A DNA stretch of 64,000 nt from Macrostomum lignano. Its lineage: Eukaryota. The translations under genes and the position numbers were made by a program. The stretch covers positions 682,001-746,000 of the forward strand of contig NIVC01000245.1 of NCBI GenBank assembly GCA_002269645.1, in the 5' to 3' direction. Under the pieces are notes generated by a model. That model was not told the DNA's origin and ran no database searches. It worked only from the letters and a program-made list of their open reading frames with translations. This document shows, piece by piece, positions 1 through 64,000 of this stretch (positions within the stretch are counted from its first letter, which is position 1; the number at the start of each line of letters is the position of its first letter).

Positions 1-244
1 CAGGAATAATAATAATAAAAATGCTAAATGTGTTAATCAGTTAAGCAAACAAGCAAAAATCGAAGTAACAAATTTATTTCCAAGACAATGTAGAGAACTT
101 AGTAGATGCATTTAATTGATATCAATTGCAAGGACTTGCTACTAAGGAAGAAAATAAAGCAACACACGTAAATGGTGCAGTTGTGATTTCTAGGTGAGTT
201 CTACGAGCTAGGCTTGAGGAGCATTGAGGTATCTGCCTTCAGTC

Positions 245-1325
245 CTGCGCTGCGAAGTTGTTCAACCGGATGCTGTTATCGCGGTTGCAGCCGGTGCTGG
301 ATCCGTACCTGCGTCCTGAGCAGAATGGCTTCCGGGCCCCATCGCGGCACGCTGGCGCCGTTCCTGTTCGTTCTGGTGCTTGACTGGGTGCTGCGGACCG
401 CTCTTCCTACCAACGATGACGGCTTTCTGTTGCGGCGTAGCGCGGTCGACGTCAACCAAAGAGGCGGCTCAGCGTGCTTGGCTACGCCGACGGTCTCGCC
501 CTGCTGTTCTCAACTGTCGAGGGCGCCCAGAGACAACTGGACAAGCTAGTTTCTGTTGCGGCGAGTGTCGGCCTGATGATCACACGGAGAAAACCGTCGT
601 GCTCTGCGTGCCGGACGACATCGAGGCTGCGATCTTGTGCCGAGGTGCTGATGGACAGGTGACAGAGCTTCCGCGTTGTCAGCAGTTCGTCTAATTCGGC
701 GGTCTGGTTCCCGGCGTCCGCGACGATTTGCGGCGTCGCCGCGGGCTTGCCTGGGCTGCCTTTCGTTCTGTGAGGGCGGTCCTGCAGTCTGAGGCCCTGC
801 CTGACCGCCAGAGGGCGGCGCTGTTCCAGGCGGTGATCGAGACCTTCCTGCTGTACAACGCCGAGACCTGGACGCTGACGGAGTTGCTCGAGCAACAAGT
901 TGACGCAGCGCACGCTGGCCTGCTGCGCGCCGCCTTCAAGATCGGCTACGAGCGAGGAACCAACGAGGCTTTGTATCATCGCGCCGGCCTGGTCCGTCCA
1001 AGCAACCTGTTACGCCGTCGGCGACTCCAACTGGCAGGCCACATCATCCGCGTCGAGACGTACTGCCCACAGCCGGTGCAGGAGGCGCTGCTGCTAACGC
1101 TGCAGCCACCCTACCGGCGGGGGCAGGCGCGCACTCGGCATTTCGTTGACTGCCTGCTGGCTGACGCCCGGATTCGGCCGGCCGCGTGGCGTTCACATGG
1201 ACAACTAGAGTCTACTCTAGTTGTCCATGGGCGTTCATTCGTGGCCTGGCCTTGAAGCGCGCACTGTGACGCTGAACGCGTATTTTGTTGTTGTTGTTGT
1301 TGTTGTTGTTGTTGCTGTTGTTGTA
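245..1325 (+). mobile_element. 5'-truncated, internally deleted non-LTR retrotransposon (RTE-like) remnant with (GTT)n tail
   Basis: RT motifs in shifting frames: KLFNRMLLSRLQPVLDPYLRPEQNGFR joined directly to TLAPFLFVLVLDWVLR (internal deletion), LGYADG (YADD variant), and a C-terminal region ending about 1255. (GTT)n tail at 1285-1323. Confidence 0.75.
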
Positions 1326-1512
1326 TGTTGGATATTATAGTAGCATTCCCTAGTCAACAACACGTACATGTATATAAAATGCCAATTTCAGTATTTCAAT
1401 CCAATAAAACATGAGAATAGTACGAGAAAAGAAGCATAAACTAAAACAGAGCGCCTTTTTTGACTGGATCGATCTAAACTGATTCTAATATTTTTTCACC
1501 GTGGCATGTCCA

Positions 1513-2896
1513 TCTAAATATACTAAATCTCTAAGGTTTGTATGTTTGTCCATAACGCTCTAGAGATTGCAATTCTTCACCGATTTTGATCGCGTTTTCG
1601 CCAAAAGATTTGTAATCAGCCCAGGATTGTATGGTTAAAATTTCTTTAATCTGCTTCAATGCTAAAGGGATTAAATCTAAATATACTAAATCTCTAATAT
1701 TTGTATGCTTGTCCATAACGCTCTAGAGATTGCAATTCTTGACCGATTTTGATCGCATTTTCGCCAAAAGATTTGTAATCAGCCTGGGATTGTATGGTTA
1801 AAATCAAAACTATGTACCTACCTATCCATCTATCTATAGGAACCTTCGTTTAACTTGACTTTGCGTGGTCCGAATTTTGTGGGGTTTTCTGCATTCGATG
1901 CGTATTGATGGCGCGCTGGTACACGAAATTTCGCTAAGAAATTGCTTCATTTTTTCGGGTTTAAATATTCGAAAAACTCGATTTTTGTCCCGCATTTTTA
2001 AGTTCAAACAGTTCTTTCCAATTGAGAAGCATTCTGCCTGCCGATGGAATTGTATTGCATCATAACTCAGTGCCAACTGTAGCATTGGTTCTCTACACTG
2101 GCGTGGAGAGCTACAAGCGTTGAAAGGTTGCGCAACACATTTTAGTTATTGAATTGAAGGGCGAGTCCTGGGCATTGGCTTAGTTGTTAATTTTTCAATG
2201 CATCAACTTGCAGGCCTCTCACTGTAGCTGGCGCTGAATGTACACCTTATGAAGTTGACTGCTTTCAAGCAGGAATGTTCAATCGTTGTTTGTGCTTCGA
2301 GTTTTTCACTTTCAGAGGAGAGCCTTGCATCGCTGGAAAGAGCCAGAAATGCTCAGTTCGGGAATATAATTTGTTTGCTGAGATTCGAAAAATTAAAAGC
2401 ACAGCATTAAAAAGAAGATTTTTATGCATTTTCAAGCCAGCGCCATTGGATTTCAATTTAGATTGCGTAACCATATTGGCGACTTTAATTGTTGACTTTA
2501 ATAATTGAAACTGATATTGACTGCCTGAGAAATTGATTATGTCATAACTTGCTTCGAGTGATTTCTACTCTATGCTTAGGGTTTTTAGTGTTGAATGATA
2601 TAAGTGCTACAATTCATGTTATCAAAACGATGAGAGCTAGCCTAGAGGTGAACAGACTGAACTGCTAATGCATCGACGTGGGTTCGAATTTTTAGAGTGT
2701 AAAACTTTTTTTTATTAAAAATTTTAATTTCAAGACAGTTAAAGGAAACTTTAAAAAAACGTCAGGTAAATCAGGTAAAAGAGAAAAAGCTACGAGTGTT
2801 CATGTAGTATATTCAAATTTTTTTATTAAACTTTAAATTTTGAAAAGGATTATTGCACTAGATAAGAAATTAATTATTGTACTAACTGAGGAAATT
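1513..2896 (+). mobile_element. Non-autonomous Helitron-like element, copy A (5' part; tandem-duplicated 5' head 1513-1800; interrupted by LINE)
   Basis: Starts A|TCTAAATATACTAAA with a TGTATGTTTGT motif and ACCGATTTTGAT, typical of short Helitron heads. 1804-2896 is near-identical to 10770-11858. Confidence 0.6.
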
Positions 2897-3250
2897 CGTA
2901 CCGCCAAAATCTCCCAGCTGAGGCGAGAGGTCGCCGGGACGCCTAGGCGCACCAGTTCGTCCAGGGAGGGTGGGGACGTCCCAGCTGGGCCCAACCCCTC
3001 GGGGCAGGGCCGACTGGAGACGGACCCGCCTGCCCAGGCGGCTGGCTGCTCCAGGGCATTGGGCCAATCTGAGGCGGAGGACCCCATGGATGGTGGGCAA
3101 AGGGCGGCGAACGCTGCCTACTGCCTTCCGGCCAATCGGGGGCCTTTTGCTGAAGAAGAGCCCATGGACACCGGCGACCCCGACCCGAAGCCGGTGAGCG
3201 CCGAGGAGGAGGAGGAACTCCTGGCGGCTGCAACATCCGATCTGCAATGA
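2897..3250 (+). pseudogene. C-terminal fragment of LINE ORF1
   Basis: Open frame ending in acidic AEEEEELLAAATSDLQ*. Its TGA overlaps the ORF2 ATG (3247-3250). Confidence 0.55.
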
Positions 3251-6200
3251 TGCCAGCGACTACCTGGTGTCTGCAGATCAACACCCAGCACTGCGTGGCG
3301 GCGTCGGTCAACCTGATGCGCACGGCAGAGCAACAGCTTCCGGGCCTGGTCTTCGTACAGGAGCCCTGGATGACTAAAGGTAAGCCAAATAATGTGCCAT
3401 CTGGCTACCACTGTTTTTGCATGGCGGGCTCTCAGCCTCGCCCAAGATCTTTGGTCTTTGCTGCAAAAGCTTTTGAGGCATGGATGAGACCTGATCTCTC
3501 GAATGGGGACATCTGTGTTGTTCAAATCAATAACCTCATTCCCAATAAACCTGTGCTGGTAGCTTCTGCCTATTTCCCGGGCGATGCCCCAGTTGTCTGC
3601 GACGCGTTAGTCAACCTTACTGACTATGCTGCGTCCCATCGGTTCGAGCTGCTCATTGCAGGGGATGTGAACGCACACCACCTGCATTGGGGCAGCAAGA
3701 ACATCAATAGCAGAGGCGAGGAGCTGCTGGCCTATGTCAGCAGCACTAACCTCAACTTCTGTAACGTGGGCAATGCACCAACGTTCAATAATGGGCGGTG
3801 GGCCGAAGTCATCGACACCACCATCGCCTCACCCGGACTGCTTTCCGCAGTTACGGGCTGGCGAGTGTGGGACGAGGACTCGCTCTCGGACCACCGCTTT
3901 ATCCGCTTTTGCATTGGGCCGACCAAGCAAAAGCCTAAGGTCACTTGGAGTCGGAACGTCAGGAACACCGATTGGGCCGCCTTTGGCTCGAAGCTGAGCC
4001 GCGGCCTTCGGGATCTTGACCCCCCCAGTGACCTCTCTGACTGCCAGGTGGTGGACGATCTCGCCTCCTCCCTGGGCGGGGCGATCACCACTGCCTTTGA
4101 AGCAGCCTGCCCCCTAAAGGCCTATAAAGGCAAGAAATCTGCTCCCTGGTGGAACCCAGAGCTCGGGGCCCTTCGGCGCCGAGCCAGGACCCTCCAAAGG
4201 CGAGCGCTCAAAACCAAAGACCCATCTGACAGAGAGGCCTATACCCGTGCGATCCACGAGTTTAAGGGCCAAGTCAGAAGGGCCAAGACGGCCAAGTGGC
4301 GCCAATATTGCGAAGGGCTTGAGGGCTCTCGCCCCGTAGCCCGCGTGGTTAAGGCACTCACTAATGACCGTTTTTCTAAACTCTCTGTTGTGAAGAGACC
4401 TGACGGCTCGGTCACAGAGAGTTCGGAAGAGACTCTAGAGCTCATGCTCAACAGTTTTTTCCCTAAATCTCCGACTCAGCAGGGCCCGCCCGACCACACA
4501 GTGGGAGGGCAAGGCCTAGCAAAGTCTATGATCACCAAAGACCGCATTATTAGAGCGGCAAGGTCCTTTAACCCGTTCAAGGCGCCTGGGCCCGACGGCA
4601 TCTACCCAGCGTTCTTGCACGAGGCGGTGAAAAACCACCGCTTCCTGGACCTGCTCTGTCGTCTCCTTCGAGCTTGTGTGGAGCTGGGCTATGTACCAGT
4701 TGCATGGAGAGAGGCCCGGGTGGTCTTTATCCCCAAGCCTGGAAAGAGCGACTACCAATCGGTGAAGGCCTTCAGGCCTATCAGCCTCACTTCTTTCTGC
4801 CTCAAGCTCCTCGAGAGACTGGTGCTTTGGCGCCTACTTTCGGTCGAGCTGAAGCGCTTCCCACTCTCGCAGAACCAGCACGCCTTCCGCGCGGGCAGGT
4901 CAACCGAGAGTGCTCTCCATGTCATTGTTGACTTCCTGGAGAGGGCCGTTCTTGGCAGCGGCTTTGCCCTCTCGCTTTTCCTGGACATTGAGGGGGCCTT
5001 CGACAACGTCATCTTCGAGGCCTTTTGCAGAGCCCTGGAATCCAGGGCCACGCACCCTCACCTTGTCCGGTGGATCATGTTCATGATCCGAAACCGCACT
5101 GTTGTGGCCCACCTGAGCGGCAGCTCTCTTTCGGTGCCTGTCCTGAAAGGGGGCCCCCAGGGCGGCGTTCTCACCCCCGTTCTCTGGAACATGGTCATGG
5201 ATGAGTTGCTTTGCAGTGATCTCCACGACCCCATTCTCAAGGTGGGCTATGCCGATGATGTGACCGCGATATGCGCGGGCCCCTCGGTTGATACCATCAG
5301 AGACCTTCTGCAGGGCTTTCTGGGACGAGCGGAGCGTTGGGCAGACCAATGTGGCCTTAGACTCTCAGAGTCGAAAACCACAGCAGTCATGTTTACCAAC
5401 AAACTGCTCTGAACCATTAAGCCCCTCACCCTCTATGGAAAGAATATTTCCATGGAGAAGCAGGTCCGCTGCCTGGGCCTCACTCTGGACCACAGGCTTA
5501 ACTGGACTCCGCACATTCAAACTAAAGCCAAAAAAGCCCTGGCTGTACTGGCTCAGATCAGGCGCGCCGTGGGCACCACCTGGGGGCTCACCCCCAGGAA
5601 GCTGTGGTGGATTTACACTGCCATCATCCGCCCCTCGATCAGTTACGCCAGCCTCGTGTGGGCTAGCGGCCTGAGCGTCAAGAGCAACCTCGACGCTCTC
5701 TACAAAATCCAGGGCAGAGCCTGCCGCATGACTATGGGCGCTCCACCCTCTACTCCTTTTGAAGGCATGAATGCCTTCCTCTGTGCCCCTCCTTTGGATA
5801 TTTATATCAAAGGAGAGGCGGCGAAGAGCACCCGGCGTCTTCTGGATGCTGGGGTGGCCTTCAAGAAAGTGCGGGCCTTTAAGAAGCGGTCGCTTATCCC
5901 GCACTCTGACCTCTGCCTCAAGGCTCTCGAGGAGTGTGGCGGGCTCAACATCCTCACGGACTCGATCCCAGCCACCCTTCTCCTGAGCCAAAGGTATAAG
6001 GTCACCATTCAGCCTCGACACGAGGCGAGTGACAGCTGGAGCGACTCTGAAGTCCACTGTTACACTGACGGCTCTATGAGGCATGGTCTTTCAGGCTTCG
6101 GAGCTTGCGTCTTCTTCAAGGGAGAAGTGGTGTGGAGCTACTCCCAGCACACTGGGCTCAACTCCAGTGTTTTTCAGAGCGAGGTGCTTGCCATCAGCTC

Positions 6201-6951
6201 CTGCGCGGCAGAGCTGCGCCGAAGGCAGCTTAGCGGCCGGAAATTTATTTTTCACTCTGACAGCCAAGCAGCCCTTCGGGCCCTCTGCCGCAGCACCGCC
6301 AGCTCCAGGTCCGTCCTGGACTGCAACACCCAGCTCAACGGGCTTGCGCTAGGCAACCAGGTGGAGCTCAGATGGATCCCGGGCCACGCCGGCTTCCTCG
6401 GCAACGAGCGCGCTGACCTGCTGGCCAAGGCTGGCTCCGCCGGCGCGCTATTGGGGCCGGGCCCGGGTGCCCCCATCCCCGCCTCGGTGATCAATTCCCG
6501 CGTTAAGCGCTGGGCTGACTCCGAGCATCTCCGCAGGTGGCACGACACCCGGAATTGTAGGCAATCCCGTGCTGCCGTCCCCTGTCCCTCTCCTCTCCTG
6601 CGTAGAGCCCTCCTCAGGCTCAACCGCAGAGACCTCAGAGCAGTTAGCATGGCCCTCTCCGGGCATGGCTGCTTCTCTCGCCACCGCTTCCTTCAGGGCC
6701 AAGTACCCGAGGAGCGGTGCCCCTTCTGCCGCTCAGGCAGTGAAAACGCCGAGCATTTTATCTGCCACTGCCCGGTTTTCACCAGGGCCAGGCTTACTCA
6801 CCTCGGGCCAAACCCGGTTCTCTCCGACGTTTGCAGGCCCGAGAGCATCCCGCTGCTCGCCCGGTACCTCAGGGACACCGGACGAGCTGATTTCTTCCCC
6901 ACCGTCGGTGAGGAGGACCGCGCTGCAGGCGAGACCGACGGGTCCCCCTGA
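3247..6951 (+). CDS. LINE ORF2: AP endonuclease, reverse transcriptase, RNase H, C-terminal CCHC knuckle; one in-frame TGA at 5410-5412
   Basis: LQINTQH, VFVQEPW, GDVNAH and SDHRFI (endonuclease); WWNPEL; KAPGPDGI, FRPISL, QGGVLTP and YADD (RT); YTDGS, SDSQAAL, WIPGHAG..GNERADLLAK (RNase H); CPFC..ENAEHFICHC. ORFs 3247-5412 and 5452-6951 are in the same frame. Confidence 0.9.
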
Positions 6952-7068
6952 GCGACACCACTTCAACGGAAGTCGTTGGTCGCCAGGGGCTAGCGGAATG
7001 GGCGGTCTCCTCCGCCTCCTCGCTGCATCCGCCGGACGCCCCCTGCAGCTAAGTCAAGTAAGTCAAGT

Positions 7069-10000
7069 AACTCAGTGCCAACTATAGCATTGGTTCTTTA
7101 CACTCGCTTGGAAAGCTACAAGCGTTGAAAGGTTGCGCAACACCTTTAAGTTATTGAAATTGGGGGGAGGGTTTCGCCATTCAATTAGTCCTGAGCATTG
7201 CTTGGTTGTTAATTTCAATGCATCAACTTGCAGGCCTCTCACTGTAGCTGGCGCTGAATGTACACCTGTTTAATTTCAATGCTTTAAAGCAGGAATGTTC
7301 AATTGTTGTTTGCGCTTTGAGTTTTTCACTTTCAGAAAAGAGCCTTGTATTGCTGGAAAGAACTAGGAACGCTGAGTTCGGGAATATAATTTGTTTGCTG
7401 AGATTTGACAAATTAAGAGCACAGCATTGAAAAGAAGATTTCTATGCTTTTTACTTTATATACTCATTGTACGCTCTTCCATATCGCAAACCCCTACTTT
7501 ATCGCAACTCCGCGATTCAAGCCAGCGCCATTGTATTTAAATTTAGATTGCGTAACCATATTGTTGACTTTAATAGTTGACTTTAGTTGGCAACTTAGTT
7601 GGCAAATAGTTGGCAGATATTGCCTGCCTGAGAAATTGATTATGTCATAACTTGCTTCGAGTGATTTCTACTCTATGCTTAGAGTTTTCAGTGTTGAATT
7701 ATATAAGTGCTACAATTCATGTTATCAAAACGATGAGTTAGCCTAGAGGTGAACAGACTGAACTGCTAATGCAGCGACGTGGGTTCGAATTTTTAGAGAG
7801 TAAAAGTTTTATTATTAAAAATTTTAACTTTAAAAAACGTCCGGTAAATCAGGTAAAAGAGAAGAAGCTACGAGCGTTCATGTAGTATATTCAATTTTTT
7901 TTATTAAACTTAGAATTTTGAAAAGGATTATTGCACTAGATAAGAAACTAATTATTGTACTAGCTGAGTAAATTGTTTCACTGTCTTGCTTGGGTTACTT
8001 TCTATCAGGGGATGCTTGCTATCGAAAGGACGCTTGCTCTTAGGGCATGCTTGATCGGGTGAGATTGCTAAGATGTCAAGACATACTGGGGAATTATTCA
8101 GCTATGCAGGCTTACTGGGGAATTACTGAGATGTCAAGCCTTAAAGGGACTTGCTGAGATGCCAAGAGGAAATTGCTGAGGTTTCAAGGCGTGGGGGAAT
8201 TGTTGAGATGTCAAGTTTTTGGGGGGGGGAATTCTGTGGATTGGGGATTCCTTCCATGAGGGCTGCTTCTGATGGATATCTTTAGATAGGTGATTCATTG
8301 GGAAATTCTATCGATGGGGGATTCTTTCGATGGAGGGTTCTTTGAATGGGGGATTCTTTAGATGAAAGATTCTTTCGATAAAGGGATCCTTTGAATATGA
8401 TGGGATTGTTTGGACGGGGATTCTTTAGATGAGGGGATTCTTTGGCCTAGGATTTTATTGATGGGGGATTATTTAGATGGGAGATTCTTTGGATTCTTTG
8501 GATGGAGATTATTTGGAGTATGATTCTTTAGATTATTTGGACGGGGTTCTTTAGATGAGGGGACTCAGATTCAGATTCTTCAGATTCAATGATTCTTTTG
8601 ATGGAGGTTTATTTGGATGAGTGAATCTTTGCATTATTTTGATCGGGATTCTGTGGATGGGGATTATTTGGATTGGGATTCTTTGGAGGGGGATTTTTCG
8701 GATATGGATGGAGGTCGGGGATTCTTTGGATATGGATCGATGGGGTGATTCTTTGGATAGGGATGGATGGGGGGGATTCTTTGGATAGGGATGGATAGGG
8801 GGATTCTTTGGATAGGGATGGATGGGGGGGATTCTTTGGATAGGGATGGATAGGGGGATTCTTTGGATAGGGATGGATGGGGGGGATTCTTTGGATAGGG
8901 ATGGATGGGGGGGATTCTTTGGATGGGGGATTCTTTAGATGGGGGATTCTTTGGATAGGGGATTCTTTGGATGGGGGATTCTTTGGATGGGGGATTCTTT
9001 GGATGGGGGATTCTTTGGATGGGGGATTCTTTGGATGGGGGATTCTTTGGATGGGGGATTCTTTGGATAGGGGATTCTTTGGATGGGGGATTCTTTGGAT
9101 GGGGGATTCTTTGGATGGGGGATTCTTTGGATGGGGGATTCTTTGGATGGGGGATTCTTTGGATGGGGGATTCTTTGGATGGGGGATTCTTTGGAAGGGG
9201 GATTCTTTGGATGGGGGATTCTTTGGATGGGGGATTCTTTGGATGGGGGATTCTTTGGATGGGGGATTCTTTATATGGGAGATTCAGTTGGGTGAAATTT
9301 TATTGCGTGGGAAAACTGTGGCTGGAGTTTGGACGAAAAGCCCAACGGGGGTTGGAATTGGCTAGCTGAGGAAATGTTTCACTAATCTTGCTGGGGGTAC
9401 TTTCTATCAGAAGATGCTTGCTATCAGAAGGACGCTTGCTCTTAGGGGATGCTTGCTCGGAAGAGAATTCTAAGATGTCGAGATTTACAGGGGGAATTGT
9501 TGAGATAAAATCTTACCTAGGGGAATTAATGAGATGTGAAGGCTTAGGGGTAAACTGCTGAGATGTCAAATCGTGTCGGGGAATTGCTGAGATGCTAAGG
9601 CTTAAGAGGGACTTGCTCACATGTCAAAGCTTGGGAAGGAGAATTAATCAGATGTCAAGGCTAGGGGGAATTGCTGAGATGTCAAGGCTTAAGAAGGAAT
9701 TGCTGAAGTGTCAAGTCTTGGGGAGGGGAATCGCTGAGATGCCAAGGCTTTGGACGGGGAGAAATTGCTAAGATGTCAAGACTTACTGGAGGAATTACTG
9801 AGATATGAAGGCTTACTGGGGGAATTACTGAGATATGAAGGCTTACTGGGGTAATTACTGAGATGTCAAGGCTTGGGGAGTGGAATTACTGAGATGTCAA
9901 GGCTTTGGACGGGGAGAAATTGCTAAGATGTCAAGGCTTGCGCTGGAATTGCTGAGATGTCAATGCTTGGGGTAAATTTCTGAGGTGTCGAGTCTTGGGG

Positions 10001-10746
10001 GGATTTCTATGGATTGATGATTCTTTGGGTGAGGGATGCTTATAATGGATATCTTTGGATTGGTAATTCATTGGGGAATTCCTTCGATAGGGCATTGTTT
10101 CGATGGAGGGTTTTTTTTTAATGGGGGATTATTTAGATGAAGGATTCTTTAGATGAGGGTTATTTTCACGGGGTTTCTTTAGACGAGGGAAATCTTTGGC
10201 CATGAATTCTATTAATAGGGGTATTATTTGGTGGGGGATCTGTGGATTATTTAGATGGGATTCTGTGGATGGGGATTATGATGTGAATTATTTGGATGGG
10301 GATTCTTTGGCGGGAGATTCATTGGATATGGATGGATGTGGGATTCTTTAGATAGGAATGGATGGGGAAATTTTTTTGATAGGGATGGATGGGGGGATTC
10401 TTTGGATAGGGATGGATGGAGGATTCTTTGGATGGGGATTCTGTGGATGAGGGATTCTTTGGATGGGGATTCTGTGGATGAGGGATTCTTTGGATGGGGA
10501 TTCTTCAGATAAGGGGCTTCTGTAGACGGGGGATTTCTTGAGTAAGGGATTCATTGGATGGGGAATTCTTCAGATGGGAGGATTCCTTGAATGGGGAATT
10601 CTTCGGATCAATGATTCTATCCATGGGGGTTCTTGGGATGGGGGATTCCTTGCATGTGAGATTCTTTGCATCGGGGATTTTGTGGATGGGGAAAACTGTG
10701 GTTGGAGTTTGGACGGAAAGCCCCAACGGGGGTTGGAATTGGCTAG
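7069..10746 (+). mobile_element. Helitron-like copy B (5'-truncated) with two tandem ~1.4-kb 3' modules
   Basis: Homologous to 2063-2896, then modules 7965-9365 and 9366-10746. Each ends in hairpin CCAAC-GGGG-GTTGG, then AATTGG, then CTAG. Confidence 0.6.
8700..9290. repeat. 16-bp G-rich minisatellite (GGGGGATTCTTTGGAT)n and variants
   Basis: Tandem units are visible. Degenerate versions recur at about 8230-8700, 10010-10680, 12080-12770 and 14290-14690. Confidence 0.95.
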
Positions 10747-12819
10747 TCCATCCATCCAATATACTAAAAATCAAAACTATGTACCTACCTACCTATCTAT
10801 AGGAACCTTCGTGTAACTTGGCTCTACATGGTCGGAATTTCGTGGGGTTTTCTGCATTCGATGCGTATTGATGGCGCGCTGGTACACGAAATTTCGCTAA
10901 GAAATTGCTTCATTTTTTCGGGTTTAAATATTCGAAAAACTCGATTTTTGTCCCGCATTTTTAAGTTCAAACAGTTCTTTCCAATTGAGAAGCATTCTGA
11001 CTGCCGATGGAATTGTATTGCATCATAACTCAGTGCCAACTGTAGCATTGGTTCTCTACACTGGCGTGGAGAGCTACAAGCGTTGAAAGGTTGCGCAACA
11101 CATTTTAGTTATTGAATTGAAGGGCGAGTCCTGGGCATTGGCTTAGTTGTTAATTTTTCAATGCATCAACTTGCAGGCCTCTCACTGTAGCTGGCGCTGA
11201 ATGTACACCTTATGAAGTTGACTGCTTTCAAGCAGGAATGTTCAATCGTTGTTTGTGCTTCGAGTTTTTCACTTTCAGAGGAGAGCCTTGCATCGCTGGA
11301 AAGAGCCAGAAATGCTCAGTTCGGGAATATAATTTGTTTGCTGAGATTCGAAAAATTAAAAGCACAGCATTAAAAAGAAGATTTTTATGCATTTTCAAGC
11401 CAGCGCCATTGGATTTCAATTTAGATTGCGTAACCATATTGGCGACTTTAATTGTTGACTTTAATAATTGAAACTGATATTGACTGCCTGAGAAATTGAT
11501 TATGTCATAACTTGCTTCGAGTGATTTCTACTCTATGCTTAGGGTTTTTAGTGTTGAATGATATAAGTGCTACAATTCATGTTATCAAAACGATGAGAGC
11601 TAGCCTAGAGGTGAACAGACTGAACTGCTAATGCATCGACGTGGGTTCGAATTTTTAGAGTGTAAAACTTTTTTTTATTAAAAATTTTAATTTCAAGACA
11701 GTTAAAGGAAACTTTAAAAAAACGTCAGGTAAATCAGGTAAAAGAGAAAAAGCTACGAGTGTTCATGTAGTATATTCAAATTTTTTTATTAAACTTTAAA
11801 TTTTGAAAAGGATTATTGCACTAGATAAGAAATTAATTATTGTACTAACTGAGGAAATTGTTTTACTATCTCGCTTGGGGTACTTTATATCAGGGGATGC
11901 TTGCTATGGGGATGTGTAGGGGATGCGTAGGGGGAATTACTGAGATGTCAAGGCTTAGGAGGAAATCGCTGAGATTTCAAGGCGTGGGGGGGATTTCTGA
12001 GATGTCAAAGCTTAAGAGAGAATTACTGAGGTGTCAAGGCTTGCGCCGGCATTGCTGAGATGTCAAGTCTTTGGGGGGGATTCTATGGATTAGGGATTCT
12101 TTTCATGAGGGCTGCTTCTAATGGATATCTTTAGATAGGCGATTCATTGCGAAATTCCGTCGATGGGGGATTCTTTAGATGAAGGATTCTTTCGATAAAG
12201 GGATCCTTTGGATATGGGATTATTTGGACGGGGATTCTTTAGATGAGGGGATTCTTTGGCCTAGGATTCTATTGATGGGGGATTATTTGGATGGGAGATT
12301 CTTTGGATTCTTTTGATGGGGATTTTGATGGGGATTCTGTGGATGGGGATTATTTGGAGTCGGATTATTTGGATTATTTGGACAGGGTTCTTTAAATGAG
12401 GGGATTCTTTGGCCAATGATTCTTTTGATGGAGGTTTATTTGGATGAGAGAATCTTTGCATTATTTTGATCGGGATTCTGTGGATGGGGATTGTTTGGAT
12501 TGGGATTCTTTGGAGGGGGATTCTTTGGATTTGGATGGATGGGGTGATTTTTCGGATAGGGATGCATAGGGGGATTCCTTGAATATGGGATTCATTGGAT
12601 GGGGAATTCTTCGGATCGGGGATTCTATCGGAGGGGGTTCTTTCGATGGGGATTCTCTGCATGTAAGATTCTATTGATGGGCAATTCTTTAGATAGGAGG
12701 ATTCCTTGAATGGGGAATTTTTCGGATCGGGGATCTTATCGATGGGAGGTTTTTGGATTAGAGGTTTTTGCATGTGAGATTCTTTGTACGAGTATCGTGG
12801 ACGCTATGGGTGGTGGATG

Positions 12820-13194
12820 GGGGCCGTAGCCCAGCGGTAGCACAGCTGCTCTGGTGTGCCAGCGACCCAGGCTCGATTCCAAGTGCAGTCACATTAATTT
12901 GGGGCTGAATTGGAATCTCGGCTTCGCTCCGCTCGTGCAATTAACGGCCTTGAGAGCCAACCCCCCCCCCCCCAAGGCACAGTAAAGTGTACATGCCTAA
13001 CGATAATATAAAGTTAGGGCCGCTGTACACTCCTGTGTGAGTGTGTGCCTGCGTACGTATCCGCGCGCTTGTATGCCTGCTCAGGGGAGTCGGCGGAATG
13101 GGCAGCAATGCCTCTCGCCGGTTGTGTTCCTATGTTCCTATGTCGCTTAAAGTTCGCCAGGGTGCACACAACCCCCTGCCTTTAATAAAAAATA
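12820..13194 (+). mobile_element. tRNA-derived SINE, copy 1
   Basis: A-box-like TAGCCCAGCGGTAG and B-box-like GGCTCGATTCC, A-rich 3' end, and a homologous copy at 43153-43420. Confidence 0.7.
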
Positions 13195-14098
13195 GGTGGT
13201 GTGGTGATTCTTTGGATGGGGGATTCCTTAGATGGGAGATTCAGTTTGGTGAAATTTTATTGCGTGGGAAAACTGTGTTTGGAGTTTGGACGAAAAGCCC
13301 ATAGGGGGTTGGAATTGGCTAACTGAGGAAATTGTTTCACTAATCTTGCTGGGGGTACTTTCTATAAGGGAATGCTTCCTATAAGAAGGACGCTTGCTCT
13401 TAGGGGATGCTTGCTCGGAGGAGAATTCTAAAATGTCAAGATTAACAAGGGGAATTATTGAGATACATGTATAAAATCTTGCCTAGGGGAATTAATGAGA
13501 TGTTAAGGCTTAAGAGGGACTTGCTGAGATACCAAGGCTTGTTGGGGGGGGTAATTGCTGAGATGTCAAGTTTTAGGGATAAACTGCTGAGATGTCAAAT
13601 CGTGTCGGGGAATTGCTGAGATGCCAAGGCTTAAGAGGGACTTGTTCAGATGTCAAAGCTTGGGTGGAATTGCCAAGATGTCAAGGCTCAAGAGGGAGTT
13701 CCTGAGATGTCAAGTCTTGGGAAGGAGAATTACTCAGATGTCAAGGCTTGGGGGAATTTCTGAGATGTCAAGGCTTGGGGGGAATTGCTGAGATGTGAAG
13801 GCTTAAGAAGGAATTGCTGAGGTGTCAAGTCTTGGGGAGGGGAATCGCTTAGATGCCAAGGCTTTGGACGGGGAAAAATCGGTAAGATGTCAAGGCTTGC
13901 GCCGGAATTGCTGAGATGTCAATGCTTGGGGTAAATTTCTGAGGTGTCGAGTCTTGGGGGGGATTTCTATGAATTGATGATTCTTTGGGTGAGGGATGCT
14001 TCTAATGGATATCTTTGGATAGGTGATTCATTGGGGAATTCCTCCGATAGGGCATTGCTTCGATGGAGGGTTATTTTTAATGGGGGATTATTTAGTCA

Positions 14099-14280
14099 CA
14101 GGGGCAGCGGAGCCTAATATTTTTGAGGGGGCACCGGGCACAGGGCAAGGGGGAGCACAGGTACCTTTGTAACTGCTAATTAGGGCCTAAAAATCTGAAA
14201 AGCACTAAAAATTATCGCGTGGACTCATTTTCTGGGGGGGGGGCACGTGCCCCCGGTGCCGCAAGCTCCCGCCGCCCATG
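14099..14280. mobile_element. 182-bp MITE inserted in the Helitron satellite region
   Basis: Imperfect TIRs CAGGGGCAGCGGAGC / GCTCCCGCCGCCCATG. TATTTAG occurs near both ends. The insert is absent at the homologous site near 10130. Confidence 0.6.
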
Positions 14281-15379
14281 TATTTAGATGAAGGATTCTT
14301 TAGATGCGGGTTATTTTGACGGGGGTTCTTTACGAGTAGATGAAGCATTCTATTGATAGGGGGATTATTTAGAGGGGAGATCTATGGATTATTTGGATGG
14401 GGATTCTGTGGATGGGGATTGTGATGTGAATTATTTGGGGGAGGAATCATTGGATATGGATGGATGGGGGATTCTTTAGATAGCAATGAATGGGGAAATT
14501 TTTTTGATAGGGATGGAGGGGGAATTATTTGGATGGGTATTCTTTCGATAGGGGGCTTCTGGGGCTTCTGTAGACGGGGGATTTCTTGAATAGGGGATTC
14601 ATTGGATGGGGAATTCTTCAGATGGGAGGATTCCTTGAATGGGGAATTCTTCGGATCGGTGATTCTATCGATGGGGTTCTTTGCATTGGGGATTTTGCGG
14701 ATGGGGAAATCTGTGGTTGGAGTTTGGACGGAAAGCCCCAACGGGGGTTGGAATTGGCTAGTCCAATATACTAAAAATGGTCTGTCTGTGTCTATCTATC
14801 TATCTATGTGATCGATTAGAGAAAAAATGGCTGGACCGATTTTGTTCGAACTTGCACTGTTCGATCAGAAATTTTCCCGTGACTGTACAGGCTAAGAAAT
14901 TGCTCGATGCTAAAGGCATTAAATATTCGAAAAACATGCTTTTTTGCAAAGGTCAAGCAAACTTTTCGACTTGAAATGCATTGTAAGAATGCTAGAGAAA
15001 AAACTGACTGGTTGAATTCTGATTCTGAAATAGATTGCATCATAACTGAATTGTAACTCCGACTTGAATTGAAAATGCAGTTTGGAAGCGTAGCACCAGA
15101 CTTGATTTAAATTGCGTAACCATGCATATTGTTAACTGATACTGACTGACTGAGAAATTGATTATGTCATAACTGCTTCGTGTGATTTACTCTATGCTTG
15201 GATTTTAAAGTGTTGAATTATATAAGTGCAAAATTTGATGTTATCAAAACGATGAGAGCTAGCCTAGAGGTGAACAAACTGAACTGCTAAATGCAGCAAC
15301 GATGGTTCGAATTTTCATAGAGTATAATTTTTTTAATTAAAGCTTTTCAACGTCAGGAAAACTAAAAGACTTTTTAAAA

Positions 15380-17520
15380 AGAAGCGTCATGTAATGAATC
15401 ATAGAAGCGTCATGTAAACAATCATAGAAGCGTCATGTAAACAATCATAGAAGCGTCATGTAAAAAATCATAGAAGCGTCATTTAAAAATCATAGAAGCG
15501 TCATGTAAACAATCATACAAGCGTCATGTAAACAATCATAGAAGCGTCATGTAAAAAATCATAGAAGCGTCATGTAAACAATCATAGAAGCGTCATGTAT
15601 ACAATCATAGAAGCGTCATGTAAAAAATCATAGAAGCGTCATGTAAAAAATCATAGAAGCGTCATGTAAAAAATCATAGAAGCGTCATGTAAAAAATCAT
15701 AGAAGCGTCATGTAAACAATCATGGAAGCGTCATTTAAAAAATCATAAAAGCGTCATTTAAAAAATCATAGAAGCGTCATGTAATGAATCATAGAAGCGT
15801 CATATAAACAATCATAGAAGCGTCATGTAAACAATCATAGAAGCGTCATGTAAACAATCATAGAAGCGTCATGTAAACAATCATAGAAGCGTCATGTAAA
15901 CAATCATAGAAGCGTCATGTAAACAATCATAGAAGCGTCATGTATACAATCATAGAAGCGCCATGTAAAAAATCAAAGAAGCGTCATGTAAACAATCATA
16001 GAAGCGTCATGAAAACAATCATAGAAGCGCCATGTAAAAAATCATAGAAGCGTCATGTAAACAATCATAGAAGCGTCATGAAAACAATCATAGAAGCGTC
16101 ATGTAAAAAATCGTAGCAGCGTCATGTAAAAAATCATAGAAGCGTCATGTAAAAAGTCATAGAAGCGTCATGTAAAAAATCATAGAAGCGTCATGTAAAC
16201 AATCATGGAAGCGTCATTTAAAAAATCATAAAAGCGTCATTTAAAAAATCATAGAAGCGTCATGTAATGAATCATAGAAGCGTCATATAAACAATCATAG
16301 AAGCGTCATATTAAAATCATAGTAGCGTCATATAAACAATCATAGAAGCGTCATGTAAACAATCATAGAAGCGTCATATAAACAATCATAGAAGCGTCAT
16401 GTAAACAATCATAGAAGCGTCATGTAAACAATCATAGAAGCGTCATGTAAACAATCATAGAAGCGTCATGTATACAATCATAGAAGCGCCATGTAAAAAA
16501 TCATAGAAGCGTCATGTAAACAATCATAGAAGCGTCATGAAAGCAATCATAGAAGCGCCATGTAAAAAATCAAAGAAGCGTCATGTAAACAATCATAGAA
16601 GCGTCATGAAAACAATCATAGAAGCGTCATGTAAAAAATCGTAGCAGCGTCATGTAAAAAATCATTGAAGCGTCATGTAAACAATCATAGAAGCGTCATG
16701 TAAGAAATCATAGAAGCGTCATGTATACAATCATAGAAGCGTCATGTAAAAAATCATAGAAGCGTCATGTAAAAAATCATAGAAGCGTCATGTAAACAAT
16801 CATAGAAGCGTCATGTAAACAATCATAGAAGCGTCATGTAAACAATCATAGAAGCGTCATGTAAAAAATCATAGAAGCGTCATGTAAACAATCATAGAAG
16901 CGTCATGTAAACAATCATAGAAGCGTCATGAAAACAATCATAGAAGCGCCATGTAAAAAATCGTAGAAGCGTTATATAAAAATCATAAAAGCGTCATTTT
17001 TGAAAAATCATAGAAGCGTCATGTAAAAAATTGTAGCAGCGTCATGTAAAAAATCATAGAAGCGTCATGTAAACAATTATAGAAGCGTCATGTAAAAAAT
17101 CATAGAAGCGTCATTTAGAAATTATAGAAGCGTCATGTAAACAATCATAGAAGCGTCATGTAAAAAATCATAGAAGCGTCATGTAAACAATCATAGAAGC
17201 GTCATGTAAACAATCATAGAAGCGTCATTTAAAAATCATAGAAGCGTCATGTAAACAATCATAGAAGCGTCATGTAAACAATCATAGAAGCGTCATGTAA
17301 AAAATCGTAGAAGCGTCATTTAAAAATCATAGAAGCGTCATGTAAACAATCATAGAAGCGTCATGTAAACAATCATAGAAGCGCCATGTAAACAATCATA
17401 GAAGCGTCATGTAAACAATCATAGAAGCGTCATGTAAAAAATCATAGAAGCGTCATTTAAAAATCATAGAAGCGTCATGTAAACAATCATAGAAGCGTCA
17501 TGTAAAAAACTAATGAAAGT
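15380..17520. repeat. 23-bp satellite (AATCATAGAAGCGTCATGTAAA[A/C])n, about 90 copies
   Basis: Continuous tandem array with no unique spacers. Confidence 0.97.
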
Positions 17521-18418
17521 GTCTTTTAAAAAATTAAGAAGCATCATGGTAGAATAAAAGAAGCGTCATGTCAGACATGAAGGGTGTCATGTAAAAATTA
17601 AATGCAGCTATAATGCTGTGCTGGGGAGAAAAAAACTGAGACATAAAGGCTCTCAGAGAATAACTGAGATTACGGGAGGGGGGGTTTCTGAGATGTCAAA
17701 GCAAAAGTCAGAAGCTACTTCAAAGTTCATGTACTTTACTCATTTTTTATTGCATTCTTTGTTGGCTCGCCACGGGGGGCGCTGATAGAAGAAGAGTCAT
17801 GTAAAAAATAAAAGTAGCACTACAAGCGTATGTATACATAAAAGAAAAGTCATGTTCAAGTTAAAAGATTCATTTGGGAATTGCTACGATGTCAAAGCTT
17901 GGTGGAAATCGTTATAGTGCTTGATTCTTAAAGAAGGAATCACTAAAATGTCAAGGCTTAGGGGAGAAGAATTGCTGAGATTTCAAGGCTTTAGGTTGGG
18001 TTAAAGTTAGGTTTAGGTCAGGTGTGGGTTGAGGGTTATATTTTATCGGGTTTCAAGGTTAACAGAATAACAGGGGATTTTTTAGATTTCAAGGTTTATG
18101 GGGGCCATCGCTGACATGTTAAGGCTTACGGGGGGAATAGCTGAGATGTCAAGGCTCACGGGGGTATAAATGAGATTTCAAGGCTAAAGTCAGAAGCTAC
18201 ATGTAGTTTATTGAAAACTTTTTATTACATTATTTGATGCCTCCTCAGGGGAGGGATCGCTGATAAAAAAAGTGTAATGTAAAAAATAAAAGAAGCTTCA
18301 TGTCGAAGTTAAGATATTCATTTGGGAATCCCTACGATGTCGAGGCTTGCAGGGAATCGCTATAATGCTGTAGTAGTGCTATTATGACTCTTAGAGAGAA
18401 TTACTGAAATTTCAATGC

Positions 18419-18475
18419 TTTAGGGTTAGGTTAAGGTTAGGGTTAGGGTTAGGGTTAGGCTAGGGTTAGGGTTAG
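18419..18475 (+). repeat. Interstitial telomere-like (TTAGGG)n tract
   Basis: About 9 perfect or degenerate TTAGGG units. Confidence 0.8.
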
Positions 18476-19305
18476 AAGGTTGACAGATATTTTTAGATTT
18501 CCAAGGCTTATTGGGGGCATTGCTGAGATGTCAAGGGGGGAAGTTGATATGTTAAAGCTTGTGGGGGGATTATTGACATGTCAAGGCTTACAAGGTTTGA
18601 CAGGAGATTTTTTAAGATTTCAAGGATATATATGTAGCTTATTAAAAAAACGTGTATTGCATTTCTTTGGCTCCCCAACGGGGGGCGTAGATTGCTAGTA
18701 GAATCTAAGGCTATATTTTTCTAAAATGTTCACACTTAATTCCAATTTGATGTACATGGATAAAAATATTACAATATAACTTCAGGAGGGCTACGGCTAC
18801 TCTGATGCAACGCTTCGGCAACATCGTTCTACAACGCCAGAGCTGACGGCAATTCTGCATGCCCATTCCACACTGACTCCTAAGCACAGACAAGCGCGCC
18901 AATACTGTACCCAGGCACGGATGCACTGATACACACACTCGCAACAGAATGTACCGCGTCACCGACTTTCTAATCATCTGGCATGTACATTCTCTGTGAC
19001 TTGGGGGCTGGCCCTCATGGGTGCGAAGCACACAACATCCTCCTGGCTTCAAAAGGTTAACTAGATTTCAAAACAACGCTAAGATCACATTGAACACATT
19101 TTCCAATAAGAAATTGTTTAAGTTATGTTGTAATGGAATTAGTTTCGAATTCATGTAAAACATGCGCTGTACGTGTTGCTAAAAAGCGATTTTAGAGTAC
19201 CAAATAAAATACCTATGATCTATTGGCGATACGTAGGCCATTTGGATTTGTTTAACTTATTCAAAATCGAGATCGCGCTGCGCAATGTAAATGCTTCCTA
19301 AATAT

Positions 19306-19596
19306 CAGATTTACATATCAGATCGAAAGTTAGACGACGTCTCCAGCACGTATTTTCTAGGACATAGAAACGACCTTTTAAACGAATCGAATTCATTTAT
19401 GATCCTTGAAGATGCAATTGATTCAGCAAAAATGGTTAATAAATAATTATAGAAGCATATAATTAGTCCAATATTTAGTAGAAACAATTAGCTTCTTGGA
19501 GGATCATAAATGAATTGGATTCGTCTGAAGGACGTTCCTACGACCTAAAAAATACGTGTTCGAGACGTTTAACTTTCGGTTGGATTTGTAAATTTG
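19306..19596. mobile_element. Old MITE with ~110-bp imperfect terminal inverted repeats
   Basis: 19306-19420 aligns with the reverse complement of 19485-19596 (e.g. GAATTCATTTATGATCCT / AGGATCATAAATGAATTG). The spacer is AT-rich. Confidence 0.6.
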
Positions 19597-19999
19597 TTAT
19601 ACGGGCTCAGCTTTGAAGTATCAAATTTATTGTCTCGTTTCTCATACGTCATATGTAGTTTCTAGTGCATGAGAGGGAGACATTCCTGCTCTACTGCAAT
19701 GCGTCATAATTCACGATAAAAGTTAAAAAACTTTGAACCAAAGTGCGAAAAATTGAAAATTTACGAGGGGTGTTGCAAAAGTTTCTGGATTTCCTTTAGG
19801 CAAATTTCTCAACGCAATGATAACAAGGGAAATTTCTGGGTAATATTCTAAAACGATTGGTCAAAAGCAGTAAAGGAACACATTATTATGTTTTATTAGT
19901 GTCAAGCGTAACAAAAAGCAACAATTTAAAACACGTTGCAATCAATCAGTGTCCCTTCATCATAAATCAATGTACCAAAGTTCCAGCTGCCATCGATCC

Positions 20000-20284
20000 C
20001 TACCAATCACTATCACTGTCACTGATGTCGTTCTTTCTGTCTGGCCCGGCACTGTTGCACTCCACATATTCACCGTTAAATGCCATACACTTCAGATAGC
20101 GTTCGATCAGATTGTCAAACCCAGCCTTCCAGAAGCTGGAGTCCAGCTGGTGCAGCGATGCGTTAGCGGCGTCAATGACCTCCTGACGTGTCGTGAAAAC
20201 TTGCCCACGCATTGGCAACTTTATTGGACCGAAGAGATGGAAGTCGGCAATCGCGAGGTCGGGGCTGTAGGCTGGGTGACTTAG
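20000..20284 (-). pseudogene. mariner transposase, C-terminal part
   Basis: LSHPAYSPDLAIADFHLFGP..RGQVF..RYLKC..FNGEYVE. Confidence 0.9.
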
Positions 20285-21360
20285 TGTAGAGTGTTCTACC
20301 TCCCGTAAGAAGACATAAAAGTGTTAATGTACTACTCACACATTTTATTTAGTAGTAAATTGAAGAGCATGAATAAAGGTATGCTTTGAACTATAAGTAT
20401 ATTCGGACTAACCAATAGGAAGAGAGAGACCTCGAGCATGCTAATTTTAGAAATCACCCAATCACGTGCGACCAACAACTGTCAATTCAAACCCCACCTT
20501 CAAGTCATCATTTTGTTTGCACTCGGGTTGCACCCGGATGAACCAATCAAAGTCTACCAGCTACGGTAACCAATCATGCGCTTTTACAGTAGACTAGTTG
20601 CGCAACTTTCTACCCTGTCATGCTTGACAGCCACCGAATCGTGACCCTTTGACATTTGCGAAGACAGTGATGTACGACCTCGAGAGAGGTCTGAACGCCT
20701 ATAAATACAAGTGGTCCGGAACGGACCCGGAGCCAGAAAATCTCCAAGGGAGAGAAGCTCCGAAGAGGAAGCTCTAGTGAAGCCTTCCTGAAGAAACTCG
20801 CGTCGTGGACGAGTTCTTGCGGTAAGCCTTACTCATTTGCGCCCGTTGGTTGAGACGTCTCGCTCAAGTCTATTGAGACTTGAGTTTATTTGAGTCTGCT
20901 GAGACTCTTGAGTCTGTTTAGACTCCACTGGTTGCAGTCTCCAGAAGGACTGCCCCTGATAGATCTTAGAAGACTATCAGTGGTTTCCGGAGCCATACCT
21001 AGAGTGCATAGAGGCACTACTAGAAGGAGTAGGCTTATATTAAACCGCAGTTTGGCGCAGGGATCCCCATTGTTAATTTGGAAGCTTCCGATTGGTCCGA
21101 ACTACAGATACCGGCCGGCAAGAAGTCAAGAGGACAAAGGAGATAACGGACCAGATCAACTGTTACCAGGTGCCTAAACTTCCTGAAGGACAGGAAAGTT
21201 ACTGATCGCGATACTACGGACGAGGATTATTACGAGAGCTCTCATTTAAGGACTCAAAGGTAATTGAATACCTTCATTTGATTACTGGGTTGCCTAGCTA
21301 CAGAGCTAGAAGTGATTGTTCCTTGATTACAGTTGAGGACTGGTAATAAGGAACACATCA
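20285..21360 (+). repeat. 5' LTR
   Basis: TGTAGA...CATCA, direct repeat of 29915-30990, with TATAAATA near 20700. Confidence 0.97.
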
Positions 21361-21362
21361 AT

Positions 21363-21373
21363 TGGTGATCTCG
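21363..21373 (+). promoter_or_regulatory. Primer binding site, possibly tRNA-Trp
   Basis: TGGTGATCTCG lies 2 nt after the LTR. It resembles the Trp-type TGGTGACCCCG if two G:U pairs are allowed. Confidence 0.45.
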
Positions 21374-22056
21374 CCCTCTCGGCACTACTCAAACTTTTGA
21401 GCAATAGCCTGGCCAAGCTATTGTAAAGTGACGAAAGAGCGACTTAATTAATTTTGCGCGCACGTGTTAGAGGTAACACTTTTCGACACTTTTCGATTTT
21501 TGTACGATTTGAAACTCGAGTAAAAGCTTAGGTATACAGGCTTGAGTACCTGTCAATTTTGAGTAACGTTTGAGCACGCGTGTTAAATTTTTGTTTTTAT
21601 CGAGCTCGAGCAAGAGTAAACCTTAAACAAAACCGAAAACAACGTCCGGTACACTGAAAACAAACCGAAAAATAATCAATACACACTAAAACAAAACCGA
21701 AATTAAAAACACTTGACGAAAGCTAAAACAAACCGAAATTTGATAAAACGTGACAAGGCACGTCACGAAGACAAGAAAGGCCTTTGAAAAAAGCAAGAAG
21801 CAGCTGCACTTCAAGCACTTTAAAGATACACTTTGCGGGACGCCGCATAAGTGCGAAAATCAGCCAGCGAATAAGAGGTCAGAAAAAGCAGCCAAAAGCC
21901 GAATTCCGCTCAAGGTCAGACATAACAAATTGAGGTGTCAAAAGCACCGCAAGACAATCAGTTACAACCGAAGTTTATTTCGAAAGAAACACCACACTGG
22001 AAGATCCATTACAAATCGACCCAGACCTAGAGCTACCGTTCTATCCCATCAACAAC

Positions 22057-23722
22057 ATGGCGCGGCGCAATCCAACGGTGCACAGAGATATCAAAGAGAC
22101 AGTTGGCACCTTTTCTATGGAAAAAGACTTTAACACCTTTGTTGATCATTTTGACCTGGTATGTAGGGAATACAACCTACAAAATCCAGAAAAAGCGCAA
22201 CTGTTGCCACCACTCCTCCAAGGCACTGCACGAGAGATTTATGGTAAACTAGATGCGGCAACACAGCAAAACTACCCAGCATTAATCATTCAACTGCGCG
22301 CGCATTTCAACCGCTGTGGCACAAACAGATCAGTGCTACTGCACAAGTTGCATAACAGAAGGATGCAGCCAACCGAATCCTTCCTGACCTTTGTGGACGA
22401 CATCCGTCAGATAATTAAGGCACTGCATCAGCCAACACTGCCAGCTGCAGACCAACCACCTCTGGGTGCGGCAGAATTAGCCGCTAGAGAGCGACAGCGA
22501 TTGATGGATCGCGAACAAAATCTGATTCTGCACGTAATAAACAATGCACAGCCGTCACTCCGAGATAGACTTCTACGCGAAAACATTGAAACCGAGGAAG
22601 ACCTTTTACGGTGCGGAATGCAGTGGGAAGCAAGCGCTCCACTAATGACAACCGGCAACACAGAAGTGCAGAAACTGACACAGCAACTAAACAAACTGAT
22701 GCAACATCAAACAGCCGTTATCGCCGAACAAAAAAGACGAAATGAACGAGCCCAAGCCAGATGCTATTACTGTGGACGAGAAGGACACTACCAAATACAT
22801 TGTCCTCATCGGTCAACAAGAAATGACATGCAGCGACAGCCATTCAACAGAAGGAAGCCGCAAAAACCATGGCAACAACATCAAAATTGGCAGCAGCAAA
22901 ACACGAAACGCTTCGGAAACAATGGCTACAGACCGCGAAACACCAGATACATGCCCAAGCAACCAACGCAAGCGATGCAACGATATGCAAACGCCATCAC
23001 GTACACACCGGAAAGCGAACAGCAAGAGCAGCAAGTCTTCACGATAGACGACTTAGAAATGGACTTCACTATCAATGAAATCGACTGGCTCGATGCGGAG
23101 AGCAGCGAAAAGACAAAAAACATCAGCATGGTCGAAATGAAAGAAACTAACATTGACAGCGAAGAAGAAAAGACAGAAGTGAGCACAGAAAAAACATTGT
23201 CAAGCGACATCAGTGAAAGAAAAGAAGAAACAAACAAAGGCAACGACAAAGAACTGGCAACGAAGGATGACAACGAAAGAAGCAACGACGGAAATACAGA
23301 GATGGAAGAAGAACAGCAAGAAGAAAGCAGCGATCACGATTATGAGATGCAGAATGACGCTGATGACAACCAAGCCGCCGACAAAGAACATGAAGACGGA
23401 AGGCACAAAGGAATGGAAGAAAGAAATCTAAGCTCCGACAGCGATCAATGCTACGAGATCCGCTATAAACGAAATGGTGAAGCCTACATCAAACGGTCGA
23501 CTACAAGGCCGAAGTGAGGTACCGCAGACAATGGAGTGACACAACTACAACATCGGAAGAAAGCAAGGAAGAAAATGATGAAGACGACAAGCAGCGGAAC
23601 GAATCGGATGCCTTGCGCTCGGAAACGCCAATGGAACAAGAGGAAGAATACGATGCGGACGTAGAAGATAACGAATGGCAGCCGCAGCCAATGCCAGCAA
23701 AGACAACGGCAACGTTCAGAAA
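22057..23722 (+). CDS. gag: Gag (capsid, CCHC zinc knuckle, long acidic linker); -1 shift near 23512
   Basis: Gypsy capsid-like N-terminus (FNTFVDHFDLVC..KAQLLPPLLQGTAREIY) and CYYCGREGHYQIHC knuckle. The E/D-rich tail continues in ORF 23514-23753. Confidence 0.9.
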
Positions 23723-25729
23723 ATGGCGATCTGGATATTCTGGATCATCATAATACTACTGACGGCAGTAGTCACCAAAGCAACAGCAATGGAAAACCAA
23801 TGATATGTCCAACGGATGCGCATATCCAACCGATGATCTACAAGATACCAACCGACATCAAATGCAGCTACTTCAAGACAAATCAGACGAAGCCAAAGAA
23901 GATCACAATTGATCTCTACAAAGCTAACATCAAGAAGCATCGACAACTCGGAATAGTGTGCTTTAGAGACAAGCACCTAGTGGAAAAAGTTTGGCGAGGA
24001 CAATGGAACAGAATTCGATTTTGGCAACACGAACTACATGTGTCGCACGCTGAATGTCTACAATGGAACCAAACACTGTTCTCAAAGGATGGTCAGCTAG
24101 AACCGGATGAGAAAGTGGGGGAGGCACAACTTTACCGAACGAAAACTCAGCAAACGGACGATATGTACACTTTTCGGAAGCATGGACTAACTACATGACA
24201 CGAAACAGTTACCTAATCAGGAATATTCCATTCTACCACAATCCTTTTGAAAAAATGGAGTCGCTACAACTGCAATTAAGTGACTGCCGATACAGCAAAG
24301 GATGGTGTCCAACGCCGATACTGCGGAATGAGGAACTATACAGCTTACCGTTGAGTCCAACATATCATCAAGACTATCGATGGCAAATAATACGCAGAGG
24401 CGACTCACGATATGAAGAACCATCTAAGTCACGACAATACTTCTTCGCGTGGGAAGTTGAGCCGGAAATTGACTGCAAGCTTCAAAAGTATCACACAGTT
24501 GAAGGAGGTCTACTGTCAAACACGTTTTTGGCAAAGTCAGGAGACTTGGCACTGACGTTTCAAAAGAAACCAGTCGAGCAAAAACTGAAATGCAAGGATA
24601 CAGACAAGACACTATTCATCTCGGAACAAGAGATACCAGTCTACGTAAAAGAAGACGACAAACAAACCTTTCTGGCGATCATCAACGGAACGTATCAACA
24701 GCAGGAACAACAGAACAGACGACGACGAGACATCGAACGTCCCAAACTGGTGTCAAACCGACTACTGTCAGCAAAGATAACGGCTTTGGATCACAATCTA
24801 CACAACCAGTTAAACCACTTGCATCGAACACTGGTCCAGCTAACTTGCAAAATGCACGCAATCAACTTAAATTATGCCAGACAAAACTACTATGTCAACC
24901 CTACGATGACTTTTCGTAAAATCACCGGAATGACGAACGTTTTGGCAGTTCCAATATACGAGCATCTGTTGATATACAAGTGCACGCCGATACAGCACTT
25001 TAACATCTTGCCGTCGAACACGTCAACAACCTGCTACGACAAGCCAAGGATTGAAGCGTTCTACGAAGGAAAACGAATTCAGGATTCTTGGACACGGTAC
25101 ACAACATCATAGTTGGCACCGCAATACCGAGACCCTGCACCACGGCAGCAAACTACTATCAACTGGACAATGCACTACACGTCATCAAAACAACTGGAAC
25201 GACAGCAAACATCACAGAACCGGAAGTAATCGTCGACGAAAACTACGACATGGAGGATTTGAAAATCCGATTCAACAGAACGAAGTATACGCCATTCGCC
25301 GATATCCAACTTGACGAGATAACACCAGGATGGACGATCAACGACTTCTTGCAAGCGTTCATCACCCAACGCAAGATGATTCACCAGCTGTTCACAAGAA
25401 AGGACAAAGGAACCGGGACAGGAAGATTTCCCGTCCTTGTTTCAATGGACAGCGCCATCAAATCATTTTGGACAAACAGCTTCTGGGAGCTGCTCAATGG
25501 AAGAGGCAGTCTCTATCAAGGATTCATCTTCTACGGTGCTTGCATTGTGTGGATTGTCACGGCAATCTTCATCATTTCGTCGATCGTACGGTGCTTCAGT
25601 CAAACTTGTCCAAGAGCTAAGAAGACAGTTAATGCCATAATGCAAAGAACGACAACGGAAGGCGACAACAGTTTAGAACTAACAGAAACTGCACATCGTG
25701 AGGTTCAAGGGCAACCGACACTAGCAACG
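23723..25729 (+). CDS. env: Env-like class III fusion glycoprotein embedded between gag and protease; -1 shifts near 23792, 24185 and 25082
   Basis: Signal-like MAIWIFWIIIILLTAVVTKATA (23723-23788), RRRR furin site (24717-24728), six N-X-S/T sequons, gB-like Cys/helix pattern, and TM FIFYGACIVWIVTAIFIISSIV (25523-25588). Confidence 0.85.
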
Positions 25730-28700
25730 CGGCTATATCCATCGATTCCGACAACACCAACGGCACCAAGAATACAACCACCCAACTATCAAGCAGAACA
25801 GCAAGACCCAAAATGGCCAGAGAACTACGTATGTACTCTACACGCCGAAATTGGCAAAGCCATGGCTCAAGTGGTAATCAACAATCTACCATGTCGAGCG
25901 CTACTCGACTCCGGCAGCTCCATCACAGTTATATCAAAACAACTGTGCAACAAGCTACGACTTGCTCTACGGCCAGCAACAATCGCAGTTGCAGGAGCAG
26001 GAGGACATTCGCTAAACATTCTGGGAAAAGCCGACATTGATTTAAGAATCGCTAATAAACACTTGACAGTTCCAACGTACGTCATCGACAGACTCCCAAA
26101 CCAGGACGTTATTGTTGGCATCGACACGTTCAAGCAGCTTCGACTACCATTGACCTTCGACTTCAATAAGCAAACGTTCAAGATCGACTCGGTAGAACAA
26201 CCATTGATCAACCAGATCCGAGTACTACCAAAAGTAACATTGCAACAAGATGTCATCATCCAACCGGAGAGCGCCTGCTGGATAAAGGCAAAGGCAACTA
26301 ACGCAACGGAGGAAGCAATGATATTCGACCCAAACAGAAGAGTCACGGCTAAACACCAAATTATGATGCCTACGGCACTAGTACTGGTTGCAAAAGATAA
26401 ACAGCTGCCAGTACAAATATTCAACCCGAACACAGAAACGGTTCATCTACGACAAGGAATGTGCATCGGTCATCTCAACACCCAAGCATCGGTTATGCTG
26501 ATTGAGCAAGCGACTCCACGACTAACAGAGGAAGAATTTCAAAAGAAGATCAATTTGGATGACAGCCCGATTACGGAACAGCAAAAGAGGAAAGTTCGAC
26601 AGCTGTTGTGGAAGTACAACGACGCTTTCTGCCACCATGACTACGACATCGGACGAGCCAAGGACATCAAACAGGAAATCAAACTTCTGCCGCACACGGA
26701 ACCAATTCAGTGCAAACCGTACCCGATCGCCAAGCATCTGCAACAGCACTTCGATGAGATTATCGACAAAATGCTGAAACACGGCATCATCAGCAAAGCC
26801 ATTTCAGCATACTCATCACCATGTCTCTTGGTACAAAAGAAGGAGACTAACGAAAGACGACTCGTATGTGACTTCAGACTGCTGAACAAGTACATACCGA
26901 CGGATCAGCAAAGCCTACCGAAGATCTCCGAACTACTAGCAAAGCTCAACACGGCAAAATTGTTCACAGTGTTCGACCTACGTCATGGATTTTGGCAAAT
27001 TGAAATCGAGAAAGAGTCACGACAGTACACGGCTTTCAAAACCTACAATGGACAAGTATACGAGTACAATCGATCGCCGATGGGACTCAGCAACAGCCCA
27101 GCAACGATGAGCCGACTAACAGCATACATGCTTGCAGGATGCACGAACCTGTTGCACTATGTTGACGACATCTTGGCCTACGGAGAAGACTTCGAACGAC
27201 TCTATGAAGCGACGGAGAAGGCCCTCGCGCTTATCAACGACAAGGTCTTAAGCTACAACCAACTAAATGCAAATTCTTCCGAGACAACGTGCGTTACCTG
27301 GGACATCAGGTGACAGCCAAAGGAATTTCACCGGACCCAGACAACGTGGATAAAGTGAAAAAGTTTCCTACGCCAACTAGCAAAACGAAGGTCCAATCAT
27401 TTCTTGGACTTGCGCAATACTTCCGAAAGTTCTTACCCAACTTCGCGAAGACAGCAAAGCCGCTGTACGACCTGCTCAAGTTCGACAAATGGAAGCAGGA
27501 GAATTGGACACAAAAGCAACAAGAAAGTTTTGACGAAATCAAACGACAGCTGACATCAGACGCACTGCTACAGCATCCGGACTTCGACAAACCCTTCATC
27601 ATCGAGACAGACGCCTCAGGAACGGGACTCGGAGCAGTCCTACTACAGGAAACTGAAGACAAAAAGGAACGACCTATAGCCTACGTCAGTCGAGCACTTA
27701 AACCGAATGAGACAAAATGGTCAGCTACGGAACGAGAACTACTAGGAGTTCTGTTCGCCCTACGACAGTTTCACTACTACATCTATGGATCTCCATTACA
27801 GACGATAGTACGCACAGATCATGCACCGCTGACCTACGTCGTAACTACAAAAGGACAAACAAACAACCGACTCATCAGGATGACACTCAAGATCCAGGAC
27901 TACAACTACAAGCTCGTCTACAAACCAGGAATTACTAACAAGGCCGCGGACGCCCTGTCAAGAGCCTACGAAGTCAACGCCATTCATCCAATCCCTAACA
28001 TCAAGGAATTGGTGGATGAGACTGAACACGACAACTTCTACATAGCAGTTAAAAACAACGACAAGGACATCAAGCTCAGCCCCGTGGAACGAAAATTCCT
28101 GCGCAAGCAGCGACAACATTTAACAATCAACAAGTCACGACTCTACTGGATGAGTGACAACAAACCTAAAATCTACATGCCATATTCGTTTAGGCAGGCA
28201 ATTCTCAACGAGCTGCACGACAACCCACTCGCTGGACACCTGTCGGCAGCCAAAACCATTGCAAGAGTGGAGCAATACTACTTTTGGCCAAGCATGCATG
28301 GCGACATCAAGCAGTATTGCAACAACTGCCACTCATGCGCAGCATCAAAGACAGGACGACGACAAAAACCACAGCTACAATCGATACCAAAGTCAACAAC
28401 TATGGACTGTCTCAGCATCGACATCACCGGACCGCTGCCACCGAGCTGTCTCCATGGCATAGCCTACACCTACATCCTAACAGCCTTGGACATTTTCTCA
28501 AAGTTTGCTATTGCCATACCAATACCGGACATCACAGCTCAGACAGTGGCAATGGGTTTCTTCAACGACATCATCTGCAAGTACGGTACGCCAAAGAACC
28601 TCACATCGGACAATGGATCGCAGTTTACGTCTCAACTCTTTCAGCAAGTGGTGAAGATCCTCAACATCACGCAGATCTACACATCGACCTACAATCCGAA

Positions 28701-29370
28701 GGCGAACATGGTTGAAAGGTTTCACCGCAACCTACACGAGATGATTACACACTTCGCGCATCAACAACCGGACGACTGGATCATCTATCTGCAAGCAGTA
28801 ACAATGGCCTACAACAGCGCTATTCATCGATCAACGGACAATACGCCATTCTTTCTAATGTTTGGGCGAGACTTCCAGCCGCCAAACCTATTGGCACAGC
28901 AACTACTACCATCGCAATATGTGGAAGTCCCGACGTCCATTCAAAAGTTCGTCACGCAACTACACCTCGCATGGAAAGTAGCCAAGCACAACATCGACAA
29001 TCAGGTGGCTCTAACCACCGGCACCGACACGAGATCGACAACTCTGACAGCCGGCGACATCGTCTACCTGCACTATCCGCCGCAACAGACGCACAAACAC
29101 GCACAGAAGTACAAAGGACCATATCGAGTGGTCCAACTAACGTCATCGACAACGGCACGCCTGGCCAATGTGCAAGATCCTCATCAGCACCAATTCTACG
29201 TGCACATTCATCGACTAAAAAAGATCAACACTGACACGACAACGTTTTTACCGTCACTAGACAACGCTGATCGCACGCGTTCGGCGAACCGCCACATCGC
29301 AACAAAACACGAGGAGACACAAACATCAACCGAGAATCAGCAACATGGCTACAATCTGCGACCTCGTTAA
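25730..29370 (+). CDS. pol: Pol: aspartic protease, RT, RNase H, integrase; -1 shift near 27243
   Basis: LLDSGSS, RLVCDFRLLN, FDLRHGFWQI, YVDD, IETDASG, HHCC (LHDNPLAGH..CNNCHSC), D-D-E (IDITG, SDNGSQF, VERFH) and KYKGPY. Confidence 0.95.
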
Positions 29371-29481
29371 GTTGCGAAAACAACCCGTGTAGAGACCGGG
29401 TCAGAATAGCTCTACAGCTTCGCAAGCTTGTCGTAAGAGGCGACTAATCTGAGCGACTTCAAACTTCAAGCGACGACGACA

Positions 29482-29775
29482 ATGGGCAACGCACTGTCCA
29501 AACAGGCGCCCCAACTACAGCAACTCTATGAATGCCCAATATGTTTAACTGATGACTTGGCTGTCAAGCCACCAATTATTTGTGAAAACAGACATCGCAT
29601 ATGCGGACAATGTTTAAGCGACTCACATTATATTCAGCTCTGGCAGAATTGCCCGATAGGTAGAAGAGTTTGCGGCAGTGCGCCTATTGTTAGTCTTGGC
29701 GCACATGTCAATACTGTAACCAAAAACATTTCATTTGCATGCGTATACTTACCTTTAAATAACTTTTATAACTAA
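29482..29775 (+). CDS. Small accessory RING-finger protein with N-myristoylation motif, 97 aa
   Basis: MGNALSK start in good Kozak context (ACAATGG). CPIC-x11-C-x3-H-x2-C-x2-C-x12-CPIG(R): the last ligand is G (GGT, one base from TGT), with another C four residues later. Confidence 0.7.
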   Translation: MGNALSKQAPQLQQLYECPICLTDDLAVKPPIICENRHRICGQCLSDSHYIQLWQNCPIGRRVCGSAPIVSLGAHVNTVTKNISFACVYLPLNNFYN

Positions 29776-29914
29776 CGCTCTTAACTACCCATTACTAAAT
29801 ACCTGTAACACTTGTGACAAAAGATTTTTATAAAGACATGCTCGTACTTTTTATGCGTTTCAATCCTCTATAATTTAAAACTCGGGACGAGTTTTTTGTA
29901 AACATGGGAGATTT

Positions 29915-30990
29915 TGTAGAGTGTTCTACCTCCCGTAAGAAGACATAAAAGTGTTAATGTACTACTCACACATTTTATTTAGTAGTAAATTGAAGAGCAT
30001 GAATAAAGGTATGCTTTGAACTATAAGTATATTCGGACTAACCAATAGGAAGAGAGAGACCTCGAGCATGCTAATTTTAGAAATCACCCAATCACGTGCG
30101 ACCAACAACTGTCAATTCAAACCCCACCTTCAAGTCATCATTTTGTTTGCACTCGGGTTGCACCCGGATGAACCAATCAAAGTCTACCAGCTACGGTAAC
30201 CAATCATGCGCTTTTACAGTAGACTAGTTGCGCAACTTTCTACCCTGTCATGCTTGACAGCCACCGAATCGTGACCCTTTGACATTTGCGAAGACAGTGA
30301 TGTACGACCTCGAGAGAGGTCTGAACGCCTATAAATACAAGTGGTCCGGAACGGACCCGGAGCCAGAAAATCTCCAAGGGAGAGAAGCTCCGAAGAGGAA
30401 GCTCTAGTGAAGCCTTCCTGAAGAAACTCGCGTCGTGGACGAGTTCTTGCGGTAGGCCTTACTCATTTGCGCCCGTTGGTTGAGACGTCTCGCTCAAGTC
30501 TATTGAGACTTGAGTTTATTTGAGTCTGCTGAGACTCTTGAGTCTGTTTAGACTCCACTGGTTGCAGTCTCCAGAAGGACTGCCCCTGATAGATCTTAGA
30601 AGACTATCAGTGGTTTCCGGAGCCATACCTAGAGTGCATAGAGGCACTACTAGAAGGAGTAGGCTTATATTAAACCGCAGTTTGGCGCAGGGATCCCCAT
30701 TGTTAATTTGGAAGCTTCCGATTGGTCCGAACTACAGATACCGGCCGGCAAGAAGTCAAGAGGACAAAGGAGATAACGGACCAGATCAACTGTTACCAGG
30801 TGCCTAAACTTCCTGAAGGACAGGAAAGTTACTGATCGCGATACTACGGACGAGGATTATTACGAGAGCTCTCATTTAAGGACTCAAAGGTAATTGAATA
30901 CCTTCATTTGATTACTGGGTTGCCTAGCTACAGAGCTAGAAGTGATTGTTCCTTGATTACAGTTGAGGACTGGTAATAAGGAACACATCA
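29915..30990 (+). repeat. 3' LTR
   Basis: Direct repeat of the 5' LTR with one difference noticed (A20825 vs G30455). Preceded by a short purine tract GGGAGA. Confidence 0.97.
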
Positions 30991-31837
30991 TTAGCTGACG
31001 AAAGCCCAGCTCTTCCACCTTGGCGCGAGTGCGAGCAGCGGCATGCGGACGCGCGTTGTCCCAAAGGATGAACGGCTTCTGACGCATGATTCGGCGCTTG
31101 GATAGAAAGGCAGCACGCAGTTGCTCGAGCTGGTTAATCACATAGTCGGCATTGATTGTCTGGCCCTGCGGCAGGTAGTCGACGAGTAGCATGCCTCGCG
31201 CATTGAACCACACTGCACATGATGTTCTGGGTCCAGGCCGACTTCATGGCCTTTGTGTGTGGGTGCCGTCCCTTTGGCCCCCACTGCATCGACTGCTGCT
31301 TTGTCAGTGGATTAAACATTGCAGCGGCGTCTCGTCCATTGTGATTACAAGCTCCTTGAACTTCTCATCACCAAGCTCGTTCCAGACAGCCCAGTTGTCT
31401 GCCGAACATCGCACCCGTGCTTTTTTGTGTTCTTCTGTCAGCTCTCGTGGCACCCACTTAGCGCAAATCTTCGACCAGCCGTGGCGTTATAGAATGCGAC
31501 TCACAGACAAGCAGTGAACGCCGCACACACTCTCCACTTCACGCACACATGCAGATGGGTTTGCCTCCAAATATTGGAGCACGGCAGCCGCATTGTTGTC
31601 ACCTGTGCTGGAACGCGGACGGCCAGAGCGAGCAGCATCAGCGACGCTTGTTTGACCATCAGTAGCAAGTCAATGGTGGGCAAACACCTGTGTGCGACCC
31701 AACGCATAATCACCGAAAGAAGTGCAAACTTCGTTAAAAGTCTGCGTTGGTGTCTTACCCATGTGCTGACATGCCATAATAAAGCAACGTTGACTTTCTT
31801 TCGAATCAAAATCTGAGTGATTTTTTGGTCGGCTCAT
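30991..31837 (-). pseudogene. mariner transposase, N-terminal part (frameshifted)
   Basis: MSRPK..QRCFI..GKTPTQTF helix-turn-helix region, RSGRP, WVPREL, TMDET and WDNARPH. D to D spacing across the insertion is 34 residues. Confidence 0.9.
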
Positions 31838-32284
31838 TCTCCGAGTGAAATCGTGTGAAATAACATAGACCCTCAGGCTTAACTTGGCTCTAATGTAGGC
31901 TGTGTTTGTCCTAGTCATGCAAAATTTTAGCCTGGCACGTATTAATAACCAAATAGTTTATGGATGAAAGCTCATCCAAATCTGATAAGAATTGTGCTTT
32001 AGGAAACACTAGTCCGGAAACTTTAGAAAATTTGAAAGAAAAAATATTTCTGGGAGACAGATAAATGTATTCGCATCCAATTGGTCCTTTTATAACTACT
32101 TAGCATTATTAGTAGTATAAATGCATTTTTCAACTGTTCAAAGAAGATTTTCGTGCTGAAACTCACCAAGTCATCTTCATGCTGTGACAATTTTGTATGA
32201 CTACTACTTTTCTTTTGTTGATGAGTCGTGCAGCTGTCTATCAGGATTATGAAGTAGTATTGGTTTTGTCAGCCTAACTGAGAA

Positions 32285-32556
32285 TAAAGCCATCCAAAGT
32301 GAAAATCCTGCCTACGCTGACTGCGAAGGGCCTGGCTGCGTGCAGCCTTAGTCTATGGGCCATAGACTATAAAGGACAAGCAAAGTGATAAAAAGCCATC
32401 CAATGTGAGAATCGATTGGTCTTTTAAAACTTTGCTTGTCCTTTATAGTCTATGGCTCATAGACTAGGCTGAACGCAGCTAGGCCCTTCGTATTCAGCGT
32501 AGGAAGGATTCTCACATTGGATGGCTTTTATCACTTTGCTTGTCCTTTATTGTCTA
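32285..32556. repeat. ~270-bp nested inverted repeat (palindrome)
   Basis: 32285-32386 is approximately the reverse complement of 32429-32530, and 32365-32413 of 32507-32554. Confidence 0.8.
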
Positions 32557-33272
32557 TATAGAGCCAGCACAAAGCCAAGAGCGACAAGCGACAAACCAAG
32601 GAGGGAAATTCAAAGCGTGTGAATATAGTCGTGTGAAACTTGAATATTAAGGATTAAAGCAAAATAGTGGAAAACTTAATCTTATTAACAAGTCAACCAG
32701 TACATGCAGAAATATAATTAAGTAGAAAAAATAAATACCAATAATTACTTTGCAAAGACTTTCAAAAAGACAGAACACTGAGAGATGTACAAGAACTCAA
32801 GCCGTAACAATACAGTCCTTGATTAATGCAGCCCTTTAAGTAAATAAAATTATTTCAGAGCGAGGCGAGCTGTATTAAAAGTTAAATAATGCTAATGGTA
32901 CGCTAATAGGCCTGTAAATTATTTCGCTCATGCAAAACAGAAGTGCATATTCATGCAAATATGAGCTAGAAGAAGCTGTACTCCGCAATGGTACTGCTTC
33001 CTGAATAGAGGCAAATATTTGGCTTAGGTATGTTTGCTTTTAGCTGCCTAAGCACTAATGTATTTGAGCCAATGTCAACGTCTGCTGTGTATTTAACACT
33101 CTTGGCTTTGAAGTATTTGACATTTGAGTGACGTAGCATTCCTATAACTGAGTGAAATTCTTCATTTATTGACTTATGGCATCATCATAATAACTAAATA
33201 CATGTAGCTACAGCGATATGTTTGTGTTAATGTTTACCAAATTGCGCTCGAAGTAATTCCTTTGTCTGCAAC

Positions 33273-35025
33273 CTAGCTTTGCAACCAAAGTTCATGTCTC
33301 AAAGTTGAGTTTCGTCCCTTCATTAACTTTCGTTGATCGATAGCCGAAGTCGCAGCCGAGCTGCAGGCGATCAGACAGTCGTGAAGGAGTTCAACAGCTT
33401 CCAGCATGGTCAGCAGCGAGCAGCCAAGGTACAGACCGAGTAATCCACCTGTGTCAGCAATCAGGTCGATAAAACTATACGACTTCTCAATGAGAACTGC
33501 TGAGCCGAGACTCTTGCCGGTGTACACTCGAATTCGCATCATTTGGTCTTGCAAGTAATTCGAGCCGACAACTATATTGCGGGTGGTCAAGTTATTCAGC
33601 AAGCTATTGGTTATGTTCAAGACTTCATCATAGCCAGGAAAGTGCGCAGCGGGATTTTCTAGCCTTTTCTCCTGAACGCGATACTGAAACCCGGCTAGAA
33701 GGTCGCGCTGAAAAGCGGAAAAGACTCGTGGCCAGTTGCTAAACGAGTAGGCGTACTTGAAACGGTCCGTCTGACAAGGCCGAAGTTTGGCGCAGTATTG
33801 ATGAATGGCATTCTGATAATTCCAATATAAAGCTGGGTTGTTTTCTTTGAAAAACTGTTCAGCCGACGCCTGACCTGTGAGAACGCGGCTGGCATTCGAG
33901 CAGCTTCGAGCGTGGATAAACTTCCGATCGCGAGGTAACAGGTGACTCACACAGCCGCTTTGCTGCATCATGAGCTGGTTACTTCGTTCGGCCCGACAAA
34001 GGTACTCGCTAAATGCATAGGCCGTCTCGGTGTGATCGTACGGACTGATGATGCGACTGGGCTCAGGGCTACTCGAGCACTGCATTCCTTTGCCAGAATG
34101 AGCCTCTCATCTCGAGGTCGATTCGATAGTCTTTTCCAGCGCTGAGCTGAATCATGGACTCGGAGTCCGGATAGTGACCAGGTCGAACGAAATAAAGGTT
34201 TACACCAGATGCAGTCTCGGGTTTAATGCCATTCTCAAAGTCCCATGAAAGAAAGCTCAGCTTTGATGTGTTTATTGTTGCAATCGGCAGTAGTGACGAT
34301 TTTTTTGGGAATTCAAAAAATGCACCATCCAAAAATAGTGTCATCTCTAAATAGCTGCCCTGATTGCTCAGCTCTGGTCGCTGCGATGGCGTGGGCACCA
34401 GGCGAATGCAGTTAAGGTCCCTAAAGCTGTGAAACGGTATTTCCCCAACTGGTGCTTTTGGCGAGCCGTTCAAGATCAGCATGAAAAGAAACTGCTTCAT
34501 ATGATGACCCAGTTTGTCGCTTATAAGGCGAAATGGCATTGTGGATAGAAGAATGCTTGCCAACCTGGCTGCATCAAAAAAATTTTTAGGTGACCCACCA
34601 AAGGCTAAAGTAAGACTTTTGACATAGCTGTTTATTTCGGCTGTGCTGTTGGGATCCAGGATGTACGGATAACTCCCTGACATGATGGCATTGTTGCAGA
34701 TGACCAGATCGGGGAACTCGAACTCCACCGAGTTCTGCTGCAGCGTGGTGGTCTCTGGCTGCTCGTTGTAGGTTTTGATGAAGCTCTGCACCTGTGTGAC
34801 AAAGCCGGTGAGGCAGAGCGCGAAGCCGACAAGCCAGATGACCTTGACGTAGATCGGACGGGACCCCACGAGTCTTCCGAGGCCGTGAGCCGTGGTGTCG
34901 CTCAGCCATGAGTGCACAGGGTGCGATAGAATCTCCTTGATTCCTTTCCGTTGACAGCCTGGATTCGTTGATTCGACAACTTGCTGTTCTTCTGTCATCG
35001 TGAGTCTGGAATGCTGATGTTCCAA
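33273..35025 (-). CDS. Intronless DEG/ENaC (ASIC-like) channel, copy 1; apparent frameshift near 34075-34110
   Basis: Pre-TM1 TTAHG motif, TM1 VIWLVGFALCLTGF, FPDLVICN, Cys thumb, and TM2 DTGGLLGLYLGCSLLTMLE (GxS filter). Two 1-nt homopolymer deletions relative to copy 2 explain the break. Confidence 0.88.
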
Positions 35026-37107
35026 TTTTTTGATGATGTTCCAATGCTTGGGCTATACGAGATCTGGTTGCAGTTGCAATTGAGACTAAAGGCATGTTTT
35101 TGCGAATGATAGATACAGCTGAGGTTTCGTACACTGAAGTTCGTATCCAATTATCGTGGGGATTAAAAGTCTTGGTATTGTCACTGGAATTCTATGATTT
35201 TTTAATTTTCACTATCAAATATTGTCAAGAATTTTCAAGCTTACCTTATTTAAATGTTATCCTATCTTCGTATACAACGCTGGTGATAAATTTTTTTTTA
35301 AGTTCTGTGGTTTGAGCGGGTTCAAGTTAAACCGTCACTTGCTATTTAATACTCTCTTTTTGCCATCATCACGAATGTTTGTCAGCGATTGTGAGCTAAT
35401 GGAATGACAAACAATAGATTATTAAACAGTTGAATATCAGGCATAAAGCATGTGCGAGTGACTTATTGACACTAGCAGCTTCTCTAGACTGCAATTAGTT
35501 AGCAGACTATCAGACCTGATCAGACCTGAAGCTATTCGACCTATCTTGTCTGTACTTATCCCTCTGTAAATTTGCATGGGAGTTATGATATGTTTAATCA
35601 AGCTAGTGTTGACTTGGGAAGTCGTTGACCTCATCAATTCGACTATATCAAATTGCAATGCTAATGCCGTTCACAACACAGTAGCCAGCCAGTTGCCTTT
35701 TATTGAAACAGATCAAATTTATTACTTCAGTGTCATAATTTCCAAAGTAAGGACTGTAATTAACACGTAGCTTGTATTCCTCAAAAATGGATGACTATGA
35801 GAAATAGCTATCCATGGAGAAATGAAATGGAGGAGGACACTACGCTCTGTTTTCTTAGAAATGAGAGGATGGCCGGTAGAGTCGTTGCATGGAGTTTCGG
35901 CCATAAACAATTCGAGTATTATTTGCAAATAATCGAGCAAAAAATCCAACGTTTCGTGAGCTGACTAAATGCACCAGCGATACGACAGATATTCGTTCGT
36001 TTCCGGGCCTGTGTTATCGCGTTATCGTGTGTAATTGAAGCCGCCGGTTACTCTCTGACTTACTGTACTATTAACAGTGTATTATCTGCCTCTAATTTAT
36101 TCCTTAAAAGGGCACGCTCTAAGTGGTCAATTAAGTCCAAAACTGTCGAAAAAATTTTCACGCTTTTGTCTGATTTTAAACAACTCAACAACCTCCAGCT
36201 TTTATTTCCAAGAAACTTGAGTGTGGTGTCCTTCTACTTGAGTTGTCCATGTAGCGATCATCAGCTTCTGAACTTTTTATGGATTTTATTGACAAGTTTA
36301 TCTTGAAGAAAGAGTTTAGAACAGTTTAAGTTTTGCCTAAACTTTTAAAGCAATTTCTCAGACAAAACATTTGCCCACGGAAAAGTATGACTAATGGAAA
36401 TAGAGAGTTCAATTTATGATTTTCTCATTGCACTGTTGTATGCATTTGGATACTTTTGATGGTAATATTACCGATATCAATCCAGTTCTCTATGGCGCTG
36501 CGTGTAATAAAAACACCTGTCAGTCTGTTCAAACAATTAGTATGAACAATTATAGACTTCAGAAATAGCTAGTAAGCTAGTCTTGGGTGAATAAAAAACG
36601 GTTTATTATTTTTTTCGGCTTTAATTCCGCTACTGACGGGAACGACAGTCATTATTATAAACTGAAAAATAATTGCTGAAAACCGAATAAGAAAGGGTAA
36701 AAGTACAAGAGGGTAGAATGGTGTAAGAGCAGAAATTCAATTAGTGGGCAAAACGTGAAGAGGTGCATTGTAAAGTATTGCGCCGATATTTTGGGCAAAA
36801 GATCGATTGATTAGTAAAATTAATTAAAACAGTAAAATAAGCAAGGGATCTTGATTCTAATCAAGAATCAAAATTACAACTTCGAATGTTTTATCAGTTC
36901 CAATAATTTGTTGACTAAATGGGCTTGAACACTATTGAATTCTTGTACATGCAAAGAACAGACAGTAAACAACAAAAAATAAAGATATTCTGAATTTTTG
37001 TTTCCTTAAAATCGATTCGGCTACGTGATTTGGCAAATTATAGCTTAATAACAGTAAACAACATTATATAGAATTACTGAATCAGTATTGTTACACCTGG
37101 ACAAACC

Positions 37108-38911
37108 CTAAACTTCTAGGTCAGTCACACTCACATTCGCATCGTCGTCTTGCTGATGACGCTCGGCCGCAGCTCTGTCCGTCGTGTCACTCTCCATCTC
37201 ATCGGACTGTCTCCCACTGTTAGCAAAATTTCTTCCATTGAGGGCCGTTGATGCGGTCGAGAAGCAGGCGAGCAGGCAGTCGTGAAGGAGTTCAACAGCT
37301 TCCAGCATGGTCAGCAGCGAGCAGCCAAGGTACAGACCGAGTAATCCACCTGTGTCAGCAATCAGGTTGATCAAATCGTAGGCCTTTTCAATCTGAACCG
37401 CTGAACCAAAGCTTTTCACAGTGTGCAGCCGTATACGCATCAGCTGGTCATGCATGTAACCCGAACCGATAACTATGTTGTGCGTGGTCAGGTTATTTAG
37501 CATTGAGGTAGCTATATTGCTCAAGTCATCGTAACCAGGAAATTTACACCAGGAAAAGTGCTCCTTTTTAGCTGAACTAACGTCTGAAAGTGTTCAATAA
37601 TTTCGTGCTGAAATGACGATAGAATGCGGGGCCAGTCGCTGAAAGAGTAGGTGTACTTGAAAATGTCAGTCTGACAGGGTCTTCGCTGGGTGCAGAACTG
37701 CTGAATCAACTTCTGGTCCAGATTCGTACTAAAATAAGCCCCTCTTTCTATTTCACTAAAAAACTGACCGACTGACACCTGACCACTGAAAACTCGACTG
37801 GCGTTCATGCAGTTGCTGGTGTTGATAAACTTCCGATCGCGAGGTAACAGGTGACTCACACAGCCGCTTTGCTGCATCAGGAGCTGGTTACTTCGTTCAG
37901 CCCGACAAAGGTACTCGCTGAATGCATAGGCCGTCTCGGTGTTATCGAACGGACTGATGATGTGACTGGGCTCAGGGCTACTCGAGCACTGCATTCCTTT
38001 GCCCAGAATGAGCCTCTCAATCTCGAGGTCGATTCGATAGTCTTTTCCAGCGCTGAGCTGAATCATAGACTCGGAGTCCGGATAGTGACCAGGTCGAACG
38101 AAGTAAACATTGACTCCGGCTCCAGAAACTAAGTTAATGCCATTCTGAAAATCCCAGGCGAGAAAGTTTATTCCAGTTGAGTTTGCGATCGGAATGGGGA
38201 GCAGTGAGGAGTTCTTGGGGAAGTCAAAGAATGTCCCATCCAAGAAGAGACCGACTTCCAGGTAACTGCCCTCAGTGCTCAGGATTTTTCTCTGGTCTGT
38301 AGTGGGCTCAATGCGAATGCAGTTTAGCTCCGATGGACTGTAAAACTTTTTTGCTGGAACGATGTCCCTGTGAAGACCGTTAAGAATTGTCAAGAAGAGA
38401 AACTGCAACAGCTGATGACCCATGGCCTGACTAACCAGTCGGTAAGGCATGGTTGCCAGAAGGGTCTTGGCTAGAATGCCAGTATACAATTGATTTGGTG
38501 GCACGCCCATCATCCCGATGAGCTGAGTGACATAGCTGTTTATTTCGGCTGTGTTGTTCGGGTCTAGAATGTACGGATAACTGCCCGACATGATGGCATT
38601 GTTGCAGATGACCAGATCGGGGAACTCGAACTCCACCGAGTTCTGCTGCAGCGTGGTGGTCTCTGGCTGCTCGTTGAAGGTTTTGATGAAGCTCTGCACC
38701 TGTGTAACAAAGCCGGTAAGGCAGAGCGCGAAGCCGACAAGCCAGATGACCTTGACGTAGATCGGACGGGACCCCACAAGTCTTCCGAGGCCGTGAGCCG
38801 TGGTGTCGCTCAGCCATGAGTGCACAGGCTGCGCCAGAAGTACTCGGAGTTGTTCGCTGGTCTGTTTTGATTCTTTTCGGTGAAATTTTCATCAGAATTT
38901 TCCTGCTTCAT
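37108..38911 (-). CDS. Intronless DEG/ENaC channel, copy 2; apparent frameshifts near 37540 and 38840
   Basis: Same motifs as copy 1. Adding one T in a T-run restores NFPGYDD (copy 1 has HFPGYDE). The start at 38911 (MKQENSDE) is inferred. Confidence 0.85.
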
Positions 38912-41639
38912 ATCGATTGAAAGCCAGATGATTTCAATGAAAATTTTGGGAAATGCGCGAGATTTATCTTGTCTATTCCTGCAGTGTCTTTTCCAATGGC
39001 GCTCCTCGGATTAGCTAGCTACATGTATATATTTATTGGGCTTCGTTAGTTCTCAAGGTTGCCCTAAAGAGCTTCTTGGCAAAAGACAAAGAATTAAATA
39101 TTGTTCTTGGGACTGTCAGGGAAGAGCCTTTAAGTACCTTGCTTTCTTTCTTAATTCTACTTCTTCCCTATGTTTGCATTTCTGAATGCAGCTAGCTCTG
39201 TTGCTCACGGCCTTCGCTTTGTTAAACAAAAGAATTCATGCATTGCAGCTGTGTAGCTGTCTACAGACGTCTTCTAACGACAGACTTTTCATAATGCTGT
39301 TGTTTGTTAGCGGTATGGTTTTGAATGTCAAATAAGGGAATAAAAATACGTGATTTCTTTGAGTCTTTGTCTGTCAGTCAATAATTTTGTTTCTCTGATA
39401 TCAGGTGGGTATATAAATGCATAATCACTTATAACAACCACAGTTTTTGCTACGAGTATGAACGTTTATATTTAATAATACAATTTATCATATAGAGCCG
39501 GACGTAAAAAATACACTACGTGCATGACGATTGATACGGAGTGCCATTTTTTGGAGGATCTTGCCGTCAATAGCATGTTCGTTGGCCAGCAGAAGCTGCG
39601 CTTCTCTTCTGATTTGAAGTTTAAAGGGCCTGTCAACTTAAGCTCACAAAGTGGAGTCCTTAATTACCTACTTGCTTGTTCTCTCCTATCCCAATTCCAA
39701 ATTTCGTCACTTTTTTTGCCAAACCCAGCTTCCTGGCTCCGAGTCCGGGCTTTATGAACTTAAGCTGACAGGCGATTCTGAGCCAACCTACATGACGGAC
39801 ACCCGGCTATGGTTCGGTGCAGCGGCATCTGTCAGCAGCTTCTTCCAGCCCTCCAGTTCATGATGCTCAGGCGCAAGTTCTGCAACTTCACAGCTTTGCA
39901 TGAACGATTTTGACTTTCCTGGGTCGTTGACTGATTGCCGGCACTTTTCTCATTGTCAACCGGCAACAGTGCGTCGAGCCGACAGCATCTAGTTCAACAC
40001 TAAGTCCGGGCTCATGAGCTTGTCAAGTGCCGTCGAAGAGTTGCAAATTTTCATCAACCAGTTTGCATCAACCAGACAAAATGTTATTTTTTAAAATGAA
40101 GGCACAAAAACTATATGCATTTTTGTATTTTCCAATCTTCTGAACTCTTTAGAAAGCTTATATTCTAAAGACGATGCAGCATTTAGTGCAGCTCAAAAGT
40201 TGGTGACTGGGGTGCTGGCGCAGTTCTTCTCTTTTGCTAGCGGCTCTTGCCAGTTATCGTTCTTCTGCTCGCGATTTCTGCTTTGGCTTTGGCTAAGGCT
40301 TTGTACACTCCATCCTGCTTTCGCCAGCTCTTTGTCGTGTTCATTGTTCTGCTCTTTGTTGGGTGGAGGCTGATGGCAAGCAGCTTACATGTGCTGTCAT
40401 TTTCTGAGGTGAACATCGGAACTTCTGTGCGATTTGTTTTTCTAGCAATATTCGATGTGATGAGTGTGCAGCACATTTTATACGAGCATATAATGAAAAA
40501 CTGAGATATTGTCATTTGACGGCCGGAAATCAACTGCCGACGATTTAGGTTAGTGTTAGGGTTAGAGTTTACGTTAGGGTCGTGGATTAAGCTAGGTTTA
40601 ATAGTAGAGTTAGGTTTAGGGTTATGACTATAGATGGCAGTCAAGTTGCCGCAGTCCTATGTCATCAATAGTCAGGTTTCTAGCAACAGGTATAGGCTGG
40701 AGCACATCGCTTGTGATCTTGTGAAGTCACAAGGAGTGCAACGTAATACTGCACTGGCTTACAGTTACGGGTAGTAACAATAAAGCATTTTTAATTACCA
40801 GGAAAATGGTTAACTATTGACTGTTGAGGCAAAAGTTTACCTGTGCACTTGGCTCTACCATGATGTCCTCTGTTTGAACAATTGGAATATTAAGAGCGTA
40901 ATAGATGCACCTGTAATAACTAATATAGTTTGCCAAGTGAGGTGCGAGCAAATGGTTAGTCTGGTTAAACTTGTAACCGAATGATTCTTTGTCTGTGTTC
41001 GAAGCAAATTCAGCGTCAGTCAATAAGAAACTTAAGAGTGTCACCCCTGGTAAGTCTGGCCAGGTAATTTTAGAAACAAGAACTGCTAGAAATCTTGCAA
41101 TACTTTTAAATCTTTCTGTGTAGTCCTGGCAGCTAATTTTTGTTATAATGCATAGAAAATTGATTGATTGATTATTCTTTCTAAGAATTACAAACGATAT
41201 CATAACTAACTGGCCGACAAAGAACCATGTTGCTAATTCAGAGAACTGTATTCTACTCGTGCTCAGGCCTCTGGGTATTTCCTAGACAACTTGAAGTACA
41301 GCGCCTGTTTAAAAAGCATCCTAACAACCTCATTTACCAATAAAAATTCACAAACAAGACAAAGACAAAGCAAGACAAATTGTCGCAAAAATATTTGTCG
41401 TCAAAAGCTCTGACGCCACTATAGTACCTCGTAAGGCTGTCTGTGTTTACATCTGTGCAGTCTCGCGTCTTTAGCTCCCTTATCCCAAATCCAAATGCCT
41501 CGCTACTCTACTGCTTTCTACTAAAAGAATCATTTTGACTTTCAAATTTGCGTCATCATTGCGGACTCATTTTCTGTCAATTCTCCAAGAAGCAGATGTG
41601 ATGGAAATTCACTCTTCTTTTCTATCTATTGCCCTACAC

Positions 41640-42126
41640 ATTGTGCTGCGGTGTCGCACAGGGAGATCCGATGGTGCCGATGTCCGCAGCGCGGTCTCCC
41701 TCCGGAGAGTCCAGAAAGTGGATGGTCGCTCGCCCAGTAGTGCATAGATGGCGGACGAGCTGGCAGAAATTCTCGGACCTGAAAACATCGGAGAGTACGC
41801 TCGTAATTAAACAGCTTTCAGCGAAGCGATGCCATGGCAAAACAGCCACGGCCTGAAAGGGCCCATGATTACTGCCTGATGTCCTTGCGGTTGAGTCCAA
41901 GCAGGGCCCTGCGGAGGGCGGGGGAAGGACAGGGGACAGCCGCGCGGGATTGCCGGCAGTCTGGGGCAAGGAGAGGTGGAAGCCACCTACTGGTTGATCC
42001 GAGTGGTGAAAACGGTGGTGGGGGTGGGGCCACGGCGACCAGTAAAAGACTCGGTCGAGCCAGCCTTGGCCAGGCGATAGGCCAACTTTTACCGTAGCCC
42101 CAGCTCCTATAGAAGCCCGGGGACAT
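41640..42126 (-). mobile_element. Degenerate 3' fragment of a LINE related to the 2897-7068 element
   Basis: [33 protein letters not shown] and VLSDVFR..TGRA match the C-terminus of the 5452-6951 ORF. Confidence 0.8.
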
Positions 42127-42623
42127 TCTATAGGAGCTTCAGGAGGACAATTCGTACCTTAGGGACACGTCGTGCTCGGCTCGTAGCATTAAGGCTCGTA
42201 GCATTCTCTCGAAAGTCAAGTTTGGCGTGTTGCTAATTGCTAATAAAAGTAAATGTTGCGTGTAATAGAGTGTACTCAACACTAGGACAGTTCAGTTAGT
42301 GCATAATAAAATTGATGCTTCGTGATTTTATACAGACTGCCATTGTATTTTTACTGCATCCACTTTTTGGAGGTGTAAAAAGTGATATTTGTAGAGCTTT
42401 ATAAGTCAAAAGCGCCAATACATTGTAGTTCTATAAAAATATTTTATTTGAAAATTATTTGACAAAGCCAAAGAGATCAAATTAGTCTGTGACATGTGCA
42501 ATTTGGCAAACTATTGAGCCATTTCGATTTAAATACTCGAAATTTTAATTTGAAAATTAATGCACTTTGACAACAAGTCCGGCAAACTTGATTACAAAAT
42601 ATAGTTTGTTATAATCAGTCAAA

Positions 42624-45600
42624 TTAATCAACGGCAAAATGCTTTCGAAACAAATCCGGGTGATGAACGCGGAACTGATTCAGTCTATCCTGCCTGGCTT
42701 GCTCATTGCTGCCAGCCTCCTCTAGCAGACGCTGCATCAAATCAACCAGAGCAGCTTCCGTTGTTGTTCGACTCGTCTGTTGAGCCTCTTCCGTTCTGAG
42801 CAGATTTCCTGGCTGCTCCTGCGACTGCGCCTGTTTGGGCATCAGCGTCAAGCGTTGCTGCCGCTTCCGAAGTCGCGACAGCAGCTTGGCGCGCTGGTAA
42901 ATGTCCATGGGCAGGCGGAACAGCCGGCTCCAGTTGCCCAGAGCCAAGCTGAACAAGCAGCGAACTCGCTGACGCCACTGCCGGATGCTGGATGATGCAG
43001 CTGCTGAGCGATCCTTTGGGTGTGGGTTTTTTGAGGGTTGGAAAATGATTAATTGATTTAAATAAGCGATGTCAGATCGACTGTAGCATCGATGCCTGCA
43101 GAATCGTTATTTGTCAGTGCTTCACGACATCGTGAAAAATCTCCAAACACGAGGGGGCGTTGACCCAGTGGTCTAGTCGCGGCTCTCTGATGTACCAGCG
43201 GCCCAGGCTCGATTTCAAGTGCAGTCACATTAATTTGGAACTGAATTAGAATCTCGGCTTGGCTCTGCTCGTGCAACTAACGCCCTTAAGAGGGCCAACC
43301 CTCAAGGCGCTTGTGTGCCTGCTCAGGGGAGTCGGTGGAATGGACAGTGATGCCTCTAGTCGGTTGTGTGACAATGTCGCTTAAAGGGCGCCAGGGTGCA
43401 CACAGCCCTTGCCCTTGAACACTAACAAACTAAACCTCGCGACTTCAGCAACTCTTTATTCATTCAACAGAAAAGAGGTTTTACCGCATTCTCGTGTCGC
43501 AGCTGTTGCCAAGCCCAGCCGTGTCGAGAGTCGGCTAGAAGCAGCTCGGCAAGCTGATTCAGCAAGTGCTGCTGTTGCTGATCCTGATCCTGATGATCCT
43601 GATGACAGCAGCATTCCACGTAAGCTAGCAGGTTCTCAGACAGTTGACGGTGCCGAAGACTAAGCAGACAGAATGCCATTTGCAGTACCCGACAGAAAAA
43701 CTCGGATTCTTCGCTGGTTGACAGCGGTGGCGGTGACGGCTGGACCAGTAGCGCTGCGAAGACGTGACGCAGCTTCGACCAGCCGAGAGGATCCGGCAGC
43801 CGACCCAGCAAATTAATTAACCGCTGCAGCGTCAGAGGATGCCTGCTGGGCGAGTTGCGTCCGCCGCCAGTTGCTTGCAAGTCGTGAGAGAGTTGGCTGG
43901 CCAAAAATTCGCGAAACTTCGGCATTGACGATGAGTTCGACGGAATGGACGCTGTCGGAAACATTAACGACTGGCAGCGGCGTTGCTGCTGAGGTGGAAC
44001 TGAGGCGTGCTGCTGAAGGTCTAGGAAGCTTGACGTTGCGCAGCGAGAGCCACGTCGAGGTGACGCCGGTTTAGTGGCAGAATCCGACTGAAGCTCTTCA
44101 ATGTGAGCCAGCTCGTCAATCACTGGCAGGTCAATCAGGCGTAGCAGACGCTGCAGGCACAAATGATGGATGCACTCGTCCAGGTAGGAGGTGGCGTTCG
44201 ATGGATCGTGGCAAGTGTAGAGCTCATCTAAAAGGATGCAACAGTATAGCTCCCTGAAATTCCTTCATCTACTTAATCAACAGTGTTTATTAGTTCTGCA
44301 ATTTAGTTCCCTTGGATTTTCAAGCAATCCAAGCACTGATACCGAATTTACGAATACTTTATTTCGTAACCAACATTTAAGCCATCTCCAGACAGTCACC
44401 AACACGTCAGACAGCCACCAACACATTAATCACGATTCCCGTTGAAAGTAAAACTCAATACTGAGCACTAAATACTCGTACCTCTCAAAGTGATCTCAAG
44501 GGCCGAAATCGATGCATCGCCTCGACCATCCGTCTGTTCGATGAAGCCTTTCGGCCTCGATATCTCAGCGAAGCCGCCTCCTCCATCTTTGCGTCGTTTT
44601 TCCACTGGAGAATCGTCGCCTCGGTATTGGTTGTGCTGTGACGAATCGACTGACTCGATGTCAACCTTCGCTGCGCCAGAAACGACTTGTTCTTCTTCAT
44701 CAACGACGTGCTCTTCGTCGAGTTGTTCGTCAAGCTCGAGTTCAAGGCCTCGGCCAGTGCCAGCCAGGCAGGAGGCGGAGCGGACGTGCTGCAGTCGGCT
44801 GGACAGTCGGCTGGGGGCGCCGCGAAGCAGCCCGCGCACCGCCTGGCCACCGCCGGTCAGCAATCGGCGGAGCAGCTTTTTGGGAGAGGGAAAAACGATT
44901 CGACAGAAATTCTCGGATTTTACTACTACTGTTAGTAACTGTTAGGGAGCTTTAAAACAAAAAGCTTAGCGTCTCTCCAAAGAGTTGGGCGTCCCTCTAA
45001 TGAGTTTGGCGCCCCTCTAATGAGTTTTGGCACCCCTCTAATGAGTTTGGCGCCCTTCTAATGAGTTTGGCACCCCTCTAATGAGTTTGGCGCCCCTCTA
45101 ATGAGTTTGGCGCCCTTCCAATGAGTTTGGCACCCCTCTATTGAGTTTGGCGCCCCTCTAATAAGTTTGGCGCCCCTCTAATGAGTTTGGCGCCCCTCTA
45201 ATGAGTTTGGCGCCCCTCTAATAAGTTTGGCGTCCCTCTATTGAGTTTGGCGCCCCTCTAATAAGTTTGGCGCCCCTCTAATGAGTTTGGCGCCCCTCTA
45301 ATGTGTTTGGCGTCGCTCTAATGAGTTTGGCGCCCTTCTAATGAATTTGGCACCCCTCTAATGAGTTTGGCACTCCTCTAATGAGTTTGGCACCTCTCTA
45401 ATGAGTTTGGCACCTCTCTAATGAGTTTGGCGCCCCTATGAAGAGTTTGGCGCCCCTCAAATAAGTTTGGCACCTCTCTAAGAACTTTAACGCCCCAAAG
45501 GGCATTACCTTGACCTGTTTTAGCCGAAGCCCAGATGCATAATTTTTGTGTTGCATGTCGAATTTCTGTCCAGAATCAGCCTCAGCAGTCGAGCCAACTT

Positions 45601-45950
45601 CAACAAACGGCTGTACAGAAGGACTCGAAGTGTTCAGCCGATAAAACCTGTTGCTTTTGGCTTCAAATTTGGTAGAATTTGAGCTGCCGCCGCAGGAGAG
45701 GAGGGTGCCGGAGTCCAATAGGCCTTGACAGACAGACTGAGCTCGAGAGTGACTGTCCGTCTGGCTGACTGATGCTGACGCTTCAGACGATGTCAGTTGA
45801 AGGTATTCAATAGCAGCAGTGTGCAGCTGCTTGCCTGAACGTTTCAGATCAGTTTGAATTGAGGGAAACAGGCAGCCAAGGAGCTGCTTCCACTGGCGAG
45901 TGGCTCTGAACTGCTGCTGGCTTCCTGTGGATGAAGGACGACGGTTTTAA
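42624..45950 (-). CDS. Unidentified multi-exon protein-coding gene (approximate exons 45510-45950, 44480-44880, 43490-44225, 42624-43020)
   Basis: Long GC-richer open stretches with Q/S/E-rich and helical segments, separated by AT-rich or repeat-filled introns, ending FRVHHPDLFRKHFAVD*. No family recognised. Confidence 0.5.
43153..43420 (+). mobile_element. tRNA-derived SINE, copy 2 (intronic, antisense to the host gene)
   Basis: Homologous to 12820-13194 over the head (CCCAGGCTCGATT..AAGTGCAGTCACATTAATTTGG) and core (GCCTGCTCAGGGGAGTCGG). Confidence 0.7.
44985..45480. repeat. 20-bp minisatellite (ATGAGTTTGGCGCCCCTCTA)n
   Basis: About 25 tandem units. Confidence 0.95.
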
Positions 45951-45984
45951 TAACTGCAATATGTATCGGCTTCCCCAGTGTCAG

Positions 45985-46885
45985 CTGTTAGTGTTAGATA
46001 GGAATGTGTCAGCTGTTAGATAGCAATGTGTCAGCTGTTAGATAGCAATGTGTCAGCTGTTAGATAGGAATGTGTCAGCTGTTAGTGTTAGATAGGAATG
46101 TGTCAGCTGTTAGAAAGGAATGTGTCAGCTGTTAGATAGCAATGTGTCAGCTGTTAGATAGGAATGTGTCAGCTGTTAGATAGGAATGTGTCAGCTGTTA
46201 GATAGCAATGTGTCAGCTGTTAGATAGCAATGTGTCAGCTGTTAGATAGCAATGTGTCAGCTGTTACATAGCAATGTGTCAGCTGTTAGATAGCAATGTG
46301 TCAGCTGTTAGATATCAATGTGTCAGCTGTTAGATAGGAATTTGTCAGCTGTTAGATAGCAATGTGTCAGCTGTTAGATAGGAATGTGTCAGCTGTTAGA
46401 TAGGAATGTGTCAGTTGTTAGATAGCAATGTGTCAGCTGTTAGATAGCAATGTGTCAGCTGTTAGATAGCAATGTGTCAGCTGTTAGAAAGCAATGTGTC
46501 AGCTGTTACATAGCAATGTGTCAGCTGTTAGATAGCAATGTGTCAGCTGTTAGATATCAATGTGTCAGCTGTTAGATAGGAATTTGTCAGCTGTTAGATA
46601 GCAATGTGTCAGCTGTTAGATAGGAATGTGTCAGCTGTTAGATAGGAATGTGTCAGTTGTTAGATAGCAATGTGTCAGCTGTTAGATAGCAATGTGTCAG
46701 CTGTTAGATAGCAATGTGTCAGCTGTTAGAAAGCAATGTGTCAGCTGTTACATAGCAATGTGTCAGCTGTTAGATAGCAATGTGTCAGCTGTTAGATATC
46801 AATGTGTCAGCTGTTAGATAGGAATTTGTCAGCTGTTAGATAGCAATGCGCAGCTGTTAGATAGGAATGTGTCAGTTGTTAGGCA
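45985..46885. repeat. 22-bp minisatellite (TGTGTCAGCTGTTAGATAGCAA)n
   Basis: About 40 tandem units with higher-order variant blocks. Confidence 0.95.
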
Positions 46886-47569
46886 GCAAAACCAATTTAC
46901 ACAGGTATTTATTCTCATAAAATAATGTTACCTGTTCGACCTGTTACATGTTAGATGTTGAGATAATTGTAAACTGACAGAAATCCCAATGAAAGGAGAA
47001 AATTCACTCACGAAGTCCTGAACTGGGTGCCTCGGAGGAGGCATTGTAAGAGGCTTCAAAATCAGTCTGTCCGATTGTGAACATTTTTTTAAATATTTTG
47101 AATGTGAAATTATTTAATGTGAAATTAGACAGGGCGAGGCTTTTATAACGACTGGGCATGGGTCAGGGAGGGTTGTACAATTTATCATGCAACAAAAGCG
47201 ATAGTTTTTTAATTGGATGCACGATGGACTCGCCTCATAAACCATTTGGTCAGTTGTTCTATCGATGTACATATGGATATGTACAATTGAGGTGTGTACA
47301 GCATGATCTACATTGTAACGAAGATGGTTTTAAAAGCTAAGTAGTTGTGCAAGTGACTTGTAACTTTCTTCTATTGTACCTTTTTGATGTATTCTAATTG
47401 ATTAACTCTAATTAAAAGGAAGTAGTTATATTTAATTAGAAAAAGTAATTACCTTTAATTAAAGAGAAGTAATTACCATCAGTTAAAGAAAAGTAATTAC
47501 CTTTAATGAGAGAGGAGTAATTACGGTAAATTAGAGAAGAGAATTAATTAATTAAAAAAGCGAGGAGGA

Positions 47570-47895
47570 GTCACCTGTTAGACAAAGAGAAAACACCTAT
47601 TAGACACACAAGAGACACTTGTTAAACAGAGAGGAGACACCTGTTAGACACAGAGGAGTCACCTGTTAGACACAGATGAGTCACCTGTTAGACACACAGG
47701 AGTCACCTGTTAGACACAGAGGAGTCACCTGTTAGACACACAGGAGTCACCTGTTAGACACAGATGAGTCACCTGTTAGACACAGATGAGTCACCTGTTA
47801 GACACACAGGAGTCACCTGTTAGACACAGATGAGTCACCTGTTAGACACAGAGGAGTCACCTGTTAGACGCAGAGTAGACACCTGTTAGACACAG
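47570..47895. repeat. 22-bp minisatellite (AGTCACCTGTTAGACACAGAGG)n
   Basis: Tandem units. Confidence 0.9.
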
Positions 47896-48957
47896 AAACT
47901 TGTAAAACTGACTTCTTGGATATTCTAAATATTTTTTAGTTCCCTGTAAATCCCTGGTAAACAAGAGGCCTGATAATTATGAAAGAAACATCGATAATAA
48001 CTCATTTCTTACAGGTCTCGGAGGTCACGGATACCATAAAAATCGATAGAAGAAAACAAGCAAAAAATCGCTTGCACAATTGCAACTTGATTTCGGTTGA
48101 ATTTATTTCTGCTTTTAACAACCCGCCACGTCCCGTGAATAAGTACCTAATGACACTCTAATAGTACGTACCCCATGGGATTAGAAATTACGAGCGTAGG
48201 AGCTCTTACTCCCACTCGATCGGTATAAAGTACGAATCGAAAAATCCGTAATTTTCAATCAGTCGATTTTCTCAACACAACTACAGCCGAAAATGTCGAT
48301 TTTTCAACGTTTGCGAATTTTACAAACAATTTTTTATTTTTACAGCCTGGCTACTCTACTTGTTAGTAGTAGTGCAAACATTTACGCCGGGAAATATGAG
48401 TATCGAGAGAGCAAGAATTAATTGCTCATCGGTGAATTATCAGAGCCGATCTTGTATGTTGTATCTGCTCAGAAGTCAGCAGAATGGGCAGAGTTGCCGT
48501 CAGTCAGCGCTTATTCTTTATTCTCACATAGAATTAATCTAAGAACACCCAGTTACTCCAGCTGCATCTTTGACTATTTAACTGTCGACCCGCTGGGCCT
48601 GAGGCTGTGCGGTCAGACGGTTCCGAGACCTCTGACTGTACCAGGTGGCCGATTCCAACTGAGCTTTCGAGCCTTATTCAAAAATGGCAATGGTGCTGAA
48701 CGTCCGGTATGAAATGGGAATCCTTTTTTTAGTTTTCTATACGATACTACTATGAGTATTTTAATTGAAAAAAACCGTAAAATCTAAAAATAAAGAATTT
48801 TGTGATTTTACTTTAAGCGCCAATGACTGTAAAAATGTTATTATAATATCAGTGTTAAAGACTACTAGTTCTAATACTCAAGGACAACTAATTAAAATGT
48901 TCAAGGACTACTACATGTAATTTAAATGGTCAGGCACTACTAATTTTTAACTCACAG

Positions 48958-50238
48958 CCTCCGACATCAAAGTCACCATTGCCAACGCAGCACCCAAGCA
49001 CCTGCGGCATTTCGGCTGTAGGCGATTATCTGTTTCTTAGAAAACCAATATTTAAAAAAGTGCCAAAAGCAAACAGCGCCGACAATACAATTGTGGGCGG
49101 GCAGCCGTCCGGCCGGAACAGATGGCCTTGGATGGTCAGCCTGAAGTACCTGGGCTCAGAGCGGTGCGGCGCCACCCTCATCACTGACCGGCACGTCCGG
49201 CACTGCCGGTCACTGCTTCAAGGATTTGTGAGCTGCACATTACGTCTAAGAATTTCTTTGATACTAATCCGCCCTCTCCCTCACCGAAAATCCGCCCTCT
49301 CCCTTACCGAAAATCCGCCCTCTCCCTCACCGAAAATCCGCTCTCTCCCTCACCGAAAATCCGCTCTCTCCCTCACCGAAAATCCGCTCTCTCCCTCACC
49401 GAAAATCCGCTCTCTCCCTCACCGAAATCCACCCCTCCTTCACCGAAAATCCGCTCTCTCCCTCACCGAAAATCCGCTCTCTTCTGTTCACTAATTCGCC
49501 CTCTCCTGTTCACTAATCCGCCCTCTCCTGTTTACTAATCCGCTCTCTCCTGTTCACTAATTTGCCCTCTCCTGTTCACTAATCCGCCCTCTCCTGTTTA
49601 CTAATCCGCTCTCTCCTGTTTACTAATCCGCTCTCTCCTGTTCACTAATCCGCTCTCTCCTGTTCACTAATCCGCTCTCTCCTATTTACTAATCCGCTCT
49701 CTCCTGTTTACTAATCCGCTCTCTCCTGTTTACTAATCCGCTCTCTCCTGTTCACTAATCCGCCCTCTCCTGTTTACTAATCCGCTCTCTCCTGTTTACT
49801 AATCCGCTCTCTCCTGTTCACTAATCCGCTCTCTCCTGTTTACTAATCCGCTCTCTACTCCAATCCGCTCTCTACTCCAATCCGCTCTCTACTCCAATCC
49901 GCTCTCTACTCCAATCCGCTCTCTACTCCAATCCGCTCTCTATTCCAATCCGCTCTCTACTCCAATCCGCTCTCTATTCCAATCCGCTCTCTACTCCAAT
50001 CCGCTCTCTACTCCAATCCGCTCTCTACTCCAATCCGCTCTTTACTCCAATCCGCTCTCTACTCCAATCAAGTTTCTTCTATCTATAATCTTTTTAAGGC
50101 ATTTTATCTAGGCAAACAAAATCGCGCCAACTTAAATCTTGAAATCCAATTTCAGCCGCCAAAGTTTTCGGAGTCTACGCCAGAGCTGACGGAGAGATCA
50201 AACGCTGGATTGAATTGGTGACTGGGCGTCCCCTGTGA
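48958..50238 (+). pseudogene. Trypsin-like serine protease paralog 1, lacking the catalytic Asp and Ser exons
   Basis: Exon 48958-49227 (CG..IVGG..WPWMVSL..CGATLI..TAGHC, with a frameshift before TAGHC) and last exon 50156-50238 (FGVYARADG..KRWI*). Only satellite lies between them. Possible signal exon near 48346-48500. Confidence 0.75.
49262..50068. repeat. Compound minisatellite with AATCCGCTCTCT core (23-, 22- and 17-bp sub-arrays)
   Basis: Three abutting arrays inside the protease intron. Confidence 0.93.
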
Positions 50239-50519
50239 ACTCGCTGAATAATATTAGCCATGCTCTTACTGTGCTACTAGTCAGTAAGCTATTGAAAAAA
50301 ATCAAATAAAGTTTTGATTGTTCCTGAGATAAACAATAGCTCTATTAATTGTTAATGATTTATTTTTTCATATGTTCCAATTCTTTTCCCTATTTTTCAT
50401 CTGTAATAGCAAGAAAATGATATTTTAAAGCATTAAAGTACATTTGATTTTATGAGCTGAAGTACTGTAAAAATAAAATATACAAATTTAGCTTCATTCC
50501 TGTCATTCTCTTTTTGTTG

Positions 50520-51560
50520 CTCTCTTGACTCTCTCACACTTTTCCTGTCACTCTCTTCCCGGTCCTCTTTTCCCGTCACCGTCCTTATCGTCACTCTCTT
50601 TCCGTCACTCTCTTCCCGTCACTCTCTTCCCGGTCCTCTTTTCCCGTCACCGTCCTTGTCGTCACTCCCTTTCCGTCACTCTCTTCCCGTCACTCTTTTC
50701 CCGTCACTCTCTTCCCGTCACTCTTTTCCCGTCGCACTCTTTCCGTCACACTCTTCCCGTGCCTCTCTTCCCGTCACCGTCCTTATCGTCACTCTCTTTC
50801 CGTCACTCTCTTCCCGTCACTCTCTTCCCGGTCCTCTTTTCCCGTCACCGTCCTTGTCGTCACTCCCTTTCCGTCACTCTCTTCCCGTCACTCTTTTCCC
50901 GTCACTCTCTTCCCGTCACTCTTTTCCCGTCGCACTCTTTCCGTCACACTCTTCCCGTGCCTCTCTTCCCGTCACTCTCTTCCCGTCACTCTCTTCCCGT
51001 CACTCTCTTCCCGTCACTCTCTTCCCGTCACTCTCTTCCCGTCACTCTCTTCCTGTCACTCTCTTCCCGTCACTCTCTTCCCGTCACTCTCTTCCCGTCA
51101 CTCTCTTCCCGTCACTCTCTTCCCGTCACTCTCTTCCCGGTCCTCTTTTCCCGTCACCGTCCTTGTCGTCACTCTCTTCCCGTCACTCTCTTCCTGTCAC
51201 TCTCTTCCCGTCACTCTCTTCCCGTCACTCTCTTCCCGTCACTCTCTTCCCGTCACTCTCTTCCCGTCACTCTCTTCCCGGTCCTCTTTTCCCGTCACCG
51301 TCCTTGTCGTCACTCTCTTCCCGTCACTCTCTTCCCTTCACTCTTTTCCCGTCACTCTCTTCCCGTCACTCTTTACCCATCACTCTCTTCCCGTCACTCT
51401 CTTCCCGTCACACTCTTCCCGTCACTCTCTTCCCGTCACTCTCTTCCCTTCACACTCTTTCCTTCACACTCTTCCCGTCACTTTACCTGTCACTATCTTC
51501 CTGGCACTCTCTTCCTTTCACGCATTACCTGTCACTCTCATTCACTCTCATCCTGTCCCT
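50520..51560. repeat. 14-bp pyrimidine-rich minisatellite (CACTCTCTTCCCGT)n
   Basis: Tandem units. They account for the 14-aa periodic spurious ORFs. Confidence 0.95.
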
Positions 51561-51561
51561 C

Positions 51562-52605
51562 TCACTCTCTCCAGCTGTCATCCTGCCTCTGAAAATTGGA
51601 GCCCTCAGGTTCGGGCAGGAACAGGGCCAATATTTGATCATTTTTCATTAGCAGCTCGGCTTGAATAATTTTACCCTTGCGAGTCAACTGAAGGCGTCGC
51701 ACAAACGAATGCACTTTGCTCAAGTAGCTGCAGTCGGTTCTCATATGGTTGAAGTACTTGAACAAGCAGTTGGATTGGAAGTCTCTACCATAGACAGCCG
51801 TGAGGAACTGGTCCGGCTGGTTGGGCGCCGGCAGTAAGTACGGGCCGAACGGACGAACTCGCAAAGGATAAACGTAGTCAATGGGAAACTTCCGCGGAGC
51901 TTCCTGTCTGTCATAAACGCGTCCTTTCACTCTGCCGAAAAAGAAGTCCACAATTGTTTTGCACTGTTTTCTCGCGCTGAGATTTTGGCCAACTAATCCG
52001 CATAGGATGCCCAACTGCCAATGCTGGTTTGTCAGTTCGGTGTCTATGAAGTTGAACTGCTCCGATTTGGACAGATTTACCAAGAATTGACGAACTAATG
52101 GCTTCTGATTATACTGAATCATAAAATCGATGTCGGCGTCCCAGGGGATGAAGCCGAGGTGTCGCCAGGATCCCAGCAAGCTGCCGCCAGCTAGAAACAG
52201 TTCGAGGCCCATCTGGCTGAAGTTCGAGTGCAACTGATGCACAATGCGATAGATATGACTCTGCTCATCGGTGCTCAACAGACTCAACCGGTGTAGTTCC
52301 ATGGCTGTAGGATTTTTCACTGCATCACTGCCGATTAGTTTTTGCAGACAGGCCGCACCGACTGACTTCGGTTTGCTCAGCCTAACATAGATCGGCGCTG
52401 ACAGATGGAGAACAGAGTCTTCTATACGAAATTTCAATAGCAAATCACTGAGACACAATGCGCTCGAGGCCAAAACGCTATGGGAGTCTTGAGATTGTGT
52501 CCTTGAGCTGCTTCTCAGAGTGAAAACTATCGAGAAGGCAAAACAGACGGCAGCCAATAAGAAATACGAATTAGCCCGACGTCTGTTTGGCAGTTTACTC
52601 AGCAT
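51562..52605 (-). CDS. Intronless LicD/fukutin-family nucleotidyltransferase-fold protein (type II membrane)
   Basis: N-terminal anchor YFLLAAVCFAFSIVFTL, LFLAGGSLLGSWRHLGFIPWDADIDF signature, TIVDFFF, and YPL..RPFGPY.LPAPNQP..FL..VYG. Confidence 0.85.
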   Translation of the reverse strand: MLSKLPNRRRANSYFLLAAVCFAFSIVFTLRSSSRTQSQDSHSVLASSALCLSDLLLKFRIEDSVLHLSAPIYVRLSKPKSVGAACLQKLIGSDAVKNPTAMELHRLSLLSTDEQSHIYRIVHQLHSNFSQMGLELFLAGGSLLGSWRHLGFIPWDADIDFMIQYNQKPLVRQFLVNLSKSEQFNFIDTELTNQHWQLGILCGLVGQNLSARKQCKTIVDFFFGRVKGRVYDRQEAPRKFPIDYVYPLRVRPFGPYLLPAPNQPDQFLTAVYGRDFQSNCLFKYFNHMRTDCSYLSKVHSFVRRLQLTRKGKIIQAELLMKNDQILALFLPEPEGSNFQRQDDSWRE

Positions 52606-52984
52606 TCTGCGGTTTCTTGCAAATCTACTTTGGTGTCATTTTTTAATCAATCCACTCGCAAATGTTTCTGGCATCGCAATGTCACTAATAGTCTTACAGT
52701 GAAAATGACAAAGGGAAGGCCTTTTCAGGGCGCAGTCACTTCCATGGTCTTTCCAGACAGTTGCTGTTTTGATGCGGTTGACGGGATCTGCTCGAGCAAT
52801 GGGAAAAATGTGTTGCTACAGATGTAGACTGCGTTGAGAAGGCTGCCTTGCTTCCCAATACAAAATTTGTTTTTATAGAAACAAAACAATCGCCTTTTAT
52901 CATCGTATATTCGTTTCATGGTTCATTTCTGTTTGTCTTTACCGTCTCGTGATCTAAGATTTGAAGATATTTTGTCTTGAACAA

Positions 52985-53545
52985 ACTTAGTATCTTAGTG
53001 CCTTAGAGTCTTAGTGCCTTAGTGTCTTAGTGACTTAGTATCTTATTGTCTAAGTGTCTCAGTGACTTGGTGTCTTAGTGTCTTATTGTCTCAGTGACTT
53101 AGTATCTTATTGTCTAAGTGTCTCAGTGACTTGGTGTCTTAGTGTCTTATTGTCTCAGTGACTTTATAGTATCTTAGTGTCCTAGTGCCTTAGTGTGTTA
53201 TTGACTTAATGTCTTAGTGACTTTTTATCTTAGTGTCTTAGTGTCTCAATGACTTAGTGTCTTAGTGACTTTTTATCTTAGTGTCTTAATGTTTCAATGA
53301 CTTAGTGTCTTAGTATCTTACTGCATTACTGATTTAGTATCTTAGTGTCTTAGTTACTTTATGTCTTAGTGTCTTAGCCTCTTAGTGACTTAGTGTCTTA
53401 GCCTCTTAGTGACTTAGTGTCTTAGCCTCTTAGTGACTTAGTGTCTTAGCCTCTTAGTGACTTAGTGTCTTAGCCTCTTCGTGACTTAGTGTCTTAGCCT
53501 CTTAGTGACTTATTGTCTTAGCCTTTTAGTGACTTAGTGTCTTTA
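52985..53545. repeat. 8-bp-based array (TTAGTGNC / TTAGCCTC variants)
   Basis: Tandem 8/16/24-bp periodicity. Confidence 0.9.
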
Positions 53546-54087
53546 GCGTCTTATTTAGTATTTTGGCCCCGCGATGACATCAGCAGTGGTTACTATAGAC
53601 TTACTATAAGACACCTAAGCAATCTGAGTCAAGCTAACTATAGACATAAAATACCTCAAGTCACTTACCGTTTTAAAGTCACTTCAGCTACATGCATTTC
53701 AGACCAAGACCAGCAAATTTTGTTGATTAAGGTGCAAAATGCACTTTATTATATCAAGCAATAAAGTAAAATTAGCATATTTTAAACCCCATTAGCTATA
53801 TTTAATTCTTAAATTAAATATTACAACTTTAGAGACTAGATTTTAACAGATGTTATAACTTTGACAACAAGTCTACAAATTTTGTGCATTAACAAGCATA
53901 GCTAAGCCAGCAACAACCGACTGTAACAGTTTTGAATTTGGCACACAGAACGCGATCTGTAGTGACGCCTTCGATCAACGGAGAGTTGCCAATTTACCCC
54001 TGCAGTGTTTACAATCAAGTTTATAATTCTGATTATCTGCAAATGTAGCTACAGCTTACTTTTAATAAGTCAACAAATCTGCGTCTA

Positions 54088-54902
54088 CTAAGTCACTAAT
54101 GCACTAAGCCACTAATGCACTAAGTCACTAATGTACTAAGCCACTAATACACTAAGTTACTAATGCACTAAGCCACTAATACACTAAGTCACTAATGCAC
54201 TAAGTCACTAATGCACTAAGCCACTAATGCACTAAGTCACTAATGCACTAAGTCACTAATGCACTAAGCCACTAATGTACTAAGCTATTAATGTACTAAG
54301 TCACTAATGCACTAAGCCACTAATGCACTAAGTAACTAATGCACTAATGCACTAAGCCACTAATACACTAAGTCACTAATGCACTAAGCCACTAATACAC
54401 TAAGTCACTAATGCACCAAGTAACTAATTCACTAATGCACTAAGCCACTAATACACTAAGTCACTAATGCACTAAGTCACTAATGCACTAAGCCACTAAT
54501 GCACTAAGTCACTAATGCACTAAGTCACTAATGCACAAAGTCACTAATGCACTAAGTCACTAATGCACTAAGTCACTAATGCACAAAGTCACTAATGCAC
54601 TAAGTCACTAATGTACTAAGCCACTAATGTACTAAGCCACTAATGTACTTAGCCACTAATGCACTTAGCCACTAATGCACTAAGCCACTAATGCACTAAG
54701 CCACTAATGCACTAAGCCACTAATGTACTAAGCCACTAATGTACTTAGCCACTAATGCACTAAGCCACTAATGCACTAAGCCACTAATGTACTAAGCCAC
54801 TAATGCACTAAGCCACTAATGCACTAAGCTACTAATGTACTAAGTCACTAATGCACTAAGCCACTAAAAGTCACTAATACACTAATGCACTAAGTCACTA
54901 AT
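54088..54902. repeat. 16-bp array (TAAG[T/C]CACTAATG[C/T]AC)n, inverted relative to 52985-53545
   Basis: GTCACTAA is the reverse complement of TTAGTGAC. Confidence 0.92.
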
Positions 54903-55423
54903 GAAAGAGAACACCTGAAGGCAAAAATCACTATACGATTTTCATGTCCTTAGGTAACCCGCCATTGATTTTAACATTTTCTAACAAAAAAGCTACCGCA
55001 AAGTTCCATTTAAGGTCACCATGAATGCTATCTAAGGTTAAAAAAATTGCAGCAAAAATCAGTGAAAACAGTGTCAATTATGAACCAGACTTGTTTGCGT
55101 GGTTACCCGTTGACTACCGCATTCCTTATATGGTCTTTGGGTAGGAGCAGCTGTCAATGAGCCGGCTAATTACCGCTAGGCTTGTTCCCGTACGGATATT
55201 AGTACCTTATCAAATCCTGACGAACTCCTCAGGGAATTGATCCAATTTCCTGTTTGCCTGTCTATATTAACCCTGAGTATGAGCATTGGGATATTGCTAC
55301 TGATCGAGAGTGGAGAGTGAACTTTTTAGGAATTTGAGTTCGGGACCATCCAAAGCGTGCTTTCCGTCATGATTGTGAGTTCAATTTCTGGCATGTTATC
55401 TGAGTACTACATGTAACATATTA

Positions 55424-55812
<389 letters not shown>

Positions 55813-56317
55813 GTTTTGAAACTTAAGGATTAACTATACATTTTCAAGCAAAATGTAAGTGTAATCCGCAGGCAAACAAGCAAAACTTACGGATTATCCA
55901 ATGTACTTTCTACTGGAACCAGAAGCCGGTAGAAAATGTGCAGAAATTTCTGTGTTGCTTATTTTATAAGAATATAACTAAGTATAGCTTTTGTCGTGCT
56001 ATGTGGAACGGCCCGTGAAGTTCTATGGTAGAAAGCGTTTGAATTCACTGGAGAAAGCAAGCCATATAGGTGCAAGTCAGCTTGTCATGCGAGCCAATAA
56101 AGGTTCTGATTCAAACGCTTGGCCATAAAACTCTACAGGCGGTTCCGTTTTACATGCCAAATGTTCCACACAGCAAGAAAAAATTTGAGGCTAAAAAACT
56201 TTAAATGCTATTTTTATTATTAAACTACTATATGTAATTCCCAAATGAAATTTACAACTAAACTGTTTGGAATTACATCTGATACATGTAGAATATTATT
56301 GATTTTCATTTTTTCAG

Positions 56318-61244
<4,927 letters not shown>

Positions 61245-62084
61245 CGGAAATTGCAATCAATTGTTTGTTTTACTGATCGATGATTTCAAGCATGATTCAA
61301 GCATCGGTGTTGGGTATTGTTTAAATTAACAAAAGAAACCAATAAATAGAGTCAATTAAAACATTTATTGAGTCTGGGCGGTAAAAAAACACCAATAACA
61401 ACATTCGACTTCTGTCTATACTCAGCCACGTAGTGTATATTTGTTAAATCTAGACATTTCAAACTCGATATTTATGCTCACTAAAGCTTCTGGATTATAT
61501 TTTATAAAAACACACCGAGACAACTATGAATTGACCTCTTTATTTGCTGATTAAAAAATCAAAAGGGAATCATGAATACAATTTAATATTATACATCAAA
61601 ATCGTAAGCTACTTTTAGCTCGTGGTTAAAACATTTATTGATAGAATTACAATTATCAGCAGAATTGGAATGACTGCCTACTGAATAGTAATATGACTTG
61701 GTTAGATATGAAACAGAAAAGATATTGCACTACATGAACCTACAGCAACGGCTTAACTACAGAATTTAAACAATGAAAAAAAGTGATTGATGAAACATTA
61801 GCTGAATAATATCTTACAAAATGATTAAGATACAAAACTACAGTATTGAGACTCGAATAAATTTGAAAAAATAACAGAAACAAATTAGCAAAACAATAAT
61901 TACATCTCATAGTAACAGCAGAACTTGGGCCAGTAGAAATTTGCGTCGCTTTTTAAAGAAACGCAAATTACAAACTTTTAGCGCACCAATTTAAACTGCG
62001 ACTTCTTGGATAATTCTAACCAACTTTTAGAGGAAAATCTTAGTTTGAAAGGATTTTTTAAAGCATTTTAGGTGCGGTTTTTGG

Positions 62085-62712
62085 GTAGTTTATGAGCGAT
62101 TGTTAGGATAGCTTATGAGCGATTATTAGGGTATTTTATGAGCGATTATTAGGGTATTTTATGAGCGATTATTAGGGTATTTTATGAGCGATTATTAGGG
62201 TATTTTATGAGCGATTATTAGGGTATTTTATGAGCGATTATTAGGGTATTTTATGAGCGATTGTTAGGAAAGTTTATGGCCGATTATTAGGATAGTTTAT
62301 GAACGATTATTAGGGCAGTTTATGACCGATAATTAGGATAGTTTATGAGCAATTATGAGGGCAGTTTATGACCGATAATTAGGATAGTTTATGAGCAATT
62401 ATGAGGGTACTCCATGAGCGATTATTAGGGTAGTTTATGAGCGATTATTAGGTCAGTTTGTGACCGCTTATTAGGATAGTTTATGAGAGATTATTAGGAT
62501 TATGGCAGTTTATGACCAATTATTAGGATAGGCCTAGTTTATGACCGATTATTAGGGCAGTTTATGACGGATTATTAGGGCAGTTTATGAGCGATTATGA
62601 GGTTACTCCATGAGCGATTATTAGGGTAGTTTATAACGGATTATTAGGGTAGTTATAACGGATTATTAGGGTAGTTTATGAGCGATTATTAGTGTAGTTT
62701 ATGAGCGATTAT
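62085..62712. repeat. 23-bp minisatellite (TTATGAGCGATTATTAGGGTATT)n
   Basis: Tandem units. Confidence 0.92.
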
Positions 62713-62890
62713 CAAGGTCTTCGGGCCATTTTTACATTAGGTGTTTAGAGGCTAATTCTTCTGTTACTAATTACCGGTGAAAATAGATATTACAAAAACG
62801 GGATAATAAAAACAACAGTGTATAACTTTTGAAGTCAGATTTGTTATAATCCTGGCCCAAATCAATTGAGTAAGAGACAGATTTGACCAT

Positions 62891-63957
62891 CTACTTCCCG
62901 GATGAGGATGCGGCTGAGCCAGTGGACTTGCTGTGCTGAATTAGCCACTGCAGGGTGATGTCTGCAATTCAGTAAAAATAATTATTTTATGCAAAAATAC
63001 TGTGGAGGTCATATACGCAAAGTGAAGATACATGTAAAGAGAGGAGATACGTAAGAGGGTAAAAAGGGGAGATAATGATGGAGGGTAAAAAGGGGGAGAT
63101 ATGGGAGAGGGTAAGGAGGGGGGTATGGGAGAGGGTAAAGAGGGGGAATATGAGAGAGGGTAAAGAGGGGAGATATGAGAGAGGGTAAAGAGGGGACATA
63201 TGGGAGAGGGTAAAGAGGGGACATATTGGAGAGGGTAAAGAGGGGAGATATGGGAGAGGATAAAGAGGGGACATATGGGAGAGGGTAAAGAGGGGACATA
63301 TGGGAGAGGGTAAAGAGGGGGGATATGAGAGAGGGTAGAGGGGGATATAGGAGAGGATAAAGAGGGGAAGTATTTGACACGGTAGAAGGGAGACATAGGA
63401 GGATAGAGCGGGAGATAGGGGAGAGGGCAAAGAGGGGAGAGTAAAGGTCATTATTTTGCTTTTAAGCTTGACAAGCAGATCCCAAGGGATTTCAAGTCAT
63501 AGATCACTATTGAGACGCAGAAGTCAATGCAAAGCCTGGTAAATCAGTCACAATAGCAAGCATACTCACCAATATTCTCCTTCTCTTTGCAGCTAATAGA
63601 ATAGCAGCAGACCTCTCGATCAGTGATATTAGTCAGGCTCAATCGTTCAATTAATTCTCGTTCGTCTAGAGCGGAATCCAGGTCTCGTTTATTGCCCAAC
63701 ACTAGCACTGGGATGCCCTGCAGTTGCGGCTTGTCCAACAGATTATGCAGCTCATTTCTGGCCGCTTCCAACTTATCCCTATCAGCGGCGTCCACCATGT
63801 AGACAATGGCGTTGACGCCGCGGCAGTAGCGCTCCCACATGCTGCGAAAGCGAGGCTGGCCACCAATATCCCACAGCTTGATGGTGACGCTGCCTTTGGT
63901 GATTTTGCGCATGTTGAACCCAACAGTTGGTATCATGTCCTCCGTGAATTGGCCAGA
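62891..63957 (-). CDS. ARL8: ADP-ribosylation factor-like GTPase 8, last two exons (63570-63957 and 62891-62961); 5' exon(s) outside the window
   Basis: [52 protein letters not shown] and [13 protein letters not shown]. Canonical GT-AG with consistent phase. Confidence 0.95.
63045..63445. repeat. 25-bp purine-rich intronic minisatellite (TGGGAGAGGGTAAAGAGGGGACATA)n
   Basis: Tandem units within the ARL8 intron. Confidence 0.9.
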
Positions 63958-64000
63958 CTGTGTAGCAATGGTGTAAGGAAATCGATATTATTATCTGGCC

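Follow-up and report, generated by a model that had tools for sequence, protein, structure and literature searches.

The element at positions 20285–30990 of the window (the whole 64,000-nt stretch of DNA that was analysed) is a recent insertion of a multi-copy Ty3/gypsy ‘errantivirus’ in the flatworm Macrostomum lignano. The account that best fits the evidence overall, and very probably the right one, is of a young errantivirus copy whose family makes a polyprotein with a glycoprotein B (gB)-like Env placed in the middle and Pol presumably tethered to it, whose frameshifts are most likely assembly errors, and whose relatives carry a cassette of RING genes. A preliminary description of the locus had argued for a non-nematode, flatworm host; named protein records bear this out and supply the species. 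The TTAGGG tracts on which it had partly relied are weak evidence, as at least three units occur in succession at a single place in the 64,000-nt stretch.

The bounds originally proposed stand. Two LTRs of 1,076 nt (TG...CA; 20285–21360 and 29915–30990, forward strand, as are all features below unless stated) differ at one position; the 5′ copy has TATAAA at 20700. The insertion is flanked by the duplicated target TTAG (20281–20284 and 30991–30994), and 11 of 13 other family copies also have 4-bp duplications. Specificity for TTAG or for telomere-like DNA was considered and rejected: those 11 duplications are variable, and merely lean to xxAG. A 12-mer primer-binding site (PBS; 21363–21374) is identical to that in the published table row for Mlig_errantivirus_2; a search did not identify the priming tRNA. 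A purine-rich tract (29900–29911), assigned a putative function from its sequence, precedes the 3′ LTR. TG...CA LTRs, a tRNA-type PBS and a short target duplication are all as expected of Ty3/Gypsy elements. The LTR leader contains a candidate GT-AG intron (20822–21107), with the joint present in one of four sequencing runs (X12, its RNA status a guess); as the LTR sequence is common to many other copies, the joint is not specific to this locus. Identity with a heat-shock LTR family was also rejected: the focal LTR lacks a canonical heat-shock element, and a 20-nt LTR probe found no match in the supplements of PMC12801592, the long cells of which were partly covered. The element sits inside a mariner transposase relic, which it splits. 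The right part (30991–31243, reverse strand) matches PF01359 (E 3e-9); the left part (about 20000–20284) gives no Pfam match, and we read it as the continuation of the relic from a mariner-like motif.

Between the LTRs, domains follow in the order CCHC knuckle, acidic linker, hydrophobic signal, ectodomain, transmembrane helix (TM), protease, reverse transcriptase (RT), RNase H and integrase, so that a signal, ectodomain and TM do lie between the Gag end and the protease, as first described. Gag (22057–23020) starts at the first ATG past the TATA box region and includes a knuckle at 22762–22809 (zf-CCHC E 0.055, under the cut-off); the acidic linker (23020–23700) is 34% D/E in sister copies. 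The internal signal (23700–23795) has basic residues, a hydrophobic core and an A-x-A site; it is followed by the class III, gB-like ectodomain (23795–25500), with an RRRR furin site at 24717–24728, and the TM (25511–25590). The aspartyl protease (25868–26137; PF13650 E 8e-11) is in the same frame 3′ of the TM; then come RT (26834–27500; PF00078 E 2e-19), RNase H (27505–27903; PF17919 E 2e-37) and integrase (28180–29370; H2C2, core and C-terminal part, up to the pol stop). The proposal that Pol continues in frame after the TM thus holds in part: the open frame 25055–27313 runs from the C-terminal end of Env through TM and protease into RT, most of which it contains, but RNase H and integrase are in a frame different from that of the protease. 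The pol order PR-RT-RH-IN is that of Ty3/Gypsy (Metaviridae), and named RT-RH matches at 38–41% identity are labelled Ty3-I, 412, 17.6 or Gypsy, an assignment by record labels. The pattern of Retroviridae, with a class I Env 3′ of pol, does not apply: this Env is class III, and 5′ of pol.

The family encodes one gag-env-pro-pol polyprotein of about 2,430–2,500 residues. At least 13 full-length internal matches are present at 98–100% identity (among 18 of 181 candidates scored), as is a sister subfamily (40 of 119 candidates scored). The gag-to-integrase frame is unbroken in 2 of 18 copies examined; genome-wide, 11 of 81 env matches lie within open frames that are 2,400 codons long or longer; and a named M. 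lignano protein record is unbroken from within Env to integrase. Pol is conserved (pN/pS 0.08). In 8 of 18 long relatives scanned, a single chain contains Env with RT after it, and the gag-env-pol order recurs in a second M. lignano family and in one nematode record. A quick RT tree (53 of 124 rows) groups the family with that second family (SH-aLRT 95) and separates a group containing the Panagrolaimus record (96); deep nodes are weak, and nematodes are sampled by one named env-pol record. The tree fits a shared ancestry with the nematode elements as well as the independent env capture that the preliminary description had offered as one of two options. The single polyprotein first proposed is therefore a property of the family and not of the focal copy, in which the coding span is divided into five long ORFs plus the frame of the signal.

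Six single-base frameshifts account for this division: near 23,500 in the acidic linker, near 23,700 and 23,800 where they break the signal, near 24,100 and 25,100 in the ectodomain, and near 27,300 in RT. They are most likely assembly errors. The competing idea is that the family model is right and the locus itself dead, the six being true mutations and the copy having been mobilised in trans; some indels are indeed common to several copies (8 of 28 are found in two to four of the ten copies compared), and no more than 16 of the 28 fall within base runs, where the background is 42%, so that some of the 28 may be real mutations. A dead locus is improbable, as six real frameshifts unaccompanied by a nonsense change or a longer indel would hardly be expected where the LTRs are one base apart. 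Over the ten copies, all 28 frame breaks are single-base losses, 20 of them private and none shared by a majority; and no in-phase stop occurs over 2,433 codon columns. At five of the six focal breaks, contigs from all four runs differ from the focal sequence, among the rows listed; these contigs are collapsed across copies and so do not single out this locus. The idea of a nested insertion peculiar to one copy, or of a membrane protein of non-viral origin, as the source of the env-like stretch merits almost no credence. Weak Pfam scores (Env and the zinc knuckle are both under curated cut-offs) would be in keeping with it; it is refuted by the fold of the stretch and by its presence in dozens of copies, and further opposed by purifying selection on env (pN/pS 0.13) and by the same placement in distant relatives.

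That fold resembles herpesvirus gB (Foldseek E 1.6e-21), so the suspected likeness to viral glycoproteins was borne out. An alignment-based AlphaFold model of the Env of a sister copy (pLDDT 80, pTM 0.57; 31.5 pLDDT from the single sequence) matches gB of KSHV, HSV and EBV at E about 1e-21 and TM-scores of 0.41–0.48, and also matches nyami/rhabdo-like glycoproteins, a Nyavirus glycoprotein being the second-best viral fold match. The model supports assignment of the insert to class III (gB-like) envelopes. The ectodomain thus resembles herpesvirus gB and other class III fusogens in fold; it differs from gB in sequence (10–15% identity) and in being embedded in a retroelement polyprotein.

Downstream of pol the lineage has a further component. 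In sister and related families, pol is followed, ahead of the 3′ LTR, by two or three tandem-RING genes; in one diverged family these come immediately after the integrase C-terminus. The C3HC4 zinc-ligand pattern, two adjacent per gene, is present in all nine full-length genes aligned; Pfam Sina_RING matches are below cut-off. Between two subfamilies dN/dS is 0.10 and 0.19, indicating purifying selection; pairs from diverged families are saturated and unusable for this purpose. The focal subfamily has lost most of the cassette yet spread: the second gene is absent, and the first is a truncated remnant (29482–29775) of 70 residues lacking zinc ligands, its RING pattern incomplete. The preliminary description had passed over this reading frame. 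No relatives of the RING genes were found at E ≤ 0.01 among 33 candidates. ESM Atlas matches, all under 0.9, are mostly to giant-virus proteins and serve as a lead only. Judged by sequence, the genes may well, on balance, encode ubiquitin ligases that act on host defense or on budding.

How such a polyprotein might be made and packaged can be sketched from its features, which fit the topology originally predicted (cytosolic Gag, internal signal, luminal Env, TM, cytosolic PR-RT-IN). Gag would be synthesised in the cytosol; the internal signal would then direct the ribosome to the ER, where signal peptidase would release the Env N-terminus. Alpha- and flavivirus polyproteins are an analogy for what this cut may leave behind, a Gag that keeps a membrane anchor. 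The TM would halt transfer, and furin would cleave the ectodomain. Because the polyprotein is continuous and contains an internal signal, we infer that Pol would sit on the Env cytoplasmic tail rather than on Gag, PR-RT-IN staying there until the protease frees it. Gag, Env and Pol would be made 1:1:1, with no frameshift; Pol would enter particles via Env and not as Gag-Pol; and particles would bud, then fuse with neighbouring (germline) cells.

Two rival accounts, one of expression and one of the RING proteins, bear on this sketch. One DNA frame might be expressed in split form: an RNA spliced from the LTR donor could start Env(-Pol) at a Met before the signal, or env could be spliced out to give Gag-Pol and intracellular transposition. 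Pol is usually packaged by Gag-Pol fusion, the LTR joint noted above comes from one run guessed to be RNA, and an in-frame Met some 30 residues upstream of the predicted signal cleavage site would allow a separate initiation of Env. Such splitting is nonetheless unlikely: of 24 joints, the 15 listed include no GT-AG joint that enters or spans env, in contigs of four runs, none recorded as RNA; and the gag-env frame, unneeded under split expression, is kept in copies and in distant relatives. By analogy with arenavirus Z, a myristoylated RING protein, the tandem-RING proteins might instead be matrix-like membrane adaptors rather than anti-defense ligases, since the first RING gene of the focal family begins MGNxxS and Gag has no such start; a role of this kind has a low probability, as two diverged families lack the myristoylation-like start, the focal subfamily spread with its remnant, and the second M. 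lignano env family has no cassette at the places scored. The Env-tethered route and the ligases can be joined in a larger proposal, of an actively infectious flatworm endogenous virus that packages its enzymes via the Env tail, signal peptidase parting Gag from Pol during synthesis, and that uses its own expanded set of tandem-RING ubiquitin ligases as counter-defense, supplied in trans to subfamilies without them; this is conceivable and offered tentatively.

The second M. lignano family is represented by PAA86625.1 (2,852 aa; hypothetical protein/RNA-directed DNA polymerase), which has 100% matches in the genome and carries CCHC, hydrophobic segment, env, TM, PR, RT, RH and IN in one chain; its Env is 29% and its RT-RH 39% identical to those of the focal family. 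Nematode endogenous retroviruses (NERV) whose ORF is continuous and whose Env is nyamivirus-like are reported to have been described by Sacco et al. (2022, J Gen Virol). The present family shares with that group the position of Env before Pol and, at family level, the continuous gag-env-pro-pol ORF reported for it; it differs in its host, a flatworm. For the nematode elements, Env before Pol is cited in PMC13524379.

The preliminary description had suggested a new host range for the architecture, which does not hold. Chary & Hayashi (eLife 2026, PMC13524379) describe errantiviruses of Nematoda, Bryozoa and Platyhelminthes as GAG-ENV-POL with HSV/gB-type Env; as the gene order and its occurrence in flatworms have both been published, there is no extension of host range. 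The family shares the features of that group: it occurs in many copies flanked by LTRs, its env is placed between gag and pol, and a signal and a TM bracket a gB-type ectodomain. Their Supplementary file 1 includes a 16-copy M. lignano element, Platyhelminthes_Rhabditophora_Mlig_errantivirus_2, which has species, HSV/gB-type Env, GAG-ENV-POL order and the 12-nt PBS in common with the focal family. Compared by table dimensions and PBS rather than by aligned sequence, it is close to the sister subfamily: its LTR-to-LTR offset of 9,727–9,728 is near the period (9,729 nt) with which two copies of that subfamily repeat in tandem, and its PBS-to-pol-stop distance of about 8,181 (our arithmetic from the published table and methods) is near the 8,175 and 8,186 of two sister copies. 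The focal subfamily is shorter (offset 9,630; PBS to stop 8,002–8,013), and its gag has diverged. In bdelloid rotifer LTR elements, too, accessory ORFs follow pol ahead of the 3′ LTR; these captured ORF3s are F-type env, GDSL esterase or DEDDy nuclease (PMC5408684), and ‘RING’ and ‘zinc’ are absent from the main text of that paper, as are ‘polyprotein’, ‘fused’, ‘RING’ and ‘zinc finger’ from that of PMC13524379. No published description of a tandem-RING accessory class for LTR retroelements was found.

Two points go beyond PMC13524379. In this flatworm family gag, env and pol form a single unbroken polyprotein with a signal inside it, which predicts that Pol travels tethered to Env; and in sister and related families a conserved set of tandem-RING genes follows pol, possibly an undescribed kind of retroelement accessory gene. 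As a young and abundant example in a genetically tractable laboratory animal, the family makes the production and movement of gB-type errantiviruses directly observable.

The element lies on the plus strand at 20285-30990, in LTRs of 1,076 nt each (20285-21360 and 29915-30990), with a TTAG target-site duplication flanking both ends and a PBS starting at 21363; the insertion site is a minus-strand mariner relic, recognized by profile evidence in its right part. The LTRs differ by one base (20825 vs 30455), which falls at position +4 of a candidate splice donor. The env-like stretch is bracketed by the only two strongly hydrophobic segments of the coding span. The preliminary description had Pol following the TM in the same frame, and so it does: the open frame 25055-27313 covers the C-terminal end of env with its TM, the protease and the greater part of RT. 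The accompanying claim of a single polyprotein holds at the level of the family; it is not literally true at this locus, because six frameshifts (near 23,500, 23,700, 23,800, 24,100, 25,100 and 27,300) split the copy. In one public sequencing run (X3), contigs cover the LTR (20285-21568) at roughly tenfold the depth seen in the internal region and include many LTR variants, which suggests many solo LTRs or related families.

Dense minisatellite arrays with periods of 3-33 nt, including a 23-mer in 95 copies, lie at 8000-18600 and 45000-63500; a trypsin-like protease exon fragment sits amid repeats at 48892-49494, and 18420-18475 holds a brief, degenerate run of TTAGGG. A non-LTR retrotransposon (3154-6951, plus strand) encodes an endonuclease along with RT and RNase H and is interrupted by a single in-frame stop; two tandem ENaC/degenerin channel genes, 3.9 kb apart and apparently intron-poor, occupy 33273-38888 on the minus strand.

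Further copies, anticipated in the preliminary description, are present: a genome search gave at least 13 full-length internal matches at 98-100% identity, window included (18 of 181 candidates scored), and a sister subfamily with diverged gag (40 of 119 scored). The family has inserted recently at multiple sites: 4-bp duplications accompany 11 of 13 other copies, one having unmatched flanks and one lacking its 3' end in the fetched stretch; two of the 13 have flanks in common. Several copies cluster on single contigs of the genome (G000:C2121, C1130, C87, C2447, C669), some at one-element spacing; these are possibly tandem arrays or loci resembling small-RNA clusters. The subfamilies look mosaic, and Env identity of 91-100%, set beside gag DNA at 76-80% and differing 3' cassettes, suggests that they may have recombined.

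At family level there is a single reading frame. Ten aligned copies contain no in-phase stop across 2,433 codon columns; every one of the 28 breaks in the frame is the loss of a single base; 20 are private and none reaches a majority. The gag-to-integrase frame is unbroken in two of 18 copies examined, with each junction open in 6 to 16 of them, and 11 of 81 env matches (78 of 259 candidates scored) sit in a frame that stays open for 2,400 codons or more. Contigs from four public runs disagree with the window at five of its six breaks, among the matches listed, though such contigs are collapsed and do not speak for any one locus. We read the breaks as probably assembly errors for the most part; contrary to this, eight of the 28 events are common to two to four copies, and base runs are only slightly enriched for such events (16/28 vs a 42% background).

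Env is gB-like and under selection. The preliminary description had staked the env assignment on structural likeness to viral glycoproteins; the ectodomain of a sister copy, modelled from an alignment (pLDDT 80.1, pTM 0.57), matches herpesvirus gB structures, KSHV gB foremost (E 1.6e-21, TM 0.47, 13% identity), and also nyami-, rhabdo-like and chu-like glycoproteins. Among ten copies pN/pS is 0.13 in env, from 75 synonymous and 36 replacement variants; it is 0.08 in pol and 0.26 in the linker. The ectodomain has 12 cysteines, six sequons and an RRRR furin site. At about residues 555-580 of the chain, counted from the gag start in three natural copies, basic residues, a hydrophobic core and an A-x-A motif follow one another, the pattern of an internal, cleaved signal.

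The host, earlier judged flatworm-like, is identified as Macrostomum lignano by a named protein record, 96% identical over the common env part and unbroken from inside Env through integrase. A second M. lignano record (2,852 residues, 100% match in the genome) represents a separate family with the same gene order. Among 18 of the longer of 54 env relatives, eight have env then RT in one chain, a nematode record (Panagrolaimus superbus) being one of these eight. Another of the 18 belongs to Bel/Pao and has its env behind integrase. In two env-before-pol relatives (P0036, P0053) the TM is followed by two aspartyl-protease motifs. A quick RT-RH tree built on 53 of 124 rows joins the two M. lignano families (SH-aLRT 95) and separates them from the nematode record's group (96); its deep nodes are weak, and the two groups may share a single origin. 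NERVs with a continuous ORF were reportedly described by Sacco et al. in 2022.

The suggestion of a new host range fails, because Chary & Hayashi (PMC13524379) already report such elements from flatworms, M. lignano included: errantiviruses of Nematoda, Bryozoa and Platyhelminthes have HSV/gB-type Env only, in the order GAG-ENV-POL, and are not monophyletic. Nine flatworm elements are tabulated there, among them Mlig_errantivirus_2 with 16 copies. Compared by species, PBS and dimensions, it has the PBS of the window element, while its LTR offset (9,727-9,728) and its PBS-to-pol-stop distance (about 8,181, derived arithmetically) fit the sister subfamily (9,729-nt tandem period; 8,175, 8,186) and not the window's own (9,630; 8,002-8,013). 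As the main text of that paper contains neither 'polyprotein' nor 'fused', showing the flatworm ORF to be continuous adds a little, though the paper's figures or repository may already show it. Ustyantsev et al. (PMC12801592) classified M. lignano LTR families in a main text without the words 'glycoprotein' or 'RING'.

Downstream of the pol stop and ahead of the 3' LTR lies a small plus-strand ORF (29482-29775) with an MGN start and a RING-like pattern, overlooked in the preliminary description. In nine of ten copies it encodes 70 residues and its set of zinc ligands is incomplete; a sister copy's 3' region is longer than the window's by about 1.2-1.3 kb. In other subfamilies the first RING protein has 219-222 residues, with two C3HC4 patterns side by side and a helical C-terminal part; behind it comes a paralogue about 210 residues long, sharing 29% identity across 137 residues (E 5e-14). 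At least 150 genome rows match the first gene (150 of 240 candidates scored) and at least 112 the second (150 of 201). Some belong to families at about 40% identity, in which two or three such genes stand in tandem; several sets lie about 6 kb downstream of env matches. Between two subfamilies dN/dS of the RING genes is 0.10 and 0.19. No relatives were found outside the M. lignano genome, none of 33 candidates reaching E <= 0.01 and Atlas leads all being under 0.9; nor were RING accessory genes of LTR elements found in the main texts of PMC13524379, PMC12801592 and PMC5408684, or in a literature search with most subscription papers outside its reach. One diverged relative (L046, G000:C301:247000-252000) has an env N-terminal-like stretch joined straight to the integrase C-terminus, after which come two intact RING genes. 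Identical scores at six places suggest an amplified deletion derivative that kept the cassette.

Most plausibly, to judge from their motifs, the RING proteins would be E3 ligases that counter host defence or assist budding. A matrix-like role, to which a myristoylation-like start might point, is the weaker reading, since two diverged families lack that start and the window's own subfamily has managed to spread with only a remnant of the cassette; that subfamily was possibly helped in trans by others' RING proteins. As to expression, the internal signal would target the chain co-translationally to the ER, signal peptidase would release Gag, the TM would act as stop-transfer and furin would cleave Env, leaving PR-RT-IN on Env's cytoplasmic tail; such a scheme predicts equimolar synthesis, and packaging of Pol through Env, not as Gag-Pol. 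The main rival is that spliced RNAs carry expression, and a GT-AG joint in the LTR leader, from one run guessed to be RNA, leaves room for them; the same joint hints that the LTR family is transcribed. Splicing is also how the RING genes are likely to be expressed.

The element is real and well supported, and its headline architecture is known already at phylum and species level; what sets it apart as a variant is the tandem-RING cassette and the predicted Env-tethered Pol.

Follow-up and report, generated by a model that had tools for sequence, protein, structure and literature searches.

The retroelement and its coding regions

The window, i.e. the whole 64-kb stretch of Macrostomum lignano DNA that was analyzed, contains a Ty3/gypsy LTR element at 20285-30990 with the gene order gag-env-pol (Table 1). 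Pfam searches find a zinc knuckle upstream of env and protease, reverse transcriptase (RT), RNase H and integrase downstream, which places env between the other two genes. The order PR-RT-RH-IN within pol, with RNase H and integrase of the Ty3/gypsy type, assigns the element to this group. Its LTRs differ at one of 1076 bases, which marks the element as young, and it is a recent insertion. The host genome holds at least 40 DNA matches to it (40 scored of 93 candidates), and a Macrostomum lignano entry in UniRef shows 97% identity where the two overlap.

Table 1. Features of the element in the window copy
Feature	Position	Strand	Remarks
Left target-site duplication TTAG	20281..20284	+	4 bp; repeated at 30991-30994
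5' LTR	20285..21360	+	1076 bp, TG...CA, 1 mismatch to 3' LTR; TATAAA at 20700
Primer-binding site	21363..21374	+	reverse complement equals the 12-mer given for Mlig_errantivirus_2
gag	22057..22830	+	capsid fold from first Met, then CCHC zinc knuckle
gag-env linker	22831..23722	+	acidic, fast-evolving; frame slip near 23.49 kb in window copy
TM1	23723..23790	+	putative internal signal/signal-anchor, small residues at end; breaks near 23.73 and 23.79 kb
env ectodomain, N-terminal part (PH-like domains I/II)	23794..24716	+	break near 24.14 kb
Furin-type site RRRR	24717..24728	+	
Long central helix, gB domain III equivalent	24756..24896	+	model residues 324-370
Domain IV and membrane-proximal region	24897..25519	+	break near 25.08 kb
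TM2, env membrane anchor	25520..25588	+	hydrophobic; in frame with protease
Late-domain-like motif cluster, TM2-protease linker	25733..25789	+	LYPSI 25733, PTAP 25757, PPNY 25778
pol: aspartic protease, RT, RNase H, integrase	25868..29370	+	frame slip near 27.27 kb
Accessory RING-finger ORF 3' of pol	29482..29775	+	broken after first Cys/His cluster in window copy
3' LTR	29915..30990	+	short purine run just before

The family is very probably a published one. The supplement of Chary & Hayashi (PMC13524379) includes Platyhelminthes_Rhabditophora_Mlig_errantivirus_2, of envelope type ENV_HSV and with 16 copies, which shares with the window family the host phylum and species, the gene order, the envelope type, the multi-copy state, an identical 12-nt primer-binding site and the LTR spacing (9.7 vs 9.63 kb). 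It is the species, the primer-binding site and the LTR spacing on which we base the identification; two short motifs of the window env were not found in the supplements of PMC13524379. According to that study, whose operational sense of "errantivirus" is used here, the elements of Nematoda, Bryozoa and Platyhelminthes all have an ENV of the HSV/gB type in GAG-ENV-POL order, the ectodomains can be flanked by a signal and a TM segment or by two TM segments, and the GAG-ENV-POL elements are not monophyletic; the flipped gene order in nematodes is credited to Sacco et al. 2022. A gB-type env in a GAG-ENV-POL element thus belongs to a class that has already been published, and the points added here are the tail motifs and the polyprotein topology. 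The main text of PMC13524379 does not contain the one-frame topology, the tail motifs or the RING ORF, though its figures may show part of them.

Some observations concern the LTR and the subfamilies. The LTR sequence (20285-21360) has about ten times the contig depth of the internal region in a DNA run, and this depth, which is not a copy number, hints at many solo LTRs. A canonical GT..AG joint at 20821-21106 inside the LTR, downstream of the TATAAA, was seen in two of three runs guessed to be RNA but not in the DNA run. It removes an ATTAAA at 21039 and may come from any LTR copy. Canonical heat-shock elements, looked for after PMC12801592, were not found in the LTR; in the available part of that paper, env is not discussed. 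Along the element, dS among the subfamilies L030, L037, L082 and L028 jumps between values of about 0.02 and 1.2, which identifies them as recombinant mosaics.

Frame breaks of the window copy

The window copy is interrupted by five frame slips in gag/env and one in pol. Each break is common to only 0-3 of 37-38 sister copies, in a rough count in which neighboring gaps score as differences. At the five break sites in gag/env, the window sequence is contradicted by contigs from four out of four sequencing runs; these are short-read contigs of a multi-copy family and do not speak for the window locus itself. Near-identical young copies show 0 substitutions and 2-3 gaps between them. As the breaks are rare in the sisters, as the run contigs differ and as gaps occur without substitutions, the breaks are private to this copy, and we think that they are probably assembly errors. 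The opposite reading, in which the window copy is truly a dead, decayed provirus with an env pseudogene, can point to the number of slips and to the recurrence of three of the six break sites in 2-3 sisters. It sits poorly with the nearly identical LTRs, with the four env frame pieces, which are 98.8-100% identical in protein to the sister copy folded below and free of in-frame stops, and with the purifying selection on the family. We therefore consider it unlikely, and it would concern the window copy only and not the family.

Fold of the envelope ectodomain

All fold searches and the structure model used the unaltered ectodomain of a natural sister copy as query, not the window copy. A full HMMER scan with this ectodomain yielded 51 relatives; among the 48 of them that were scanned, 16 match PF24664, 12 of these above the cut-off, and there is one weak herpes gB match. 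The sister env itself reaches 22.8 and 23.2 bits (E ~2e-5) against PF24664, the Monjiviricetes fusion family, and thus falls short of the curated cut-off of 27. When the ectodomain was compared with the PDB as a single sequence, nothing was found under E 0.25. A 41-sequence profile searched against the PDB gave 17 matches, all of them to herpesvirus gB, with a best E of 3.9e-14, and its alignment to EBV gB is gap-free across the central helix. The residue spacing behind the furin site, which the first-pass annotation had matched to that of HSV-1 gB, is reproduced with 25 steps from A to C and 17 from C to NP (26 and 18 when counted inclusively) and agrees with this EBV gB alignment.

The model of the sister ectodomain has a pLDDT of 77.7 and a pTM of 0.58, and its central helix spans residues 324-370. 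In Foldseek searches of solved structures, the best match is to herpes gB (E 3.7e-21). The whole-chain TM-score to solved gB is only ~0.25 (rmsd ~45), so that the support for gB is domain-wise, with the domains arranged unlike those of the mostly postfusion structures. Among predicted viral structures, the best Foldseek match is Midway nyavirus G (E 2.6e-26, TM 0.40), and Beihai rhabdo-like virus 3, an orino-related virus, herpes gB and entomopoxvirus proteins are further top matches. A wide structural search returned as its best match domain IV of PRV gB (Z 11.6, rmsd 3.9, 163 residues), besides Bourbon virus GP (Z 6.0). In the same search, model residues ~30-305 matched, at middling Z, Chandipura G (Z 7.0, rmsd 5.2, 198 residues) and many PH domains (Z 5-6).

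The long central helix, the beta-rich domain IV and the PH-like domain or domains that define class III proteins are thus all found in the model. The earlier suggestion of a class III, gB/mononegavirus-like fold is borne out by the profile, by Foldseek and by the match to PRV gB domain IV, and we regard the assignment of the modeled ectodomain to a gB-type class III fold as sound; its function in fusion is a prediction. With the gB proteins of EBV, KSHV, HSV-1, PRV and HCMV it has in common the central helix, domain IV, the PH-like domains, the cysteine spacing and a furin processing site. It differs in being only 10-15% identical, in its shorter ectodomain and in being embedded between Gag and Pol, and Pfam finds no genes for gH/gL-type partners in the element.

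Sequence features and selection

In the window copy, env is split into four frame pieces; the frame opened at 23723 closes at 23803, and the last env stretch quoted in the first-pass annotation spans one of the breaks. The motif positions given there are correct, namely those of the hydrophobic 22-mer from 23723 and of RRRR. Although 23% of shuffled ectodomains contain a furin-type motif at some position by chance, the site lies at the same position in 23 of 32 covering homologs, and we take it as real for this reason. The six sequons that had been noted are present (NQT at 23881 and 24067, NGT at 24684, NTS at 25017, NIT at 25208 and NRT at 25274). Their number is at chance level, since shuffled sequences have a mean of 4.1 and 21% of them reach six, and the count was dropped as evidence. 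A C-terminal transmembrane segment is supported by the second hydrophobic stretch, from 25520. Ten of the 12 ectodomain cysteines occur in every covering homolog, and the other two in 32 of 33.

Env is under purifying selection, with a dN/dS of 0.03-0.11 in all four subfamily comparisons with unsaturated dS. This is close to the values for capsid and pol between subfamilies (0.00-0.04), while the gag-env linker reaches 0.28-0.45.

Origin of env

The nearest kin of env, as judged by sequence, are other retroelement envs, most of which are 22-29% identical; among the 51 relatives, at least 27 have markers of gag, protease or RT. It had been proposed that the fusogen was captured from a chu-, nyami- or herpes-type virus, in which case this lineage would not have inherited its env from env-bearing retroelements. 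For such a capture speak the nyavirus glycoprotein as best predicted-structure match, with chu- and orino-related proteins close behind, the 12 of 48 scanned relatives that pass the PF24664 cut-off, and the title of Sacco et al. 2022, which claims the capture of an RNA-virus glycoprotein for nematode elements. The viral matches, however, all share only 10-15% identity with the env and, with entries from herpes-, entomopox- and nyamiviruses interleaved, single out no donor. Furthermore, at least four other env families of about 25% identity reside in the same genome, and Chary & Hayashi (PMC13524379) argue for an ancient co-divergence, with no global tree attempted. We find a capture by this lineage improbable, and the env may instead have been inherited from older env-bearing retroelements. 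Word-indexed homolog searches gave one, two and two matches, with no named viral glycoprotein among them.

The additional gB-type env families of this genome (L086-L096), at least four in number, have env in frame with protease; the supplement of PMC13524379 gives one M. lignano element. In one relative (P0006), a NADAR domain (residues 5-144) is found upstream of env in the same protein.

The nematode endogenous retroviruses, which belong to another host phylum, reportedly have a continuous gag-env-pro-pol ORF, nyamivirus-like glycoproteins and small extra ORFs. The position of env before pol is a feature that they share with the element described here (Sacco et al. 2022). The glycoproteins of nyami-, chu-, orino-, borna- and entomopoxviruses (PF24664) and the chuvirus-like glycoprotein of mosquito BEL/Pao elements (PMC7642597) fall into the same gB-like class III branch, whereas the carrier in the window is a Ty3/gypsy element with PR-RT-RH-IN order and its env scores 22.8, below the PF24664 cut-off.

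TM1 and the one-frame layout

The hydrophobic stretch at 23723 (TM1) is unusual, as an equal hydrophobicity is reached by only two of the 615 open 26-mers that begin with Met in any of the six frames. It had been read as a signal peptide hidden at the N-terminus of Env, with a start of its own, and this reading is not supported by comparison with other copies. None of the 39 sister stretches has the Met-Ala-Ile start, and the Met at 23723 was rejected as a genuine start, its ATG resulting from a frame break private to the window copy. In 23 of the 39 stretches, the segment and env start share one frame with the zinc knuckle, and TM2 shares one with protease in 27. A single open frame from gag to integrase (2480-2538 codons) exists in six of them; it is absent in the other 33, four of which are cut by contig ends.

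The homologs show a similar arrangement. All 23 homologs in which 120 or more residues lie upstream of env have a hydrophobic segment before it, and in 16 of these a gag knuckle lies upstream of it in the same protein. Basic residues are more numerous before TM1 in 15 of the 23, with the reverse in three and ties in five. From its sequence context, the supposed signal peptide is internal. Overall, the explanation that fits best, and that we hold with considerable confidence, is an HSV/gB-type env of a one-frame GAG-ENV-POL errantivirus, with an internal TM1 and a putatively membrane-spanning polyprotein.

The alternative, which comes nearest to the reading of the first-pass annotation, is that splicing or internal initiation yields an Env made apart from Gag, with TM1 as an ordinary N-terminal signal peptide. 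An in-frame Met about 15-17 codons before TM1 in seven of the eight natural host copies displayed leaves room for such a separate start, and a strict 1:1:1 output of Gag, Env and Pol would be odd, as it is unusual among retroelements. Also, the canonical GT..AG joint in the LTR, in runs guessed to be RNA, indicates that the element can splice. Against this, a Met within 30 residues before TM1 exists in only five of the 23 homologs, the upstream Met is missing from L078, a member of the 65%-identical family, and among 15 of 23 joints there is no GT..AG joint into env, in runs whose RNA status is likewise guessed. We think that a separately made Env is improbable, and the following topology is that of the one-frame polyprotein.

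This topology is built on hydropathy and charge, that is, on two hydrophobic segments with basic residues before TM1, and on the analogy to RNA-virus polyproteins. As an internal signal, TM1 would thread the ectodomain into the ER while Gag stays cytosolic; in the ER, signal peptidase could cut TM1 and thereby free the N-terminus of the ectodomain. Gag, which has no matrix domain, would stay tethered to the membrane through TM1. TM2 would return the chain to the cytosol, so that Pol would hang from the Env tail until the protease of the element frees it. Furin presumably cuts and thereby primes the ectodomain, trimers of which would fuse the membranes of particle and target cell, and once the particle is formed, the element protease would process Gag and Pol into their mature products.

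Late-domain-like motifs in the Env tail

The linker between TM2 and protease contains LYPSI, PTAP and PPNY within 19 residues, and the complete cluster is present in 38 of 39 sisters. In other viruses, PT/SAP, YPXnL and PPXY motifs bind Tsg101, ALIX and Nedd4 ligases (PMC7995964). The motifs were first noticed in the window and afterwards tested in other sequences, for which 29 linkers from the 51 relatives were used. Host families were excluded, a host gene model and one BEL/Pao protein were left out by choice, and 20 relatives dropped out because they have no detectable TM2 or a linker of less than 40 residues. In the 29 linkers, ten strict motifs occur in eight linkers, compared with 1.4 in shuffled linkers (0 of 3000 shuffles reach ten), 1.6 after shuffling in 10-residue blocks and one in reversed linkers. 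The eight motif-bearing proteins are only 18-34% identical to each other. Gag-side linkers have three motifs in 2259 residues and, with two host families added, the linkers contain 4.0 motifs per 1000 residues vs 0.33 elsewhere in these proteins.

By class, P[TS]AP occurs four times vs 0.23 expected (reached in one of 3000 shuffles) and [LIM]YPx[LI] three times vs 0.17 (three of 3000). PPxY alone is not enriched in the 29 linkers (two vs 0.6), and its separate enrichment was dropped, 371 of 3000 shuffles being as high; neither are non-proline Yxx-hydrophobic words enriched (17 vs 15.9). In a held-out test with four further host families found by PF24664, [LI]YPx[LI], a relaxed pattern chosen after the data were seen, was present in three and PSAP in two, and one family had neither; three of these families are 50-70% identical to each other and for this reason not fully independent. 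At the level of sequence, PT/SAP and LYPx(L/I) thus qualify as candidate ESCRT late domains and PPXY alone does not, and the host genome encodes UEV-domain proteins. We lean towards the view that PTAP and LYPx(L/I) in the tail recruit ESCRT for budding.

One may instead regard the motifs as trafficking signals or as by-products of a proline-rich linker, with particles that do not bud through ESCRT. YPx(L/I) also fits the Yxx-hydrophobic pattern and could be a tyrosine endocytosis motif; moreover, no strict motif is present in 21 of the 29 non-host linkers, PPxY by itself shows no enrichment, and one of the four held-out families has no motif. TAPP and SAPP, counted as decoy words, reach the same frequency as PTAP and PSAP, with most of them overlapping PTAP/PSAP in the linkers displayed. 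This reading deserves serious consideration, but we find it less than likely, because P[TS]AP and [LIM]YPx[LI] are enriched while non-proline Yxx-hydrophobic words are not, and because reversed and block-shuffled linkers fall far short of the ten motifs observed. The proposed ESCRT-recruiting motifs resemble the late domains of retroviruses and other RNA viruses in combining three motif classes in a cytosolic proline-rich stretch (PMC7995964). The known late domains reside in retroviral Gag or, where other enveloped viruses are concerned, in structural proteins (PMC7995964), whereas the late-domain-like motifs of the window, with a putative function, lie in the Env tail just before protease. 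Late domains in gypsy-type elements or in env tails were not found in the literature searched, a body that leaves most subscription journals outside.

Gag and the accessory RING ORF

The model of the Gag piece has a pLDDT of 84.9, and its best matches are retroviral capsids, which cover nearly the whole piece at E 0.004 or weaker. As the capsid fold begins with the first residues of Gag, there is no room for a matrix domain.

The RING ORF has two Cys/His clusters in the sister copies, with a length of 124-185 aa in most of them, and is kept in the 65%-identical family. An Atlas search with it retrieved only generic RING clusters, at 0.91 or below, and an arenavirus Z cluster at 0.87 that is a lead only. 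A Z-like role as myristoylated matrix protein was considered and is not supported, as the Met-Gly start is lost in the 65%-identical family. Its sequence would be compatible with an E3 ligase that possibly serves budding or counter-defence.

Implications for particle formation

Taken together, we tentatively propose that GAG-ENV-POL elements may form enveloped particles by a route unlike that of retroviruses. This route would include a double-spanning polyprotein, a Gag signal-anchor that replaces matrix, Env and Pol that are packaged covalently and late domains on the Env tail, and the RING protein may assist. If this is true, these elements would be budding retroelements that are infectious from cell to cell, with a gB-type fusogen that works without gH/gL, and the process could be observed in a transgenic model flatworm. 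The one-frame layout predicts a co-packaging of Gag, Env and Pol without a matrix domain, and the late-domain-like motifs of the Env tail would be a sequence sign of particle budding. Both added points bear on the question of how gB-type errantiviruses leave and enter cells, which is left open in the text of PMC13524379. As the family is young, multi-copy and under purifying selection in a model flatworm, budding and co-packaging can be checked in the RNA and particles of the animal.

Surroundings of the element in the window

The remainder of the window contains a non-LTR retrotransposon at 3154-6951, whose endonuclease, RT and RNase H are spread over two frame pieces. The minus strand carries a tandem pair of DEG/ENaC (ASC) channel genes, at 33273-35052 and 37521-38888, in which long frames run without interruption, and an ORF for a LicD-family phosphotransferase at 51562-52635. 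Dense minisatellite arrays with units of 3-60 bp occupy 8000-18500 and 45000-63400, about ten degenerate TTAGGG units are found at 18420, and a nested palindrome is located at 32286-32557.

Follow-up and report, generated by a model that had tools for sequence, protein, structure and literature searches.

Tandem double-RING accessory genes of a Macrostomum lignano errantivirus are under selection and partly lost from young subfamilies

Comparison of copies across the genome of the flatworm Macrostomum lignano reveals a selected and tandemly expanded family of double-RING genes in an errantivirus, which has been partly lost from young subfamilies of the element. The window, that is, the whole 64,000-nucleotide stretch of DNA analysed here, holds a truncated first member of this family at 29482..29775 on the forward strand. 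Our best reading of the whole, to which we assign a probability of roughly 60%, is that the genes are a spliced, dispensable cassette through which the element encodes E3 ligases that would be aimed at host proteins. The double-RING family is apparently hitherto undescribed.

Results

A recent errantivirus carries the accessory gene

The window ORF belongs to a 10.7-kb LTR element (20285-30990) that is inserted in a mariner remnant and flanked by a 4-nucleotide target-site duplication, TTAG. The 5' LTR (20285..21360, forward strand, 1,076 nucleotides, TG...CA ends, TATA box at 20700) is 99.6% identical to the 3' LTR (29915..30990, forward strand), which was placed by LTR comparison and its ends. 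The mariner transposase remnant that served as insertion target lies at 30991..31243 on the reverse strand (Pfam Transposase_1, E 2.7e-9) and resumes left of 20281, its left half being judged by eye. The primer-binding site (21363..21374, forward strand) is the same 12-mer as that of Mlig_errantivirus_2 in supplementary file 1 of PMC13524379. It is followed on the same strand by gag (21997..23517, from the ORF and Pfam), with a CCHC knuckle and an acidic spacer, by env (23665..25588) and by pol (25901..29370), in which Pfam identifies protease, RT, RNase H and integrase in the Ty3/gypsy order, with one frameshift near 27.2-27.3 kb. The protease-RT-RNase H-integrase order, the LTRs, the primer-binding site and the target-site duplication are those of an errantivirus, and the element is a recent Ty3/gypsy errantivirus of the known GAG-ENV-POL type. 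This layout is described from nematode, bryozoan and flatworm errantiviruses in the available text of PMC13524379, and an in-frame env between gag and pol is likewise reported for planarian Burro elements in that of PMC6431247.

The original prediction had overlooked the env gene that separates gag from pol. Its product appears to be a class III, gB-like Env, as judged by position, hydrophobic segments, a signal peptide-like segment, a furin site and a transmembrane helix (25511-25588). It is frameshifted in the window copy, and Pfam Monjiviricetes_fusion gave E 0.0027 for the window and E 9.8e-6 for an unbroken relative, both below the cut-off. The whole Gag-Env-Pol series forms a single ORF of about 2,500 amino acids in 3 of 20 related regions, the window copy having several frameshifts, and in these single-ORF copies Gag is followed by a signal-like hydrophobic segment and the protease is preceded by a transmembrane helix, with a furin site also present. 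The stretch from the Env helix to the protease contains a late-domain-like cluster of YPxI, PTAP and PPxY motifs (25733..25789, forward strand). In the same interval PTAP was present in 6/7 ORFs scanned and YPxI in 7/7, and the late domains thus seem, from these motifs, to be part of the Env tail and not of Gag.

The first ATG of gag (22057) gives Ala2, and Gag indeed has no Gly2, as had been predicted. The polyprotein, and with it Gag, may in fact begin at an in-frame CTG at 21997. This codon has a good start context, lies 20 codons ahead of the first Gag ATG (21997-22056) and is invariant in 8/8 copies examined, in which other leucine codons vary; two distant copies have a stop 3 codons upstream of it.

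Several further observations concern the element family and its surroundings. One related locus, L038, is 93-100% identical to window 21934-29775 in Gag, Env and Pol and 66% identical in the first RING ORF over the matched part, and LTR types differ among copies of the window type, so modules recombine between lineages. A multicopy deletion derivative (L045 2279-5374, reverse strand; L046 4577-7672, forward strand) has Gag and half of Env fused in frame to the last 75 integrase residues, giving 1,031 amino acids, and retains both RING genes. Contigs C87, C1130, C2121, C272, C1405 and C3033 of the genome assembly (G000) hold dense nested or fragmented copies from several lineages, and these clusters could be piRNA-cluster-like graveyards. 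Elsewhere in the window we observed a two-ORF non-LTR retrotransposon that encodes endonuclease, RT and RNase H (3247-6951, forward strand), pieces of amiloride-sensitive (DEG/ENaC) channel genes with long open frames (33273-34998 and 37521-38591, reverse strand), and many tandem-repeat arrays with units of 8-23 nucleotides (15300-17000, 45950-46900, 50550-55800 and 57000-60900).

Unbroken relatives form a double-RING family under purifying selection

Unbroken relatives in the same genome encode 198-222 amino acids, comprising RING1, RING2 six residues further on, and a helical domain. One, two or three tandem paralogues are found per element, between pol and the 3' LTR. We aligned 14 hand-picked unbroken ORFs (20-86% identity to the first), which share 14 of 16 ligand positions without exception and the remaining two in 13/14 ORFs. 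Pro58, Arg61 and, in the helical domain, Trp147-Pro148 are also invariant. Eight zinc ligands in cross-brace spacing are thus found in the unbroken relatives but not in the window copy. Values of dN/dS were 0.10-0.27 for the first paralogue (9 of 36 pairs estimable, the others being saturated) and 0.08-0.23 for the second (10/10 pairs estimable), compared with 0.04-0.11 for pol (7/10 pairs estimable). The accessory family is under purifying selection, and pairwise dN/dS gave no sign of positive selection in the accessory ORFs.

An AlphaFold model of an unbroken protein (pLDDT 84, pTM 0.76) has an all-helical C-terminal domain, and in the first paralogue this domain is basic. No match in Pfam, PDB or Atlas was obtained for RING2 plus the helical domain, and the best VIA Z of the helical domain, taken as part of the whole model, was 6.3-6.7, which is the background level. 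A profile search of 1.84 billion proteins returned 4 full-length relatives at E<=1e-30. The matches of two family proteins, P0004 and P0006, to this genome reach only about 42% and 30%, so the family also exists outside this assembly, where it is known as proteins. Word-index protein searches with P0002, A1 and P0005 did not find relatives, and scans of metagenome contigs with P0005 and of viral contigs with P0002 gave no match. As for a possible host-gene origin, every copy examined stood in an element context or was a fragment.

RING1 has the marks of a ubiquitin ligase

By the residue rules for E2 contacts of RINGs, RING1 has the surface expected of an E2-binding domain, with Ile or Val in loop 1 in 13/14 ORFs and, in loop 2, Pro in 14/14 and Arg in 14/14. 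The linchpin arginine of a RING stands directly after its last cysteine. A linchpin arginine is described as central to RING-catalysed ubiquitin transfer in the accessible part of PMC12326332. RING1 ends in CPxCR in all 14 aligned ORFs and in 32 of 37 distinct near-full ORFs, and none of 30 parsed RING2 domains has an arginine after the last cysteine. Profile matches were led by SIAH1 (E 4e-5) and also included TRIM21, TRIM5, RING1B and BRCA1; Sina_RING was matched by 11/14 ORFs at E<=0.1, and the Pfam RING scores for P0002 were under the cut-offs. Foldseek with the model of the unbroken protein gave no match at E<=0.001 and returned RINGs without significant E-values, and viral RING proteins came closest in Atlas and BFVD. 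RING1 lacks a tryptophan in its central helix, where many E3s have one, and RINGs can also act as plain scaffolds. Overall, the RING1 proline and arginine and the E3 profile matches lend support to the E3-ligase half of the original prediction, and ligase activity of the accessory family is, on this signature, quite likely.

Such ligases could instead act on the element's own proteins, ubiquitinating the Env tail or Gag for ESCRT budding or removing excess Pol. The same E3 marks in RING1 would serve this role, and the single 2,500-residue Gag-Env-Pol ORF of 3/20 regions would yield Gag, Env and Pol one to one and with them an excess of Pol. Late-domain motifs are present in the polyprotein, and anchoring by myristate would put the ligase at the same membrane. 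However, recent movement is seen in copies that lack a functional cassette, which may have been helped in trans, and up to three paralogues near 20-40% identity are hard to square with one fixed substrate. We consider a role on the element's own proteins unlikely.

Candidate splice sites and a conserved structure precede the accessory ORFs

A spliced, LTR-derived mRNA had been proposed for the accessory ORF, which is plausible. The LTR has a candidate major splice donor, GCG/GTAAG (20822..20827, forward strand; 8 of 12 sources scanned), 116-128 nucleotides behind the TATA box, and the exon upstream of it has no ATG. A near-identical public gene model from Macrostomum lignano, P0003, breaks exactly at the homologous donor site and joins the LTR donor precisely to a YAG acceptor before a downstream ORF; P0003 may be an ab initio model. 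Of 17 downstream ORFs, 11 had a YAG within 3 nucleotides of their start, compared with 44 of 501 background ATGs, although the 17 contexts are related and not independent. Next to the ATG of the first paralogue, YAG was found in 0/9 ORFs. For the first paralogue, the conserved candidate acceptor ends at 29417. The site that had been proposed there, CTCTACAG, does end at 29417 and has 29482 as its next ATG, but it lacks a pyrimidine tract. Taken together, the conserved donor, the acceptors before downstream ORFs and P0003 point to spliced accessory mRNAs. Contigs of four sequencing runs, 3 of them presumed RNA and one of unknown kind, had a DNA-like profile and were hence uninformative; the 15 joints listed, out of 45, did not include one from the LTR to 29418. 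Read-through from pol into the accessory ORF was rejected, since the spacer stays in frame in only 4 of the 10 copies whose pol stop could be located, and the window carries an in-frame stop.

The spacer after the pol stop is conserved across lineages whose silent sites are saturated. We predict in it a conserved non-coding element (29384..29444, forward strand) consisting of an H-type pseudoknot (29384-29416) and a short hairpin (29430-29444). The pseudoknot draws support from 69 sites with 16 distinct sequences and two independent double changes in stem 2, although these fall into only three sequence types. Its last strand holds the candidate acceptor, with the AG at 29416-29417. In both main sequence types a competing hairpin that masks the acceptor can also be drawn, and the modelled pair of structures suggests a possible switch over the acceptor. 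The folding energy of the spacer was not unusual in 12 sequences (z -0.99 to +0.53) with a program that ignores pseudoknots. Rfam assigned the conserved spacer to no family, the only match being 19 nucleotides of mir-7964 (E 0.41).

These features would also fit a Rev- or CERV-like regulator without ligase activity, whose zinc fingers bind element RNA, perhaps the pseudoknot, and control splicing or export. The conserved structured element lies just upstream of the accessory ORF, the helical domain of the first paralogue is basic, and there is a precedent in the Ty3/gypsy element Cer1, where the spliced CERV protein needs its cysteine loop for RNA export (PMC10309623, available text). Yet CERV as described there is not a RING finger, the proline and arginine are kept only in RING1, and a myristoyl signal is ill-suited to a nuclear job. 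Such a regulator has, in our estimate, only a slim chance of being the right explanation.

The myristoylation motif is confined to one clade

The predicted Gly2 turned out not to be conserved among accessory ORFs. It is present in only 7 of 37 distinct ORFs, a count that includes a few mis-started ORFs and leaves out one further Gly2 copy with its first cysteine lost. It is restricted to first-position ORFs of near lineages and absent from P0004-P0007. Gly2, Asn3, Ser6 and a basic residue 7 are nevertheless kept across these lineages at dS near 1-2, and the codons of Asn3 and Ser6 have changed silently. The motif thus looks selected inside its clade, and the myristoylation signal is probably a real, local gain.

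Does this signal make the protein a matrix protein similar to arenavirus Z, which would give Gag its missing membrane targeting? According to the available text of PMC3509680, Z conserves a myristoylation site and C-terminal late domains. The good myristoylation motif kept at dS near 1-2 and a Gag that begins with Ala2 agree with such a role. However, Gly2 is rare and it is the polyprotein that holds the late-domain motifs, none of the 14 unbroken ORFs containing PTAP or PPxY, and the accessory protein is twice as long as Z with two RINGs and a helical domain, which makes the role unlikely. In addition, the polyprotein, in which Gag is in frame with a signal anchor and with the transmembrane helix of Env, has membrane anchors of its own, and mobility has outlasted the loss of the gene. 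We give a Z-like matrix or budding function very little credence.

The window ORF is a decayed copy

The original prediction described the window ORF as an accessory myristoylated mini-RING protein. The 97-residue ORF does begin with MGNALSK, in a strong Kozak context (A at -3, G at +4), and does lie between pol, whose stop is at 29370, and the 3' LTR (29915-30990). The pattern MGxxx[ST][KR] arose in 2 of 1,489 shuffled ORFs and a RING-like cysteine pattern in 0 of 1,000 shuffles of the element, so neither is expected by chance. Of the SINA-like RING, the cysteine pattern is there, but Pfam RING and Sina_RING gave E 0.03-0.04, below the cut-off, and the last zinc ligand is missing. Only residues 1 to about 62 are homologous to the family, holding the myristoylation motif and RING1 without its last ligand, and the remainder is an off-frame tail.

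A length of about 100 amino acids is not the native form, as the window ORF is a decayed copy of a gene that encodes 198-222 amino acids when unbroken. A genome search with the window ORF gave 127 matches, with 150 of 175 candidates scored, and we compared the 21 closest copies, which we call window-type. Residue 60 is not Cys in 21/21 of these, so CPIG is no misreading of CPIC. Cys44 is also lost in 15/21 and Cys57 in 2/21. A stop at 70 amino acids is present in 20/21 copies, and the 97-residue length is private to the window: residues ~63-97 stem from a one-base indel near 29667 that is absent from all sisters and, being confined to a single copy, may be an assembly error. The size likeness of the 97-residue ORF to arenavirus Z is an accident. 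Comparison with the longer relatives places a RING2 remnant, in another frame and with an in-frame stop inside, at 29668..29742 (forward strand), and homology stops at 29742 owing to a deletion. The distance from the ATG to the LTR is 430-434 nucleotides in window-type copies compared with 1,602-1,614 in the longest relatives, which leaves the former short of about 1.2 kb.

The first 62 codons of the window ORF have dN/dS of 0.17-0.30 against five relatives. Of the predicted conservation across copies, selection on the gene holds up, but the window-type ORF is broken and zinc ligands are lost. Window-type copies are young, with LTR pairs 99.2-100% alike in 20/20 (one pair over only 173 nucleotides), and the 70-residue ORF is present in 20/20 sisters, of which 2/20 have an unbroken polyprotein. 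These young copies with a broken ORF moved recently, so the accessory gene is not needed in cis. From these comparisons the window copy is very likely a remnant, the pseudogenised first gene of an accessory cassette. That the short protein has instead acquired a function of its own, such as that of a myristoylated decoy, is highly improbable: the 70-residue form does occur in 20 young copies with its start motif intact, but further ligand losses are spreading in the subfamily (Cys44 in 15/21, Cys57 in 2/21) and the 97-residue version is single-copy and possibly an assembly error.

Discussion

In the explanation we favor, a host-directed ligase cassette, each paralogue would be made from its own mRNA by splicing the single LTR donor to the acceptor before each ORF, as in complex retroviruses. 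RING1 would probably recruit host E2~ubiquitin, and RING2 together with the helical domain would bind the substrate. In the weakest step, the diverged paralogues would then differ in their targets, which would most likely be host proteins acting to restrict the element. In one clade the first paralogue would have gained a myristoylation signal that places it at a membrane. The cassette would be dispensable in cis, and hence deletion derivatives such as the window's subfamily could spread without it. A more elaborate version, which we regard as speculative, is a complex-retrovirus-style arsenal in which alternatively spliced double-RING E3s with a new substrate fold destroy host restriction factors such as piRNA or antiviral proteins, with a Nef-like myristoyl anchor and with the pseudoknot switch balancing expression against genomic RNA.

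To our knowledge, direct counter-defence proteins have rarely been shown to be encoded by transposons. If the double-RING proteins are ligases, their substrates would name the host restriction factors that the transposon removes. The family sits in an active, envelope-carrying retrotransposon whose host genus has a laboratory model, and natural copies offer ready comparisons, as they have anywhere from zero to three working paralogues and may or may not have Gly2. If our reading is true, Ty3/gypsy elements evolved on their own the accessory-gene layout seen in complex retroviruses.

Additional ORFs in LTR elements have precedents in Burro, CERV and bdelloid elements (PMC5408684, as far as its available text goes). 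We found no description of a RING accessory cassette behind pol in the literature, including the accessible portions of PMC13524379, PMC12801592 and PMC6338049; such ORFs may be mentioned in Sacco et al. 2022 on nematode elements, in an earlier classification of the host's LTR elements or in the supplements of PMC12801592. The closest known element we compared, Mlig_errantivirus_2, shares with the window element the Ty3/gypsy pol order, an env between gag and pol and the 12-nucleotide primer-binding site, and is similar in size (about 10.6 kb compared with 10.7 kb), whereas its LTR is 863 rather than 1,076 nucleotides long; the errantiviruses in the same source have the GAG-ENV-POL layout with an HSV/gB-type Env, as appears to hold here (PMC13524379, available text). 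The giant gypsy Burro elements also have a flatworm host and an in-frame env between gag and pol, and carry extra domains linked to ubiquitination and apoptosis that were proposed to interfere with host systems. In contrast to the RING family, these AIR1, MATH, BIR, SUMO-like and BCL2 domains are mostly inside a 4,900-residue polyprotein, and the available text describes no tandem array of separate double-RING genes behind pol (PMC6431247). CERV of the C. elegans element Cer1 is similarly an accessory cysteine-rich protein from a spliced Ty3/gypsy mRNA, splicing being predicted for the RING family; unlike the latter, CERV has 517 amino acids, exons shared with gag, a C4-type loop, a function in nuclear RNA export and, in the text available, no RING (PMC10309623).

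The likeness to arenavirus Z, a myristoylation motif followed by a RING (PMC3509680, available text), holds in one clade only. Z has 90-99 amino acids and a single RING, in contrast to the 198-222 amino acids, two RINGs, helical domain and absent late domains of the accessory proteins, and it was not among the matches listed in the family, profile and fold searches. The accessory proteins resemble SINA/SIAH, other C3HC4 RING E3s and viral RING ligases such as ICP0 and giant-virus RINGs in their C-x3-H spacing and CPxCR end. The likeness to SINA/SIAH is confined to RING1, however, and they have neither the SINA zinc fingers nor a TRAF domain. Finally, the family resembles the accessory genes of complex retroviruses in its location near the 3' LTR and its predicted splicing. 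Accessory proteins of complex retroviruses recruit host ligases or adaptors and are not known to carry a RING themselves. One of them is lentivirus Nef, which is spliced, encoded near the 3' LTR, myristoylated and dispensable in cis.
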